A stretch of 64,000 bases of DNA from Perkinsela sp. CCAP 1560/9 (Eukaryota; Protista; Euglenozoa: Kinetoplastea), in contig CBFFSA010000003.1 of NCBI GenBank assembly GCA_965644495.1, positions 310,001 to 374,000 of the forward strand, in the 5' to 3' direction. The position numbers and the translations under genes are program-made. The notes beneath the pieces were generated by a model. The model saw nothing but the letters and a program-made list of their open reading frames with translations, searched no databases and had not been told where the DNA came from. Of the stretch, positions 1 to 64,000 are shown one piece after another (the first letter of the stretch is position 1; the number at the start of each line of letters is the position of its first letter).

Positions 1-910
1 CTGCGAGTTGTGTTGCGACCTCCTCCCCCTTACATTCCGGAGAGAGCGTCACACGCCCGAGGTAAAACTGAAATAACTCCTTTCGCGCTCCCTTATCTGG
101 CATTTCAATATCCACTTTACGATCGAATCGGCCCTCTCGTAGTAACGCCGGGTCAATGCTGTCTTTCAAATTTGTCGCGGCGAAGACCACAATGCGATCC
201 GTGTTGCCGTGGGCCAATCCGTCGAGCTCCGAGAGCAGCTGGTTCACCGTTCGATTCTCCTCACTGGAGACCCCCCCGGGTCCTCCTCCTCGGTTCGCGT
301 GCCGGCTCCCGATGGCATCGATTTCATCTATAAAAACAACCGACGGCATGGACTTCCGAGCCTCTTCGAAAAGTTCGCGGACTCTTTTCGGTCCACTGCC
401 GCCATAGATTTCCACAAAATCGCTGCCATTACAGGAGAAAAACGGAACCTTGGCTTCTCCCGCCACCGCCTTGGCCAATAAAGTCTTTCCGGTGCCCGGC
501 TCCCCGGTGAGTAGACACCCCCGAGGCATGCGCGCCCCCAGCCTTGTGAATTTCCCGCTGTCTTTTAAAAACTCAAGGTACTGCTGTATTTCCCGTTTCG
601 CTTCCGGGATGCCAATGACACTATCAAAGGAGGTCCCTTTGAGGTCGACTCTAAAGTTGCGTGGCGCCACCGGGGAGAACAGATCCATCATGCCGCCGCT
701 CCCCCCACCCCCGGGGCGGGAGACTTTGCTCATCCGACGAAATAAGGCAAACGACAGCGCCGCGGGGATCCCGACCCAGAGGAGCGGGCCAAAGGTGTTT
801 CGCAGGAAATTAGGCTGCGAACGTTCGTAGTGCTGCTGGGCGTCACGGCGTCCACGCTCGTAGGGGTCCTCGTAGGAGGGGGGGAGGGGGGAAGGGGGGG
901 AGGAGAACAT
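1..910 (-). CDS. FtsH-family (m-AAA/paraplegin-like) ATP-dependent metalloprotease, N-terminal part; runs off the left edge of the window
   Basis: Manual translation from ATG at 910 (not in ORF track): TM-like segment [15 protein letters not shown], then [14 protein letters not shown], Walker [19 protein letters not shown], Walker [20 protein letters not shown], and [19 protein letters not shown]. Confidence 0.9.
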
Positions 911-1168
911 GGAGAGAGGGAGGGAGTGGGGGAAAGAGAGTTAGATCTTGTGAACAAGAAATAAAGAATAAGTAAGGTTCAAGTCAAAAAATTGATCCCA
1001 ATACGTGCATATGGAAAAAAGAAAAGAAAGTTTGAGAAAATAATATTTATCTAGACATTTTCAATGCTCTTACCTCCGCTTTCTGTTTCAATATGGAGAA
1101 ATGTTACCCACATCGACTCCACCTCCCACAATATCATCTTCACTTTCCCCCATCTCTCCCTGCCGTGC

Positions 1169-1594
1169 TTAACGGTAGGACTTCGTAAACTTCGAACGTG
1201 CTCCGTGGCAGCCATACTTCTTCGGCTCCCGACGGCGTGGGTCAGCGACCAGCAGGCTGCGGTCAAAGTGCAGCAGCGCCTCCTTCACCTCCTGTTTCTC
1301 CAGCTCGCTGTGGTGTTTCTGGTAATACGCCACCAGGGCCTTGGAGATGGCCTGTCGCGTGGCATAGACCTGACTCACCTGACCCCCTCCACGGACGCGG
1401 ATGCGAATGTCAATGTCCCGGGCGCGGGCGGCCCCGATGATGTGAAGCGGCTCGAAGAGCTTTTGGCGCAGCGGGGCGGGTTGCACGAGGTGAAGCGGCT
1501 GGCCGTTGACACGAATCTGGCCGTGTCCGCGAAACGCGGTCGCACACGCCACGCTGGTCTTCTTTTTCCCAAAGGTTTGGACTTTATCGCTCAT
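1169..1594 (-). CDS. RPS16: 40S ribosomal protein S16 (uS9)
   Basis: VQTFGKKKTSVA...DIRIRVRGGGQVSQVYATRQAISKALVAYYQK...DRSLLVADPRRREPKK...ARSKFTKSYR. Confidence 0.97.
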   Translation of the reverse strand: MSDKVQTFGKKKTSVACATAFRGHGQIRVNGQPLHLVQPAPLRQKLFEPLHIIGAARARDIDIRIRVRGGGQVSQVYATRQAISKALVAYYQKHHSELEKQEVKEALLHFDRSLLVADPRRREPKKYGCHGARSKFTKSYR

Positions 1595-1814
1595 TTATGG
1601 GAGGAAACGTGGAATAAATGAGAAAATAGAAAAAAGACTAAGGACAAAGGATTATACGTTGTGCAGTTCGCTTTAAGCACTTTATCGTACTTTATTGTAC
1701 TTTATTGTTTTTCTAGACAAACCCTATGTGCCGCTTTTATATCCAGACCCTCACCTAATATTCAAACCTACCCATTCTACCATGGCAGAGTACATTCCCC
1801 CCCTCCCTGCCCCC

Positions 1815-2666
1815 CTACACCGCTACCGTATCACTCGGATACCTCCCCGGGATAGATTCCTCTACCCCTTTTTCCTTTTCCTTCCCCCCCTCCCCCTTTT
1901 CCCTCTCCTCCACCCCTTTATCCCCACGCTGCCGATGCACCCGGAAGCCATAAATCCGAGGCACGTAGGCAGCACTCGGCCTGTTCTTATCCATTTCAAG
2001 AATTTCTTGATTCTTTTCTGTATTCCTTTCTTGATTCCTTTCTCTATTCCCCCTCCCCCCCTCGGAGAGCAGCAGCAGGTGGGCCGCCGTGCTCCCCCAG
2101 AAGGCGCCATCGAGCCCGCGGTGGGCGCGGTGGCTGGGGGCGTACAACTGCTCGCAGCCCGGGCAGAACACGCTCACCGCGCTCTGCCCGGGCTTGTCGT
2201 GGAGACCCACCGGGAGTACCCCGCGGGAGCGGCACCCCACCCGGGGACACACCCCGAAGTCCTTGTTTTGGAATTTGTCGAACAGCAGCCGCTGGCCCCG
2301 GGGGGTCAGCAGGAAGCGGGCGTGGATCAGACCGTAGAGGTTCTCCGCGTGGGCTTCCAGGGTACGGAGGGTGGACTCGGAGAGGGGGTCGAGCTCCGGG
2401 GGGGTTAAGTTTTCTAACTCCAGGTCGAGGATAATGTGGAGCGCGTGACGGTAGTGGGGGGTGGTGGCGGGGAGACCGGTAAGGTTGAACTCGTCCTCGA
2501 TGTAGTCCTCGTCGACGGCGCAGAGAAACTCGTTACCGCGCTGGGAGGTGTACCAGTGGATCCAGGACTCGTCGACGCTGGAGTCCTCGTCCATGCTGGA
2601 GCAAGGGCTGGAGGAGGAGGAGAGGGTGTCGGTGTCGTGAGGGGGGAGAGGGGTCGTGGGGGTCAT
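1815..2666 (-). CDS. Casein kinase II regulatory (beta) subunit
   Basis: SWIHWY...GNEFLCAVDEDYIEDEFNLTGL, LYGLIHARFLLT, FGVCPRVGC, CPGCEQLY, DGAFWG, YVPRIYGF; start placed at ATG 2666 after a pyrimidine tract (ORF track extends to 2735). Confidence 0.93.
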   Translation of the reverse strand: MTPTTPLPPHDTDTLSSSSSPCSSMDEDSSVDESWIHWYTSQRGNEFLCAVDEDYIEDEFNLTGLPATTPHYRHALHIILDLELENLTPPELDPLSESTLRTLEAHAENLYGLIHARFLLTPRGQRLLFDKFQNKDFGVCPRVGCRSRGVLPVGLHDKPGQSAVSVFCPGCEQLYAPSHRAHRGLDGAFWGSTAAHLLLLSEGGRGNRERNQERNTEKNQEILEMDKNRPSAAYVPRIYGFRVHRQRGDKGVEEREKGEGGKEKEKGVEESIPGRYPSDTVAV

Positions 2667-2907
2667 GGGAATAGAAGGGAAGGAAAGGGGTGCTTTAGTG
2701 GGTAAGGGGGATACGAAGGAAAAATAGTAAAACATGAACCACGATAAGGAAAACCCTTTTCTTATTCACGTGGATAGATCCTCGTCTAGTTTCATATTTT
2801 ATGTTTCGAACACCGATGCAACAAGACAGAAATACCCCTGTGTAGATTTTCACCGTCTTTTTTCCACCCCAACCCATAGCACTTCTCTACCCTATCGATT
2901 CACCCCC

Positions 2908-3561
2908 TCACACCCCCCTTTGCGTGCCAAAACTCCTTTTCAACACCCCCAACTGCACCACCGTCATCACCCCCAACCCCACCACCTCCGCGACCCCCCA
3001 CACCAACACCCTCGTGTTGGTACTCTCCACCGTATCCCGATGGTGTCTCTCCCGGGTCGCCACATACGCCTGCTCCCCACGCATCTCCTGCAGCCCATTG
3101 GTTATCCGAATCAGCCCCGCCTCCATCACCTGACTCCCTGTTACTCTGTGCCTCCCCTGAGTCAGCCCCCCCTCAGCCTCCACATCCCCCTCCCCCCCGA
3201 CTTGGCTTAGAAACGAGATGGTTTTCATCCCCGGGCTCACCCCTTTGTTGTTTTTAAAGCAAGTGGTGTAGATCCCAGGCGCCGGGGCCCTCAGCAGCAC
3301 CCGCTCCTCGGGGCTGCGCGGGAGACTCACCATCTCACTCCCGTCGGGGGCGGTGAGGGCGAAGGCGATGTCGAGACCCCCGCCCTCGGTGACGGTGAAG
3401 TGCTGGTAGAGCTTGTCGTTCGCGCGGGGGACCTCGACGTAGAGACACTCCTCGGCGCGCGGGGGGACGCGGAAGGTGAGGACCCCGGGGCGCAGGGCGG
3501 TGAGGGGGGGGAGGGAGGAGAGGGCGAGGAGGAGGAGGAGGGGGAGGAAGGGGGGGCGCAT
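2908..3561 (-). CDS. p24/emp24/GOLD-domain COP-vesicle cargo receptor
   Basis: Signal peptide, EECLY...GGLDI...PDG...GIYTTCF, coiled coil ending RERHHRDTVESTNTRV, C-terminal TM and short tail. Confidence 0.9.
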   Translation of the reverse strand: MRPPFLPLLLLLALSSLPPLTALRPGVLTFRVPPRAEECLYVEVPRANDKLYQHFTVTEGGGLDIAFALTAPDGSEMVSLPRSPEERVLLRAPAPGIYTTCFKNNKGVSPGMKTISFLSQVGGEGDVEAEGGLTQGRHRVTGSQVMEAGLIRITNGLQEMRGEQAYVATRERHHRDTVESTNTRVLVWGVAEVVGLGVMTVVQLGVLKRSFGTQRGV

Positions 3562-4081
3562 GGGGGGATGGAGGAGAAGGTAAAAAAAGGGAGAGGGAGA
3601 AAATCGATGGGTTTAGCTGTGAAATGGGGTGGAAATGGGGCTTAGGAAGTAAATTAAATTTTTATTTGTCCTTGTTTTGGGTTTTAAGTGTTTAGGTTTT
3701 TGGGACGGTGAAATGAGATTTACCGTTACAGGTGCAGAAGAGTTTGGATTTCGTTTGATCGTTTAGAAGATTATATTTTGTGTTTAGTGTTCCATCAAAA
3801 ACAAATAGGATAATGTGGGCAATATGTATCACACAGCCATAAATCACTAAATTACGATTTAGAAATAGGTAAAAACAGAATACGAATAGCAAATAAACAA
3901 AGCACAGATTGTATCTCCTGTCTAAAGCTGTCTAACGCCGGAAAATAAATCAAAAAAGTATGCTTCCTATAATCGATACATGTGTCAAAATTCTTTTTTA
4001 AACCAGCCTTATCCTTAAACCCGACTTATTTTCTCTATTCTAAGATCACCCTTCCCGTCCGACCGACCTTATTCCTCACCC

Positions 4082-5707
4082 TTACGCCTGTTTCCGACGA
4101 CGGTGCCATGCATTGGGGCCGTACCGCGCAATCACCGCCGGGTCAGCGAAAATCGACTTACGGCACTCCGGCGCCCCACAGTTACACTCAAACGGCTTCA
4201 TGGTCTCATCGCAGAACGCGGCGTAGTCCATCGTGAGCTCCTCCCCCTTCTTAATATCCCGTGAGGCGATCATATTCAGCGAGTGCGGGGCGGCAAAGAT
4301 GGTACTCGGGGAGCAGCTGTGGTTGATGGGGCGCCACTTGGTGTGGTCCTCATCCCACACGGCGTAGATGTGGCCGTCATCGGAGAGCGGCCACGCGTAG
4401 CGCTCAAAGTCCGCCTTGCTGTCCTCGTCCCAGTGCTTCATCACGTACGGGCGGGTGACCATCGGCATCGGCTTGCCCTCGTCCTCGAACACCAGATCGC
4501 CCGCACGCAGGTCCCGCGCGGCCCGCAGGTGGTACCCCTTACGGGGGTCGAAGCTCACCACGTACCGCTTCGCGCGCTTCTCCTGCTCCAGAAACGCGGA
4601 CTCGATCAGCGCCTTGGTCACCTCCTGGTGTCCAAACTCCGCGGCGTTGTACTTCAAAATCATATCCGCCGAGCCCTCGTCCCCGGGGGCGTAGAAAATC
4701 CCCGGGTTCGGGTTGATCTCCAGAAAATACACCTCATTGGTGCGTCGATCCACCCGCAAATCACACCGCCCCAGCCCCACCCCTTGCAGCATACTCTCAA
4801 ACGCCACCTTCCCCACCCGCACCATCTCCCCATACGCCGGATCCTCCACCGGCACCGGAACCCACTCCATCTCCCCAAACGTCTTCCACTTCAAATCAAA
4901 ATGCTTAAAATCCTCCCCCTCCGGAAACCTCATCTGCACCGGCGGCAGCACCCTCGTCCCCCCCGGGGTCTGCACCGCCAGCACCGTCACCTCATCCCCC
5001 GTCACGAACTCCTCCACCAGGGCGCCCTGGAAACTCCCCACCGTCTTCCCCACCTGCTCCCAGCACGCGCGGTCGTCCCCGCACTTACTCCCCCTCGTCA
5101 TCCCGACCGAGTTAAACCCGTGGGGGTGTTTCACGATCAGCGGGTAGGCCAGCCCGTGGGCGCGTACCACCGCCCCCATCGCCCCCACACTCGCGGGGAC
5201 CTCCTTCAGTACCACCCAGGGGGGGCACCGGATGTTGGCGTAGTGGGCGAACATCTTCATCTCCGCCTTGCTGGGGTCGAAGTGGGGGAGGGCGACGCCG
5301 GTGTAGGGGACGTTGAACTCCTCGAGGGCGCGCAGGACCTCCTCCCCGGCCCGGTCCTCGTCCTTGGCCCCGTCGCACAGGACAAAGTAGCAGGCGTAGC
5401 GCTTGGCGTGGACCAGGGAGCGCAGGACGCGGTAGCTGGTGGATTTGTAGAGAGGGATGGTGGTGAAGGTGTAGGGGGAGGGGGGGGTCGTCGTAGAGGG
5501 GCTCGTCGTTGCTGTTGCTGTTGTTGTTGTTGTTGTCGTAGGGGGGGTTGAGTTGGGAAAGTAATGTGCAGGTGTCTTATCGTAGTCATCGAGTCCGGTG
5601 AGGGCGGCAATGGTGTCGCCGGAGGGATCGGGGGGTTGGGGGGTTGTGGTGGAGGTGGGGTGGATTGAGGGTTGGGTATAGGCACTTACGAGAACGGCAA
5701 TGTTCAT
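4082..5707 (-). CDS. ATP-grasp (D-Ala-D-Ala ligase-like) plus SET/post-SET domain fusion protein
   Basis: ATP-grasp motifs YPLIVKHPHGFNSVGM, ALVEEFVTGDEVTV, GRCDLR, FLEINPNPG; SET motifs GYHLRAARDLRAGD, INHSCSP, RDIKKGEELTMDY; post-SET CNCGAPECR. Confidence 0.88.
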   Translation of the reverse strand: MNIAVLVSAYTQPSIHPTSTTTPQPPDPSGDTIAALTGLDDYDKTPAHYFPNSTPPTTTTTTTATATTSPSTTTPPSPYTFTTIPLYKSTSYRVLRSLVHAKRYACYFVLCDGAKDEDRAGEEVLRALEEFNVPYTGVALPHFDPSKAEMKMFAHYANIRCPPWVVLKEVPASVGAMGAVVRAHGLAYPLIVKHPHGFNSVGMTRGSKCGDDRACWEQVGKTVGSFQGALVEEFVTGDEVTVLAVQTPGGTRVLPPVQMRFPEGEDFKHFDLKWKTFGEMEWVPVPVEDPAYGEMVRVGKVAFESMLQGVGLGRCDLRVDRRTNEVYFLEINPNPGIFYAPGDEGSADMILKYNAAEFGHQEVTKALIESAFLEQEKRAKRYVVSFDPRKGYHLRAARDLRAGDLVFEDEGKPMPMVTRPYVMKHWDEDSKADFERYAWPLSDDGHIYAVWDEDHTKWRPINHSCSPSTIFAAPHSLNMIASRDIKKGEELTMDYAAFCDETMKPFECNCGAPECRKSIFADPAVIARYGPNAWHRRRKQA

Positions 5708-6038
5708 GGGTGGATGTGGGGGAGGAGGGAAGGGGCGTGTGGGGGTATTGGGGGGTAGGAGGAAGAAAGCGGTTGAGAGAGAGTGTGGGTGGGTGAGAAA
5801 GGTGTGAGGATAAATGGAGTACAGGGGTTGTGATTGAAAAGGAGGTTATGTGGGATGATGTGCTATTTTGGAAATTAAAGATTCGCTTTGTTTTTGACGT
5901 GGAAAAAATAGATATCGTGTGTTTTTGCTTTGCTTTTTATATATTCCGGATTAGATTCTCATTTCTTCTCGCTTTATACTTCGTCGCTTTCTAGTTTCAC
6001 GATACGTCATCTTCGTGAAAGCCCTTCAAAGCTACTTC

Positions 6039-6791
6039 TCACTCTGCCACATCGACGGCCATTCCAATTTCCTCGCGCGAGGCGGGAAGGTCATTGCCGT
6101 GGGCGTCCATCAACTTTTGCAGATTGGCGGCAGGAGTTTTCAACGTTTTCACTTTCCGTATCATGACATTTTGCAGCGGATACACTTGCGAGCCACTCTT
6201 CTCGATCTCGGAAACAATGGTCTTCGTGTGAAGCTTGCGTACGACGTTGTTCAAATCGGTTTTCGTTACGTGTTCACGCAAAATGTTGGAGATTCGGCGA
6301 CGGATTTGCTTCTTTTGGGAAGTGTTGGCATAGGCATTGCGACGCACTTGCTTCTCATGAGGCTTAGTGAAGGCCAACACAAAGAATCGGAGGCGATAGC
6401 CGTCGTTAGTCGTGGCATCCACAACGCACTCAATCAAACTGATCCACTTACGCACCATCGAGCGCAGCTTGTCTGAGGTGGTGTCCATGCCATAGAACTG
6501 CGTGAGACAGTTTCTTCCAACTATCTCCTCCACACGAAGGCGTATCTTCACGTGTCCGTGCTCGGGCTGATCCTGCAAATCGCTTAAAAACGTCTGGAGA
6601 ACGCGGTGACGGAGGTTGTCCGAAGCGAGACGTGTCCCAAACGTTTTTGTCACAAGAGTTTTCGCCGCTTGACGATTGCGAAACGTTACAGGTGCCAAAA
6701 TGTCGTACCACTCTTTGCGCGACATGGAATCCACCGTCTTCTTCTTGCCACCTTTGCGCCCCGTAACCTTCTTGTTTTTCCCGATTGCCAT
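6039..6791 (-). CDS. RPS3A: 40S ribosomal protein S3a (eS1)
   Basis: MAIGKNK...SRKEWYDILAP...KTLVTKT...GRNCLTQFYGMDTTSDKLRSMVRKW...YPLQNVMIRKVK. Confidence 0.97.
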   Translation of the reverse strand: MAIGKNKKVTGRKGGKKKTVDSMSRKEWYDILAPVTFRNRQAAKTLVTKTFGTRLASDNLRHRVLQTFLSDLQDQPEHGHVKIRLRVEEIVGRNCLTQFYGMDTTSDKLRSMVRKWISLIECVVDATTNDGYRLRFFVLAFTKPHEKQVRRNAYANTSQKKQIRRRISNILREHVTKTDLNNVVRKLHTKTIVSEIEKSGSQVYPLQNVMIRKVKTLKTPAANLQKLMDAHGNDLPASREEIGMAVDVAE

Positions 6792-7029
6792 AGATAGAAT
6801 GAACGACGAAGATGAAAATAAAAACTGTCAGATAGCAAATGTAAAAAAAAGATAGATCAAATAAATAGTTGTAAACAATAATGCAATTACCGTTACTCTA
6901 CCGCTAGATATATCCGGAAAAAAGTCTAAAATGGCAAAATTTGGGATATGTGCATACTAGGATATGTTACGTACGAGTAAGGTGAGACGAAAAAATGTTC
7001 GAGGTAATCGAATGTGACCCACAAAGAAA

Positions 7030-8100
7030 TATCAATCTCAAAAAGATACCGAGCTCAAAAAGATATCAGAAGTCCTGTACTCAGATCGCGGTTGGGGCCT
7101 AACAGCACTCTCTAAGCTTTGGTTCGAATGCACTGCCACCGCGATGACTCAAATGAATAAATCCAGAGACATCAATGTCCAAGCAGCGCTACGTTCCCGC
7201 ATTGAAGAGGAGCAAAACAGGCGAGCTAGAGGGCAACTACGACCAGCATGCGAAATCCTCCAACATCTAAACGACGCAAAACGCGCCAAACAAATCATGC
7301 GGGAATATTACGAAGCGAAAATTGTACAAGACCTTCAGAAACGAGCACCGGTCGCAGCCCAATGGTGGACAACACCTTCCGAAACTGAACTTGCGAAGGA
7401 GTTTTCCGCCGTACTGAACAACCTGAACAGCACGAAGCTAACACGTTTTGCGACCTCGGTTCTACTTACCACTCCTTTACCCTCAAAGTCAAACCTTCGG
7501 ACATGGGGCCTTCACTTCTCAAATGCGACATGTGTGGTATGCGGAAAAGAAGCACAGACGGTACGACACGTTATTTCAGGTTGCAAAACATCTCTTGATC
7601 AGGGGCGTTATACCCTCAGACACGACACAGTGCTAGCTGAACTGGCCAAACGCATCCAAGAATCCCCGCATACAAAATACCAGCATTTTGACCTACTAGG
7701 TCACCGAAATCCACCACACTGGCTGCACAACAATACAAATCATCAACGCCCAGACGGATTCGTTGCACTGACTGACGGTACAGAATTCATCGTTGAGCTC
7801 ACTGTCCCCTGGGAAGAAAACTGTATGCAGGCAAATGAATATAAACGCCTCAAGTACAACGCCCTATTACACGAACGACGAACAGTGCACCCGAACACGT
7901 ACCTCCTCGTATTCGAAATTGGAGCACGAGGTGGTCTGGTAGCCTCCTCAGCGGATATTAATCGGTTGTTTGGAGGGGACGAAGATTTGGGGGCTAAATG
8001 TCGGGCGTCACTCTCCCGAGCTGCTATCCGTTCCAGCTTCTTATTATGGCATAAGCGTGATTCCCCGCAATGGAGCGATGCAGAGACACTGTCCGCATAA
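7030..8100 (+). mobile_element. 5'-truncated non-LTR retrotransposon with restriction-like endonuclease (HERO/NeSL-like C-terminus)
   Basis: Post-RT LYSDRGWGL upstream of ORF 7144; CCHC CVVCGKEAQTVRHVISGC; RHD; PD-(D/E)xK motif RPDG...IVELTVPWE...KRLKY; FEIGARG; RT core absent. Confidence 0.8.
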
Positions 8101-8118
8101 GGGATGCACCTAACAGCG

Positions 8119-8409
8119 TCATATGCGCAAGTTAGTTACATCCTCAAAATACTCTATCTTAAAAGATATGATATCATCATCAAAAATTCCTAATGAGATT
8201 CCTAATGAGAAGAAGAGAGGTCCGAGGGGGTCACCTTGTCGGACTCCGAGTGTGCTGCGAATCATGTCTTCGTCTTGCAAGCGTAGGATTCCTGGTGCAG
8301 TATAGCAAAAGTGGAAGTACCCTATCAGTGCTCGGAACTTCGACTCGGCTTTTATCGCTTTCCCTATGCAATTGCGATCGATGCAGTTCAAGGGATTTGC
8401 CACGTCCAC
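8119..8409 (-). pseudogene. Fragment of CRE-clade non-LTR reverse transcriptase
   Basis: DVANPLNCIDR...CY...GVRQGDPLGPLFFSL matches RT subdomains 3-4 typical of CRE elements; truncated on both sides. Confidence 0.65.
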
Positions 8410-8834
8410 GGTTATTAGGAGTCCACGGCTATTAGTATACGTTTAGGGCCCGCAAGTGCGACCCCCCGTCTGGGGGCTCGCTCGGGGGCGTCTACGTGAG
8501 GGTTTGGTGGGGGGTTCCCGTGGGGAAGTGTTTGCGGGTCCATTCGAGGGGGTGGGGGTGGGTCTACATCGATGTTCCTGCTTTCAGTGGTCCCGTATAT
8601 GCCGCCTCCACATAGGGCTATGCTTTGGAATTCGTCGAGCCATGCATTGTGCATCGCTAAGGAAGATGTCCACTGGAGACCCGAGATTTTCGATGTTCCG
8701 CGACGGTACTCTTTGAGAAGGTGAAAGGCGGTCACGCGAACTGCTCGTGAACGGATTTGTGTTCAGATAGCTTACACGTACGTTAGTCAAGGTACACTCT
8801 CCCACAAATACATGACTTATGAAAACGGGGGCCC

Positions 8835-9133
8835 GGGATAACATACCTGTAACACGATAACATACCGGGGGGGTATCTTAACGTGAACAGGGGTGGATAA
8901 CATACCCCCCCTCTGGATTTTGGAGTTTAGGGGTCAATTTTTATAAATTGAGATTTTTTACATGTGCAGTACTGATCATTTTTTCTATTTTTTTGTCAAC
9001 ATGAGCACTCAAGAACTGAGTGGCAAAAAAGTTAACAGCTTAACATGTAACAACACTGTAACAGCTTAACATACCTGTAACATGTACCTGTAACAAGATA
9101 ACATACCGGGGGGTATGTTATCCTGTAACACCG
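8835..9133. mobile_element. Probable MITE with GATAACATACC subterminal repeats
   Basis: Repeated (GA)TAACATACC units at both ends; left GGATAACATACC is the inverse of right GGTATGTTATCC; no ORF. Confidence 0.5.
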
Positions 9134-9137
9134 TTTA

Positions 9138-9186
9138 TGTGTGTGACTTATGTGTGTGTGTGTGTGTGTGACTTATGTGTGTGTGC
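9138..9186. repeat. Interrupted (TG)n microsatellite
   Basis: TG runs separated by ACTTA. Confidence 0.85.
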
Positions 9187-9420
9187 TCTGTCCTCGACGA
9201 GTTTTCGCTCTGTACTCCTGCCGGGAGTCGTGGCAGAGTAGGGTTAGTCGCTCGGAGATGTCATCTCGCACCCTCATAAAGTCGGCCTCGAGGTCCCTGG
9301 CTGCGTTCGCCAGCCTGTACGCTTCTACCTCCTGCGTAAGGCACACCGTCCTTGCGTCACCGATTGAAGAGGGCGCCAACAATCTCTGCGTTCTTCCTGG
9401 CAATGATTGCTAGCTATGAC

Positions 9421-9446
9421 AAAGATACAGTTTCTGTACCTTGTTG
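9421..9446 (+). other. Spliced-leader-exon-like motif AAAGATACAGTTTCTGTACCTTGTTG
   Basis: Resembles the conserved kinetoplastid SL 3' half CAGTTTCTGTACT(A/T)TATTG; not followed by an SL intron; TTTCTGTACCTTGTTG recurs at 31681-31696. Confidence 0.55.
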
Positions 9447-9760
9447 TTTCCTATCTCATCTTTTCTCTCCCGGAAACGGGCATACTTTTACTGTTTTAAT
9501 GCCCGTTTCCGGATGGCGCTAGGAGAGGAACTGTCCCTCTTGTCGTAAAGTAGGGGTGCGCCTCCCTTTCTTCATTTCCGACCGCCCCGCTCGGAACACG
9601 GTTCCGAGTCCCCATGCGCTGCAGGACCCTTCTACGGGGCCACGCGGCGTTCCTTCCCCATCTGGGGAATCTGGTTGTCGAGATTTGAGACAAGCAGGGC
9701 ACCCACATAGTGGCAGTTAATAATTGAGGGGGTGCGGGTGGGGATTCGGTGCGGTCTTTG
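9422..9760. mobile_element. Short structured non-coding insertion (family B, copy 1)
   Basis: First ~150 nt similar to 31681-31850 with a covarying hairpin; interrupts a minus-strand ORF remnant (KHFDVI|AS); possible ATGACA duplication at 9416 and 9761. Confidence 0.5.
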
Positions 9761-11255
9761 ATGACATCAAAGTGTTTGTCTTCGGCACTTGTCTCAGGCT
9801 CAAGAGCAGTCAATCGCTCTTGCAATGCGTCATTGCTCTCAATAGACATATAATTTAGGAGAACATTTAACTGGAAAGGAAAAACGTACTGTTGTTAGTA
9901 AAAAGGATGAAAATGATCCAGAGAAAGAAACAAAGGAAAATACAGGGTTCGCAGAAACTTTAATAAGTAAAATAAAGTTTTCTTTTTGCGAATAAAGTTA
10001 CTATATAGTACTTTATTGACTTTATTTTACTATAAATTTTTCATTTTTCAATAAAAGCGACAGAATACGGCTGCCTAGTGGAACAGTGGACTTTACTGAC
10101 GGGTGGCGTGGCAAAAAATCTGGCGGGGCAACACTCTGGACTGTAGAAGGAGTCTACAAAACTCCATGGGGAGTTATGGTGTATCCGTAATGGCTCTACA
10201 GGAGACGCGTTTGTCGTTAAAAAGTGGGGATCCGATTCTTCATCGTCGGCTCTACCTTGCTGGAAAAATCTATCTATCTTTTTATCTAAAGGGGTCCGGG
10301 AGAACGCCCTCGTCAACCTTTTGTTATTCTGACATATTTCATGCCCCCTGGCGCGATCGCGCGGCTCGTCCCGTCGAAGAAGCTGGCCAGAAGAGTGGGG
10401 AAGTTCGGGGGAAGCCTCAATGAAGGACGCGAATGTGACAGACAGTCAAATGCGATGTATGGTTCAGCGTCTCGGGCAAGTTTCGCACTAGTGTTGAAGC
10501 ATCGGGAAATTTCATATTTGTGTCCTTTGATCGCCGAACTCCCTTTTCTGATCGGGTCTCAGAAGTGTAAATTCTCAGCGCATCGATGCTTGATTTCCGA
10601 CGAGAGAGAGACCGCAGCGCTTGAGCTATTAAACTCTTTTTCTGCTCGTGCTGCGTGCTTCGTTTTCGTCAGAAATGCGGAGATATGTCGCGGGTCATCC
10701 CCGAAATGCGTGCTAGGCCGTAAAAATACACTCATCCAGGAAGCATTGAAAATTGCTCTTATGAATCTAATTCGAATAAACCTTTTTGGGGATCTCTTCG
10801 CAATGAAAATATAAGGGACATGTTTATTAACAACATTGCGAGCTCAATGCAAGGGAGCAGCAAAAGACCGAGAGATGTAATGGTTCATGTAATGTGGGAT
10901 AGGCTCTCGAGTGCGATAAAAAGAGCGTCAGAACAGCTACCCTTAATTAACCCGTACCGTAATAAAGCCCCGCACTGTACATTGGATGCTCAAAAAGTAA
11001 ATGTGCTAAAGAGCCGTCAGCCTCCTTAAAAAATGAAAGGGAAAAATAAAGTAAAATAAAGCTTTTTTTTCTTAAAAAAAATAAAGTTACTATAAAGTAC
11101 TTTATTTAAAGTTTTAAAGTTTCCGCGAACCCTGGGAAAATATAGCTAGAAGAGTACATCGAATCGGAAATTCCACATAAAAATAACACATAAATTTATA
11201 ATATACAAATGTAGACTGGTTTTTCTATCTCTCCCCACCGAAAATACGAACCGTA
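9761..11255 (-). repeat. Dispersed repeat (end of an ISL2EU/PIF-like element) split by a hAT insertion; second copy at 39040-39365
   Basis: 9761-9942 plus 11143-11255 align with 39040-39325; the 39 kb copy ends in ACCCGCAGCCCCTC, the same terminus as 15511-15524. Confidence 0.7.
9943..11134. mobile_element. Non-autonomous/degenerate hAT element
   Basis: TIR CAGGGTTCGC(A/G)GAAACTTTAA; perfect 8-bp TSD GGAAAATA at 9935-9942 and 11135-11142; empty site seen at about 39215. Confidence 0.85.
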
Positions 11256-11299
11256 GCCGAGGGTAAGTATATCTCTATTAATAGTTTTAGAAGACACGT

Positions 11300-11905
11300 G
11301 TATACCCTTTCTTTACATTTTTCCGCGAATCTTGCGAGTAGATCCATTTATAGGAACCCCTGCTAGGTCTAAAGGCTCAATAAAGCTTGTAACGAGATTT
11401 TTCCGGTTTTTGATTCGTTTTTTTGCTTCAAGGCTTAGAGTATAGTTTCTTTTATCAGGCGAATTATTTTTCAAATATTTTCTAATATATTTAACATTAA
11501 CATTAAACTCGCGAACTAGTTGCTTCTTCGCGACCCCCTGACCATACCTCATGCGCAATAACACCTTTCCGCTTTCTGTAAGACTACCCCTCTGGAGTCG
11601 ATACGTACAAAAACAAAAAAGGGGATATTTTCATTTTTTGACCTTCCAAACGGGCTAAAAACAGCGGGAACATGTATAGCTCAAAAATTTACACGATAAA
11701 GTGGTGTCATGACCTATACACGTCGCGTTGTGCACAAAATAAGAGGGGGTGCCTTTTTCATGTCTAGGAGTTTATAAGGTTAGTGACCAAGTGTCGGAGG
11801 AAATAAATCCCAAACTGAGATCTGCAAAATGCCACTGAAATTAGCTCAAACAAGCAAAGCGTCGAAATTTTACAGGGGGTGCCTTATTTTCGCCAGGGGT
11901 TTATA
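11300..11905 (-). mobile_element. Tc1-like remnant (same family as 33663-36258)
   Basis: ORF 11313-11564 (LLRMRYGQGVAKKQLVREFNV...YTLS) is homologous to the N-terminus of the 33848 transposase; two terminal-repeat-like ends at about 11775 and 11903. Confidence 0.75.
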
Positions 11906-12254
11906 AGTACTGTACACCCCCTAGTTATCTGTCGCTACTTTTCTAGAAAAGGTGACAGAAATAAATATATGAGGGGCTGCGGGTCGCAGGTTCGGTGCGG
12001 GTTCGGCGCGGGTTCGGCGCGGGTTCGGCGCGGGTTCGGCGCGGGTTGAAAAAAAATCCTCTGAAAGCATGCGAAATTAGCCGGAGCTGCAGACATTGAA
12101 GGAGAAAAATAGTTAGATCGAAGGAGAAATCATAATGTGCGACATACATAGTGTGCATAATATACGATAATAACAAAAATTTATAAGCCATGTATACGAT
12201 ATGACTACGTAGTTTACATTTCGCAATTCATGGAAAACGACTAGATACTTAATT

Positions 12255-13478
12255 TTATTTAGTTTTTGATCCATGCTGTGGTTTCTTGGGAACATATCCC
12301 ACATCGTATATGTGTTCTTTGAGCCAATCCCTCCGTTCATCAATCGGTTTGACTAAACCACACCCTTTGCTACACCAACAAAAAGATGAGTCATCGATAT
12401 TTTGTAAGTGTACATTTATTTCACTATCAAAGTCGTATTGGGGTTCTGATGCAAGCAAACCATACACTGCAACAGATACAATCTGAACGGCATCCTTTAC
12501 CCACGTAATATCGTGGTCCGTTCCATGAAAAAAACGAAATTTATCGAAATGAGCGAAACAACGCTCGATTCTTGAACGAATCCAAGAATGCATGCGGTTG
12601 AACCGATCCTGGTGTTCATCAAGGCAACCTTTGCGTGGTGCTTTGAATTGAACAAATCAGTGGTTGCAACCCACGTATCTTAGATCCGCCAAAAACATTT
12701 CATCTTCATGATGGTCAAAAAGAAATGTTCCGTGCGTGGTTCTTTCTTTATAAATTTTCGCATCATGTACACTGTCCGGAACGGGTCCGCGAAAAAAAAT
12801 AGGGACTCCGGCAAGCGTAAGCCAGAACACCACTTTAAAACAGTGTTCCCTGTGCTTACCGGAGTAGGTCGCATCTTTTTTTCTCATTTCTTGAGAGGCT
12901 TCGTCCCATACGTCCCGCGGTTTCCTTGCACGACATGGGATTGTCGTGACGTCCATCATACATGTCACGTCAGATATCCAAGATACCCCATGTTTGAAAC
13001 GAAGTTTCGGATTCATTAAAGCAGGAGAGCGGCAAAGATCAGCGATGCGGCTAAAGTCATCGCGGAGAGTCCTGATGGATAGACATGGGATTGTCGTGAC
13101 GTCCATCATACATGTCACGTCAGATATCCAAGATACCCCATGCTTGAAACGAAGTTTCGGATTCATTAAAGCAGGAGAGCGGCAAAGATCAGCGATGCGG
13201 CTAAAGTCATCGCGGAGAGTCCTGATGGATAGAGGAGGAGTTTCGGGAGCAATCCACATGGGCTGTAAATCATACAGTTGCTCCCATGTGCAGTTCAAAG
13301 CGCACATAGCTAAGGAAGAGCTAAGGCGTCTGAGATCAGTGTCCGTGGCGACAAGAGGACTTGCTCTCTGCAGCTCAAGAAAAAAATCTGTGAGTTGCTC
13401 TCTGGTAATGCCGTACATGATAGAATTGCAGGATAAAATATCGCCTAGAGAGAAAACAAAAAGTAAGATGACATTCAT
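12255..13478 (-). pseudogene. ISL2EU/Harbinger-like DDE transposase with an in-frame stop and a 150-bp internal duplication
   Basis: MDVTTIPC (D1), YSGKH...FK, GPVPDSVHD, LADLRYVG (D2), RSRIERCF (E); TGA at 12657-12659. Confidence 0.75.
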
Positions 13479-13536
13479 GGGTAAGATACCTAACTTATTC
13501 GTGATACAAGATGCATGATATCTAAAAAAAGAATGA

Positions 13537-14473
13537 TAAACCCCTCCGCATCAAAAAGGCACCCACCCTTATTTTTCGCACGAGGGGGGCTAGGGGGGTT
13601 ATCGCACCACTTTATCGTGCAAAATTTTGAGATCTGTACGTTCCCGTTGTCTTTAGGTCATTTCGAAAAATATAAAAAAGTTGAATGTATTTTTTTTAAA
13701 AAATCACTTTTCATGCCAAAAAATACGTATTGACTCCCCAGGGGTGGTCTTACAGAAAGTGGAAAAGTGTTATGGCGCATGAGGCTTGGTCACGGGGTTG
13801 CGATAAGGTAACTAACCCGCGGGTTTAATGTCAATGTGAAACATATTGGAAAATATTTGAAAAACAATTCGCCTGAAATTCTTTACACTCTGAGCCCTGA
13901 AGTAAAAAAAGAATCCAAAGACACTTTGTTATTCTTCCATCCAACTGAATTACATGTGTTTCGTATATTAAAACATTAAAAAAAGTATCATTCACCCCAA
14001 ACTGTATTTTTCAGCAAGATGGGGCAACACCTCACACTGCGAAGGAAACAAAAGCGTACCTTGATGACAACAAAATGAAATTTTTGAAAAATTGGCCGCC
14101 CAACTCCCCCGATCTCTCACCAATAGAAAACGTGTGGAGCATGGTACAAAGTCTTGTAGATGAATACAATCCGGCAAATAAAGAAGATCTCATAAAAAGC
14201 GTACGTAAAGCTTGGCGTAAATTGTCTCAAGATTATATTTATGATTGGGTTTTGAGCTTAGATGCTCGCCTCAAAGCTTGTGTGGCGAGTAACGGAGAAA
14301 AGGTGACAAAATGGTAATCTTTCTCTAAAATATACGTATTCGTTTCTTTTTGTTTCATTTCTTCACGCGCAAAGTCTTTATGTTGAGATCTGCAAAATGC
14401 AACAAAAATCAGCCCAAACGGAGATTTGGCTGAAAAGTTAAGGGTGGGTGCCTTATTGGTACGGAGGGGTTTA
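13537..14473 (+). mobile_element. Internally deleted Tc1-like element
   Basis: TIR TAAACCCCTCCG...AAGGCACCCACCCTTA; remnants FQQDGATPH and WPPNSPDLSPIENVW...GEKVTKW. Confidence 0.85.
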
Positions 14474-14590
14474 TATTAAGGTTAGCACTTCAAACTTCAA
14501 AAAAAACGAGCTTATCACTTCTCTTGAATTACAACTCTTTTTCTCTTACGTACGCTTTGTGGGGGAAACGTTCGCTTCTGCGAGGGAAAA

Positions 14591-15256
14591 CTAAAGGGAA
14601 GGAAAGCGCATCACGCGAGAGGAACGTGGCTTCAAAGAGGCTTCCCCAAGCGAAGGTTGAGGGAGCGAGGAAGGTTGAGTGCGCAAGTTGGGTGAAGAGA
14701 TCACCGTACAAGAAAGGGATTCCTCTGCTACGTTTTCTTTACCCTGGCCACTCTTCTGTTTGCGCCACAGAGTGCATGATCTGGAACGCTTTCCTGAAAC
14801 AGAACGCCACACGTTCTCCACAAACTCCTCCACAGCTCCTCCATGAGGAGGGGCGTAGAGAGGGTTCTGTTCCAAGAAAGCTTCCAGATCACGCGTCGCC
14901 TCTGCAAGGAAGTAGACCCCTCGTGGCAGACAATCCAAGAGAAGGTGTCCTCGGCGCTCCACAAGGTGGAAGATGACACGCTGCAGCACTTGGGAGCTAA
15001 CCTCCACGCCAAACACAGAGCGTGTGGCATGTAAGTAGCTGTCCATCGTGCGCGATACGCGCCTCATGCATTCTTCCACCTTGGCTCCCAACTCCTCCTC
15101 AGTGATAACGAGCGCTGGGGGGGCGAAAGGAGTTTTGCGCTTCGTGAAGGTGCGCATAAGCGATGCGACAATGACGTCGTATACGTCATCATCCCTCGCA
15201 GATGTTACCTTCATACGTGAAGTGAAATCTTCGTTGCTCTCAACAGGGCTCATCAT
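14591..15256 (-). CDS. Second (accessory) ORF of the ISL2EU-like element, unknown function
   Basis: 221-aa ORF inside the TIRs; N-terminus (ESNEDF..TSARDDDVYDVI) resembles the remnant starting at 9849 (ESNDAL..TSAEDKHFDVI). Confidence 0.5.
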   Translation of the reverse strand: MMSPVESNEDFTSRMKVTSARDDDVYDVIVASLMRTFTKRKTPFAPPALVITEEELGAKVEECMRRVSRTMDSYLHATRSVFGVEVSSQVLQRVIFHLVERRGHLLLDCLPRGVYFLAEATRDLEAFLEQNPLYAPPHGGAVEEFVENVWRSVSGKRSRSCTLWRKQKSGQGKENVAEESLSCTVISSPNLRTQPSSLPQPSLGEASLKPRSSRVMRFPSL

Positions 15257-15906
15257 ATAAAAAGGAGGATAATGTAAAAGAATTATGCATGTATTGTGGA
15301 GGGTATATTAATTGTACATTTGATTTGTGTAATGCATACACCGTTCGGATACAGCACCGTATACAGCGTACACCGTATTTTCACAGTAGGGCGGCTATGT
15401 ACGGTAACAAACTAAAAAAACTACACTTTAAGCTACTTTGTACGTGTACAATCCATTTTTTTTCGACCTCAAATGCAAAGCGCGGGTTCGGTGCGGGTTC
15501 GGTGATGCACACCCGCAGCCCCTCATATATATTATATGGAGGGGATAACGAGCTCCGACTCCTATTTTCCAATTTTGACCGTAGAACTCCACGCAAAACC
15601 ATTAGCCTAAAGGCAGAGCAGAAAAACAATTGAAGTTTCGCTCCTAATTTTATAAATTTTTCATTTTGTTTAGAAAAGCGACAGATAACTAGGGGGGGTG
15701 GTCGACGAAAAAAAATATTCGAAGGGCCGAAAAGCGACAGATAACTAGGGGGGGGGGGTGACAGATAACTAGGGGGGGTACAGTACTAAGTATTACTAGG
15801 ATATACATAAATAATTTATGGTAAATAACTTATGGTATACTGGGGTATAAATTCAAACTTTTTTATTAGCCAAACGGGATAAAGTAAATCCAACCAAAAA
15901 CATTTA

Positions 15907-17555
15907 ACCCCCCCCCCCACGGTTATTGTTCACAATTTTTATTGCGAGTTTTGTGAACAATAACCGTCATTGTGAATAAGTCGCGTAATTTCCACGTATT
16001 GTTCACATTTTTTAAACTGGAAATGTTTTCCTTTGTAACACGAGGCAAAATCCGTGTCAATCCACTGAAGCCAAGATGTGCAGCTAGAAGGAATTATGCA
16101 GGGGAAGCAACCGAATGTCACGCATAGCGTCTAAGCTGTTTTCCGTCATGTGAACTTTACACGAGTCAAAAATTGCAACTCCATTACTCATTTTATTGCG
16201 CTCAAGGACACGCTTCAGATCGGGCAAGAATGTTCGCTGATAAAAAACGGATGTTACAACACCCTTGGGGGTCCAAGCTCTTTTTGTTCGGGAATCATAG
16301 GCTTCGTTTCTTACAGATGAACGTTTTGGGGAACCTTTCAAAACTATAATAATAGGAAGACGAAATACAGTAAAAGTTTCCAAGATCACACCCGCACCAG
16401 TCAAAAGAGTACCAATTATCTTGAAGTCATTTGGGTCGAGGTTCACACGAACATCGTGATCCCCCGCCTCTGTTATCGTACGAACGCTTCCCATTTTACC
16501 AGAGAGCGTAATTGGAATTTCATCGAAATTGGGGACAAAGGAACAAAGTCTGGTTTTTAGACACCGGTAAAGGTGACAATGTATTTGTTGCGCTTTACGA
16601 GCAACCGTTTCAGGAGTTAAAGAAGACTGTCGCTTGACGTACTTGAGTCGTAAATGGAACCTTTTTAGAAACTTCAAGATGTAGGAGTACGACACAGTGG
16701 TTTTGTTCCCGCAAAGAAAACGCATATCAGGATCTTGCAGGGCTCTTATTGCTTCCTCATGAACCATAGCGGGGCTTACAAACTCTCCAGAAGCGCGCTT
16801 CGCCTCTACAAAGGACTTAAATGAATTTTCAAAGGCGCAGTACGACATTTTTCCAGCGGAGGTATTTTTCGCAAGCCCTTCTGAGTGCGCACTTCTGACA
16901 GAGAACTTTCCCAACGCGCAATTTGCTCCTTTCGATGAACAGAATATAGACCCTTCCACTTAATTCGAACCCATGCTTGTAGCCTGGCTATGGATTTTCT
17001 GTCCTCCTGATCCAGGTCGTTCCACTTTCGTACGATTTTACCTTTGACCTTGTTTGGAACGTCCCGTCTAACAAAGCTTCGTGTATCGGTGCCTCTTAAC
17101 AATATTCGACTTCCCCGCACTTGCTTTTGTGCAGGAGTTGGAATGGGGGACATATTAAGAGCAGCTTCTGGTTCCGAGGATCCTGCAGAACTATCTTCTG
17201 TCTCAGTTTCATTGGAGTCATCTGTTCGAGAAGATTCGCTTGCTTCTGTTTCAGAGGAATTTTCCTCAGATCTTGCTTCGTTGAGTGTCGCATCACTTGT
17301 GCTAATATTGGAAGAATCATCATCTGACAACGCGTCCGCTGAAACAGAGCTTGCTTCACCGTCGCTCGGAACAACACAATATGTTATTTCCCTTGAAGTT
17401 TCCCGATGAAATTCCTTCTGCAATTCAAAAAGATTCTGCAAATCAAGACGGTGATCCCCCAAGGTCATTTCAAAAAATTGTGAACAATAAAGAATGTGAA
17501 CAATAAGTGTCTTTGTGAACGATAAAAAATGTGAACAATAACCGTCGGGGGGGTT
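15907..17555 (-). mobile_element. Pogo-like DDD transposon, frameshifted
   Basis: TIR CCCCCC..ACGGTTATTGTTCACA at both ends; ORF pieces 16806-17594 and 16084-16959 with HTH-like region, NFDEIPI, IFDSCKVH, and shifted IPSSCTSWLQWID. Confidence 0.75.
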
Positions 17556-19336
17556 TAGTTTACAATTCCAATTTAGTATCTTAGTTGCAGACACTCTGAT
17601 GGCTACATTTCAAGAACTTCAGAGGAAGAGTAAGTATACCATATTTCTTCAAGAAATGGATATCCAGTACGCACACCGAATGGTCTCGATTTGTTAAGTA
17701 AATCGAAGTCCTGAGCAATTGTCTGTCCCGTAATCTCACTGTAGGAATAATCGACTTCTGCGCTAGGAGACTTCTTCCCCAAAGATACAGCAGCTTGACT
17801 CCTTCGCCGTACTTCGCCGTCAGTATCCAGATTCACCTTTCTATTCCGTTGTTGTCTCGTGGAGGACATGAAAACTAATAACTCAATTTACTGTAATATC
17901 TTATTGCATTACCAAATAAATATAGCAGACAAAGAAATACGATACCTGATCCGATTTCAAAGAAATTTACTCTGACTATAACAAAATTACGGCTACAGAC
18001 TACTTATATTGTACCCTACTTTTATAAGTTTTACTCTTTATACCACCTTTTTACTCTTTTTCGTTTATTCGGTACACGAGCACATACGGGACAAAAATAC
18101 GTAGGATAGATATACAGAACCAAAAAAAATATTACCGTAGAAAAAAAGCGCGACAAAATACAAAAAAAAAATGAAAAAAAATGAATATTTTTTTTTGGGT
18201 ACAATGTAAGTTCCCATTTTCCTAAAAAACATTTGGAATAGCTTTGTGGGAGATTTGAATCGAAGGCGTGTGACGATTCGGTCCGATCTACAGTCTAGAA
18301 TCATGAAGAAGCTATCAGGGCATGAAGAGAAGTTTCGTGTACCGTTGACTTACTGTGACCCCCCCTTTTAATATGCACACGTTTTTGGGGTTTGTGCATA
18401 TTAAGGGGGGGCATAAGAGGGGGGAGAACCCGTCCCCCTCCCGATAAAAATTGCGCTTTTATTTCCTGTGCGTTTTTCGGTGGAATTAACCCAATATTGC
18501 ACAATTTTTTTTCCTTCTTTTTTTTAACACTTTTCCAATTTTTACTTCTTCGCCGCCATCCATGAAAGAATCAAAGATTCGCATGGAGGATCAATTTCCT
18601 TCGTGAAGAGGGCATTGGATTGCGACGACTACGAGCGCATCCGTAAGAGCAAAGATTTGGGAAGTTTTTCGAACTTACGTGGAGGTGAGGCGCATACTGT
18701 ACACCCCTGTATTAGGGGGGGAAGCTTGATCACGAAAGCGATATCTGGCCAAACGTTTACATCGCACAGCGTATTGGGCAAGTTCTTCGAAATATTTTTT
18801 GTTTCCATGTTAAAGGGGGTGCTACATTTAGCAGAGATGATGGCCCGGGAGGGGGGCGGGGTTGTTCGTGTGTGCCAGCATTAAAAATGTTAAGAACGTG
18901 TACATATTAAATATTAAAATATTTACTGTGCAGTAGTATTTACTGTTGCGGATTACAGGAACTCCTTAATTCACATCGTACGGTACAGGCTTCTATCATC
19001 ACGTTATCCAAGGTTCCCAACTACAAAAAGTGGTACGGTAATACATTTTGCAGCCTGTGCAAAGAAAAATGATAGAGAGGAGTCGTGTAAATAGCAAAAA
19101 TATGATGCTTAATCCCTCACTTGGAAAATACTGAAATTTTGTCTGCGCTACCACCGTGGAAAAAAATCGCGTTTTTTGTGGGCAAAGACCCAGACAATGT
19201 GGAACGATTACAGGGGGGAAATTAAGTTATGTCAGCAAAAGTCGTGCTAATTTCTGGGATTAACACGATTTATGTTGACTCTTAGGCCGGATGATGGGAC
19301 TTAGCGATCCCAGCTTCCCGATCTAACTCACCCAGC

Positions 19337-20655
19337 GTACCTTGTTGAATTCAACAATATATTTAACTTCTCAGTCCCCCATGGCCCCTTCACCCCATCC
19401 AGCAAAGGAAGAATACCGCCTGGTGTGTCCGCTGCCCTCTTCGCCCCATTCCCCCCCATCACCACCTTGTTTAGCACCCCAGCGCCCTTCATCCCACAGC
19501 GCCGCCCCCTTCGCCGTCCCCCTCACCCCCTTTCGTCACCCCTTCATCCCCCCCTCCTCGCCCCCTTCGCCGGCCCGTATCGTCCCCCCCGATTTATCCC
19601 CTCTTCGCCGCCCCCTTCATTCGCTTCCGCTACACGTTTGCCCTTCTTTGCTGCCCTCTTCGCCGCCCCTCAATGCCGCGCTTCTCCCCACGCTCCCCGC
19701 CGCTGCCTCTCCCCCCCCTCCTGCTCTGACTTCGTCGCCCCCCCTTTCGCCCCCCCTCCCCGCTCACTGATCTGCGCATCCTACGCCGCCTCGCTCACCA
19801 CCAGCGCCGCCCTCCTGGCTCCCCTCCTGCGCAATCTTCTTCACCCCTTCGCCCCCTGCCTGGCCACCCTGTCCGCGCCCCCCTGCGCCCTGCACCGCCT
19901 TTGCATCCGGCGTCCTCTTCGTCCCCCTTCGCCGCCCCTTTCGCCGTCCCCCTTCGCCGCCCCACTCGCTGTCCCCCTACACCCCCTTCGCCGAAGAATG
20001 GCGCCGCCCGGTACCGAATATAACAAGGTACAAAAAAACTAGGGTGTGCGCCATTCATGCCAAACTTTGGAGTCGTTTTTTCTTCTTCCTTTGTGCGGCT
20101 TGCAACTAGCCCATGATAACGGGGCTACAGTGTTAATTCGGAAAGATACGAGCTCGTTGAAGCCGAGGTTTAGCCCTTTGAAGCTGAGGAGCCAGTCCGC
20201 TCAAGGGTATAACACCCTGGATGACTTGGTCCGTTGAAGCTGAGGAGTCTAAATCGTTGAAGCTGAGGAGTCTAAATCGTTGAAGCTGAGACTCGAGACT
20301 CTCGAACTATGCCAGCAAGCCGTTTTCGAGCTAATTTCTCCTTTGGGAGACGTGGGGCGTTCGGAATGAATCAGGGATAGCACCCGATTCGCCGAATAGC
20401 GAGGGCATAGCTCTCCACGTGCCCGGGGGAGGCGACACTAGGACCTGCGGAACACTCGTATGTAATCGTATGATTACAATGTGAAGTCCTAGCCCGAAAG
20501 GGTTAGGATTGTTCAGCGGCCAAGGTGGGTTAAAACCCACCTTTGAGTGGCGACCTTCCCCCAAGCTACCTCGGCTTACTCCGGGGAGGCAACACCCCTT
20601 TACGGGATAAAAAGCCTTATAAACCATCTATCATCTTGATTTACCATCTACCATG
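19337..20655 (+). mobile_element. Structured SINE-like retroposon (family A, copy 1)
   Basis: C-rich leader, conserved hairpin 19996-20056, GTTGAAGCTGAG repeats, multi-branch fold, 3' stem-loop and CATCTA-type tail; body closely similar to the minus-strand copy at 30655-33330. Confidence 0.7.
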
Positions 20656-21789
20656 TTCACTTTTTTCCCAAGCTTTGCCAATTCTTACTGTTCCTTAAAA
20701 AACACGCCCATTGAAGAAAAGTTTCATTTAGTCACTCATTTCACAAAGAAAATTGTAAACTTCAAATGCAGTAAAATATTTATTAGAGCACGGACCCATT
20801 TACAAAAGATTCCGAAAAATATATTATAATTTACAAAAGACAATTACCAATCAATCGAGTGACATTTTGTAGCGGAACTCGCGCTCTTTAGCCGCTCGGA
20901 CTATCAAAGGTGACCGTTTTAAGAGTGTTGCATTTCTAGAAATTTTCTTCAGGTTTTCAATTTCTGGGTGAGATATTTTCTTACTTTTTTTCGTCGCTTT
21001 CTTTATGTTCTGACGTGGGACTTCAATCGGAAGCATCACCAAACCATTGCTATCTAGTGAGATAAGTATTTTGATAAAAAGGAAACTGAGTGAAACGTAC
21101 CATGAACCCTCTCCCATTCGCGAGAAGCTTTGCTCGGACCCAAGCTTTTCGCCATTTGTGTGATCATGACCTTTTCCTCTAGGGAAGAAGGTTACTGCTT
21201 TGGGGTCTCTATGGAAATTAGGTCGCGCAAGACCTTCGCTTCAAGCGGGGTGAGCAAATATGCATCCATTTTTTAAAAAAAAGAACAAAATCTATTTTTT
21301 AACATACTTTCGTAACGCACTTTTGTTCCTCACAACCTTTTTCGCATTAACACGACTTTTGTTGACACAACTTTTGTTGCCTCGACTTTTGTTGCGATAA
21401 CGTTTTTTCCCTCCTGTATCTGGAAGAAATATTCTCCTCACACGACAGCGATAGCGCAATATTCATGGTCTTCACCAGCTCACAGAAACTTGCGAGAGAG
21501 AGAGAATACACTTTTTTAGCGAAAGCTATAGATTGCTTGGGGCAATCTGCAATTGTCTGCTTGTGGGATCAGGCGTGCGATGTGGGACTACGAACCTCGT
21601 CGAAAGCCTGTTATCGATGAATTAAAAAGAAAAGCAGGCACGGTAACTTTATCGAAACTTGAACAACAAGAAAAAGAGTTCAGCGAATTTGCTGTCGAAA
21701 GTTCTCTGGTGGAGAATACTATGCGTCCGGAGGGAGCAACTACAAATGCCTCGTGGAAATCGCTTTCTGGTGCTCCAAAATATAAAAAA

Positions 21790-21878
21790 TGGGGGGTCCA
21801 GGGGGTTCCTGGGGGGGGGTCCAGGGGGGGGGTCCAGGGGGGGTCCAGGGGGGGGGTCCAGGGGGGGTCCAGGGGGGG
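21790..21878. repeat. (G6-9 TCCA)n G-tract tandem repeat; related copy at 28849-28899
   Basis: Directly visible GGGGGGGTCCA units. Confidence 0.85.
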
Positions 21879-22584
21879 AACATACGCTCTTACCCCATGG
21901 ATAAGGTGGCAAAGTTTGTTGTTGTAACGGATTGCTTGCCGGCGAAAACCTCAGCAATCAACGGATACAGCGGTTCTTTGGAAGCGTGTAATATAATTAA
22001 CCGAATTTGGAATCTGAAGACGCTATATGGTTTTTCGCTCTCTCAGGTGGATACCTGGAGATCAAAATGCAGCAAATCCTCCGTCAATGCAGAAACTCTT
22101 GGAGGACATTCGAAATAGGAAAACATGTGAGATTTTTGTAAACTGTATCTCCCTTATGGCATGGGAAGATAGCCACACATAACGAGGTGAAGATGCCGTT
22201 TTTCCTGTGAAACTTCCCCACCTGTACTATTGGTATCTCCCTCGTCCGCTTTAGCCTGGATTTCGAAGATGATAATTTCATATTTTTGCATGAATATGAT
22301 GCCACAAAAAATGAATGAAAGAAAATGAAATTAAAAAAAATGCCGCTTCGAGGCAGGATGCATTCTCTTCGAAAGCAACGCTAATAGGGAGGGTACCGGG
22401 GCAACGCTAGGATAGGGGGGATACATTATACATACTGTATTGTATGTACGAAAATTCAATAAATCACTTTACAGAAATGAATTGGTCTCTTGTAAATCGC
22501 TTTTGCCCGAATCACATGACTCATAGCTGGATAAACTGAAGGGAGAAGAGCAATCCAAAAAAAATCAAACTACTTACTGTACAC

Positions 22585-25467
22585 TTATGGCACGTATTTC
22601 GGCTTCTGTTTATCTCTTAAATTCCGGTCTCTCATGGGAATAATTTTGCGTAACTTCATCTTTTTTGCCAGAGCTCTGCTTGTCCCGCGCACGACACGTG
22701 ACCATTCCTCTGTACTAACTTTTCGGCCTCTCACTTCAGGAGATTGCATCGAGTCCGGTTTTGCTTGCCCTTGTACCTGAGCACACTGATAAGTATGAGA
22801 GTTCTTATGGATGTTTGAGAGCCCACCTTTTGATTTGACAACAGAGACATCATGCCCAGCGCTGAAGCTATGCAACAATTCGTCCTTTATCTCATGCGCG
22901 CGAAATTTTGGAGATACATTCCCAGATACCTCGTCTTCAAATGAAACTCCGTCCTTTGTGGGGGTCTCAGAGGTGAAACGGTGTTCTCGTGGCGTTCCTA
23001 AAACCATAGATGTCTTTTCCAAGTGAGTATTATTCGCATCGTCGATAAATGTATTCGGTGTTTCCATTTGCTCGTACACTCTTTTAGAAAAGAGGGGAAG
23101 TTCTGGCGGAAATAACCCTCCACATACAGATGATTTCAAAAGCTTCCAACCCCCCATGATTTGCCATTTTTTTGTTGGTGGCAAGTGTGAACGTGGATAT
23201 AATTTACTATCTCGAGCGTAACAACGGCGATACACTTTTCCCCGGACGAGCTCTCCTTCTTTATTACAAAAGGTCGCCCACATATGACCACGATGAACAG
23301 GCTCTTTCACAATTCGAGAATATCCGTGAAGTTCCTTGAGAAAATGGGTAGAGTACTCATCAATCTCACTGCGTACTACGTAAAGTTCATTCTTTCCTAT
23401 TATTCTTGTTGCGTTTTGCACGTGAGAAGTATTGCTCAGCCTGTTGTACTTGTGGCAGGGAACTAGCAGTTTCGTTGGCGAGTTAGGATGTTCGTCGTCC
23501 TTGATATTATCGTCAGCACCTCCTTCGGAGGATGCGGCTTCCAAATTCTTCTCGTAATGATTTGTTTTTTCCAACTCACGAGCCAGCTCCACTTGACGTG
23601 ATCTTTGCGCTGCATCGTCCTCTTGTTTAGTGCGCGCATTCTTTTTTTCGGCTCTTTCTTTACGTGTGGGGGCAACTTCATTCCGAGCAACAACTAAGTA
23701 GCAAAATTTTTCCTTTGCCCGAGAGCAGCGCGTACGTCGGACCCATTTTTCCACAAATGTCAAATCAAATCCCACCGTCGCATGGCATACTCGCATTGTC
23801 TTGTCCTTCGTGCCAACGCAACAATGTTGCATTGGGCAACGTCTTTCGTGTGGGCATGGCGCTATAATGGTTGGCTGCTCGTTCCATACACCAATTCCTG
23901 CCATATCACGAAGCGCTTCTCGAAGCTCCATCATTATTGCGAAACACGCTATGCTTGCATGGTCAATGATCACAAGAACTTTACCTGTTCGCTTCCACAA
24001 TTTTTCCAGTGCAGACTTGCGTGCTGATGACGTTGGGATTTCGCTGAACGTGTACGCTGCTACTACTAGGTCTTCACGCCCATCTGCATCGTCGGCTGCA
24101 AGGTATCTCCTCCAATGCACAAGTGGTAATTCTTCCGCTAAGTTTACCATCGCTGTTTCCATCATTCCTTGGCTAGGTTCAATTGCAATGATGTGCTGCA
24201 TGGGGCGAAGTTTGGAATCACGCTGATTCATTTTATGCTGGACTTCCACAAGCTTTTCCCACCAAGTCTTTGACTCTTCATCAATCTCATCGGACGTTTT
24301 AGAGGTTTTGTTCTTCGCATCATCCTCTGCGATAACGTCCGCTTTTGCAGAATCTTCATGCAACGTGGAGACAAAATATTGAAGTTGATCTACCTTCTCA
24401 TCCGATTCTTGTGTCCAAATTCCCTTTATGTTGTATTGCTTTTCCCCTCTTTCTAAAGAGCGAGTCAAACCTAATCTGTTTTTTACTCTCTCTATTGCAT
24501 TGGCCCCAACCCGGATTAGTTCGCGCTGCAAGTCTAATGGAATGAATTTCATATCTATCTCACCTCGGCGCAGCATTCCCAAAACAGTCATGAAGCGCGA
24601 TCGTCTGCGTCGAGTATTCGTATTGGCTACTTCGCTGGTTTCATCATTGAGAAGTCCAAAGGTATATTTGCGATGAGAGACATTGTGAAAGAACGTTCTC
24701 TTTAAGTGACGCATGGTGGGGCTCGTGCGAACCATGGATTCCGGATCATACACTTCCTTGATAGCGAGCAATGTTGTTCCTGTACCAGCACCAAAGTCAA
24801 GGACGGATTTCGGAACGAACAGAGGCATAAGTTTTGAAAGTTCATGGAATACGCGATATGTTGCGGCGTACATAGCTGGCGCTCTGTATAGAAAAAAAGC
24901 AACACTGTCCATGCTATCGTACAATGCCGTTCTATTTTCTATTGCATTAAAAAGTGCAATTTTTTTGTGAAATTTCTTGAGCTTCATCTTAATCTCGCGT
25001 CTTAGCTGGGCCTGTGCTTTTTCATCAACGATTAGCATGTTCTTGTTGAGATCATCCAAGGATTCTCGTCGCGTCCACATTTTTCGCTTTATCTCGTTTA
25101 AAGTTCCGGGTTGATTCGACGGCAGCATTTCCTCTGCGTTCAGGTCGTTGAAAAGATGCCGTCGGTCATCCTCAGCTCTATATATGAGAATGGGAACCAA
25201 ATCCACCAGTGCCCTTCGTATATCGCTTTTGTCGTGAGTGCGGTATACTCTCATATAAGCAACCTGCATCGCAGTTGACATTCCTATAACCCCTGGATTC
25301 ATATTTGCAAGATCATCGCGTACTCGATACTGCCGCAGTTTTGGGTTCATTCTGCAATACCGAACCAGGCGCCGAAATTCATAGCTCTCTCGTGGTCGAG
25401 AAACTTGAGTACGCAAAAGTCTATAATGATGTCTCGCAAGTCGGTCCAGAAACGCGCGACATGGCAT
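22585..25467 (-). CDS. RSM22: RSM22/METTL17-family mitoribosome small-subunit assembly factor (SAM methyltransferase fold), long form
   Basis: YRAPAMYAATYRVFHEL, PKSVLDFGAGTGT, IEPS..M, DLVVAAYTFSE, IIAPCPHERRCP...CH, EKFCYL, YSRIVKEP..RGH...FC..EG; intact 960-aa ORF. Confidence 0.88.
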   Translation of the reverse strand: MPCRAFLDRLARHHYRLLRTQVSRPRESYEFRRLVRYCRMNPKLRQYRVRDDLANMNPGVIGMSTAMQVAYMRVYRTHDKSDIRRALVDLVPILIYRAEDDRRHLFNDLNAEEMLPSNQPGTLNEIKRKMWTRRESLDDLNKNMLIVDEKAQAQLRREIKMKLKKFHKKIALFNAIENRTALYDSMDSVAFFLYRAPAMYAATYRVFHELSKLMPLFVPKSVLDFGAGTGTTLLAIKEVYDPESMVRTSPTMRHLKRTFFHNVSHRKYTFGLLNDETSEVANTNTRRRRSRFMTVLGMLRRGEIDMKFIPLDLQRELIRVGANAIERVKNRLGLTRSLERGEKQYNIKGIWTQESDEKVDQLQYFVSTLHEDSAKADVIAEDDAKNKTSKTSDEIDEESKTWWEKLVEVQHKMNQRDSKLRPMQHIIAIEPSQGMMETAMVNLAEELPLVHWRRYLAADDADGREDLVVAAYTFSEIPTSSARKSALEKLWKRTGKVLVIIDHASIACFAIMMELREALRDMAGIGVWNEQPTIIAPCPHERRCPMQHCCVGTKDKTMRVCHATVGFDLTFVEKWVRRTRCSRAKEKFCYLVVARNEVAPTRKERAEKKNARTKQEDDAAQRSRQVELARELEKTNHYEKNLEAASSEGGADDNIKDDEHPNSPTKLLVPCHKYNRLSNTSHVQNATRIIGKNELYVVRSEIDEYSTHFLKELHGYSRIVKEPVHRGHMWATFCNKEGELVRGKVYRRCYARDSKLYPRSHLPPTKKWQIMGGWKLLKSSVCGGLFPPELPLFSKRVYEQMETPNTFIDDANNTHLEKTSMVLGTPREHRFTSETPTKDGVSFEDEVSGNVSPKFRAHEIKDELLHSFSAGHDVSVVKSKGGLSNIHKNSHTYQCAQVQGQAKPDSMQSPEVRGRKVSTEEWSRVVRGTSRALAKKMKLRKIIPMRDRNLRDKQKPKYVP

Positions 25468-25865
25468 TTTTTGCGTAAAAGCACTAATTATTTTAATTAA
25501 GATATTCGGACAAAAACTACCTAAATTACTAAAAAATTAGAATATTGTTTTTAGCGCAAAAAAGCATTTTATGCTTAATTTTTACACTTTTTCTTTATTT
25601 TTAGACTGTTAGCTCATCACAGATTCGTAGAACTTTTTATTCAAAAGCAAGGGGAGGAACAGAGAGTTACCATTTACTTTAACTTTCCATTTATGTACTC
25701 CGTCATAAACTCTTATCCTCCCGATATTCTCTTGGGATTTATCTTTTACTCCTAACCGGTTCCAACTTTAAATGAAGCTTTAACTGATTATTTATGCTTT
25801 CAGCATACCGTGTTTGTTGGTATGCTTTTGGAGGTTGCCCGTTCGATTCTGTCATTCACTAGTTT

Positions 25866-27181
25866 ACTGTGACCTCCCCTTTAATACGGACAGATTTTTG
25901 GACTGTTCGTATTAAAGGGGGCGGTGCCCATGGCACAGAAAATGACGCTATTTCTTACCCGGAAGACCTACTTCTCTTATACCAGAGCTCGATCCTGCGC
26001 CTTGTCGTGGCGCTCTGGATTAACACCCGCAAGGGTTAACCAAGACAGGATCATATGTAGCTACAGAACACGACCGGCACTTAGACGGAGTGCATCAATG
26101 GTCGTGGGAGCACCCTCACCGGATCCTGTCCATCACCCTGCGTTGCGCGGCCAGCATTGAGCCTGGTTGGGACACGTTGGCTGATGTTGGCCAACATGTT
26201 GGCACATGTATGTATGATGCCATGTACAGGGATGCCAACTCCGATCTGGGGGGGTCTAAAATTTGTAAAAATTGTCCAATTTTGAAAAATAATAGCGCAT
26301 TGGAGACCTCTCGCAAAGTTGTATGTCTTTGCCATACTCGGACCGCTCAACTATAGATATTCGATCCGACGAAAAAAAACATGTTTTTTTTGTTCAAAAA
26401 TACGGCAATTTTTAATGTTTTTTTCCTTTTTTTGGCCCAGAAGCGTGTTCGCCCAAGGACTTCCCGTGGCGTTTTGAGCGCCCGGTCCTACTCTTCACCA
26501 GGGAAGACGAAGGAAACCCACAGGATGCTTTTTGTGGCGGACTATGAGAAAACTAACTCATATTCCCGCATAGGCCAAAATTTTGGGGTCCACGAGGGGA
26601 CCCCAAAATTAAGCTCTGGGTTAAGCTCTGGGTCGAGCGTTACAACGCCACTGGGGACGTGACCAGTCGGTCTCCTAAACGTTTGCCTAGGGTCAGTATA
26701 CCAGATCTCAAGGAAGTGGTCTTAAAGATTATTGACGCGGCTTATCGCGACCTTCCTTATGGCATCGCTAATTGGAGCGAGCTTTGGAGAGAGGTTAAGC
26801 GCCATGGTTCCACGTGTTCATTAAATTCCCTAAAGAACATGTTGAAAAAATCAAAAGAAAAAATTATTCTTAGAACGGTAAAGGTTCCTCTTAACTACGA
26901 ACCACAAGGAACGAAGAGTACAATTTGCCACTGAAATGCTACAGTGGAGTGACTCTGCGTTGGAAAATAATATCTTCTGTGATGAAAAAAGGTTTACATG
27001 CAAAACGTCTTCCCGACCCACCTACCTTTGTCAAAAATCTGACCCTCCCAAAGAACAGACAGGTGAATTAGAGCCTTATCATGGTGGAGAAGGGATTATG
27101 GTATGGATGGGGGTGAGTTTAAAGCAACCAGACAGAGTCCGACCAAAGAAGCTTGGAATGCAAGCATCGCTGCGAAGATAA
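25866..27181 (+). mobile_element. Degenerate Tc1/Tc3-like element
   Basis: Left end TA|CTGTGACCTCCCCTTTAATA (similar end at about 18352); remnants NIFCDEKRF and HGGEGIMVWMGVS. Confidence 0.55.
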
Positions 27182-28139
27182 AAAGAAGTCTGGTCATGAG
27201 TGGTGTAAGCGACATCTTGCAAGTGTGAAACCCTAAAGCCTCAATGTTAACATTCATTGGATCTTTTTAGAAAAACTCTTAACCACGAAAGTGGTACTAT
27301 TATTATTAATATTATTCATGTTCACAGGCGCGCTAGCGCCACGGAGAAAGCGAGCGGATGGGCGTGGTTGCGTCACCTCTAAACTATATTCCCGAAAATT
27401 CACACTCACTGCGTCCGGCCTTCGTTGTTGGAGACATGTCGTGCCAGAGCGTTCTCGAAAGCTTTCCTATCTTGAGCATATAAAACTCTTTTCAGCTCGA
27501 TTGGAAACCTTTTTGTGCGTTTTTGTGCACATGGCGCGTCGACGGTGAACAAAAGGTCCGAATGCACGGGGACGGTAGGTCAAATGAAGCGTGTTAATGT
27601 CATGTATGCTCTTCAGCGGAATTGTAGAAATGATAAGTCTAGAGACAAACGACGTATGGTGGTTCTCTTGAGCGCCGAAAATCCTATTCAGCTCGGTTAC
27701 TACCCATCGAACTTTGTTTCTGTGCGCCCAAATTTCTCGCAGTGGCACACAGCACGTTCGTTTTACCGTCGTCCGAAACGTGCCCTACCAGAGATTGTCC
27801 GACAGGATTTCACATAAAACCCCGGTCAAAGTGAAGCCCCGGTCAAAGTTTGTAATTTTAATAATCTGACACTCTAAAAGAAAACGTATTTATTTTAGAC
27901 CAATATTTGAAAAATATAAAAAAATATCTTTTTGGCGCAATAATGCTTCACTTTCACCAAAACCCCTTTCAGCCCGATTGGAAAACCTTGGTGGATGTTT
28001 TTGGGATGGTGAACATGGCGAGTGGATAGTGAACAGAAGCGTTGGACGCACAAGGGCAGCAGGTTGCGTAAACCTCGTTGATTTCACGGACAGTTTTCAA
28101 CGGAATGGTAGAAATAACAAGCCTAGAGACAAGCGACGT

Positions 28140-28830
28140 ATGGTTATTGTGTTGTTGTTGGGTCCGGGCCGTTTGTCTCCGAGGAGATATGGTCTCCTCA
28201 CTTTCCGCGTAGGTAGCGGTGCGGGTGCTCCACGCGGGGAGTAAATATACAGCGCGAGAGCCTAGGCTCAGCCGCAGCGTGTAGACACCCGACTTGCTTC
28301 CTCCGGGAGAATGAGGTGTCATGCCCTAGTTGTTTAGTGTCTTGTTATCTTGACACCGGGCGACCCATGCAAAGCGCGTGGCGATGGGGTGTTGGCGAGG
28401 GCGGCGCACCGGGGCGAAAAGGGAGACCAAGAGGGGGGGCAAACCGGCGGTGCGGAGGTGGCGAGAAGGGCGGCGCAGGGGGGGAGGCGAGGGTGGTCAA
28501 GAGGGGGGTGAGGCGGCGGTGAGGAGTGGCGCAGGAGGGTCAAAGGGGGGCGAAGGCGGTGCTGGGAGTGGAGGGGACGGCAAAGGGTGTATCGATGAGG
28601 TGGGAGTGAAAAAGGGGGTGACGGGGAGCTGAAGGGGGCGGCGAGGAGGGCGGTGAGGAGGGTGGCGAGGAGGGCGGTGCGGAGGCCAGCGTGGAGGGCT
28701 GGCACTGGAGGCGGCGAGGTGGATGAAGCGAGGAGGGAGGGCGAAGAAGTCGACCAAGGAGGGCGGCAAAGAGGACAGTAACGTTGGAGGCGCAGGGTGG
28801 TGGAGGGGGGTCGCGACTACAGGAAATCGG
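28140..28830 (-). mobile_element. Structured SINE-like retroposon (family A, divergent copy 3)
   Basis: C-rich leader, hairpin GCCCG-GTGTC-AAGATAACAA-GACAC-TAAACAACTAGGGC, 3' ATCTCCTCGGAGA motif shared with about 61026-61038, (CAA)n tail. Confidence 0.6.
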
Positions 28831-31023
28831 GCGGCGAAATCGGACCCTTGGGGGGTCCAGGGGGGTCCAGGGGGGGTCCAGGGGGGGGGGTCCAGGGGGC
28901 ATACCGCACGAAATTTTTTTGAAAAAAATATTTTTCGAAATAAAAGCGCAGAAGGGGTAGACAGGGTCTTGGCGCGCATTTTCCACCCCCCTACCCGGGG
29001 GTGATCCCCCCTCGTATGCGCAGGACGGGTCCGTCAAATTCGGATTTTTTCGGATCTTTTTTTGAAAAAAATTTCCACTTGACGAAAAAAATGGTAAAAA
29101 AAAGTATTTTTACAAAATTGTTTCCCCTATTGTAATTTGATAGTTTGGGACCTATTCTAGCTTTCCACGCCATTGTTTTCGCGAGGTGTCGCTTCTTGAA
29201 GCCGTGGTACGCCTCCCAAAATCACCGATTTTTGACCAAAAAGTGCGAAAAAGTAATTTTCGGACCCAAAGGTGTCTTTTTGGGTCGGAAGAATGGTGTA
29301 GTTGGAGTCGCATTCTATACCCAATACCTTCTGCAGCCTCGAATGCATGTCTATGAGTGATTTCCCGCGCGTAAAAGTCGAATTTAGTGCTCTGAGAGCA
29401 AAAATACCCAAAAATCACCCTATTTTTACCTGAAAATCGGCTATTGGCTCAAATCCCTCCGTTTGCTTCAGCGTCCCTGGCCAATTTTCTTTTTTAGGCT
29501 CTTCGTTAAACGCGGTGGTAGTTTTCAACGCGAAGCGCGCAGCATGAGTGACTTCTAAGTTAAAGGAAATTAACACCCCGAAAGGGTTAATTAAACTCTA
29601 ACATACCGAAAGGGTTAATTCTTCGCCCGGACACGTAAAAGCATGCTGGTGCGTGCTCTTTGTTGTCGACGACGAAGCAACACAATCTTTCCCCTCACTG
29701 CGCGTAAATTTCAATGTTGCGTTTGATGAGGAAAACTTACCAAGAAATCAGATTGACATTGTCAAGAGTTTTGACCAGTTGGGGTATAGTAACCACGAAA
29801 ATAGTTAATATGTATTTATACATATAAATATATTTGTATGTATTCAAATAAATATTTATATGTATTCATGGCATTTCATGTTCTTTTACCCCTGAAAGCC
29901 CCGGAAAATAAACTCCCCCCACACTCGCTCACGTTTCCCCAGGCGCAATAGGGAAACTTGCCAATTGATCATAACATGTTGTGGGCAATACAAAAAGGAA
30001 TGCGGTGCGAAGCGGCGCGAATTTTTTTTACCCCTTAAGCAAAGTTATTATATCTAGGGACACTTATTATACCTAGGGACACTTATTATACCTCCTAGGT
30101 ATAATAACCAGGACGGTGGTTTATATATTTTATTATCTAGGACGTTAATCCACTATTTCCATAGTAAAAAGTTTTTCCCACCTGCCCACCTGGGGAGGCT
30201 GTAAAAGGTTTTCCCGTTCGTTAGTATGGTGGCAATAATAAAAATATTATTAGCATATGTTATAGTAATAAATTCAATGGTTGTTTCTCTGGGTACGTAC
30301 AGAAAAATATACATGACATGATTTATGATACTACCGTTCAAAATTACATATAGTTTGATTTAGTTTAACCTAGCGCGAAAGTTGTGATTCTACAGATTAA
30401 AACTCTAGGAATTGTAATTATCCCCTTTTTATCTACAATGAAAGTTATTCACGAACATTGTATTATTGAACGCAAACTTTATCTCGGGTATCGAAAGCTT
30501 ATTCTTCCTACGATATTTTATAATTCTCTTAAAAAATGTACCTTGTTGAATTATAAATTAATTCAATTTTATAATAAGAAATGGTGAAATCAAGAGCTCA
30601 AATCTCCGAGTTAAATCAAGAATCAAGCCTCGAACAAGATGAGGTCCTCGATGTTCCGATATATGATAGTTGTTGATAGTTGTAGGCCTTTTTATCCCGT
30701 AAAGGGGTGTTGCCTCCCCGGAGTAAGCCGAGGTAGCTTGGGGGGAGGTCGCCACTCAAAGGTGGGTTTTCGCCCACCTCGGCCGCTGAACAATCCTAAC
30801 CCTTTCGGGCAAGGACTTCGCATTGTAATCATACGATTACGTACGAGTGTTCCGCAGGTCCTAGTGTCGCCTCCCCCGGACACGTGGAGAGTTGTATGCC
30901 CTCGCTATTCGGCGAACTGGGTGCTATCCTTGGTTCATTCCGAACGCTCCACGTTCCCGAAGGAGAAATCGAACGGCTTGCTGGCATAGTTCGGGAGTCT
31001 CGAGTCTCAACTTCAATGGTTTA

Positions 31024-32461
31024 GAGGGCTGAAACCACCTGGGTTTGCCTGGGTTTGCTAATTTTCTATATTGTATTAGGCAACTCAGTTTCTTCCTTGA
31101 CGAAAAGCACAGTGTATTCTTTAATGCTTTTTTCGCACAATAAGTAACTTATTTTTCTTAGATTTTGTATTTATCCTGAACATACCACAATAGAATGCTA
31201 CACTATGATCTTCCGCCTGACGACGATGAGTTTGTCGTACATGAGTTTTCCTCTCCGGATTCCGAGAAATATGTCTCCCTCAGAAAATGGGTTTCGTTGC
31301 GAGAAACGTTTCGCATCCCTCTTGTCCGGACGGAAAGCACGATGCAATGGCTCCGCATGAGCAAGGCGGAAAGAGACGCCATGAAGTACGCTCCAGAGCG
31401 CTTGCCACCCCCAGAACTCATGTATCGCATGGAAGACAACATTGTCTCTCTATGCGTCAAGTGGGTGACAGACAGGCTTCGCCTGATTTGACGAAGAGCG
31501 AGATAAAGGACAGAGATTCTGAAATAAGAAATCAGAAAAGAATTGATCAGCAGGAACGAAGGAAACAAAGCAAACGACTTAATCGTCAAGCTCTTTCGGA
31601 ATTTAAGCTAGGTGAATGAAGCAGTCACATGTAGTAGTCATGTATGACTATGACATCTATACCTATGACATCTATATCTATTTCTGTACCTTGTTGTACT
31701 TTTTCCTTAGTTCATCCTTTCTTTCCCCGGCAACGGGCATACTCTTACTGTATTTTCATGCCCGTTGCCGGTCGGTACTAAGGCCGAAACTGTCCCTCTC
31801 TATTGTTGAAGCAGGGGACGCGCTTCCACCCCTTCATCCCTTCCCGACTCACTCCCCTGGAGTGAGTGTGCTTCCCTCTCTCGGCTTCCCCTTCTCTCGC
31901 AGTTACCTTTCCGAAGAGGCCATGCGTCACGGTGACCTCCCTTGAGGACCACTAGGCGTGTCCTCCGCCGACGAGACTCCCGGCTCTCCGCACCTGGAGG
32001 TCGCCCAGCTCTCTGCACCTCGGCTCTGTCGCAGCTCTCTGCACCCGGATTGCCCCCGAAACTGTGATATGGGGATTACGCATCCGGCTCCTGCACCTGC
32101 ACATGACAACCGAGCTCTCTGCACCTGGGACTCCAGCTCTCTGTACCCGCACACCTCCGGCGAGGGCGAACCCTCACTTGATCCACCCGTCGTATGCGGG
32201 CACGGACTTTGTGAGCATAATCTCTGCACTATAAGTGCATGAACGAACACTGAAAGTAATGATAATTTCGTACGATTTACATGGACCTCGAACTAGTCTC
32301 CCTGCACCCCCCACCTGGACCCGCCTTCCACCCCCGGGAACCCCCACCCGGATCCTCCAGCGAACTCCATAGCCGAAAAAACGCCAAGTACCTTTGCCAT
32401 TGGTTTCTCTTGGGACCTGACTGGGTTTGCCTGGGTTTGCATTTTACTGGTTTCAGCCCTC
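31024..32461. mobile_element. Non-autonomous PIF/Harbinger-type element
   Basis: TIR GAGGGCTGAAACCA / TGGTTTCAGCCCTC; TTA duplicated at 31021-31023 and 32462-32464; CTGGGTTTGC x2 near both ends. Confidence 0.75.
31670..32270. mobile_element. Short structured non-coding insertion (family B, copy 2)
   Basis: Starts with SL-like TTTCTGTACCTTGTTG; covarying hairpin shared with 9469-9512; array of GCTCTCTGCACC motifs; boundaries approximate. Confidence 0.5.
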
Positions 32462-32919
32462 TTAGACTCCTCAGCTTCAACGGACCAAGTCTTCTAGGGT
32501 GCTGTACCCGCGAGCGGACTTGGTTCTTCAGCTTCAAAGGGCTAACCCTCAGCTTCAACGAGCTCGTATCTCTCCGAATTCTGACCCTACTCCCGTTATC
32601 ATGGGCTAGTTGCAAGCCGCACCAAAGTAAAAAGAGAGATCGCTCCAAAGTTTAGCGTAAAAGACGCACACCCTAGTTTTTTTGTACCTTGTTATGTTCG
32701 GTACCGGGCGACGCCATTCTTCGAGATGCAGCGTGAGGGGGTGGGCGGCGTGTGGGTGAGGGCGGCGCTGGGAGGCAATGGGGGTGAAGGCGGCGAGGAG
32801 GGCGCTGAATAGGGTGGTAAAGAGGGCGGCGAGAATAGTAACGGTAGGGGCGGAGCGAGGAAGCGGGGAGCGGAGAGGAGAGCGGACAGGATCGCGGCGG
32901 GGAGTGTGGCAGGGAGCGC

Positions 32920-33150
32920 GGCGGGGAGCAGGGCGGGGGGAGCGGCGGGGGGAGCGGCGGGGAGTAGGGCGGGGAGTAGGGCGGGGAGTAGGGCGGGGAG
33001 CAGGGCGGGGAGCAGGGCGGGGAGCAGGGCGGGGAGCAGGGCGGGGAGCAGGGCGGGGAGCAGGGCGGGGAGCAGGGCGGGGAGCAGGGCGGGGAGCAGG
33101 GCGGGGAGCAGGGCGGGGAGCAGGGCGGGGAGCAGGGCGGGGAGCAGGGC
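32920..33150. repeat. 12-bp minisatellite (GGGCGGGGAGCA)n, about 19 units
   Basis: Directly visible tandem array. Confidence 0.95.
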
Positions 33151-33324
33151 GCGAGGGAGCAGGGTAGGAAGCACGGCGGCGCAGGAGGGGTGGAAGAGGG
33201 GAGGCAATTGGCGAGCAAGGGCGAGCATGGCGGCGCAGGAGGGGGGGTGCGAGGGGGCGGCGGTGGAACGAAATCCACGCTGAGGGGCATCATCGAAATA
33301 AAATAACATCGAAATAAATAAAAG

Positions 33325-33650
33325 ACAAGGTACACAGGCGGTGTAGCAGGCGTGGCGTGAGCGGCTCCATTTGCCGAACCGGTTCGCCCGCTCCTTGACC
33401 CTTCAGGGCTTTCGCGCAGAGCTTCAGAGGAGTCACGTTCATGTCCTGCATGGCTAGGAGGGCCTGAAGGCTTCGGCCGTATCCTAGCTTCGTCGATATA
33501 TAGCACGCCTTACGCAGCGAATACCTATCTTTTAAGAACGGACAGTGGGTGTGTCCTAAAGGAAACTGTCGTGCCCGGTTTGCTCTGGAAGAGACCTTGC
33601 TATCCAACAGGAGCAAGCTGACACCCCGAAACGATACTTCCCCTTTCATA
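33325..33650 (-). pseudogene. Fragment of VIPER-like tyrosine recombinase gene
   Basis: STKLGYGRSLQALL...PLKLCAKALKGQGAGEPVRQMEPLTPRLL is homologous to the YR ORFs at 40845, 48048 and 59885. Confidence 0.8.
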
Positions 33651-34803
33651 ATTCTTTATAAATAAACCCCCGCTCACGAATAAGTGACCCCCCCTTATTT
33701 TTAGCATAGGGGGGCGTAGGTGGGTTGTCATACCACTTTTTCGTTCAAAATTTCGAGATCTGTACGTTCCCGCTGTTTTTAGCTCATTTTAAAATTTTAA
33801 AATTTAGTCAAAAAAAATAATTGGTTTTTCAGCTTTTTTTTTCAAAAATGACAAAATCACGATATCGGCTCCTAAAAGGGGGGTTTACGGATAGTGGTAA
33901 GGTTCTTTTGAACATGAGACAGGGAGAAGGTGTTCCGATAAAACAATTATCCCGTGATTTTAACGTCTCTAGAAGGATAGTCAAAAAATTTCTGAACGAA
34001 AAAAAATGTAGCGGGGAATACACTTTGAGTCCTGTGACCATTAAAAAAATCGAATCTCGCAAAAAGAAAATTGAAAAGATATTGACTCCTTTCGACCCCG
34101 CTGGGGTACCAAAATTCAATTCTTCAAGGCGTATAAAAGGCCAACTGTGTAAAAAAGGTATACAAGTTTCGCAAAGCACTGTAAAGCGAGATCTAGCATC
34201 GCTGGATTACAATTATGCCGCTCGGCCAGTATGCCAAGGGCTTACCGAACGACAAAAGCAAAAAAGAGTTCAATTTGCTTTGAATTACAAATTGGATACT
34301 GCCCGTGTTATTTTTACGGACGAAAAGATATTTGATACCAACGATAGCAGAAGACACATGTGCGTAAAGCGCGGTCAAAAAGCGGCCCCGCGTCAAAAAG
34401 TACGTTGGGCACCAAGATGCCAAGTTTTGGGTGCTGTAGGAGTGGGGTGGAGGTATTTGGTTACTCTACGAAATGACACATCTATTACAAGTGAGACGTA
34501 CATAGAAACATTAAAACAGGTAGATTTCCCCCCTAATAGTGTATTTCAACAGGATGGGGCAACGGCACACACTGCCCGTGCCTCCAAAGAGTATATTGAG
34601 AATCGAATGAGTGATGTTCTAAGAAACTGGCCTCCCAACTCGCCCGACCTTTCCCCCATAGAAAACGTCTGGTCTATGGTCCAAGAGGCGGTAGACGAAC
34701 AAACGCCACCGGACAAACCTTCACTTATCCGATGTGTACGTAAAGCATGGTCTTCTTTAACTCAAAAAGTGATCGACAAAACAGTATTAAGTTTTGATTT
34801 TCG

Positions 34804-36045
34804 GGTGAAATTAAAGCAAAATTCGCCTTTTTTGAAAAAAAGGAAAGTCGTCCCCACTAAAAATAATTGTATCTTTTTTTGTATCGTATCACGTATTTCC
34901 ACTTTTTCCATTATTTTTCAGATTCATTTTTTAGATTCAGACTCCTCAACTCCAACACATGCCCTGTAAAGGATGCAACGGTTTCGCTTGCCGAGGAAAT
35001 CTCACTTTGAGCAAAGTTTCTGTGTGGAGCGAATCGAAATGCAGGGAGTGGTTAAGAACCCATAAGTTGGTGGCTCAGAAGGTTGTATGTTATAAAAGAC
35101 TACACAAGGCGCCCTATACTATGCACGTCACTGACGGGAAATGGAGGTGTACTAAAAAATGCAAAGGAATGTACGCCACCTTAGGACCTCTCGTACCTGG
35201 AAGGGCACAAAGAAGTGCAAAGCAAACATTAAAGTACATAATTTTGTACGCTCGTGGTGGACGACATGCGGATTCGGCAGCGGAGACAGAACTTAGCCAG
35301 CAGACCATTGTGTCTCTAAGGCAATGGATGGATGGCATGATGGCCACAGCTCATGTTCGCCGACGTATCAGGAATCGCGGCAGCGTTGGTTCAATGCAAT
35401 GCGATGAGACATATTTTTCTGTACGGAAACGTCACCGAGGTTCTCATGGTGCAAGACGGGTGCGAGATGATGGTACAGAAGTTGCACAGACAATTGCTGT
35501 GACTACTCGAGCGAACAAATTATCTGAAATGTTCATGGAAGTTGTACCTGATCGTAAGGCGAGCACGTTACTTCCTCGAATTGAAGATCTGGCGAGCGGG
35601 GGGAGGACACGAATTTGGACCGACGGGGCGCGTCACAATATCTGCCTTGGTGGATGCTATAAGTGGAATAGCGTGAACCACCGCCGAGAATGGATAACAG
35701 AAGAGGGTGTCCACAAGAACACTGTGGAGTGCGCGAATTCGGTGGCGAAGAAGAGACTTAATCGAGAAGGAAACGTATTAGGAAGGAAAAAGGATAAACG
35801 GGCAGATCGTGTGCAAGCCAATGCTGAAAAATGCAACGGCAGCTTACGGTACAATGGCGGCGATGTAATGCTGCGCATCCTACAGAATCTACAAGATCAT
35901 TGTCATTGTATTCATTTATAAGTCTTGTCCAAGTATTTAAGTAGAAAACTAGAAGCGGAAAGTGTTGATTTCATTGCACAAAATTTTTGAAAACCGCAAA
36001 AAAAAACTTTTTTTAAAAAAAGGCGAATTTTGCCTTAATTTAACC
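34804..36045 (+). mobile_element. Merlin (IS1016/IS1595-like) transposon
   Basis: About 39-bp TIR GGT(G/T)AAATTAA(A/G)GCAAAATTCGCCTTTTTT; perfect 8-bp TSD GATTTTCG at 34796-34803 and 36046-36053. Confidence 0.93.
34959..35921 (+). CDS. Merlin DDE transposase
   Basis: Cys-rich N-terminus; QCDETYF..RK..RG; IWTDGA; VNH; GVHKNTVEC. Confidence 0.88.
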   Translation: MPCKGCNGFACRGNLTLSKVSVWSESKCREWLRTHKLVAQKVVCYKRLHKAPYTMHVTDGKWRCTKKCKGMYATLGPLVPGRAQRSAKQTLKYIILYARGGRHADSAAETELSQQTIVSLRQWMDGMMATAHVRRRIRNRGSVGSMQCDETYFSVRKRHRGSHGARRVRDDGTEVAQTIAVTTRANKLSEMFMEVVPDRKASTLLPRIEDLASGGRTRIWTDGARHNICLGGCYKWNSVNHRREWITEEGVHKNTVECANSVAKKRLNREGNVLGRKKDKRADRVQANAEKCNGSLRYNGGDVMLRILQNLQDHCHCIHL

Positions 36046-36608
36046 GATTTTCGGCTTAAGGAGTGTATAAGATTGAAGGGCGAAAAAGTGACAAAATGGT
36101 AATTCTTCTCTAAATTGTGCGTATTCGTTTCTTTTTGTCCCATTTCTTCAGGCGCAAAGTCTTTGTTTTGAGATCTGCAAAATGCAACAAAAGTCAGCTC
36201 AAACGGACGTTTGTACGAAAAAAAAAGAGGGGGGTCACTTTTCTTGAGCGGGGGTTTATAAACTATAAGTGTTTCGGCGATTTATATTTATATCTAAATC
36301 TGTGCAGTATTGATATAAGAAATATTTCATCGTATGTTCATAGTATTAAATTGCCTTTTGAGACGCTTCCGTAGCTACTGCTAAGAACTTTCGCAGTTAA
36401 GCATAAATTTGTGACCCATTTAGCTCTTGTAGCAATAGTTTAAATGATAAGATGGGATTGTACCTGTCCGTAAGCGACGCATCTGCAAGTTCGTGAATCA
36501 GGTTTAACGTGTTCGCGTGGAGAGACCCAGAGGAGAGCATCGGTAGGCAAAGAAACGACTCTTCGGATATCATACCTGATCGGACATACGTTTCTATTTT
36601 AGGCTACA

Positions 36609-38031
36609 GATGACTTATATTGTAGTCATTTTTCGGAAATTTGCGAAAGTGCATGAAAGGACTATTACTCATTTTTTCGAAATATGAAATGCGGTTTTTC
36701 GATATGCTAGATGTTATTTCCCTATATTTTCCATTCCTTGTCTCAAAAGAAATACAGATCCTGATACAAATACATATCCTGATTGAAGAAATACACCGAT
36801 TTTGATTATAACTGCAATCTTTGTATGAACTTCCAATCTTCATCTTCACTTTCATCAACAAGCGACTCACTAGAGTCTTCTTCTTCTTCTTCTTCTTCTT
36901 CTTCCATTTTGTCGTGTTCAAACTCGCTTTCCACTTCATCTTCTTCCGACTCGCTTTCACTATCACTTTCTGTCCCCATGTCTCGAGCTACTTTAAACGC
37001 ACATAACAGTACTTGTAACTTCTCTTGCCAAGACGGCTTTTTAAAAAATAAGGTAAACAACGCCACCGTCCGCTTAGACTCTCTCAACGACATCGATAAC
37101 CTACCTTGTTTACGTATAGCCCGCTTCACCGCTGAATGACATGACTCCGCGTTGTTGGTGTGAGTTCCATCAGCAGTTACAAACTTAAACTTTCCTTTAC
37201 TAGAATGGTTCACAGTGCGGTGATCGCGAAATGCAATAACGTTCGAGTATCCTTTCCACCCGTCTGTAGTTACTATGGTACGTTGGCTGTCCAATGTGTG
37301 CTTCCTGATCGCCTGCTCCAAGGTTTCCTTATTTCGATTTTTTACGTGTAACCACACCGTGCTTACCGATTTACCGTTCCTTGCAACTTCCGTAAGAGTC
37401 AATACCCACGTTGGTTTCTTACGAGTTCTTCGTCCGCGGTTGTACTTCCGGCTCCATAAATAAGTCTCGTCAACCTGACAACGCGAGTACTGTATCTTGG
37501 AGTTCCGATACTTCATGTACCGATAAACTGCATCTAAGAGCTCTTTTTTCCACGTAAATGCAGTTTTCCGGTCAACTTCGCATTGCGAAGCAATTGAGCT
37601 CATTGGAACACCTTGACACAGTTTTACCCAAAAAGAGAATTTCTGCTTTCTTTTCTTTTGTTTGCAAGACATGTAGGGATACAGCAGTGATAGACGTTTT
37701 CGACAACTCCCCTTCTTCCGTCGTTTCCAGCAAATGTTTTCAAAGCGTCTCGCTGCACACCCTGTACCCCCATGCCTGCGACAAGTTTCGGACTTCACAA
37801 TACCATGGCTTATAAGAAATTTCTCGAATTGCTCGAATGGAATTGGGCCATCGTTTTTCCACTTGAGAACACAACGCATATCCGAGCACGAACAGGAGGC
37901 CATTTAGTGGAAAAAAAAGAAATGAAATAAGCCAAATCTTGTTTCACGCATAAATACAATGTATTCTGAGGGAGATGTCATGTTATATATTTGCTTCTCA
38001 ACGTTTCCCCAAAATGACTACAATATATCAC
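36609..38031 (-). mobile_element. Second Merlin-family element
   Basis: Imperfect TIR TATATTGTAGTCATTTT / AAAATGACTACAATATA; no clear TSD. Confidence 0.7.
36806..37903 (-). CDS. Merlin DDE transposase with acidic C-terminal tail
   Basis: QVDETYLWSRKYNRGR, VKNRNKETL, TTDGWKGY, TVNHS, GTHTNNAES. Confidence 0.9.
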   Translation of the reverse strand: MASCSCSDMRCVLKWKNDGPIPFEQFEKFLISHGIVKSETCRRHGGTGCAARRFENICWKRRKKGSCRKRLSLLYPYMSCKQKKRKQKFSFWVKLCQGVPMSSIASQCEVDRKTAFTWKKELLDAVYRYMKYRNSKIQYSRCQVDETYLWSRKYNRGRRTRKKPTWVLTLTEVARNGKSVSTVWLHVKNRNKETLEQAIRKHTLDSQRTIVTTDGWKGYSNVIAFRDHRTVNHSSKGKFKFVTADGTHTNNAESCHSAVKRAIRKQGRLSMSLRESKRTVALFTLFFKKPSWQEKLQVLLCAFKVARDMGTESDSESESEEDEVESEFEHDKMEEEEEEEEEDSSESLVDESEDEDWKFIQRLQL

Positions 38032-38060
38032 CCCATTAACCCTATTTTACGTTCAATCGC

Positions 38061-39010
38061 TTATTTCATCAGTTGTCCTGGATGGCTCTTCGCATGTGTG
38101 GCTGCCAATTCGTGAATCACGGTTAAGTCGTAGAAAACAGCTCCCGTATTCCAGTATATGACGATATCTGGTCCTGAGCGGTGATAATTTTTGCCACTGC
38201 CTGTTTTATGGTGCAACTGATGATTGTCTTGGTCAACGGTTCGTTTGCATGTGAGGCATGTCCATGTGCGAAATTCACGGATCCTTCCTGTCATAAACGT
38301 GAATCAAAATAGCAAAAGAAGAAGCAATAACTCAAGTATAAATATAACTTCCTTCAATTCAGCCAAAAATATCAGTTTCCCATTTTCTCTCATCTTCTGT
38401 CATAGACGAATCAACAACATCACAGAATCAGTTGTATCTAACGAACGGGCTTCATGCCCACCACGTCGCGAACCAACCGATTCAATGCAGTAGCCGATGT
38501 TAAAGTGCACTTGCAACCAGGACAAAGTAAATCATTTGGAAGTCGAGGGTGTTTAAGCGCAAAACGTGGCATTATCGCCAATTTGAATTTGGAACTCGGA
38601 ACCAGACGCACTTTAGAGGTAATCCAGGAAAATTGTCCCTTTTGAGATGAAAGCATAATGATGGGAGCGAGGCTTTTATCTTTCAGTAACTCTTCACGGA
38701 CCCCATTGTGATATTTCTCTTCTGTCACGAACTCATCATTAGGTGGATTAATGTCGCAATTATCTCTTCCAAGAGGGACCGGAGCGTTCCGTATTTGTGT
38801 AGCCCGAGCTGAAAAAGCTTTTCTGTGCTCCAGAGCTGCACTGCGGGACGCGTCATAAGAGGCTCCTCTCAACGGTTCCATGGGAGTGCTGCCTAAGCCT
38901 CCTTTGCGAGTTGGAGGACGGATCCATGAAATTTGAGTATCTGTCAGTTGGCCAAACCAGTTTTTCAGGACATCATCTACGTTTGCATCGGACCCATAAG
39001 TATGGGTCTC
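38061..39010 (-). pseudogene. 3' fragment of CRE-clade non-LTR element (thumb, Zn-knuckle, restriction-like endonuclease), frameshifted
   Basis: RPPTRKGGLG, SSQKGQFSWI, CPGC, GPDIVIY...YDLTVIH. Confidence 0.65.
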
Positions 39011-39440
39011 TTCGTAAAGACCCGGATCGTCGAAGCCTTGATGACATCGAAGAGTTTGTCTTCGGCACTTGTCTCAGGCTCAAGAGCAGTCAATCGCTCT
39101 TGCAATGCGTCATTGCTCTCGATAGTCATAAAAATTTAGGAGAAAAGTTTACGGGAAAAGAAAAACGCGCTGTTGTTAGTAAAAAGGATGAAAATGATTC
39201 AGACAAAGAAACAAAGGAAAATATAGCTAGAAGCGTACACCGAATTCGAAATTCCACTTAAAAATAAAAACAAATGTAAACTTTTGGCTGTTTTTCTATC
39301 TCTCCCCACCGAAAATACGAACCGCGGTTTCGGTGCGGTCTCGGTCGAAGTACCCGCAGCCCCTCACATGGATATTTTACTATTTCTGATATATCCTTGT
39401 TAGGTTGTTGCTTCTACCACGTTTAAGTTTTTGTGTTACG

Positions 39441-40841
39441 ATGAGATCCCAACGTTTGCGGGCTCCACAGGAGTCGAGCCAGGACCGTGATCGCTCCCCA
39501 AAACGAGACCGGGCACCGACACCGATTGAGACCTCTTCCTTTGCTCGTTCTAAGCGCCAGTCCCTGTCGTGCCCTCCCGTTCGCCCCCCTCTTCCCCCTC
39601 TCCCCACGCAGGCAGCTCCGCAGGTAACCGCGAAACCTACTCAGATTCCCCCTACCCCAGGCCCGGCGCGGCGGAAGGTACGTCCGTCTGGTAGAGCGTT
39701 GAGCCCCGCCCGCGAACCGCCGAGTCCGCTCCCGAGTAATCTCCCCAGTCTTCCTGCAAGCTCCTTTAATAGCCCTTATCCCATTCCACTCGATGCTCCG
39801 GAAGTCCCGATACGTCGCAAGGGAACCTTTAACCCTGACCAGGTTGAGGCTTCCCGCTCACCTCGTCGATACGATGCCCTCGACATTGACCACGTCGAGG
39901 TGCCTCAGCGTTCACGCCTTGATGCCCGAGGAATCATGACCAGCCAAAGCAAGGAAGAGTTTGTCATGAAAGTGATTGACCTTCTGCGCAAACGCTATGA
40001 GGTCACCGTCGAAGCTGTATGGTCTCTTCCCCGAGATGGCCTACGGCAGACGGCTATAGGGCGGGTGCATATGACGCATCCTAATGACCCGGAATCAACT
40101 GAGTTGTTTACAGAATGGGATGGGGACGTGAATACAGCCTACCGTTTTCCCCATCCCGATATCAATTACCACTCCTTGGACCTTGCCCATGTTCGGGCAC
40201 AGATGCCGGGTGGGAAACCAGTTGAAGATTTGATTCCGGCGTTTGAACGCGTCCGTGTTACGGACCCGAAAAGCTTCTACCCCTACGACCCGGTTACTTG
40301 GCAACCGTGGATCGACACGGATGATTTGTTCAAGCCACGTGAACTCATCCGTGAGCTGCGCGAAGCTCCGCAGCTTGGGGTACGCTTCAACCCTCCGCCG
40401 CAGCGTGAGCGCCTGTTCAAAATGTTGACTGAATGGGTTTACGCTGCGCGCAACACAGAGGGTTGGCTAGAGAAGCACAACCTCGCCGTAGCCCTTCTCA
40501 TCATCGAAGAGCTTCGCAACCATTATTGGGCTGCGGCGGGTGTTGCAGTCAAACGAGTGCAACAGCGGTTGCACCGTGACGACGACCCTCAGGACCGTTA
40601 CGGTCAGCTTGTGGTCGACGAGCAACTGAGGGGCCGGACTGCGCAGCGTGCTCCTCGTCGACGCAGCCAGGGACCTTTCTGTTTTGGCTGTCATCAGCCA
40701 GGCCACCTCCGATCGAACTGCCCCCAAGCGTCCCAACAGCAGGGGGGGCAGTTCCGTACCCAATGCGCCCCGCAACAGGATTTTCGCGGCGGGGTGGTGG
40801 GCGGCGCCAACCGTTACGGCGCATCGCGGGCTTTCCACTAG
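39441..40841 (+). CDS. Gag-like protein with CCHC zinc knuckle (element 1)
   Basis: Pro-rich N-terminus; YRFPHPDINY and PYDPVTW shared with element 2; CFGCHQPGHLRSNC. Confidence 0.85.
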   Translation: MRSQRLRAPQESSQDRDRSPKRDRAPTPIETSSFARSKRQSLSCPPVRPPLPPLPTQAAPQVTAKPTQIPPTPGPARRKVRPSGRALSPAREPPSPLPSNLPSLPASSFNSPYPIPLDAPEVPIRRKGTFNPDQVEASRSPRRYDALDIDHVEVPQRSRLDARGIMTSQSKEEFVMKVIDLLRKRYEVTVEAVWSLPRDGLRQTAIGRVHMTHPNDPESTELFTEWDGDVNTAYRFPHPDINYHSLDLAHVRAQMPGGKPVEDLIPAFERVRVTDPKSFYPYDPVTWQPWIDTDDLFKPRELIRELREAPQLGVRFNPPPQRERLFKMLTEWVYAARNTEGWLEKHNLAVALLIIEELRNHYWAAAGVAVKRVQQRLHRDDDPQDRYGQLVVDEQLRGRTAQRAPRRRSQGPFCFGCHQPGHLRSNCPQASQQQGGQFRTQCAPQQDFRGGVVGGANRYGASRAFH

Positions 40842-43702
40842 GAAATGCTCCCCACCCCAGTTACTGCTCGTGCCCGTCGTCCCAGGCGACGACGGGTGGA
40901 TATTCCTACCCCCGCTCCCTCTCCGCTCCTCCGCCAACGAGAAAGGCGGCCACGTGTGCGTGGCAATACTCCTCCTCCGCGCCAGTCCTCGCCAATGCTC
41001 CTCCGTCGCCGCAGTGTCTCCCTCCCGGCTCGTCCTCTCCCCCGAACCCCCGTTCCCGCCAAAACCGCCGCCGCCGCCAAAACCGCCGCCATACAGTCGC
41101 CCGGGAAACGCCGCCAAGAGTTACTGGGGACCATTCTTCAAATGCCCCCCGAGGACCCGCGCGCCACCCAGATGAACGAGGCGCTCCAGCCAATGTGGGC
41201 GACGGCCACGTGGGCCACAAGGGAGCGATTGTGGTTCCGCCTGCGCGAGTATTGCCAGGCGAAGGGAATCACCGCGAATCCTGCAAACGCGGTGCTCTTC
41301 CTGGAGACTCTGCCTCTCGCTACCTCGACGCGCATGGGGTACGCAGGGGCATTGAGGACTCTGTTCGAGCTCATGGGAATCGAAGGCACCCCATTGAGTC
41401 TCTACGTAAAGGCCCTGCAAGCGCAGGGGGGGCTAGAACCCACGCGGCAGATGCTACCAATCACGCCACTTCTTCTAAAGAAGCTGAGACGTCATCTCGA
41501 CGTAAAGGAGAGCATGTGTTGCCTCCTGTGTTGGAAAGCCGCTGCGAGATGGACCGAGACCGCCGACCTGAGGCGGGAGCAGTTCGTGAGTGTGGCCAGT
41601 CACGAGGTAATCATTTATTGGGGCAGGGGGACCAAGACGACCCGTCTGAATCCTTACCGGCCGTACCTCTACGCGATAGTGACTGGCCCGGGGACACCCG
41701 AACTGGCTCAGTTTGTGGGAAGTTTGAGACCAGGCCAGCGCCTGTGTTACACGACGGTCCGGGAGATGGACCACAGGATGAATCAACTTCTCGGTCCCGG
41801 GTATGGAACACATTCCATAAAAAGAGGTGCAATTACATACCTGTTTCACGAGATCTCCCTCGGGAATCTCAGGATGGAGGACGTCCAGAACCTCACGAAA
41901 CACCTCAACGTCGAATCACTGTTGCGCTACAACGCAAGCAGTATTACAACGGCAAGGGCTCTCGGGACGCAGAGAGTCTCAGCACGTCTCCCAGTGCTGT
42001 AACCTCGGAGCACGTGGCAAAGTGCTTCGAGGAAGTGCCTTACCTTCGCAGGCACTCCGTTGTTTGTGCACGCCGCTCTTCACGGCTAGCCAAGGCACAC
42101 GACGCACACCTGCCTTTGCACTTTAAGAAGTCGATACCTGTTATCCATATGGATCAGGTTAAGGAGTGGATGAGCCTTTCAGCTGCCACTCGTTTTCGCA
42201 AGGTAGTGGATGAATTGTTATGGGTACCTAAAGCCCCGTACCCCGAACCTAGTGTGAAAGGTTCGTTGCCTGAGGCGGACGTCCGATTGTTGGAGGACGC
42301 AGGCATAATGTATAAGGTCCCGGCGCACGAGTTGAGAAAGCGCCCATCGATGCGGTTCATGATTCCCTTCACGGTTGTGGAGACCGATGATGAGGGCAAT
42401 CAGCGCAGAAGGTTTATTTCGTGGACACGGGACGACAATGACAGACTTAAATCATATGAACCAAAGGTCCCTTTATATCATCCCTCCAAATACCTTCATA
42501 AGGCGCACGAGCCGATGGCTGTGAAGCGGGACTTCACGTGTGGGTTTTACCAGATTGGTATCCCAAAGAGGGCGCGGCCCAAATTCCGCCTTAGAACGAA
42601 CAGTGGAGACGTGTATGAGATGAACGTCCTCCCGATGGGCCATAGGTGTGCACCGGAGGTTATGCACACGGTTACCGCCGCGATTGCTGGCGAGGCGTCG
42701 ATTTGTTCTCAGCGCTACTCGTTTCACCGAGGCGCTATCGACGTTTATGTTGACGGAGTTCGGTTTGCAGGAACCAACTCCGAGGCCACCACGTACTCTC
42801 AGTTCATCGACGAGCGTTGCGACAAGGCGAACGGTCTTTTCAAAGATCGGGGTCAGCCCCCTGTAGCACAGTACGTGTTTAATGGGGTGGCGTTCGACCA
42901 TAACGCGCATACGGTCTGCCTGGGACCGCGAGTGATCAGGAAACTGCGAGCCGACTCTTTCTTCAACATTTCCTTTGTTGACCTAGAGGCGGTGGTGGGG
43001 CGCCTCATTTATGGCTCCGCAGTTCTCCGACTCAAAATGCCGCGATTTTATTTCGCTTTAAAGGTGGCGCAACGGCGTATCAACTTGTTGAACCGTTGCC
43101 CGAAGTTATGTGACCGTCCGGTCGCACTCCCTGTCGTCACTCGCTCCATGCTAGCAGAGTGGAGAAACGAGTTGCTGGAGAATGTTCCACGGTCTCCACC
43201 TCCCCATCCCGATGTTGTTCCACACAAGCATCGTCTCTACACCGATGCCTCGGTGAAAGGATGGGGAGCGATTATGTATTTAGACAGTGGAGAGGTTTTG
43301 ATTACGGGTGAGGCGTGGCCTGAGTCATCCTCGTATGAGGTGAATCGTGCGGAAGCTGCAGCAGTCCGCTTAGCCCTCGAGAAGTTTTCCGCGCATTGCC
43401 CCCGTGGAACCTGCTTGGATGTTTTTGTTGATAACACCTCCTGTCAGGCTGCACTGAACAGGAGGATCTCCAAGTCAGAGGGGGTTTCAATGGAATTGCG
43501 CGAAGTCCTGCGACTGACAGAGGAGAAAGGTATTTGTGTGAAGGCAGCGTACATATCCACGGATGAGAACCCGGCGGATGCTGTCAGTCGTGGGAAGGAG
43601 GTTGAGAAGGAGAAGGTGGAGACATATAGAGGAACGATCGAGAAATACATTAATCATAATCACAGTGGTAAGGTAGACAGTCATTTTGAGGAAAAACCCT
43701 AG
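40763..43702 (+). CDS. Pol: overprinted linker + reverse transcriptase + RNase H (element 1), -1 frame relative to gag
   Basis: KRDFTCGFYQI, LPMGHRCAPE, YVDG, FNGV; RNase H YTDASVKGWG, NRAEAAAV, VDN, ENPADAVSR. Confidence 0.92.
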   Translation: MRPATGFSRRGGGRRQPLRRIAGFPLGNAPHPSYCSCPSSQATTGGYSYPRSLSAPPPTRKAATCAWQYSSSAPVLANAPPSPQCLPPGSSSPPNPRSRQNRRRRQNRRHTVARETPPRVTGDHSSNAPRGPARHPDERGAPANVGDGHVGHKGAIVVPPARVLPGEGNHRESCKRGALPGDSASRYLDAHGVRRGIEDSVRAHGNRRHPIESLRKGPASAGGARTHAADATNHATSSKEAETSSRRKGEHVLPPVLESRCEMDRDRRPEAGAVRECGQSRGNHLLGQGDQDDPSESLPAVPLRDSDWPGDTRTGSVCGKFETRPAPVLHDGPGDGPQDESTSRSRVWNTFHKKRCNYIPVSRDLPRESQDGGRPEPHETPQRRITVALQRKQYYNGKGSRDAESLSTSPSAVTSEHVAKCFEEVPYLRRHSVVCARRSSRLAKAHDAHLPLHFKKSIPVIHMDQVKEWMSLSAATRFRKVVDELLWVPKAPYPEPSVKGSLPEADVRLLEDAGIMYKVPAHELRKRPSMRFMIPFTVVETDDEGNQRRRFISWTRDDNDRLKSYEPKVPLYHPSKYLHKAHEPMAVKRDFTCGFYQIGIPKRARPKFRLRTNSGDVYEMNVLPMGHRCAPEVMHTVTAAIAGEASICSQRYSFHRGAIDVYVDGVRFAGTNSEATTYSQFIDERCDKANGLFKDRGQPPVAQYVFNGVAFDHNAHTVCLGPRVIRKLRADSFFNISFVDLEAVVGRLIYGSAVLRLKMPRFYFALKVAQRRINLLNRCPKLCDRPVALPVVTRSMLAEWRNELLENVPRSPPPHPDVVPHKHRLYTDASVKGWGAIMYLDSGEVLITGEAWPESSSYEVNRAEAAAVRLALEKFSAHCPRGTCLDVFVDNTSCQAALNRRISKSEGVSMELREVLRLTEEKGICVKAAYISTDENPADAVSRGKEVEKEKVETYRGTIEKYINHNHSGKVDSHFEEKP
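40845..42002 (+). CDS. Tyrosine recombinase (element 1), in frame with gag behind TAG
   Basis: AARWTETADL (R), GTKT (K), HSIKRGA, LTKH, LLRY (Y). Confidence 0.9.
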   Translation: MLPTPVTARARRPRRRRVDIPTPAPSPLLRQRERRPRVRGNTPPPRQSSPMLLRRRSVSLPARPLPRTPVPAKTAAAAKTAAIQSPGKRRQELLGTILQMPPEDPRATQMNEALQPMWATATWATRERLWFRLREYCQAKGITANPANAVLFLETLPLATSTRMGYAGALRTLFELMGIEGTPLSLYVKALQAQGGLEPTRQMLPITPLLLKKLRRHLDVKESMCCLLCWKAAARWTETADLRREQFVSVASHEVIIYWGRGTKTTRLNPYRPYLYAIVTGPGTPELAQFVGSLRPGQRLCYTTVREMDHRMNQLLGPGYGTHSIKRGAITYLFHEISLGNLRMEDVQNLTKHLNVESLLRYNASSITTARALGTQRVSARLPVL

Positions 43703-44918
43703 GGGACAGGATCACCAAATACAAAAAATAAAAAAAAAACAAAGACAAGAAAAAAAGAAAAAAAAACTAAGACAAAAAAAAAAAGAGCGGTCCTGGGGTT
43801 TGGAGGTTGTCCCTATAATTTTGGAAGGTTATGGATGTTAATCGGTTAACAGGCTTTATTCTCACGCCTTGTTTCCTTTTCGGAAGCAAGGTTCCCCAAT
43901 GTGAGGTAAATATGAGTAAAGGTTTCCTTTACTCAACGATTAGCGCCTTAATGTTTTTTGACCGCGTCACTGTTGACACGGCCGTACACCACGCCTAGTT
44001 GCTCCACACTTCTAGGTCCCAAGTTGGTGCATGGGCAGAGGTTGAAAGCGTAACCTGTTTAGCTCGTGTGAGCTTGTAAAGGGCGTGGCAGTGGACTGGT
44101 CATCTATTGCTATCGTTATCCTTTTGTGAGTTCTGGGAAGTTTGAAGCAATCTTACTATGTGAATGGGCATTGCTTTTGTCATTTATATTTGATTGTGTG
44201 ACGTGTGTGTGGGCAGGTTGGCCGAGGGTTCCGGTGGGGGGGAACCCCGTTAACAACGTGACATTGAATGTTTTTGTTCTATGCAGGCGTGTTTCCTTTT
44301 ATCTGTGTTTGTGCGTGTAAATTATCTACGATATGTTTTGGTACAATTTGAGAGTAAGATTGGATTATTCATACTTGTTTATTTATATATGTTTGTTTAT
44401 TCATATATGTTTTCATGTATATGTTTCCAGGGAGCCCCTCGGCGTGGATTTCTAATAGTCCACGTTTTGAAATTTAGCCGAGGGGCTGTTATGTATTTGC
44501 CTGCTGGCCCTTCGGGGCACATAATTTCTTCAAATTATGATTTGTGATCTATAATTACATGGATATTTTACTATTTCTGATATATCCTTGTTAGGTTGTT
44601 GCTTCTACTACGTTTAAGTTTTTGTGCCCACCCACCAAACCCCCAGCCATTTGGCCGAGGGTTCCGGTGGGGGGGAACCCCGTTAACAACGTGACATTGA
44701 ATATTTTTGTTCTATGCAGGCGTGTTTCCTTTTATCTGTGTTTGTGCGTGTGAATTATCTACGATATGTTTTGGTACAATTTGAGAGTAAGATTGGATTA
44801 TTCATACTTGTTTATTTATATATGTTTGTTTATTCATATATGTTTTCATGTATATGTTTCCAGGGAGCCCCTCGGCGTGGATTTCAGATTTTATTCTCGC
44901 TTTACGAACAAAAAAGAA

Positions 44919-47900
44919 ATGGTACTACCGTCTACGAGGGATTTAGTTGCGCGTACTCGGAGCAGCTCTCCGTTAGAAAGTCTACATCGTGAGGAATCGC
45001 AACGCGAAGAACAACGTGAAGATGGAGGTCGAAAAAACCCGTTGAACGTCAATCGTATGCGTGCCATTTGTACTCGAATTCGGGAGTTCCTTATGTTGAT
45101 GCCGGGAGAAAGTCCCGCTCTTGGCATTACCGCGGAGTGGAAACGGAAAGACTCGCCTAATTCAGAGATTCGTAAGACGACGGCAAAAGTTAGCAAGGAA
45201 GGTTTGGACCTATGGGCTCTCTGGGAAAATGAAGCAAGTAAGGAATATCCGTTTCCGCATCCTGACATGAATTATTATGATATTGAAATTGATTCGGAAA
45301 TTAACCAGGAACAAGTGGAAGAGGAAGCCCAAGCGGAGAATGAGATTGGTGAGCACATGGACCCCAATAATTTGGATCCGTACGAGCCCATCACTTTCGA
45401 GGGGCTCAAGCACTTTGGGGCTCAAGCAATCCTCACTGAAGTTGTACAAAAAGCATTGCGCGGCAATGAACCAGTCTTTTTAGGATTCATCGACTTTCAA
45501 AGCGCTTTTCCATCTGTCTCGCATGATACTATAGCAGATGCCTTAGAAGCCTTTTCTGTTCCTCCAATGTTGCGTAGAATGATTTTGGCTACCTACGAAT
45601 CACCCACTGGTCATGTAAAAACAGATTTTGGTTACACAAAAAGTTTTGAAATCTCGTCTGGAGTACTGCAAGGGGACGTGCTTGCACCGTTTCTCTTCAT
45701 TATGTGTCTAGACAGAATTCTGGCTCTGGCAATGAAAAACCCGAATTATGGACTGACTCTGTTTTCTACAGGAACCAAAAGCCGAGGTGTTTCAAAGCTG
45801 CGTATCACTGACGTTGATTACGCAGATGATGTTGTGTTCTTTGCAGCAACGCGTGAAACGCTTCGGGACATGATGATAGCACTTGTCGAGGTAGCAAAAA
45901 ATGCAGGCCTGAAAGTTAATGTTGGTCCTACGAAAACGGCATGGATGGTAATAGGCAGGAAGACAAGCCAAATGCGCTATGAAGACATTAGTCTTCCTGA
46001 ACAAGGTGTTGTACCTAAAGTGGATTCGTATCGCTATCTGGGTCATTTAAAGCATGAAACAAAGAAGCAGCTGACATTCAAGATCGATTGCAGATAACAT
46101 GGAGAGCATTTCATCAATTAAAACCCCTCTGGAATATGCAACTCTCCGTGGCACTACGCCTCAAAATTTTCAACGTATTGGTGTCATCCGTGCTGGTGTA
46201 TGGGGCTGCCTCGCTTGTACCAACTCAACAGGAATTGAATACCATCGACATAGAAGTGAATAAAATGCGTCGGATAGCAACAGGAACGCCGCTCTGGGAT
46301 GGACATAGTCGTACCCCAACGGACGCCCTATACAGAGGTGACCCGCGATTTTCAACAGTTTTGAAAATCAATAGAGCGAAACTAGTAGGTCACCTACTGC
46401 GGCATGATTCTCCTTTTCATCACGTCATGATGTGGGTACCGAGAGACTGTGCACGAATAAAATCACTATCCGAAGCTTGTGCTGACGACATAGGAATTGA
46501 CGTTCTGGACATGCAAGAACGTGCACAAGACAGGATCTCGTGGCGCAATTCTGTTCAAAGCCTATACGCTAAACTGGAGCCAACTGCACGATATAACTAC
46601 AACCAGATTTCCACAGCGAAGAGGGAGAAGGATGTCGCAAAAATCATAGGCTCACAGATGAATTTACTCGAAAAGTGGAAAGCATTACAATTTCAAGAGG
46701 AGGGTGCTGTTTTGTGGCCATATGGCAGTTTTATTCACATTTATTGCGATGGATCTGTTCGAAAATTGAACAACGTTTCCTATGCGGGGGCAGCAGCTGT
46801 TGCCGTCAAAAATGGTAGCATTGGTGCTACCAAAGTAAAGAAATTGATGGGAAGCGCAACATCCATTCGAGCAGAGCTTAAGGCCTTTCTTCTCTCTTTG
46901 TCCATGGGTCAGAATTTCAATGCATTGTTTGTAATACATGTCGATTGTTTGTACATGTCGATTCCGAGTATGTCTGGAAATTTTGGCATTGCCAACGCGT
47001 AGCTTTTCAGCTGGATAATTACGCCGACTTCCCGAATGCAGATATCCTATGTCAAATACAAGAACAAGCGGCCAAAATACTTGAAACATGCGAAATTTTT
47101 GTTGTTAAAGTTAGAGGGCACATAGGCAATCCCATGAACGACTTAGCTGACAAGCTAGCTTCTGAAGTGGCAACAGTAGAAGCAATAACGAACGACGGGC
47201 CATACTTTCAGCTACCTACCCTGCTCAACTGGCAAGGATTAACTAAAACGCCAGCTCGTGAAATAAAATCGGAATGCGGCCACAAATGCAAAGACAAGCG
47301 AGTGTGCCTCCATAAATGCTGCAAGAGACATTTTCCAACAGGCTAGGAAGTCGCGTTTAGTGTTTAATGTTTGAAGTCATGATTGATAGACTCCTCACCA
47401 CTAAGAACAAAGTGGTACATTATTATTATTATATCACTTTCGAGGCATGGATTATGTCGGCGGACAAATTCAAAGTGCGAGATTTGATACGGGAGTTGAA
47501 AGATGCGCCTGAATTCGGTTTACGCATAAATCAATTCTTTGTGGATCGAACCTTTATCAAACAACAAGAACGGAATTTTGAGAACCTTTTCGTAAAGTGG
47601 ATCATCTACGCTCGACAAACCCCGAATTGGAACAAAGGCACATATCTGGAAATCGGTAAAGGTATCATACAACTCTTACGAGACTCATACTGGAAGGCAC
47701 GAAGAATGGATGTGGAAGCGGTGCACCAGAAAATGAGCAAAGATGAACGTCCTCAAGATAAATTTTACCAGCACATTGCAGAGCAGATGGAGGAGCGTAA
47801 CAAGCAGTGGAACAAAAGTGTGTCTATGCGAGGACGGGGACGAGGATTTCGCGGTGGAATGACCAGTTATCGAGGGCGAAGCTACGCTCAGAATGAATTA

Positions 47901-48023
47901 TTATGCTATCATTGTCGTGAACCGGGGCATATGCAACGATTTTGTCCTGCATTGAAGAAAGAACAAGAGAATTTTCGTCGCAGGGTGTCTGGCCCTGCCG
48001 AACAAGGCAGCAAAAGGTATTAG
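44919..48023 (+). pseudogene. Gag of element 2, split by the LINE insertion (44919-45402 + 47446-48023)
   Basis: YPFPHPDMNY, PYEPITFE|AWI rejoined across the TSD; CYHCREPGHMQRFC. Confidence 0.85.
45403..47432 (+). mobile_element. 5'-truncated non-LTR retrotransposon with RT and RNase H, frameshifted
   Basis: 13-bp TSD ATCACTTTCGAGG (45390-45402, 47433-47445); (TAT)n tail; FIDFQSAFPSVSH, GVLQGDVLAPFLF, YADD, YRYLG; RNase H YCDGS, RAELKA, KVRGHIGNPMNDLADKLA. Confidence 0.92.
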
Positions 48024-50791
48024 GAATACCACACCCAAACGGCCAGTATGAAATCTGCAAGAACATCGCGAGGAAACAAGAAACGTTTATTGAACCAGAA
48101 ACCAATCAATCTGCAAGTAACAAACAAGAGGAAGCCAGCAAGCACTTTCGAACGAATCTCGAAACATCGAAAGCTGGATGCACCATGTGTGAAATGCACG
48201 AAAGGCAGACCGCTCTCTTCTATGAAATTGTATGGAGGTACTTTGAGCTTACAAACCAATTGGCATGCAAAGCAGGATTTGCTGAAGCACATGATAGGAA
48301 TAAAAGAAATTACACCTCAAATCAAATACGCCATGGATGCGATGTCCCAGACATGGACGAACAGCACATGGAACACAAGAAGCAGGCTATGGGAAAAATT
48401 GAGCACATTTTGCCAGTGGCGAAACATAGATGTCAATCCGATTCATGCTGTAGCGTTCTTAACACAGCTGCCGATAGCGTTCCAAACAAAGTTGACGTAC
48501 GCCAGGAACTTACAAACATTGCTCAACCTCATGACAGCAAACACACTACCCCTAAAGCTATATTGCCGCGCACTACAAGAACAGGGATCCGAAGAACCAA
48601 TCCACCAAATGAAGCCATTAACACCAGAGCTATTAAAACACACCAGAAGCCGGTTACCTCACCGAGAAAGTCTTGCGCTTCTGCTGTCGTGGAAACCAGC
48701 GGCACGATGGTCCGAAACAGCGGCTCTGACAAGGGACAGATTTGTGGAGGTGAACAATCATCAAGTAGTCATATGGTGGGGGAGAATGACGAAAGCTTCA
48801 CGATAAAATCCTTACCGGCGGTCGATGTACACAGTTGTGACGGGACCCGGTACATCAGAGATAGCAAATTTTGTAAGGACCTTAAAGCGGCACCAACCCT
48901 TGACAGAAACGACAGTAAGACAAATGGACCGTCTTTTAGTCCAAATACTGGGGCCAGGATACGGCACCCATTCAGTGAAACGCGGCGCAGTTACTCATCT
49001 GTTCAAAGAAGTGGCCAAGGGAGAAATATCTTTGGAAACGGTGCAAACGCTAGCCAAGCATCAGGAAGTAAGCTCTCTACTCAGGTACAATGCGGATCCC
49101 ATAACGACAGCGTTGGCCCTCGGAACACAACAAGCCACGCAGAAGCTGCCGACGCATTAGAGGAGGAGCAAGCATACCGCCAGTTTATGCGGGATATCCC
49201 GTATATCAAGACCAAGTATACAATATTACGAACGAGAAGGTCTTCTAAAGTTGCAAGTAAGGTTGACATGAAAATTCCTTTGCATGTAAAACATGGAATT
49301 CCACGTATGGACGTGGATAAAGTATTTGACTTAATGAACAATGAGGCCAAAGAAAGGTATAATAAGTTGTGGAAGATGATATGCTCGACCGAGGGTTCTG
49401 TAAGCGTAGGCAGTCATGGAATTCAGGACAAATCAGTTTCGACTATGTTCTTGTGCGACAGCGATGTGATGAGTTTGATAGAAACGGGCGTTGTGTCCAA
49501 GGTAACGCCGGAAGACCTTACATCACGACCGACCATTCAAATCATTTTACTATTTACTGTTATTGAAACCGATGAGCATGACACACTTGAACGTCGTCGA
49601 TTTATTGCATGGTGTAAGGAGGATAATGAACGATTAAAAGATTTGTACGTCCCGTATGTGCCGTTGCGACATGGATCATACTATCTACATCGGGCTAGTT
49701 ACGAGTTTGGACTAAAGAGAGATCTTGCGTGTGGCTTCTATCAAATACGACTTCCCGAACATGCACGTGCCAAATTTAGGTTCTCAGATAAGGAAGGAGC
49801 GACATACGAATTAAATGTATTGCCCATGGGGCACAGATGTGCCCCAGAACTAATGCACATGATCACAGCTGCTCTCGCAGGCGACCCCAATTACTGCAAC
49901 ACAGAACAAAGCTTTACAACAAGTGCTTTGGATATATACATTGATGGATTTCGGTGTGCAGGGGATTACGATGCAGTCAAGAAGTTCGGAGATTTTGTCG
50001 ATAAAAGGGCAGTTTTCATTGGGGCAAAATATAAGGATGCAGAAGAAGAACCTAAAAAACAATACGTCTTTAATGGCGTGCACTATGATCGTCGTACTGC
50101 GAAAGTTTGTCTGGCGCCAAAAATTATTCATCGGTTATCAAAGGATATCTACTTTGGAATTTCGTATGGACAGTTGGAGTCATCTGTAGGAAGATTACTT
50201 CACGCATCAATGGTTTTGGGGAAATCGATTCCGGAGCATCATTTTACTTTGAAGTTAGTAAGAAGGCGCATTAACGCTTTAAACCGTGATCCAAAACTTT
50301 TGTACGAACTGAGCCCTCTGCCGTATGCCGCTCGGATGGATCTTCAGGAGTGGACTCAAAGTATGGTCCACAACACGCCCATTTACCCTCCCCCACGCCC
50401 CGATACGGTCCCGCACTGCCATACACTTTTTACAGATGCTTCGTCGCACGGGTGGGGAGCGGTGTTGTATTTGGATCATGGACAGGTTGTGATCGCAGGT
50501 GAAAAGTGGCCAGATGACTTTGATTACGAAGTTAATAAAGCAGAAGCAAGAGCTGTTTCGAAAGCTTTTCAAAAATTCGATCAGTACTTTCGGGGAGGTA
50601 CTTGTGTTAAACTATTCGTGGATAACACATCATGCGTGTCTGCAATAAATCGAAAAATTACTTCGTCAGACGGCATAGCAGAAGAGCTGCGAAAGATATT
50701 GGGCTTCTTAAACAGGAAAGACATGGCAGTTGACTGCTCATATGTGCACACATTGAAGAATCCGGCCGATGCACTGAGCCGAGGGCTATGA
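47942..50791 (+). CDS. Pol (overprinted linker + RT + RNase H) of element 2
   Basis: KRDLACGFYQI, LPMGHRCAPE, YIDG, FTDASSHGWG, VDN, NPADALSR. Confidence 0.9.
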   Translation: MSCIEERTREFSSQGVWPCRTRQQKVLGIPHPNGQYEICKNIARKQETFIEPETNQSASNKQEEASKHFRTNLETSKAGCTMCEMHERQTALFYEIVWRYFELTNQLACKAGFAEAHDRNKRNYTSNQIRHGCDVPDMDEQHMEHKKQAMGKIEHILPVAKHRCQSDSCCSVLNTAADSVPNKVDVRQELTNIAQPHDSKHTTPKAILPRTTRTGIRRTNPPNEAINTRAIKTHQKPVTSPRKSCASAVVETSGTMVRNSGSDKGQICGGEQSSSSHMVGENDESFTIKSLPAVDVHSCDGTRYIRDSKFCKDLKAAPTLDRNDSKTNGPSFSPNTGARIRHPFSETRRSYSSVQRSGQGRNIFGNGANASQASGSKLSTQVQCGSHNDSVGPRNTTSHAEAADALEEEQAYRQFMRDIPYIKTKYTILRTRRSSKVASKVDMKIPLHVKHGIPRMDVDKVFDLMNNEAKERYNKLWKMICSTEGSVSVGSHGIQDKSVSTMFLCDSDVMSLIETGVVSKVTPEDLTSRPTIQIILLFTVIETDEHDTLERRRFIAWCKEDNERLKDLYVPYVPLRHGSYYLHRASYEFGLKRDLACGFYQIRLPEHARAKFRFSDKEGATYELNVLPMGHRCAPELMHMITAALAGDPNYCNTEQSFTTSALDIYIDGFRCAGDYDAVKKFGDFVDKRAVFIGAKYKDAEEEPKKQYVFNGVHYDRRTAKVCLAPKIIHRLSKDIYFGISYGQLESSVGRLLHASMVLGKSIPEHHFTLKLVRRRINALNRDPKLLYELSPLPYAARMDLQEWTQSMVHNTPIYPPPRPDTVPHCHTLFTDASSHGWGAVLYLDHGQVVIAGEKWPDDFDYEVNKAEARAVSKAFQKFDQYFRGGTCVKLFVDNTSCVSAINRKITSSDGIAEELRKILGFLNRKDMAVDCSYVHTLKNPADALSRGL
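48048..49160 (+). pseudogene. Tyrosine recombinase of element 2 with a premature TAA at 48804-48806
   Basis: AARWSETAAL, HSVKRGA, AKH, LLRY; stop replaces the residue that is L in RLNPYR of element 1. Confidence 0.85.
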
Positions 50792-51086
50792 TAGAGAAGT
50801 AGTTGTCGAAAACTTTTTTCAATTAGTATTTTCAAAGCGTGAGGTTCACATCATTAGGATATAAATTTACAATACGTTTTTTCATAATTAAAGAATTCTA
50901 TTTTTCTGTAAACTTGTGTTAGTAATTATACTCGGAAAGTCAGGTAATCGTTCAGTTCAAAGATATGATTTTATTGAACATTAGAAACCATTTCCATAAG
51001 TTAAAAGTTTCACAACACCATCTACCCTACGCCGCGTTCCTACTACTACATCGGAAGATGATGCAAGACTGCCTTTTGCTGATGCA

Positions 51087-52196
51087 TTGCTTAACCTGTT
51101 GGAAAAATTTGATGATCTCAGCGCAACCGTTAAAAAGCTTGGCGAGCAGCAGCTAGAACAAGGAAAAGCTATGGATGAGCGGTTACGTGGAATTGAAGCA
51201 AAGAAAATCGTGTCTTTTCGTACGAACGATTCAATTGGATCGCGGCCCCGATCTGATCAATCTAATCCCGCTGAAAGTACACAGCCGACTGAACGAAGAC
51301 TCCCAATTTCTCCTCTGTCTGATGAGATAATTAAACAACGCATTCAAGAGATATCAGATACATTGAAGCTTAATGAAGTGAAGGTAGAGATTTCCTGGTT
51401 TAATACTTCCCAAGGCCCACAGTCGATCGAAATCTGGCGCGGCGAACCTGAAGTACTGGAGGATGTGCACGGAAACCTTACCATGCAGATAGCTTACGAG
51501 AACGGAGCAATTCTTCCTTTACCGAATCAAGGGGTATCGTACACCCGCATTTCAATAACTCCACGAGTACAAGAGACAGAACCGAGTGTAGCAACAGAAA
51601 TATTTCGCATACATGACATTATGACGTGGAACATTTACTTTCAGTCTGCATCCGAGTTTGCGTCCCAAATGCTTCTACAACAGATCCAAGACGAATTAAA
51701 GCTTCCCATAAATCGACCTCAGCACATCGACGAAGCTTGGGAGGCCCTGAAGTTATACGTTCAAGACACCTTTCTTCGGGGTGGAATTGATGCAGTAAAG
51801 AATGCACCCCATGCCCAGAGAGGACAACAAGCGGTAGATCACCTCAGAATTCTCCTAGCCGAACTACGTGGAGGTGACGGACGTTACATCCGAACACAAT
51901 GTCGGATCGACAGAAACCCAAACGATAAACTCGGTAACACTATCGATAAGGCGCTCAATTTTTCGCGATCACGTACTACAAATCGTACTTATGGGTCGTA
52001 TCGAGGCCGAAATTTTAATTATAACACACGTGATGGGAAATACGCACCCAACAACAGTCAGTACGTTCCCCGCGGAAGAGGACAACACAATCATCCTAGC
52101 TATGAACGAGGTCAGTATAATCCATCATACAACCAGACGCAGGTACGAAGTCGATCGCAGGATTTCGATCGACGGGGGCCTGGCGGAAGCAAGTGA
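51087..52196 (+). CDS. Gag-like ORF of element 3 (RG/Y/N-rich tail, no CCHC); start uncertain
   Basis: Position between A1 and YR; weak similarity (LPNQGVSY, DHLRI, RNPNDKLG) to the gags of elements 1 and 2. Confidence 0.7.
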   Translation: MLNLLEKFDDLSATVKKLGEQQLEQGKAMDERLRGIEAKKIVSFRTNDSIGSRPRSDQSNPAESTQPTERRLPISPLSDEIIKQRIQEISDTLKLNEVKVEISWFNTSQGPQSIEIWRGEPEVLEDVHGNLTMQIAYENGAILPLPNQGVSYTRISITPRVQETEPSVATEIFRIHDIMTWNIYFQSASEFASQMLLQQIQDELKLPINRPQHIDEAWEALKLYVQDTFLRGGIDAVKNAPHAQRGQQAVDHLRILLAELRGGDGRYIRTQCRIDRNPNDKLGNTIDKALNFSRSRTTNRTYGSYRGRNFNYNTRDGKYAPNNSQYVPRGRGQHNHPSYERGQYNPSYNQTQVRSRSQDFDRRGPGGSK

Positions 52197-52271
52197 CTAA
52201 ATACAGTCCGCCCCCATGGGAAAAGCCAGTTAAAAAGCGGCATCACGCCGATAGTCAGTACAAAAGTAAGT

Positions 52272-53480
52272 ATGGAATCGGGTACATTCGTAATTCTCAA
52301 CAAACCGATTGCAAACATAAAGTCAGTAAAACCGAACCTAAGAAAGAATATTCTAGAAACAATGTGTTCGGTCAAGCGGCAGCGCCTAAATATCCGCCGA
52401 GCACAGGTACCTTTAAACGCACAAGAAACATGTCCACCAAAGCAATATATTTATGTTCCATTCAGCCATATGAGCGCGCAGTCGATGAATCGGAAAAGAT
52501 TGGAACAAAATGGGGAAAACAATCATCCAGCGAACGAAGCACCGCGAGTCTCGACGAGGCCCGCTGCAAAAAAATTTCTACCCAGCTCACGAATAAAGAG
52601 CAATCTAACAACATGGGAGGATCGTGCGGAGTTTCTCTTAAAGAATTTTCTAAGAGTACGAATACCAAGCACCAGGAAGGCACTCCTTCATATGTGGGCA
52701 CCAACGACGTGGACAACGAGACTAAGGTTAGTGAAGAATCTCGTCGAACAAACGGGAAAAATCGACGACGACAATATCGTCGCATATATTCGTTCCATGG
52801 CGGTTACGAACCAAACCCGGAGTGTATATCTTCGCCATTTAATTGCGATAGCCAGCAGCCTAAACATTCCTGCGACAAGATCGAAAATGTATTGCAAGGC
52901 ACTGAGCAGACAAGGGGCATCGGTCCCGATTCATCAAGCGGAGCCCATTACGCCAGAACAAATTCTGCGCATTACACCGATGATGTCCGCCGAGATGGCC
53001 GCAATCACGATTCTGGCTTACAAAACTGCCTCCCGACTGGGCGAAGTTGCCCTCCTCAAGAAAAGCGATTTTATCTTAGTAACTCCAACGCGAATAGTTC
53101 TATACTGGGGAAGGAAAATGAAAACCTCCAAAGCCGAACCGTATCGACCGGATTCTTTCGCCGTAATAGAGGGGGCCCGTACGACTCAACTGTACAAGTA
53201 TCTGACAGCACTTCACCCCAACGATCGGTTATCGAACATCACAACAAATCAAGTGACTCAATTCCTGCAGGAGCGACTGGGACCAAAGTACTCATCCCAC
53301 TCTCTGAAGCATGGTGCGGTCAACACATTAATGAAGAGGGTGGCAACGGAGGAAATAAATCTGGACACAGTAATGAAATTAACGAACCACAAGCATCTTC
53401 CGACATTGCTCCGATATGCCGGAATAAACGAAAGCACCGCAATGGCCCTAGGTACACAAAACGCAACTCGGCTTCTTTAG
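52272..53480 (+). CDS. Tyrosine recombinase (element 3), in frame with gag behind TGA-CTA
   Basis: TASRLGEV, MKTSK, HSLKHGA (H in place of catalytic R), TNH, LLRY. Confidence 0.85.
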   Translation: MESGTFVILNKPIANIKSVKPNLRKNILETMCSVKRQRLNIRRAQVPLNAQETCPPKQYIYVPFSHMSAQSMNRKRLEQNGENNHPANEAPRVSTRPAAKKFLPSSRIKSNLTTWEDRAEFLLKNFLRVRIPSTRKALLHMWAPTTWTTRLRLVKNLVEQTGKIDDDNIVAYIRSMAVTNQTRSVYLRHLIAIASSLNIPATRSKMYCKALSRQGASVPIHQAEPITPEQILRITPMMSAEMAAITILAYKTASRLGEVALLKKSDFILVTPTRIVLYWGRKMKTSKAEPYRPDSFAVIEGARTTQLYKYLTALHPNDRLSNITTNQVTQFLQERLGPKYSSHSLKHGAVNTLMKRVATEEINLDTVMKLTNHKHLPTLLRYAGINESTAMALGTQNATRLL

Positions 53481-54749
53481 GTGAATCCTTGGACAAAAAG
53501 CAAGTGCCATTTAATTTGGCGAACACAGTGTGGCAACATGATGACGATGACGCATTGTGGGCCCCTAGACGAACATTCACTCGTATTAGGCGAAAAACCC
53601 CAAAAACCTACGAAATCAGAAATGGAATACCCTTTACACACGGACTCTCTTAATACTATGGACATTGGGGCGGCACGGAAACTAATGAAACCACAAGTAC
53701 GCGACCGATTTGATGAAGTTCGGAAACTCATAAACGAACCCCCTGTTACGGAGTATCAACTTCCCGAAAGTCATGAATTTACGTTGAGTCGACAAGATGT
53801 GCAAACTTTAGTTAAAGATGGGATACTACAGAAAGTAACTGAAGATGAGTTATATCGTAATCCTACGAAGGGATGTATTAAACCATTTACAACGGTTGAG
53901 CACCGCACTCAAGGTCCGCGCCGTCGATTTATCTGTTGGCCTGAGCGTCAGAATGCTGCGGTACAAGAAGTCTACCAGCCCGATCTTAAAATTAACCAAC
54001 CGTCAACCTACATTCCACGAATACAGTATTCGGGGGCGGTGAAGCGTGATCTGAAGTGTGGCTTTTTTCAAATTGATATACCACTATACGCCCGACCGTT
54101 CTACCGGTTTAAATATGAAGGCACTGTCTATCAAATGTCCCGCATGCCCATGGGGCACATGTGCGCGCCTGAGCTTCAGCATATCTTAACATCTGTTTTA
54201 TCAGGACATCCGGATTTCGTGGCATCTCCTTATCCCCAGGAGGGTGTGCTGGATGTTTACCTGGATGGGTTTCGATGGTGCGGATCGCATCAAGAACGAA
54301 AGGAATACGAAGTTTGGGTCGAACGTCGAGCTAGTCGTCTCCGTGCTACTTTTAAGCAAACAGATTCCGTCAACGCGAATCAGTATGAATTTCTGGGTGT
54401 CCAGTATGATCACGTGGCCAAGCGTTTCAAACTTACTGATCGATTTATGAAGAAGGTGCCCGATGACATACCCAACCAGTTACGTTATCACGAGTTAGAG
54501 AGCCTTACGGCACGGTTTATATATATGCCAGTGGTATACTTCGAGTAAACCTGCCTCAATATTATTGGGCGATAAAATACGCTCGTCGACAGATTTCGCG
54601 GTTAAACAAACGACTTATAGCTGACGAGACAATTAATTCTCCTCCCCCCTGTGTCACTTATCAATTTCAAAAGTGGATAAAGCTTGTAAAGCAGAATTCG
54701 TGGGTATTTTATAGACCGATACCGGAAGACACGCCGGCCGAAATATTTA

Positions 54750-57700
54750 CCATAGTCTAACTAGTATACTAGTATATACTAAAACACTAGTATTCGGCTA
54801 GTATATACTATGAGATACTACTTTTTTGTAGACTGGGTATTTACTAATCGTAATCAACGGACGCATGGAAAACCTCAAGCAATTCAACGTTCAAGACAAA
54901 GGAAGCAGGAGAATATGCTGAATGCTTCATTCTCCAACAGTTACTTAACAAATCAACCAATAAACTTCCTTAAAAATCAGGAATTGATTTGGTTTACCAC
55001 AGCGCAGATGCGCACAGAGAGGTGAAAGGATGCTTATCCTGAGCGAAAGTTGAGTCGAGTGCTTGAAAAAGTGAGTTGAGGGGTGAAAGGAGCTCAGATC
55101 TCGCATTCCGCGCACAAACGCTTCCTCACATATTTTTCATTGGTATATGATGTAAGAAAAGAAACAGATCAAGAGCGTGTAGCACGAATATACGAATAAA
55201 ATTAATATATGGTAGTGTAATAAAAAATACTAAACGTGGCTATTTTCATCAATGCATAAATATTTATTTATATGTTATTCTGAATTGATAAAGATACCTG
55301 AAGGAATACTTCAAGGACTTACACGACACTGAGTTAAACCACAGAATCCAGTGCCGACGTCAATACATAGTGCGTAATAGTACAATAAATCGTTGCTGTG
55401 GACTAAAAAAATATTTCGCTTGTTGAACACTGAGAAAAAAACCAGAGAAAAATATCTCAGATACGGAGAAGAAATACCACAAAACGGAGCTCTGGACGTA
55501 CGAATATTATCGCAATATTACCACATATTCTATTTACCGCAATTCAATTGATATTTACCGCAATGTATACCCTGTATGCTACGATACTCTATATGTATGA
55601 TACTCTGTGCGCCATGTAGTTCGATATTATTTAATATGGAGTGTTCCGTGTCAGATCCACGCTTTGCCGCCTTTTTTGCACGACTTGTACGATACGGTAG
55701 CGAGTTCTCGTTTCCGCGAAGAAACATTTGTGTCGCTACAACATCTGTTCCAATGCGAGCTTGACGGGCACAATATTTCCAGGAAAGCACCGAAAGGATA
55801 GAGTCACATGCCGTCACTAGCGGAGGAAGCCATAGGTAATGCAATGCAGCTTCAAAAATTGTCGGAAAATGTTTCAACCCAAGTGTTTGCCACCACTCAA
55901 GATCGCTCATGCCGGGTGTCCACTGGTAATCGTCGCAGTTTACGTACGTACTCCATTCCTCAATAGTAGTGTCGAAAATCGGGTCGCCAGTTCCCAACAA
56001 ATCATTTACCCGTTCCACTGAAAGGGATTCCTTCTTGCGAGGTCGAGCGGATAAGACGACCCACTCAGACGAAAACCACATCACAGCTGCCCATACCTTC
56101 ATCTCGTGGTTTGAGCATACTCTATTGACGTGCCGATGTATCGACTCTAAGAAATGCCTGAGTGAATTCTCAGCAGACTCGACAAGCTGTCGCAAAGTTG
56201 GATGAACAAGAGTTGCCATAGGACGATCCTGCATGTCAGAGAATTTTTCTTGTGCGATGCGTAACGGCATACAGTCTTTCAGGAAATCCTTCGCAGTCTG
56301 CATCAAGTCGTTCAAAGAGTTGTTTTCGAACAAATCAGCCAAATGGTGGACAGATTGAGGGGCTCGCAGAGTTTCCAGTTCACTTTTTATGAAGGATGCG
56401 ACAGTAGGCAACTGATCAGCCAAAAACCTCATGCTTTCGAATTTATCCGCGAGCCATCGCGTGACCCCGCCAAGTTTGGGAGAAGTGACGGCTCGAATTT
56501 CATGAGAATGTGCAATGGATTTCACCACACTAGCACCTTTCGCAATTAGAATCTCACATTGGTCTTCTATTTCCAGAGTTTGATTCAGTTCGGCAAACAC
56601 ATCGCGTGCCTTTAAAGATACTTTCGAGAGAGTTTGCAATGCTTCCTTGAGATGAGCTATGGTGTCCCTGCGACCCCTCTTGTCAAGTTTTTCGCTGTTC
56701 ACAGAACGATAAAGAGATTTAAAGTACGATTCAGCTTTTTGAGTCTCTTCGTCAAAGGCGCTTAATATATCTTCAAGAGCTTTTCCGAAATACTTCCCCT
56801 TCTTTGCCCCCACACGGTCCCCTGCATAGAAAATCCTGGAGAAGTATGTTCTTACTTTCACAATTGGCAGATTTGCGTAGTGCTGCATTGCATCTTTGGC
56901 CATATTATGAAACAAGTGTCCGAAGCATGGTAATAGCGCGACACGTGGACAGTGCTTCGTCACGCCAATTACAATGTTCTCCCGGTCCGTGCTTCCGATA
57001 GAGCTGAGGCGCGAGTAAAATTCTTCCTCTGCGGAAACAAGAGAGTCACGAATGCCTAACATAGTGGTTTCTATTTCCTGCCTAGCCACATTATTTACTG
57101 GGGCTCCGTCTGCCATTATGAATCGCAACTTTAGGAGTCGGCTCTCGGAGAGGCATGACCGAAGTACTTCTATCAGGGATTGTGCCATCTCGCTACCGTT
57201 AAATGATTTGTGCTTAGGGTGGTAGATAGGTGGGAGAATAAAGTGGCGATCCACAACATACAAAATGGCGATAAGTACATGTTCGCTAAGAACCCTGTCA
57301 ACTTCACCGTCGATGGCGAGGCCAAAGAATTTAGCTCCATCTATGGTTCGTCGAATGTCTTCCCAGATCATGTCGGCAATTCGACGTTCACTCATATGAA
57401 ATTCGCGAGGAGAAGGAAGGATCGATGCAGCTTCTGAAGGATGTATGTCGGGGGGAAATTCTTGAAATAAGTTCTTTACGCACTCGAGGAATCCTTCGGT
57501 AGAAAGATTGCTCTGAGCTGCGAAACATGGGAGAGCTTCGGAGATGTACTCCTCTAGCGACTTGGGATTTGCAACTTCACTGGAGTCTTCCATCCCCTGC
57601 TGCGCCTTCGAGCTTTCTTGTGTTTTCGGGGGTGGGGGTTGAAGGTGCGCTTTCCGAGTTCTTTGAACGTTGCGTCATTTAAAACAGTGAGTGACAAGGT

Positions 57701-57908
57701 GATTAAAGGAAGTGATAAGGTGTAAACAAAAAGGCTGAGCAATACTTGTGTACCAGTCCTAAATGTCGCAATAAAGACAAATCTTTCCATTCATATACAG
57801 GGAAAAACTACATTTCTATAGACACTTAATAAGATTATAGACACCTTCGAAAAGTAGTATCTCATAGTATATACTATAGTATATACTAAAATACTAGTTA
57901 GACTATGG
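54750..57908 (-). mobile_element. hAT-like DNA transposon
   Basis: 18-bp perfect TIR CCATAGTCTAACTAGTAT plus inner inverted AGTATATACTATGAGATACTACTTTT; TTTA duplicated at 54746-54749 and 57909-57912. Confidence 0.88.
55530..57593 (-). CDS. hAT-like transposase
   Basis: FGLAIDG (D), IMADGAPVN (D), PCFGHLFHN (CxxH), VTRW, EWW...FPTI..AALHYLWLPPLVTACDSILS (dimerisation-domain-like; D where hATs have E). Confidence 0.8.
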   Translation of the reverse strand: MEDSSEVANPKSLEEYISEALPCFAAQSNLSTEGFLECVKNLFQEFPPDIHPSEAASILPSPREFHMSERRIADMIWEDIRRTIDGAKFFGLAIDGEVDRVLSEHVLIAILYVVDRHFILPPIYHPKHKSFNGSEMAQSLIEVLRSCLSESRLLKLRFIMADGAPVNNVARQEIETTMLGIRDSLVSAEEEFYSRLSSIGSTDRENIVIGVTKHCPRVALLPCFGHLFHNMAKDAMQHYANLPIVKVRTYFSRIFYAGDRVGAKKGKYFGKALEDILSAFDEETQKAESYFKSLYRSVNSEKLDKRGRRDTIAHLKEALQTLSKVSLKARDVFAELNQTLEIEDQCEILIAKGASVVKSIAHSHEIRAVTSPKLGGVTRWLADKFESMRFLADQLPTVASFIKSELETLRAPQSVHHLADLFENNSLNDLMQTAKDFLKDCMPLRIAQEKFSDMQDRPMATLVHPTLRQLVESAENSLRHFLESIHRHVNRVCSNHEMKVWAAVMWFSSEWVVLSARPRKKESLSVERVNDLLGTGDPIFDTTIEEWSTYVNCDDYQWTPGMSDLEWWQTLGLKHFPTIFEAALHYLWLPPLVTACDSILSVLSWKYCARQARIGTDVVATQMFLRGNENSLPYRTSRAKKAAKRGSDTEHSILNNIELHGAQSIIHIEYRSIQGIHCGKYQLNCGK

Positions 57909-60712
57909 TTTACTGACGCATCTATGCAAGGGTGGGGTGCAGTCCTCAATCTTCCCACAGGAGAAGTTTACGCGACAGGAGCACCATGGATAAACCAAAT
58001 GGAAATAAATGCTGGTGAAGCCATTGCGGTGGAACGAGCATTAAATTTATTTCAACATCACTGGCAAAAGTTTAAAAACATCCACCTGCGCATCGACAAC
58101 ACAAGTGTTTTAGCCGCATTACGGAAAAAATGGAGCGACTCCGAAGGAATATCAAGTACATTGAAGCGCCTTATAGAATTTCAAGACCACAACAAGGTAA
58201 ACATAACGCAGTCATACGTGCGAAGCAGAGAGAACTTGGCTGATAGCTGGAGCAGAGAGTTCTACTAAAGTTATATTAGTTTGCATTTCATCTAAAATTG
58301 GTTTTTGATTAATTGTGAGCTGACTATATGATTAGTTTTAAGACATTACTCCATAGATCGGGGGCCGCCGAAATATGGGGAATAGAACGAAAGATGATAC
58401 TTGGGTGCGGATTTTCTTTAAAAAATAATAATATCGAAATTATTATACCTACCAGTATAGTTTTCTTTTCTTTGTCAACGTGCGAAAGGGATATATACTT
58501 GCGATTGGGCCGAAACTAACGAGGACGAATACGAGGATAAAGCCCAAGCTTGAGTATATAGTTAGTGAGAAACTTTCATTGTTTTTGACTATATCATAGA
58601 AGGGCCCATAAATATACCTTTACTAATATACATGAGCTTGTAAAATATGTAAGCACGATATAGTAGCGGGAGATAATCTTTACTATACTGCATAGGAATT
58701 ATTCTATACGATTACCGCCCCATGTATGCATTCCGAGAGAATTATGTAAACTTGTGTTAGTAATTATACTCGGAAAGTCAGGTAATCGTTCAGTTCAAAG
58801 ATATGATTTTATTGAACATTAGAAACCATTTCCATAAGTTAAAAGTTTTCCCACCCACCCACCCACCCAGGGCCGAAACTAACGAGGACGAATACGAGGA
58901 TAAAGCCCAAGCGTGAGTATATAGTTAGTGAGAAACTTTCATTGTTTTTGATTATATCATAGAAGGGCCCATAAATATACCTTTACTAATATACATGAGC
59001 TTATAAAATATGTAAGCACGATATAGTAGCGGGAGATAATCTTTACTATACTGCATAGGAATTATTCTATACGATTACCGCCCCATGTATGCATTCCGAG
59101 AGAATTATAAACGTACAAAAGGGAAGGGACAACCCTTTGTTCGTTTACAACAGACATTATAATGCTTTTTTATTATTAGCAAAATCGACATCGAACTGGC
59201 GTGCGGGATAAAAATTGTATAAGACTTGCGATCGGGTGGTCGCCGCCGAGGCTACCCGTTCGCTAGAGAATATGCAGTTCGATGGAAATATTGTTAATGG
59301 GGTACCCCTTTTTGATTTTAGCATAAGACGCATGTTTTTGCAGAAAAGTGATGATATACTCAGAAGAGATCATAGCAATTTTATCGTACACAAAACAAAC
59401 TTGAAGACATTTAGTTTATTTAGTTTTACGTATTTTAGAGAATATGATCGACGCAGCGAAATTCTTGAAGTCTACGGAAAGAATTTTTCTAGAAGATTAT
59501 ATAGGTTATTGAGATGATTTTATAGCATAGTGATTGTATTTCATATGTTCAAGTTGATATGTAGAATATTGGTTCATACGTTTTCATCTGTGCGTATAGA
59601 TTTTATTCTCGCTTTACGAACAAAAAAGAAAGCCCACCCACCATCCCCCATCCACTCGCCGCCGAGGCTACCCGTTCGCTAGAGAATATGCAGTTCGATG
59701 GAAATATTGTTAATGGGGTACCCCTTTTTGATTTTAGCATAAGACGCATGTTTTTGCAGAAAAGTGATGATATACTCAGAAGAGATCATAGCAATTTTAT
59801 CGTACACAAAACAAACTTGAAGACATTTAGTTTATTTAGTTTTACGTATTTTAGAGAATATGATCGACGAAGCGAAATTCTTTTGAGTCTGTTGATGGGG
59901 GTAAGCAGGATTACTCCCGAGGTACGCGTGGCATTGGACGCGATGTCCGGAATGTGGAGCTCGTCGACGTGGGAAACACGAGCAAGGTTGTGGGAAAGGT
60001 TCCTGGTATATTGCACCGGGAATCATATAAGACAGACACCCCTTCACGCAGTGACGTTCGTGCAACTTCTGCCAGTGTCAATACAAACCAAGGTGTCCTA
60101 CGGAAGGGCGCTAATGACCTTATTCAACCTGATCGGATTAAATACTGTCCCAATAAAATTCTTTTGCAAAGCTCTTCAGGGACAAGGAGCAGAGGAGCCA
60201 GTACATCAGATGCAGCCGTTGACACCATTCCTACTGAACAAGATACGAAGAAGGTGCACCCAATCCGAAAGTCAAACATTGCTAATGTGCTGGAAGGCAG
60301 CATCCCGTTGGTCCGAAACCGCCAATTTGACCAAGGACAAATTCGTGGAAATATCACCGCAAAAGATTGTAATTGCTTGGGGAAGGGGGACAAAGGCTAC
60401 AAGGTGCAACCCGTGGCGCGAATCGATGTACACAGTCATCCAGGGCCAGGGCACAATCGAATTGGCTCAATACGTACGTACGCTCAGGTCATGGGATCGA
60501 ATGTGCCGGACAAATGTGAGAGAGATGGACAGGAATATAAAGAGGGTGCTGGGAGAGGGTTTCGGCACACATTCCGCCAAGAGAGGGGCGGTAACGCAAT
60601 TATTCCAGGAAGTTGTCAAGGGGACAGTGGGAATCGAAGATGTGAAAAAATTAGCGAAGCACCAGCAAATCGAGTCCCTGTTGCGTTACAATTCAAACCC
60701 AGTTACCACCGC

Positions 60713-61068
60713 CAGTTACCACCGAGACATTGCAGCGTGAGAATGACACCGCCCGGTACCGGATATAACAAGGTACTAAGGAACTAGGGTGGGTGTCATT
60801 CAGCATAATCTTTGGAATGTGTTGTGTTTTTTCACTTCAAAAGAAGTGTTTTTTTAAGAAGAAGATAATAGAATAAAGAATATTTTCTTGTAGCATATAA
60901 AAGGAGTTAAAAAAGATAAGCTGGCTGCTCGCGCTCGATCTGGTCAAATCTTCGGATTTGACTTGCGTGCTGCGTGGCACAGCTCCTAGCAAGCGATAAG
61001 GGGGGGCTTGTCCTAGGGAGGTAACATCTCCTCGGAGATATATTGCCTAAAAATCATCAAATCATCAT
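60713..61068 (+). mobile_element. Short structured SINE-like insertion (family A, copy 4) in the YR/pol overlap
   Basis: 13-bp TSD CAGTTACCACCGC (60700-60712, 61069-61081); hairpin 60741-60801; 3' stem-loop; (ATC)n-like tail; removal restores YNSNPVTT|ALALGT. Confidence 0.9.
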
Positions 61069-62779
61069 CAGTTACCACCGCGCTAGCTCTAGGAACGGGG
61101 AAGGCGACAGCCAAACTGAGGACGCTTTAGCAATGAAGGAGTTATTTCGAGAATATTTGCGGGACATGCCGCAGGAAAAGCATCGATACACGATTGTACG
61201 TACCAGACGTACGACAAAATTGGCCACGGAGGAAGATTTAAAGCTACCACTGCACGTAAAGAAAATTCCTAAAATGGATGTCAATGAAATTGAGAACATG
61301 ATGAATGGAAGTACAAGAAACCAGTTTAGAGAAACGTTGAATACTTTGTTGGATCGGAGGAAGAAACCCGATAGTGAGCCAAAGGTAAATCCACGATTGA
61401 ACATGGAAGATATTAGTCATTTGCTAGACGCACGTATTGTTTCGCGTGTTTCCCCTGAGGAGGAGAACAAAAGACCATCCAATCAATGGGTGATACCGTT
61501 CACAGTAGTTGAGCCTGCGGACGATAAAGGGGAAACGGAGAGGCGGCGCTTCATAGCGTGGACGAAGGAGGATAATGAGCGAATTAAGAACGAGTACATG
61601 CCGCACGTCCCGTTAAAACACGCGGCTTATTATCTCCATCGAGCGCAGGAAGCTTTTGGTGTGAAGCGTGACCTGACATGTGGATTTTATCAAGTACCGA
61701 TTCCGGTAGCAAGTAGAACAAAATTTCGATTTCGCGCAGTAAACGGTGAGTTGTATGAACTTAATGTGATGCCAATGGGGCACCGGTGCGCCCCGGAACT
61801 GATGCACACCATTACATCCACAATCGCAGGAGATCCGGAGTATTGCAGAGCCGAGACGGCGTATACAGGACAGTTTAAGGTCGATGTATATGTGGATGGA
61901 TTGAGAGGTGCAGGTTCACTAGACCAAGTTCAGCAGTATACGGAATTTGTGGAAACTCGCGCGGAGAAAGTTAACGCCACGTTTAAGGATAAAGAAAAGG
62001 AGCCCATGAAGCAGTATGTTTTTAATGGCGTGGAATACAGCCATACCGAAGGTAAGGTAAGAATGGGACCGAGGAGCGTGAAAAAGATGCAAGGCGATAC
62101 TTTTCGGAATGCAACGTACGGAAAACTAGAATCAGCTGTGGGTAGATTAGTCCATGCATCAGCAGTACTGGGAGAACCCTTTGCCAATTACCACTTCACC
62201 TTAAAATTAGTGCGGCGCCGTATAAATGCGTTAAACAATGATCTGACATTATTGGATGTGAAGGTTCATCTTCCCCCCAATGTAACCATGGACTTGACGC
62301 GATGGAAGAAAAAGTTGATTTCAAACATATTCGTGGCGCCGCCGCCTCATCCCGACACTGTACCACATAACCACGTTTTGTATACGGACGCTTCGTCAAA
62401 AGGTTGGGGAGGAATAATATATTTGGACCACGGTTCCGTGATATGTGTGGGAGGTCGCTGGGAAGATGATTTCGATTATGAAGTCAATCGAGCGGAGACG
62501 AGGGCCGTTAGTCTCGCGTTCGAGAAATTGTCGCACCATTTTCAACGAGGTACCTGCGTAGACCTATTTATTGATAATACATCATGCTTAGCTTCCATAT
62601 GCAAAAAATCGACCAAATCGGATGGAATAAATATCGAATTGATAGGTGTACTTAAGTTTTTAAAGAGACAGGGTATAATAGTACAGCCGCATTACATTCC
62701 GTCAAAACTGAACCCTGCGGATCCAATAAGCCGAGGAGGATGGGATTGCGACAATGTGGCGAAAGGGGTGAAAGATTGA
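61069..62779 (+). CDS. RT + RNase H of element 4
   Basis: KRDLTCGFYQV, MPMGHRCAPE, YVDG, YTDASSKGWG, IDN, NPADPISR. Confidence 0.9.
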
Positions 62780-63028
62780 CTGGCGAAAGGGTGGTCCCCG
62801 CGTGGACACCCGTTCGAGAAAGGGAGGGTAGGGAGTTCTCTCCAGGAAAAAGTTCATGAGGTATATAAAATAGATTTGATACTTACTTCGCGAAGTTGAT
62901 ATTACAGTAGTGGTGAAGATAATGTCTTTTACTCTGTTGTCCATGATGGATGTTATATTTCGGTAGCTCTGCAGTTCTACAGATTAAACATTACAGTTTA
63001 CATACGCTTACTATATCTGATTGACTGT

Positions 63029-64000
63029 ATGTTTTTCTTCCGGAAGTGCAATTCGGAGACGACAAACTCAGTGTTCCACGAATGTCAAACACCGCCTCCT
63101 TTGGATCAGCGCACAACTCATAACTTTGGAGACACGGTTTCACCTATCAGCGCAGAAGGAGTAAATACAGGAGTTATGCCCCATGAGAAGCTTAATCGGG
63201 AAGAAGACAAGAGCCAAGAAGCGATTGCTCATGAAATGCGATTATCAATCCGACCCGGAGTTGATTTTCCGATGGCATTTGAAAAACTGCAGGAAGAAGC
63301 CGAGAGCTCCGAAGTAGGACACAAATGCGCAGTGGCCTGGTGTTTCGATCAACAGCCTTTGTTGAACATATCTTCAGGGACAGTGCAATCCGCGAAACGG
63401 AAATATGGCAAAAGACAGGTCGTTCTTTCATACGAAGGAATTTATGGACATAAGGAAGGAAATGGCTTCACGGGGGTGCTTCCACCGCAAACGAGCATAC
63501 GCATCTACAAGATCATATGGCTGAGAATTGGAGGAATTGCTAAAACGGAAAAAAGTAAAGCTGACGATCGCAAGACCACGTCTACGCAACCCAAGGTGAA
63601 TCACACTGAAAACGACCTAGATTTCGAACCTTTGCCCACTAGTAAAAGCATCGAAGCGGAATTCATACCTTGTGTTATCTCCATATACCGCGAGCTGATG
63701 AGGGACTATTCAGACAGTTCCTACGAATATCGGAATAAGGTATGGAACAGAGTCCTGTCCGCCATGAAGTTCTCTTTGACCACGATTCGCGAGGCCAGTA
63801 AGAAGCGTCGTCGGAGACGACCGTTCCCCGAACCTTTGTCCCACAATGTAGAGCAAAACGAAGATTCTAAAGACAATAGAGCAATTAAAAAAGCCACGCG
63901 GCTTATTTTGGAAGGTTGTGTCACCAAAGCCACCAAGGCTCTGGACCAAGAAAACCAAACGAGCATATTGTCGGATCAAGAAATCCTTAAAAAGCTGCGA
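63029..64000 (+). CDS. Probable CRE-clade non-LTR ORF (region upstream of RT), runs off the right edge
   Basis: Manual translation is open to the window end (not in ORF track) and ends ...KKRRRRR...RAIKKATRLILEGCVTKATKAL...EILKKLR, resembling the CRE pre-RT helix motif. Confidence 0.55.
   Translation, partial: MFFFRKCNSETTNSVFHECQTPPPLDQRTTHNFGDTVSPISAEGVNTGVMPHEKLNREEDKSQEAIAHEMRLSIRPGVDFPMAFEKLQEEAESSEVGHKCAVAWCFDQQPLLNISSGTVQSAKRKYGKRQVVLSYEGIYGHKEGNGFTGVLPPQTSIRIYKIIWLRIGGIAKTEKSKADDRKTTSTQPKVNHTENDLDFEPLPTSKSIEAEFIPCVISIYRELMRDYSDSSYEYRNKVWNRVLSAMKFSLTTIREASKKRRRRRPFPEPLSHNVEQNEDSKDNRAIKKATRLILEGCVTKATKALDQENQTSILSDQEILKKLR

Follow-up and report, generated by a model that had tools for sequence, protein, structure and literature searches.

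A covarying hairpin at the head of SINE-like retroposon families in Perkinsela

A hairpin of ∼60 nt that recurs in the genome of Perkinsela sp. CCAP 1560/9 is a genuine covarying RNA structure with conserved unpaired segments, and it has so far been undescribed. We favour, with a probability of roughly 60%, the reading that it is a module at the head of a superfamily of non-autonomous, SINE-like retroposons and serves in their RNA as a cis-acting, RNP-forming domain. To our knowledge, the SINE heads described so far derive from tRNA, 7SL, 5S or U snRNA genes. In kinetoplastid retroposons, the 5′ module known so far is Pr77, which is both a promoter and an HDV-like ribozyme. The deep-branching kinetoplastid studied here carries another type of head: a tandem hairpin, unmatched in databases, that has undergone compensatory evolution across many SINE families with distinct tails. 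As a small, experimentally tractable RNA element, the hairpin offers a way to study the production and stabilisation of non-coding retroposon RNAs and their delivery to reverse transcriptase in a host with polycistronic transcription and universal trans-splicing.

The window analysed here is a stretch of 64,000 nt (positions 310,001–374,000 of its contig), and the assembly searched comprised 21 Mb in 110 contigs. A covariance model, R1, was built from 14 diverse hairpin copies aligned with MAFFT; its structure has 14 outer pairs, including GCCC/GGGU, and 5 inner pairs. With filters off, the four copies listed in a preliminary description of the window were the only strong R1 matches within it (51.7–90.2 bits), the next-best match scoring 12 bits. 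Copy 1 (19990–20061, forward strand; 90.2 bits) belongs to the H3 class and to family A. It has an outer stem of 9–10 bp, a GCCC/GGGU helix and a 5-bp inner stem (GUACC/GGUAC), with an 11-nt apical loop ending in AUAACAA and a 10-nt 3′ bulge ending in AACUA. Its minimum free energy is −29.6 kcal/mol (z −4.7), compared to −25.3 for the antisense strand. Copy 3 (60735–60806, forward strand; 89.2 bits), also of the H3 class but from family B, has a minimum free energy of −29.0 kcal/mol against −22.4 for its antisense. Copy 2 (32654–32725, reverse strand; 81.9 bits) is a second family A hairpin, the outer stem of which has partly decayed. Copy 4 (28307–28376, reverse strand; 51.7 bits), from family C, has the inner stem GUGUC/GACAC and a loop that is 1 nt shorter, and it carries two compensatory pairs relative to the H3 class.

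The motif extends well beyond the window, with at least 150 R1 matches found across the 21-Mb genome. A 26-nt core pattern gave 88 matches genome-wide, compared to none for the reversed control and none expected from shuffles. A looser core (CCCGG, a 5-bp stem, a loop ending in AACRAG, the closing stem, 8 nt and TAGGG) gave 227 matches genome-wide, again with none for the reversed control. At least seven versions of the inner stem are present in the genome listing. When metagenomes were scanned with a pattern for relatives, the 90 matches were due to chance or to an unrelated bacterial conserved stretch without the A-rich bulge.

Covariation was measured on 101 matches from the examined loci, 45 of them distinct, using an alignment fitted to the model. 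Over the 45 distinct copies, 91.3% of the cells were paired and 14 of the 19 pairs had changed on both sides; copies from the same family are related, so these cells are not independent events. The inner helix was 98.7% paired over the same copies, with alternations of U-A and C-G, G-C and A-U, and C-G and U-A. None of 500 shuffles reached the observed pairing or covariation values, and sliding the 3′ partners by 1–3 columns reduced the pairing to 31–40%. An independent MAFFT alignment of 14 copies gave 93% pairing and six covarying pairs. The compensatory changes proposed in the preliminary description are therefore borne out in a larger alignment, with the shuffle and slide controls far lower, and the stems and loops drawn there agree both with minimum free energy folding and with the MAFFT alignment. 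The unit that emerges consists of the outer stem, a CCC/GGG helix and the 5-bp inner stem on the sense strand of the element, with two conserved, purine-rich unpaired segments: A(U/A)AAC(A/G)A in the apical loop and (U/A)AANAACUA in the 3′ bulge. The loop length varies by 1–2 nt among hairpin classes.

The distribution of wobble pairs shows which strand has been selected to fold. On the sense strand there were 58 G.U cells, compared to 24 A.C cells, which would be G.U if the opposite strand folded; in the well-aligned core the counts were 26 and 4, respectively. This is most clearly seen at pair 17–56, which is A-U in 27 sequences, G.U in 15 and G-C in 3, and A.C in none. The sense strand was also the more stable by minimum free energy in four of five copies, the two strands of copy 4 being about equal. 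Given the G.U bias and the folding energies, the selected fold is an RNA or single-strand structure of the strand originally proposed.

Many families, differing in their 3′ tails, carry one to three tandem copies of the hairpin towards the 5′ end, and so the proposal that the motif is common to four otherwise different SINE-like elements holds: it is their shared head module. The best-defined case is family B, for which the alignment of nine loci revealed a discrete element of ∼590 nt with unrelated flanks beyond both ends. (G)TCAGGGC opens the element and leads into an 8-bp hairpin that covaries and then a short leader. Next come three head hairpins, with the inner stems GCGUC/GACGC (H1), GUGCC/GGCAC (H2) and GUACC/GGUAC (H3). 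Downstream of H3, an AAUCUUUGGAG box precedes a stem-loop of 6 bp and a U-run, and the remaining ∼240 nt close with a small stem-loop and A/TCA repeats. Family D shares this head of three hairpins. In full-length copies of families B and D, all three hairpins are intact and H1 lies ∼60 nt downstream of the fixed TCAGGGC start. Genome-wide, there are 43 TCAGGGC leaders and 36 family B tails. In three loci (L012, L029 and L057) the first 9–19 nt of the element are repeated two or three times. Other copies are truncated (L016, L021, L025, L020 and L028), and two of these, the family B copies L021 and L025, start after H1. Tails of other types include (TAAC)n in L048 and A10 in both L009 and the contig 33 array.

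These units thus have the anatomy of SINEs. They are ∼230–650 nt long, multicopy and dispersed, with no consistent ORF, and they show target-site duplications (12 nt at window copy 3 and 16 nt at L054), simple-repeat or A-rich 3′ ends and 5′-truncated copies. The duplications, tails and truncations together indicate that the families move through RNA. The ORFs downstream of hairpins at the checked loci were unrelated neighbours (RT and DDE genes), or there was nothing, and no consistent coding partner emerged. A blast search of the SINE tails against the RT-bearing loci examined did not reveal a LINE that shares a tail with them. Both of the coding retroelement starts encountered are headed by the spliced leader (SL) and carry no hairpins. 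The hairpin could be LINE-derived rather than SINE-specific. No tRNA-like genes or tRNA-type promoter boxes were detected near the head. Many of the heads that start directly with the hairpin have a C-rich tract on their 5′ side only, with a C fraction of 0.5–0.63 and often a 12-nt period, and these tracts differ between copies of one family.

The elements in the window illustrate this anatomy. Family A has a body of ∼650 nt. Its element at copy 1 occupies 19990–20640 on the forward strand, and the hairpin is where this element starts to be homologous to copy 2 and to other family A loci. The hairpin is followed by an AAACUUUGGAG box (20062–20072), a U-run, the body and a tail of short CCATCT/ATCA-type repeats. 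Directly 5′ of the hairpin is a C-rich tract (19360–19989, forward strand) with a C fraction of 0.57 in the 200 nt upstream; the tract at copy 2 has another sequence. The family A element of copy 2 (30680–32725, reverse strand), which forms inverted-repeat pairs with copy 1, has the same head and 3′ body with ∼1.5 kb of extra repeat-rich sequence between them. On its 5′ side is a C-rich array (32726–33200, reverse strand) with a 12-nt period, recognised from direct repeats at 12-nt spacing. The family C SINE of copy 4 is only ∼230 nt long (28145–28376, reverse strand) and has two sister copies, L054 and L055. Its tail contains AUCUCCUCGGAGA, a tail motif in common with family B, and ends in (CAA)n. 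Copy 4 had been described as beginning just upstream of its hairpin; it is instead preceded by a C-rich tract of ∼450 nt (28377–28830, reverse strand; C fraction 0.58). Its sister L054, which is bounded by the 16-nt target-site duplication, does begin 4 nt before CCCGG.

The element of copy 3 (60725–61068, forward strand) is, by comparison with nine aligned family B copies, a 5′-truncated family B SINE of 344 bp that starts after H2, the leader, H1 and H2 all being absent. It lies between two copies of the 12-nt target-site duplication CAGTTACCACCG (60713–60724 and 61069–61080, forward strand), and deleting 356 nt at this point fuses the ORF starting at 59688 in frame with that ending at 62779. 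From the duplication and the restored frame, copy 3 is a truncated SINE inserted into the ORF of another retroelement. Its hairpin is followed by an Sm-site-like box, AAUCUUUGGAA (60807–60817, forward strand), that is conserved in families A, B and D and in others, and then, as seen in both the sequence and the alignment, by a 6-bp stem-loop and a U-run (60833–60856, forward strand).

This arrangement is not confined to copy 3. In families A, B and D and some others, AAU(C/U)UUUGGA is found within ∼10 nt after the last hairpin, in family A as AAACUUUGGA, and in two loci (L004 and L006) the box is the canonical Sm consensus, AAUUUUUGGA. A stem-loop and U6–13 usually come after it. At the sequence level, therefore, families B and D, and family A in part, resemble an Sm-class snRNA, with the box (AAUCUUUGGA or AAUUUUUGGA), the stem-loop and U6–13 in order. 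Families C and G have neither the Sm-like box nor the U-run, and the snRNA-like description is thus not valid for all families.

The reading that we prefer combines these features. The hairpin would act in cis on the SINE RNA as a putative protein-binding, RNP-forming domain. In several families, the hairpin, Sm-site-like box, stem-loop and U-run would together make up an snRNA-like head, which may stabilise the SINE RNA and mark it for copying by the machinery of a LINE. Judged from the anatomy of the elements, the function of the head domain is probably RNP formation through protein binding. The preliminary description had offered the motif as a candidate new ribozyme or RNP-binding motif; the second of these is compatible with everything seen and is the one that we favour, while the self-cleavage half fared poorly against the nested fold, the tandem internal hairpins and the scattered truncations discussed below.

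The arrangement has a partial parallel in the SmY RNAs of nematodes, Sm-class snRNAs linked to SL trans-splicing, in which a stem-loop, a PuAU(4–6)GPu-like site and a second stem-loop are found in that order. SmY is not known outside nematodes. In the Perkinsela heads, the likeness is to the order of these parts and to a possible SL link, and is one of sequence only; unlike SmY, the Perkinsela head is known here as a module of an element, not as a free-standing gene. One possibility is that the head descends from an Sm snRNA of kinetoplastids associated with the SL.

The head might also be the relic of a cellular small-RNA gene, its source being either an Sm-class snRNA or a gene resembling SL RNA, in which the 5′ stem-loop may have been inverted. 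It would then be kept mainly for the promoter and terminator signals that transcribe master copies, its fold being inherited from the parent gene. We consider this rather unlikely, even though SINE heads normally derive from small-RNA genes, including snRNAs (PMC4494074), and the succession of hairpin, Sm-like box, stem-loop and U-run resembles the 3′ domain of an snRNA or SL RNA. Descent from an SL-like gene would also fit the opposite-strand similarity to the SL described below, and stand-alone SL fragments of ∼60 bp have been reported in Perkinsela (PMC5601477, supplement). However, no such parent gene came to light, and the tandem array on contig 33, despite its resemblance to a gene cluster, proved to be built from the same kind of SINE-type unit, ending in A-rich tails. 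The Rfam snRNA and SL models do not match the heads, the internal U-runs would stop RNA polymerase III before the tail, and no tRNA-type boxes lie nearby. The Perkinsela elements can also be compared with SINEs that have small-RNA-derived heads, including the snRNA-derived SINEU (PMC4494074). Both kinds of element are short and non-coding, with a shared 5′ head, family-specific simple-repeat tails, target-site duplications, 5′-truncated copies and many dispersed copies. The Perkinsela head, in contrast, is neither tRNA, 7SL nor 5S, nor any U snRNA that can be recognised: a single kind of hairpin, unmatched in Rfam, is present in one to three tandem copies, and there are U-runs inside the element.

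Set beside the RNP-forming head that we prefer, the relationship of the hairpin to the SL is the most interesting lead here. The true SL RNA gene, of canonical kinetoplastid type and thus consistent with a kinetoplastid host, was located in L038/L039 beside 5S rRNA. Its mini-exon ends in CAGTTTCTGTACCTTGTTG and heads roughly 490 dispersed copies. When the antisense of the H3-class hairpin was compared to SL nt 20–37, 17 of 17 positions matched with a 2-nt gap in family D (z 6.8; reached by 0 of 500 shuffles), and 14 of 15 matched in family A. The match takes in the GUACC...GGUA stem of the SL itself, and the UUGUU loop closed by that stem is complementary to the almost invariant AACAA of the hairpin loop. 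The H1 and family C hairpins gave no significant match and H2 only a marginal one, and the compensatory changes in the inner stem preserve the hairpin while destroying the complementarity to the SL. On the sequence evidence, the H3-class relationship is probably real, reflecting either descent from an SL-like sequence or a pairing function specific to this class. Complementarity to the SL is not, however, the feature conserved across all hairpins.

An anti-SL module could follow from this match, in which ∼17 nt of the H3-class hairpin would pair with SL nt 20–37. The target would be either stem-loop I of the SL RNA, through a loop–loop contact, or the SL at mRNA 5′ ends, including the SL cap region of SL-headed LINE mRNAs. 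In this reading the SINE RNAs, never SL-headed themselves, would be brought to the trans-splicing or LINE machinery by the contact and so capture the LINE reverse transcriptase. The family D and family A matches and the complementary loops all speak for pairing of this kind, as does the fact that the two coding retroelement starts encountered are SL-headed and hairpin-free. We nevertheless regard it as unlikely. Besides the poor matches of H1, H2 and family C and the loss of complementarity through inner-stem compensation, the position of the bulge that is needed for the 7-nt match varies among families. Moreover, since the SL sits on every mRNA, pairing with it would not be specific. The partial antisense match gives a concrete lead to a possible link with trans-splicing.

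Several more direct links to the SL were rejected. The reverse complement of the H3-class hairpin resembles stem-loop I of kinetoplastid SL RNA in that it carries SL nt 20–37, with the GUACC...GGUA stem around the G|GUA junction. However, the hairpin shares only these nucleotides, on the opposite strand, with the first half of the mini-exon and the intron unmatched; the more stable fold and the G.U pairs also belong to the strand opposite to the SL. The reverse complement of the hairpin is not an SL RNA gene, the true gene being that in L038/L039 with 5S rRNA, and the contig 33 array is not an SL array, since it is made of SINE-type units with A-rich tails. The head was also considered as an outron, in which the U-rich tract and AG would form a trans-splice acceptor and the anti-SL segment would recruit SL RNA, but there were no SL-headed family A or B bodies within 30 nt. 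The sense hairpin as a mini SL RNA donor (CUAGG|GUR) found no support either: the purine covaries with its pairing partner, and a search for copies of such a hairpin ‘exon’ joined to other sequence after CUAG(G) found none, using a genome-wide pattern that, with one trailing base fixed, is only ∼25% sensitive.

A new self-cleaving ribozyme or processing site that sets the 5′ end of the element RNA is very unlikely. The invariant loops and covarying stems would suit a ribozyme, as would the start of L054, a family C element with a clear target-site duplication, 4 nt before the CCC helix and the starts, immediately 3′ of a hairpin, of two truncated family B copies. Against this, the absence of a fit to known ribozymes noted in the preliminary description was confirmed: an Rfam 15 cmscan of the whole window gave no match at the gathering score. 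Models for the ribozyme classes covered (hammerhead, HDV-like, twister, twister-sister, pistol, hatchet, hairpin and VS) gave no match at E up to 5 in the region 19700–20800, or at E up to 10 in the full family B element. The fold is purely nested, and inspection of the hairpin and leader for an HDV-like fold did not reveal the 5′ strand of P1. By inspection, a stretch of the leader resembles the P2–P3–L3 region of HDV, again without that strand. A hammerhead core did not fit the hairpin or the leader, either by inspection or with Rfam. An H/ACA guide RNA of the SLA1 type was also rejected on inspection against the textbook topology, as both SL-complementary segments fall to the 3′ side of the inner stem, and the internal loop has no nucleotides on its own 5′ side.

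The 5′ ends of the elements likewise argue against a fixed processing site. Truncation points fall in the leader, the linkers, the stem arms and a loop, while full-length copies of families B and D, as described above, start well upstream of H1 with all three hairpins intact. The starts of truncated copies are scattered rather than fixed, and the full-length starts lie ∼60 nt upstream of the first hairpin, leaving self-cleavage without support. Such scattered starts resemble the outcome of incomplete reverse transcription, which may have paused near hairpins, more than that of one processing site. Pr77 of L1Tc/ingi, NARTc/RIME and SIDER too is a conserved RNA/DNA module at the 5′ end of kinetoplastid retroposons, common to the autonomous and non-autonomous elements of trypanosomatids, but it is a single unit of 77 nt whose HDV-like fold, a double pseudoknot, cleaves the RNA at the 5′ end of the unit (PMC3383444, PMC4035085). 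The Perkinsela unit is, in contrast, a simple nested hairpin that is repeated, internal to the element and unmatched by HDV-like models.

Finally, conservation of the hairpin through a short coding frame (PPGTxYNKV..N*) that ends a proline-rich ORF is refuted: two mechanical ORFs, at 32673–33506 (reverse strand) and 59954–60787 (forward strand), do end at the TAG inside the motif, but neither has a Pfam match, the first (277 aa) is a translation of the C-rich array at copy 2, and the second is the ORF of the host element as interrupted by the 344-bp insertion at copy 3. The frame itself is not conserved, because the differences of 1–2 nt in loop length between classes shift the TAG out of a constant frame, and the substitutions are paired, altering codons while keeping the pairing across the stems. 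The window as a whole is rich in retroelements, with RT and RNase H matches in several of its ORFs.

The true spliced leader (SL) RNA gene is present in two copies with a spacing of about 297 bp in the region 661300–661640 (approximate) of contig 1 of the Perkinsela sp. genome (G000:C1), which is represented by loci L038 and L039 (L038:2227–2345), and a 5S rRNA gene (99 bits) lies close to these copies. The mini-exon is 38 nt long, starting with AACTTTAACG and ending with CCTTGTTG directly before GTATGAG. Genome-wide, there are about 490 dispersed copies of the 3′ half of the mini-exon joined to sequence other than the intron (for example at 9428–9446 of the window and in genomic loci L001, L003 and L036–L041); these include the starts of coding retroelements and the start of an SL-headed SINE. 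The dispersed copies are retro-copies of trans-spliced RNA. In contrast, no SL-headed version of the hairpin-headed SINEs was found.

Many SINE copies that begin directly with the hairpin have a C-rich tract, often with a 12-nt period, directly on their 5′ side; such a tract is never on the 3′ side. In the window, such tracts occupy 19360–19989 (+), 28377–28830 (−) and 32726–33200 (−); elsewhere in the genome they are found in loci L043–L045, L048, L050, L053, L055 and L056. The tracts are unlike one another between copies of a single SINE family. They look as if they are made at insertion or turn over rapidly, rather than being the insertion target.

The 5′ junctions of some leader-type SINE copies show a ‘stutter’, in which the first 9–19 nt of the element (TCAGGGCAT...) are tandemly repeated two or three times; this is seen at the 5′ ends in loci L012 (∼1260–1340), L029 and L057. 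At 19286–19360 (+) of the window there is a 5′-truncated leader of the B/D type that breaks at the start of H1, the first hairpin; the final 11 nt of the SL mini-exon come next, and after them unrelated sequence. The arrangement probably reflects a nested insertion, the inserted element being SL-headed and truncated.

At the 3′ end, families B and C have in common the tail motif AUCUCCUCGGAGA, found at 28176–28188 (−) and 61026–61038 (+) of the window, which forms a small stem capped by a loop of the UCGG type. The motif is likely to be the recognition signal of the partner LINE of these two families.

Contigs from soil metagenomes share a conserved segment (present in L058, L069, L073 and some 18 further metagenome loci) that fits the loose core pattern by chance, with a perfect 5-bp stem (…CCCGGCCGC…GAACGAGCGGC…). 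The segment has no A-rich bulge and is apparently an unrelated element or gene of bacterial origin.

In locus L031 (G000:C33:73000–82999, on contig 33) and on contigs 31, 37, 41 and 48, units of SINE type that carry two or three hairpin variants are amplified in tandem, the period being about 1.86 kb. On contigs 20 and 27 there are arrays of about 2.5 kb, and on contig 64 of about 6.1 kb, with copies of families A2 and B inside them.

Follow-up and report, generated by a model that had tools for sequence, protein, structure and literature searches.

A conserved pseudoknotted RNA cassette around the gag stop of VIPER-like retrotransposons: a probable -1 frameshift signal and candidate site of readthrough into the recombinase

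Tyrosine-recombinase (YR) retrotransposons, such as VIPER, DIRS and their kin, carry overlapping recombinase and reverse transcriptase (RT) genes, and this overlap has been on record for two decades as an oddity. To our knowledge, the expression of the two genes has never been explained. In the published VIPER consensus of Trypanosoma cruzi, ORF1 occupies 169-1509, YR 1510-2517 and RT/RNase H 1386-4214 (PMC5146736). These coordinates place YR immediately after the ORF1 stop, in frame with ORF1, and RT/RNase H in the -1 frame, overlapping the end of ORF1. Neither that paper nor the 2019 VIPER/TATE survey (PMC6681497) speaks of a slippery site, an RNA structure, frameshifting or readthrough. The DIRS1-like elements likewise have a long overlap of the YR and RT open reading frames (ORFs) whose expression is unexplained, and their overview (PMC3266345) mentions no recoding signal; YR retroelements, in turn, are not mentioned in a 2016 review of frameshifting (PMC5009743). 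Three-way junctions are an established type of -1 frameshift stimulator, for example in IS911 (PMC5009743), and GGAUUUU is a documented heptamer for -1 programmed ribosomal frameshifting (PRF) (PMC4737148).

In this study, we examine three tandem, strongly diverged retroelements, A, B and C, in a 64-kb window (the whole stretch of DNA analysed), each with the order gag-like, YR, RT/RNase H. In all three, a single stop ends gag, and the YR ORF begins immediately after it in the gag frame. Relative to gag, the RT/RNase H (pol) frame is shifted by -1. It opens just upstream of the gag stop, at 40580 (A), 47921 (B) and 52121 (C), and is unbroken over the entire YR ORF. An initial annotation had described pol as open from the heptamer discussed below and YR as lying directly behind the gag stop in the gag frame, and both frame assignments held on re-checking. 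In the gag proteins, a CCHC knuckle is encoded just a few codons 5' of the heptamer. The YR of element C matches Pfam PF00589 (Phage_integrase); a Pfam search left the YR proteins of A and B unrecognised, and these are identified by their homology to the YR of C. On pol, Pfam finds RT and RNase H only; the ORF stops about 80 residues past RNase H, and no methyltransferase domain is present.

This gene order, the lack of a methyltransferase and the CCHC knuckle in gag are also features of VIPER (PMC5146736, PMC6681497). DIRS1-like elements differ in having inverted terminal repeats, an internal complementary region and a methyltransferase domain. The named relatives of the RT belong to the prokinetoplastid Papus ankaliazontas and to Diplonema papillatum; a word-based search with the RT, which is too distant for this, recovered no named trypanosomatid sequence. 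The 21-Mb genome contains euglenozoan-type spliced-leader words. The spliced-leader-like words inspected (L031-L033, and position 9427 of the window) are not followed by the proteins of these elements. Judged by their sequences, the elements are VIPER-like YR retrotransposons of a euglenozoan.

The anatomy of the gag end is best followed in element A, in which all features lie on the forward strand. The gag-like ORF (39405..40841), whose translation shows a CX2CX4HX4C zinc knuckle, ends in a TAG at 40839-40841. This single TAG separates it from the YR ORF (40842..42002), a homologue of the YR of element C, and the -1 pol frame (40580..43702) is open over all of the YR ORF. The candidate -1 PRF site is the heptamer G_GAU_UUU (GGATTTT, 40778..40784), read by gag as the codons GAT TTT. 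After a spacer of 6 nt (40785-40790) comes the 5' strand of helix S1, GGGGUG (40791..40796), which pairs with CACCCC (40853..40858), 11 nt 3' of the gag stop. This is the stem that had first been noted as GGGGTGG (40791-40797) complementary to CCACCCC (40852-40858). Between the S1 strands, the minimum free energy (MFE) fold forms two inner hairpins (40804..40849), H1 at about 40801-40827 and H2 at 40829-40849, and it places the gag UAG in the apical loop of H2, above a TTTCC/GGAAA stem. The bases that follow the S1 5' strand, GUGGGCG (40797..40803), pair with UGCUCGU (40865..40871) to form a second helix, S2, which closes a pseudoknot and of whose seven pairs four are G-U in this element. Abutting S2 is a hairpin of 10 bp, H3 (40872..40897), and a homologous helix is present in the alignment of families.

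Elements B and C, also on the forward strand, repeat this plan in other letters. The cassette of B (47969..48046) starts with the heptamer G_AAU_UUU (GAATTTT, 47969-47975), and consists of S1 (GGGTGT 47983-47988 with ACACCC 48031-48036), S2 (CUGGCC 47989-47994 with GGCCAG 48041-48046), H1 (47995-48010) and H2 (48016-48030), with the TAG (48021-48023) at the tip of the GGTATT/AATACC stem in H2. The cassette of C (52160..52229) starts with G_GAU_UUC (GGATTTC, 52160-52166), and has S1 (GGGGGC 52174-52179 with GCCCCC 52210-52215) and S2 (CUGGC 52180-52184 with GCCAG 52225-52229); its stop is a TGA (52194-52196) in the context UGA-CUA, next to GACT/AGTC. The coordinates first assigned to the heptamers, the spacers of 6-7 nt, the stems and the stop hairpins of all three elements were correct on re-reading the sequence. 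That account had recognised S1 and the inner hairpin, but it had missed the crossing helix S2 and the flanking hairpin H3. Its proposal that a single element of about 80 nt steers both frameshifting and readthrough goes beyond the data; the element is pseudoknotted and 120-170 nt long.

The cassette is widespread in this genome. Hundreds of element copies are present, with RT proteins 95%, 75% and 46-57% identical to those of elements A and B, and the genomic loci that were fetched fall into 15 distinct junction types, or diverged families, all of which have the cassette. These share one order: the heptamer, a spacer of 5-7 nt, GGGGUG immediately before (A/G)CGAGC, one or two hairpins and the stop, followed by CACCCC, a short A/U-rich linker, GCUCGU and another hairpin. 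A covariance-model search of the genome returned at least 139 cassette matches, among them 40778-40919 and 47969-48095 of the window. Many of these matches lie 200-330 nt 5' of independent YR protein matches, and cassettes stood directly upstream of YR ORFs at every locus that was cross-checked. For the WB-like and WC-like clades, the evidence comes chiefly from the copies in the window and from matches to the model.

Six external lineages (L064/66, L067, L068, L069, L071 and L072), taken from metagenome or run assemblies, show the same frame plan and architecture in different letters. A protein-pattern scan of metagenomes led to a single locus, and this is the L064 element again. Two further candidates were set aside: L065, a 5'-truncated copy without the junction, and the Diplonema papillatum locus L070, which is fragmentary and has an unreadable junction. 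The heptamer and stem, for which conservation in other copies had been named as a check, are thus kept in 21 lineages, comprising 15 diverged families of the genome and 6 environmental lineages.

The MFE folds of A, B, C and most families, and also of L064, L069, L071 and L072, give a three-way junction in which S1 encloses H1 and H2, with the stop in or beside the H2 loop; in L067 and L068, S1 encloses a single stop-bearing hairpin or loop. S2 is formed by the bases immediately 3' of the S1 5' strand and a segment 4-9 nt past the S1 3' strand, and H3 lies directly 3' of S2. RNAalifold, which is unable to draw both crossing helices, picked S2 unprompted. The topology is thus H-type (S1a-S2a-S1b-S2b), with base-pair conservation in both helices, in 18 of the 21 lineages. 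The loop from S2a to S1b, which contains H1 and H2, has an unusual size of about 30-70 nt. A search for S2 across the 21 lineages found none in L067 or L069. We also considered whether the C-rich strand might instead pair with a downstream GGGUG to form a readthrough stem, and rejected this: the conserved GGGUG pairs with GCCC and so forms the base of H3, and it is missing in L035, L047, L054, L059, WB, WC and the external lineages.

Covariation was counted on MAFFT alignments that did not use the structure in fitting. For S1 and S2 together, 96.2% of cells were paired, against 38-59% in controls with the partner slid by 1-3 columns, and none of 500 shuffles reached the covariation score. All five helices taken together had 91.8% of cells paired, against 39-52% in the control, with compensatory changes in 11 of 31 pairs and at least some in every helix; again no shuffle (0/500) reached the score. 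A covariation check had been proposed at the outset, and compensatory base changes are present.

S2 has such changes in four of its seven pairs, including C-G to U-A in the L047/L054/L059 clade and G-C to A-U in L046, and its seventh pair occurs as G-C, A-U, C-G and G-U. The helix has also been replaced wholesale, by CUGGC/GCCAG (B, C), GUCGGG/CCCGAC (L064) and GACGGC/GCC(A)GUC (L071). S1 is unchanged within the main clade and replaced elsewhere, by GGGUGU/ACACCC (B) and GGGGGC/GCCCCC (C) in the window, and externally by GCGGCC/GGCCGC (L064), GGGGGA/UCCCCC (L067), GGCCGGC/GCCGGCC (L068), CGGAGG/CCUCUG (L069) and CGGGACG/CGUCCCG (L071). Both helices changed sequence jointly in WB, WC, L064 and L071.

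These data bear on the most sceptical reading, that the cassettes resemble one another by chance or through shared descent of G/C-rich coding sequence and have no function at the RNA level. Folding energies of single sequences are only modestly better than those of shuffles (z-scores -0.03 to -3.7), and about 10% of shuffles in GC-rich families reach the pseudoknot score, as such a reading would predict. It leaves unexplained, however, the compensatory changes in all five helices with 0/500 shuffles, the rebuilding of one architecture from different sequences in six external lineages, and the retention of the S1 and S2 strand nucleotides across families whose RT proteins are only about 50% identical. 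We regard it as extremely improbable.

The features expected of a -1 frameshift site accompany the structure throughout. In each of the 21 lineages the heptamer lies in the gag frame and allows re-pairing in the A site, which holds U_UUY, A_AAC or A_AAU. Ten lineages have a canonical X_XXY_YYZ (GGGUUUU, GGGUUUC, GGGAAAC, AAAAAAU) and the remainder are of the GGAUUUU type. The genomic families use GGAUUUU, GGUUUUU, GGGUUUU, GGGUUUC, GGUUUUC, GAUUUUU, GAAUUUU and GGAUUUC, and the external lineages use G_GGA_AAC (twice), A_AAA_AAU, G_GGU_UUU and G_GAU_UUU (twice). P-site re-pairing is poor in several heptamers (GAU, AAU, AUU). In 19 lineages, 5-7 nt separate the heptamer from the structure; in L069 the spacer measures 4-8 nt, depending on register.

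The -1 frame itself is open for 900-1100 codons. Over the YR ORF it contains no stop in any of 18 lineages (18/18), whereas 6-19 are expected when the YR protein is held fixed and synonymous codons are shuffled; in each lineage, 0 of 500 shuffles matched. Many lineages have no ATG in this frame for 180-1160 nt past the heptamer, and the nearest upstream stop in the frame lies 3-200 nt before the heptamer. In L068 a -1-frame UAA stands directly 5' of GGGAAAC and closes the frame, so that a shift is possible only at the heptamer. Substitutions between related families in the overlap fall mostly on third positions of YR codons (0.22/0.13/0.52), and therefore the pol frame over YR is not conserved as protein, but merely kept open. 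As expected, it has the properties of a spacer that ribosomes would cross to reach RT. Because the -1 frame is free of stops, often lacks an ATG and in L068 is closed just 5' of the heptamer, and because the cassette covaries, a -1 frameshift into pol at the heptamer is well supported, and we consider it very probably real.

The gag stop lies 25-88 nt 3' of the heptamer, inside H2, and in 21 of 21 lineages it is a single stop with YR continuing in the gag frame. All 14 families that use UAG (16 copies read) have G as the next base. The next base is C in six of the seven UGA lineages (UGA-CUA, -CUC, -CUC, -CUU, -CUG and -CGA), the exception being L072 with UGA-A. UAG-G and UGA-C are classic leaky stop contexts. 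Past the stop, frame 0 is free of stops up to its first ATG in the 21 lineages, against 0-8 stops per lineage in the third frame. That first ATG lies 50-130 codons past the stop in most lineages, and within a conserved recombinase block in L072, L045, L055, L052 and L061. Immediately past the stop, a basic motif resembling a nuclear-localisation signal, PTP..ARARPLKKRRV, is encoded. The S1 3' strand begins 6-16 nt past the stop and is followed by H3, with the partner strands of S1 and S2 upstream of the stop. Where the loop is short, as in C, L067 and L068, S1 cannot serve as a readthrough stimulator: with the stop in the A site, its 5' strand would lie within the ribosome.

Readthrough of the gag stop into YR appears to us somewhat more probable than its absence. 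The idea of dual recoding put forward in the initial annotation has therefore fared unevenly: its frameshift is strongly supported by comparison, through the type and frame of the heptamer, its spacing, the covarying structure and the open, start-less -1 ORF, and its readthrough fits the data with modest statistics.

The anatomy, conservation, covariation and frame constraints described above are observations; that slippage and readthrough take place, and how often, is inference. On balance we lean towards a scheme in which one full-length mRNA gives Gag, Gag-Pol and Gag-YR through three alternative decoding outcomes where gag ends. Ribosomes would meet the in-frame heptamer, N_NNU_UUY here and G_GGA_AAC, A_AAA_AAU or G_GGU_UUU in relatives, with the pseudoknotted three-way junction 5-7 nt downstream. 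A fraction would slip to -1 and cross the YR region, which in that frame is a little-conserved stretch of about 380-430 codons, producing Gag-RT/RNase H. Ribosomes that do not slip would melt the structure and reach the gag stop in H2, where most would terminate to give Gag, and a fraction would pass the UAG-G or UGA-C into the YR ORF in the same frame to give Gag-YR.

The weaker part of this scheme is its readthrough branch. The frameshift could be real and YR be made without readthrough, by reinitiation near the stop, by internal or non-AUG initiation or from a separate trans-spliced mRNA, with the shared frame an inherited accident. Selection need not be invoked for the gag/YR frame relation, which may simply have been inherited: the pol ORF extends over both genes and forbids indels that change frame. 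The openness of frame 0 before the first ATG, evaluated with the pol protein held fixed, gives a weak signal (sum log10 P = -4.2 over 18 partly related lineages), and substitutions in this segment are flat across codon positions (0.33/0.33/0.38), with no signature of protein constraint. Four families (WA, L035, L039 and L046) have an ATG two codons past the stop, and others have the near-cognate codons UUG, GUG or ACG at that position. Some lineages have pyrimidine-rich tracts past the stop, and the spliced-leader words of the host would also suit a separate mRNA. Against this, the start codon is not conserved; the external lineages have none close to the gag stop, and in the five lineages named the first Met falls inside a conserved recombinase block. 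A stop that merely terminates would not explain the constant UAG-G and near-constant UGA-C, nor is there an account of a frame 0 without stops in every lineage next to a third frame with up to eight. Production of YR by such a route, with the frameshift intact, seems to us rather unlikely, though it is the most serious competitor.

A broader objection would dispense with recoding altogether, taking the fold as a signal for packaging, dimerisation, processing or trans-splicing and deriving YR and RT/RNase H from processed mRNAs of their own. This view gains some plausibility from the host group, in which genes are as a rule transcribed polycistronically and their transcripts trans-spliced, and copies of T. 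cruzi VIPER with shorter, non-overlapping third ORFs are mentioned (PMC5146736). In the collections searched for transcripts, no RNA run contained the element, the one candidate run returning nothing, and DNA contigs were uninformative on this point. The view would nevertheless leave three observations without a reason: the placement, in 21/21 lineages, of a gag-frame heptamer of the right type 5-7 nt ahead of the fold, some 400 stop-free -1 codons upstream of RT in 18/18 lineages despite freely drifting amino acids, and the opening of the -1 frame just 5' of the heptamer. We judge it improbable. Returning to the three-way scheme, a stronger form of it may be entertained tentatively, and we would not yet bet on it: a single compact RNA module would couple the frameshift into pol with readthrough of the embedded stop and set the ratios of Gag, Gag-Pol and Gag-YR, and the module would be ancient and widespread in euglenozoan YR retroelements.

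The components of the cassette have counterparts in several known systems. Identical heptamers, with a similar spacer and a need for downstream structure, are used by umbraviruses and dianthoviruses (GGAUUUU) and by luteoviruses and poleroviruses (GGGUUUU, GGGAAAC) (PMC4737148, PMC5009743). IS911 has a similarly branched stimulator, with constituent stem-loops 3' of the slippery site (PMC5009743); it differs in being a bacterial DDE insertion sequence without a crossing helix and without a readthrough branch. The viral signals, by comparison, serve the polymerase genes of RNA viruses and consist of hairpins with long-distance partners or of compact pseudoknots, whereas here the 0-frame stop lies within a three-way junction. 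For readthrough, the obvious comparison is murine leukaemia virus (MuLV), in which gag ends in UAG-G, a C/G-rich pseudoknot region follows about 8 nt later and the product is a Gag fusion protein. The UAG-G gag stop is shared, as is a predicted structured region after it; however, the MuLV pseudoknot lies entirely 3' of the stop, whereas the 5' strands of the present pseudoknot are upstream of it. MuLV pol is moreover in the gag frame, while here the predicted readthrough product is a Gag-recombinase and pol would be reached by frameshifting. The reachable VIPER and DIRS literature, including the DIRS1 overview, contains no account of such a cassette; Lorenzi et al. 2006, which might remark on the frames, falls outside that scope. 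With respect to that literature, the cassette is a variant of known recoding mechanisms that is new to a class of retroelements without a described expression strategy.

The conserved frameshift cassette would account for the overlap of YR and pol: if pol can be entered only from gag, its frame has to be free of stops all along the recombinase gene. Should the single-module reading be true, the 1.1-kb overlap would exist only because pol is reached from gag across YR, and the junction would be the first dual-recoding junction of its kind. Should readthrough also be real, these elements would present a rare case of two recoding mechanisms on one RNA element, splitting ribosomes three ways, and would supply natural -1 frameshift and readthrough signals for euglenozoan ribosomes. 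We know of very few such signals in euglenozoans, and the cassette brings with it natural compensatory variants that can be used experimentally.

The window holds a fourth YR element at 59630-62779, with YR at 59688-60740 and RT at 61043-62779, which is about 50% identical to element B, one of the gag-bearing YR elements nearby. This copy is 5'-truncated near 59630 and starts with a GCCCACCCACC-like stretch; gag and the slippery heptamer are both absent from 59630-62779, and the truncation point apparently falls inside the cassette that comprises the heptamer and the pseudoknotted fold around the gag stop. At the Diplonema papillatum locus with a related element (L070, JAPJBO010000842.1), the 1221-aa annotated gene KAJ9446256.1 has introns modelled over two fragmentary copies of that element, and the ORF pattern recurs at a distance of ~7 kb. 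The annotated gene structure is probably artefactual.

Directly 3' of the element A pol stop, the summed contig depth in DNA run X1 rises at 43679-43800 to ~20-fold above that of the element body, and the loose ends found there in the same run are A-rich. This stretch is a repeat far more abundant than the body of element A, and it may be a short non-autonomous form derived from the element's end.

The YR elements are surrounded by other mobile elements, at 33821-34969, 36806-37903, 44766-46097 and 7144-8100, which comprise a Tc1/mariner-type DDE_3 transposase, an IS1595/ISXO2-like DDE transposase, and reverse transcriptases (RVT_1, zf-RVT) of a different kind from the YR-element RT. In a minus-strand ORF at 4082-5707, a SET domain occurs together with a D-Ala-D-Ala-ligase C-terminal (ATP-grasp) domain, an unusual pairing within a single ORF.

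A spliced-leader-like word, ACAGTTTCTGTAC[C/T]TTGTTG, lies at 9427-9446 and near position 1500 of three other loci of the genome (L031, L032 and L033), where it is preceded by CGATAAAGAT. No YR-element proteins were found downstream of the word at any of these four places. The words are scattered through the genome rather than arranged in a tandem array, and seem to be remnants of trans-spliced RNAs that were retroposed.

Directly past the gag stop, a PTP..ARARPLKKRRV-like basic motif is conserved in the YR frame (40845-40900 in element A; also L051, L053 and others), and it resembles a nuclear localisation signal. The bases of hairpin H3 and of S1b and S2b, the 3' strands of helices S1 and S2, double as codons of this motif. 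The H3 module (GC(A/U)CGUGCCC ... GCGGCGGGUGAAC) is tandemly duplicated in the L051, L052 and L061 families, ~60-110 nt past the gag stop. Pol overlaps YR by 380-430 codons in all lineages (40842-42002 in element A). In this overlap the differences occur at YR third codon positions, and the pol protein is of low complexity and free to evolve. The pol segment over YR looks like an overprinted spacer and not a domain.
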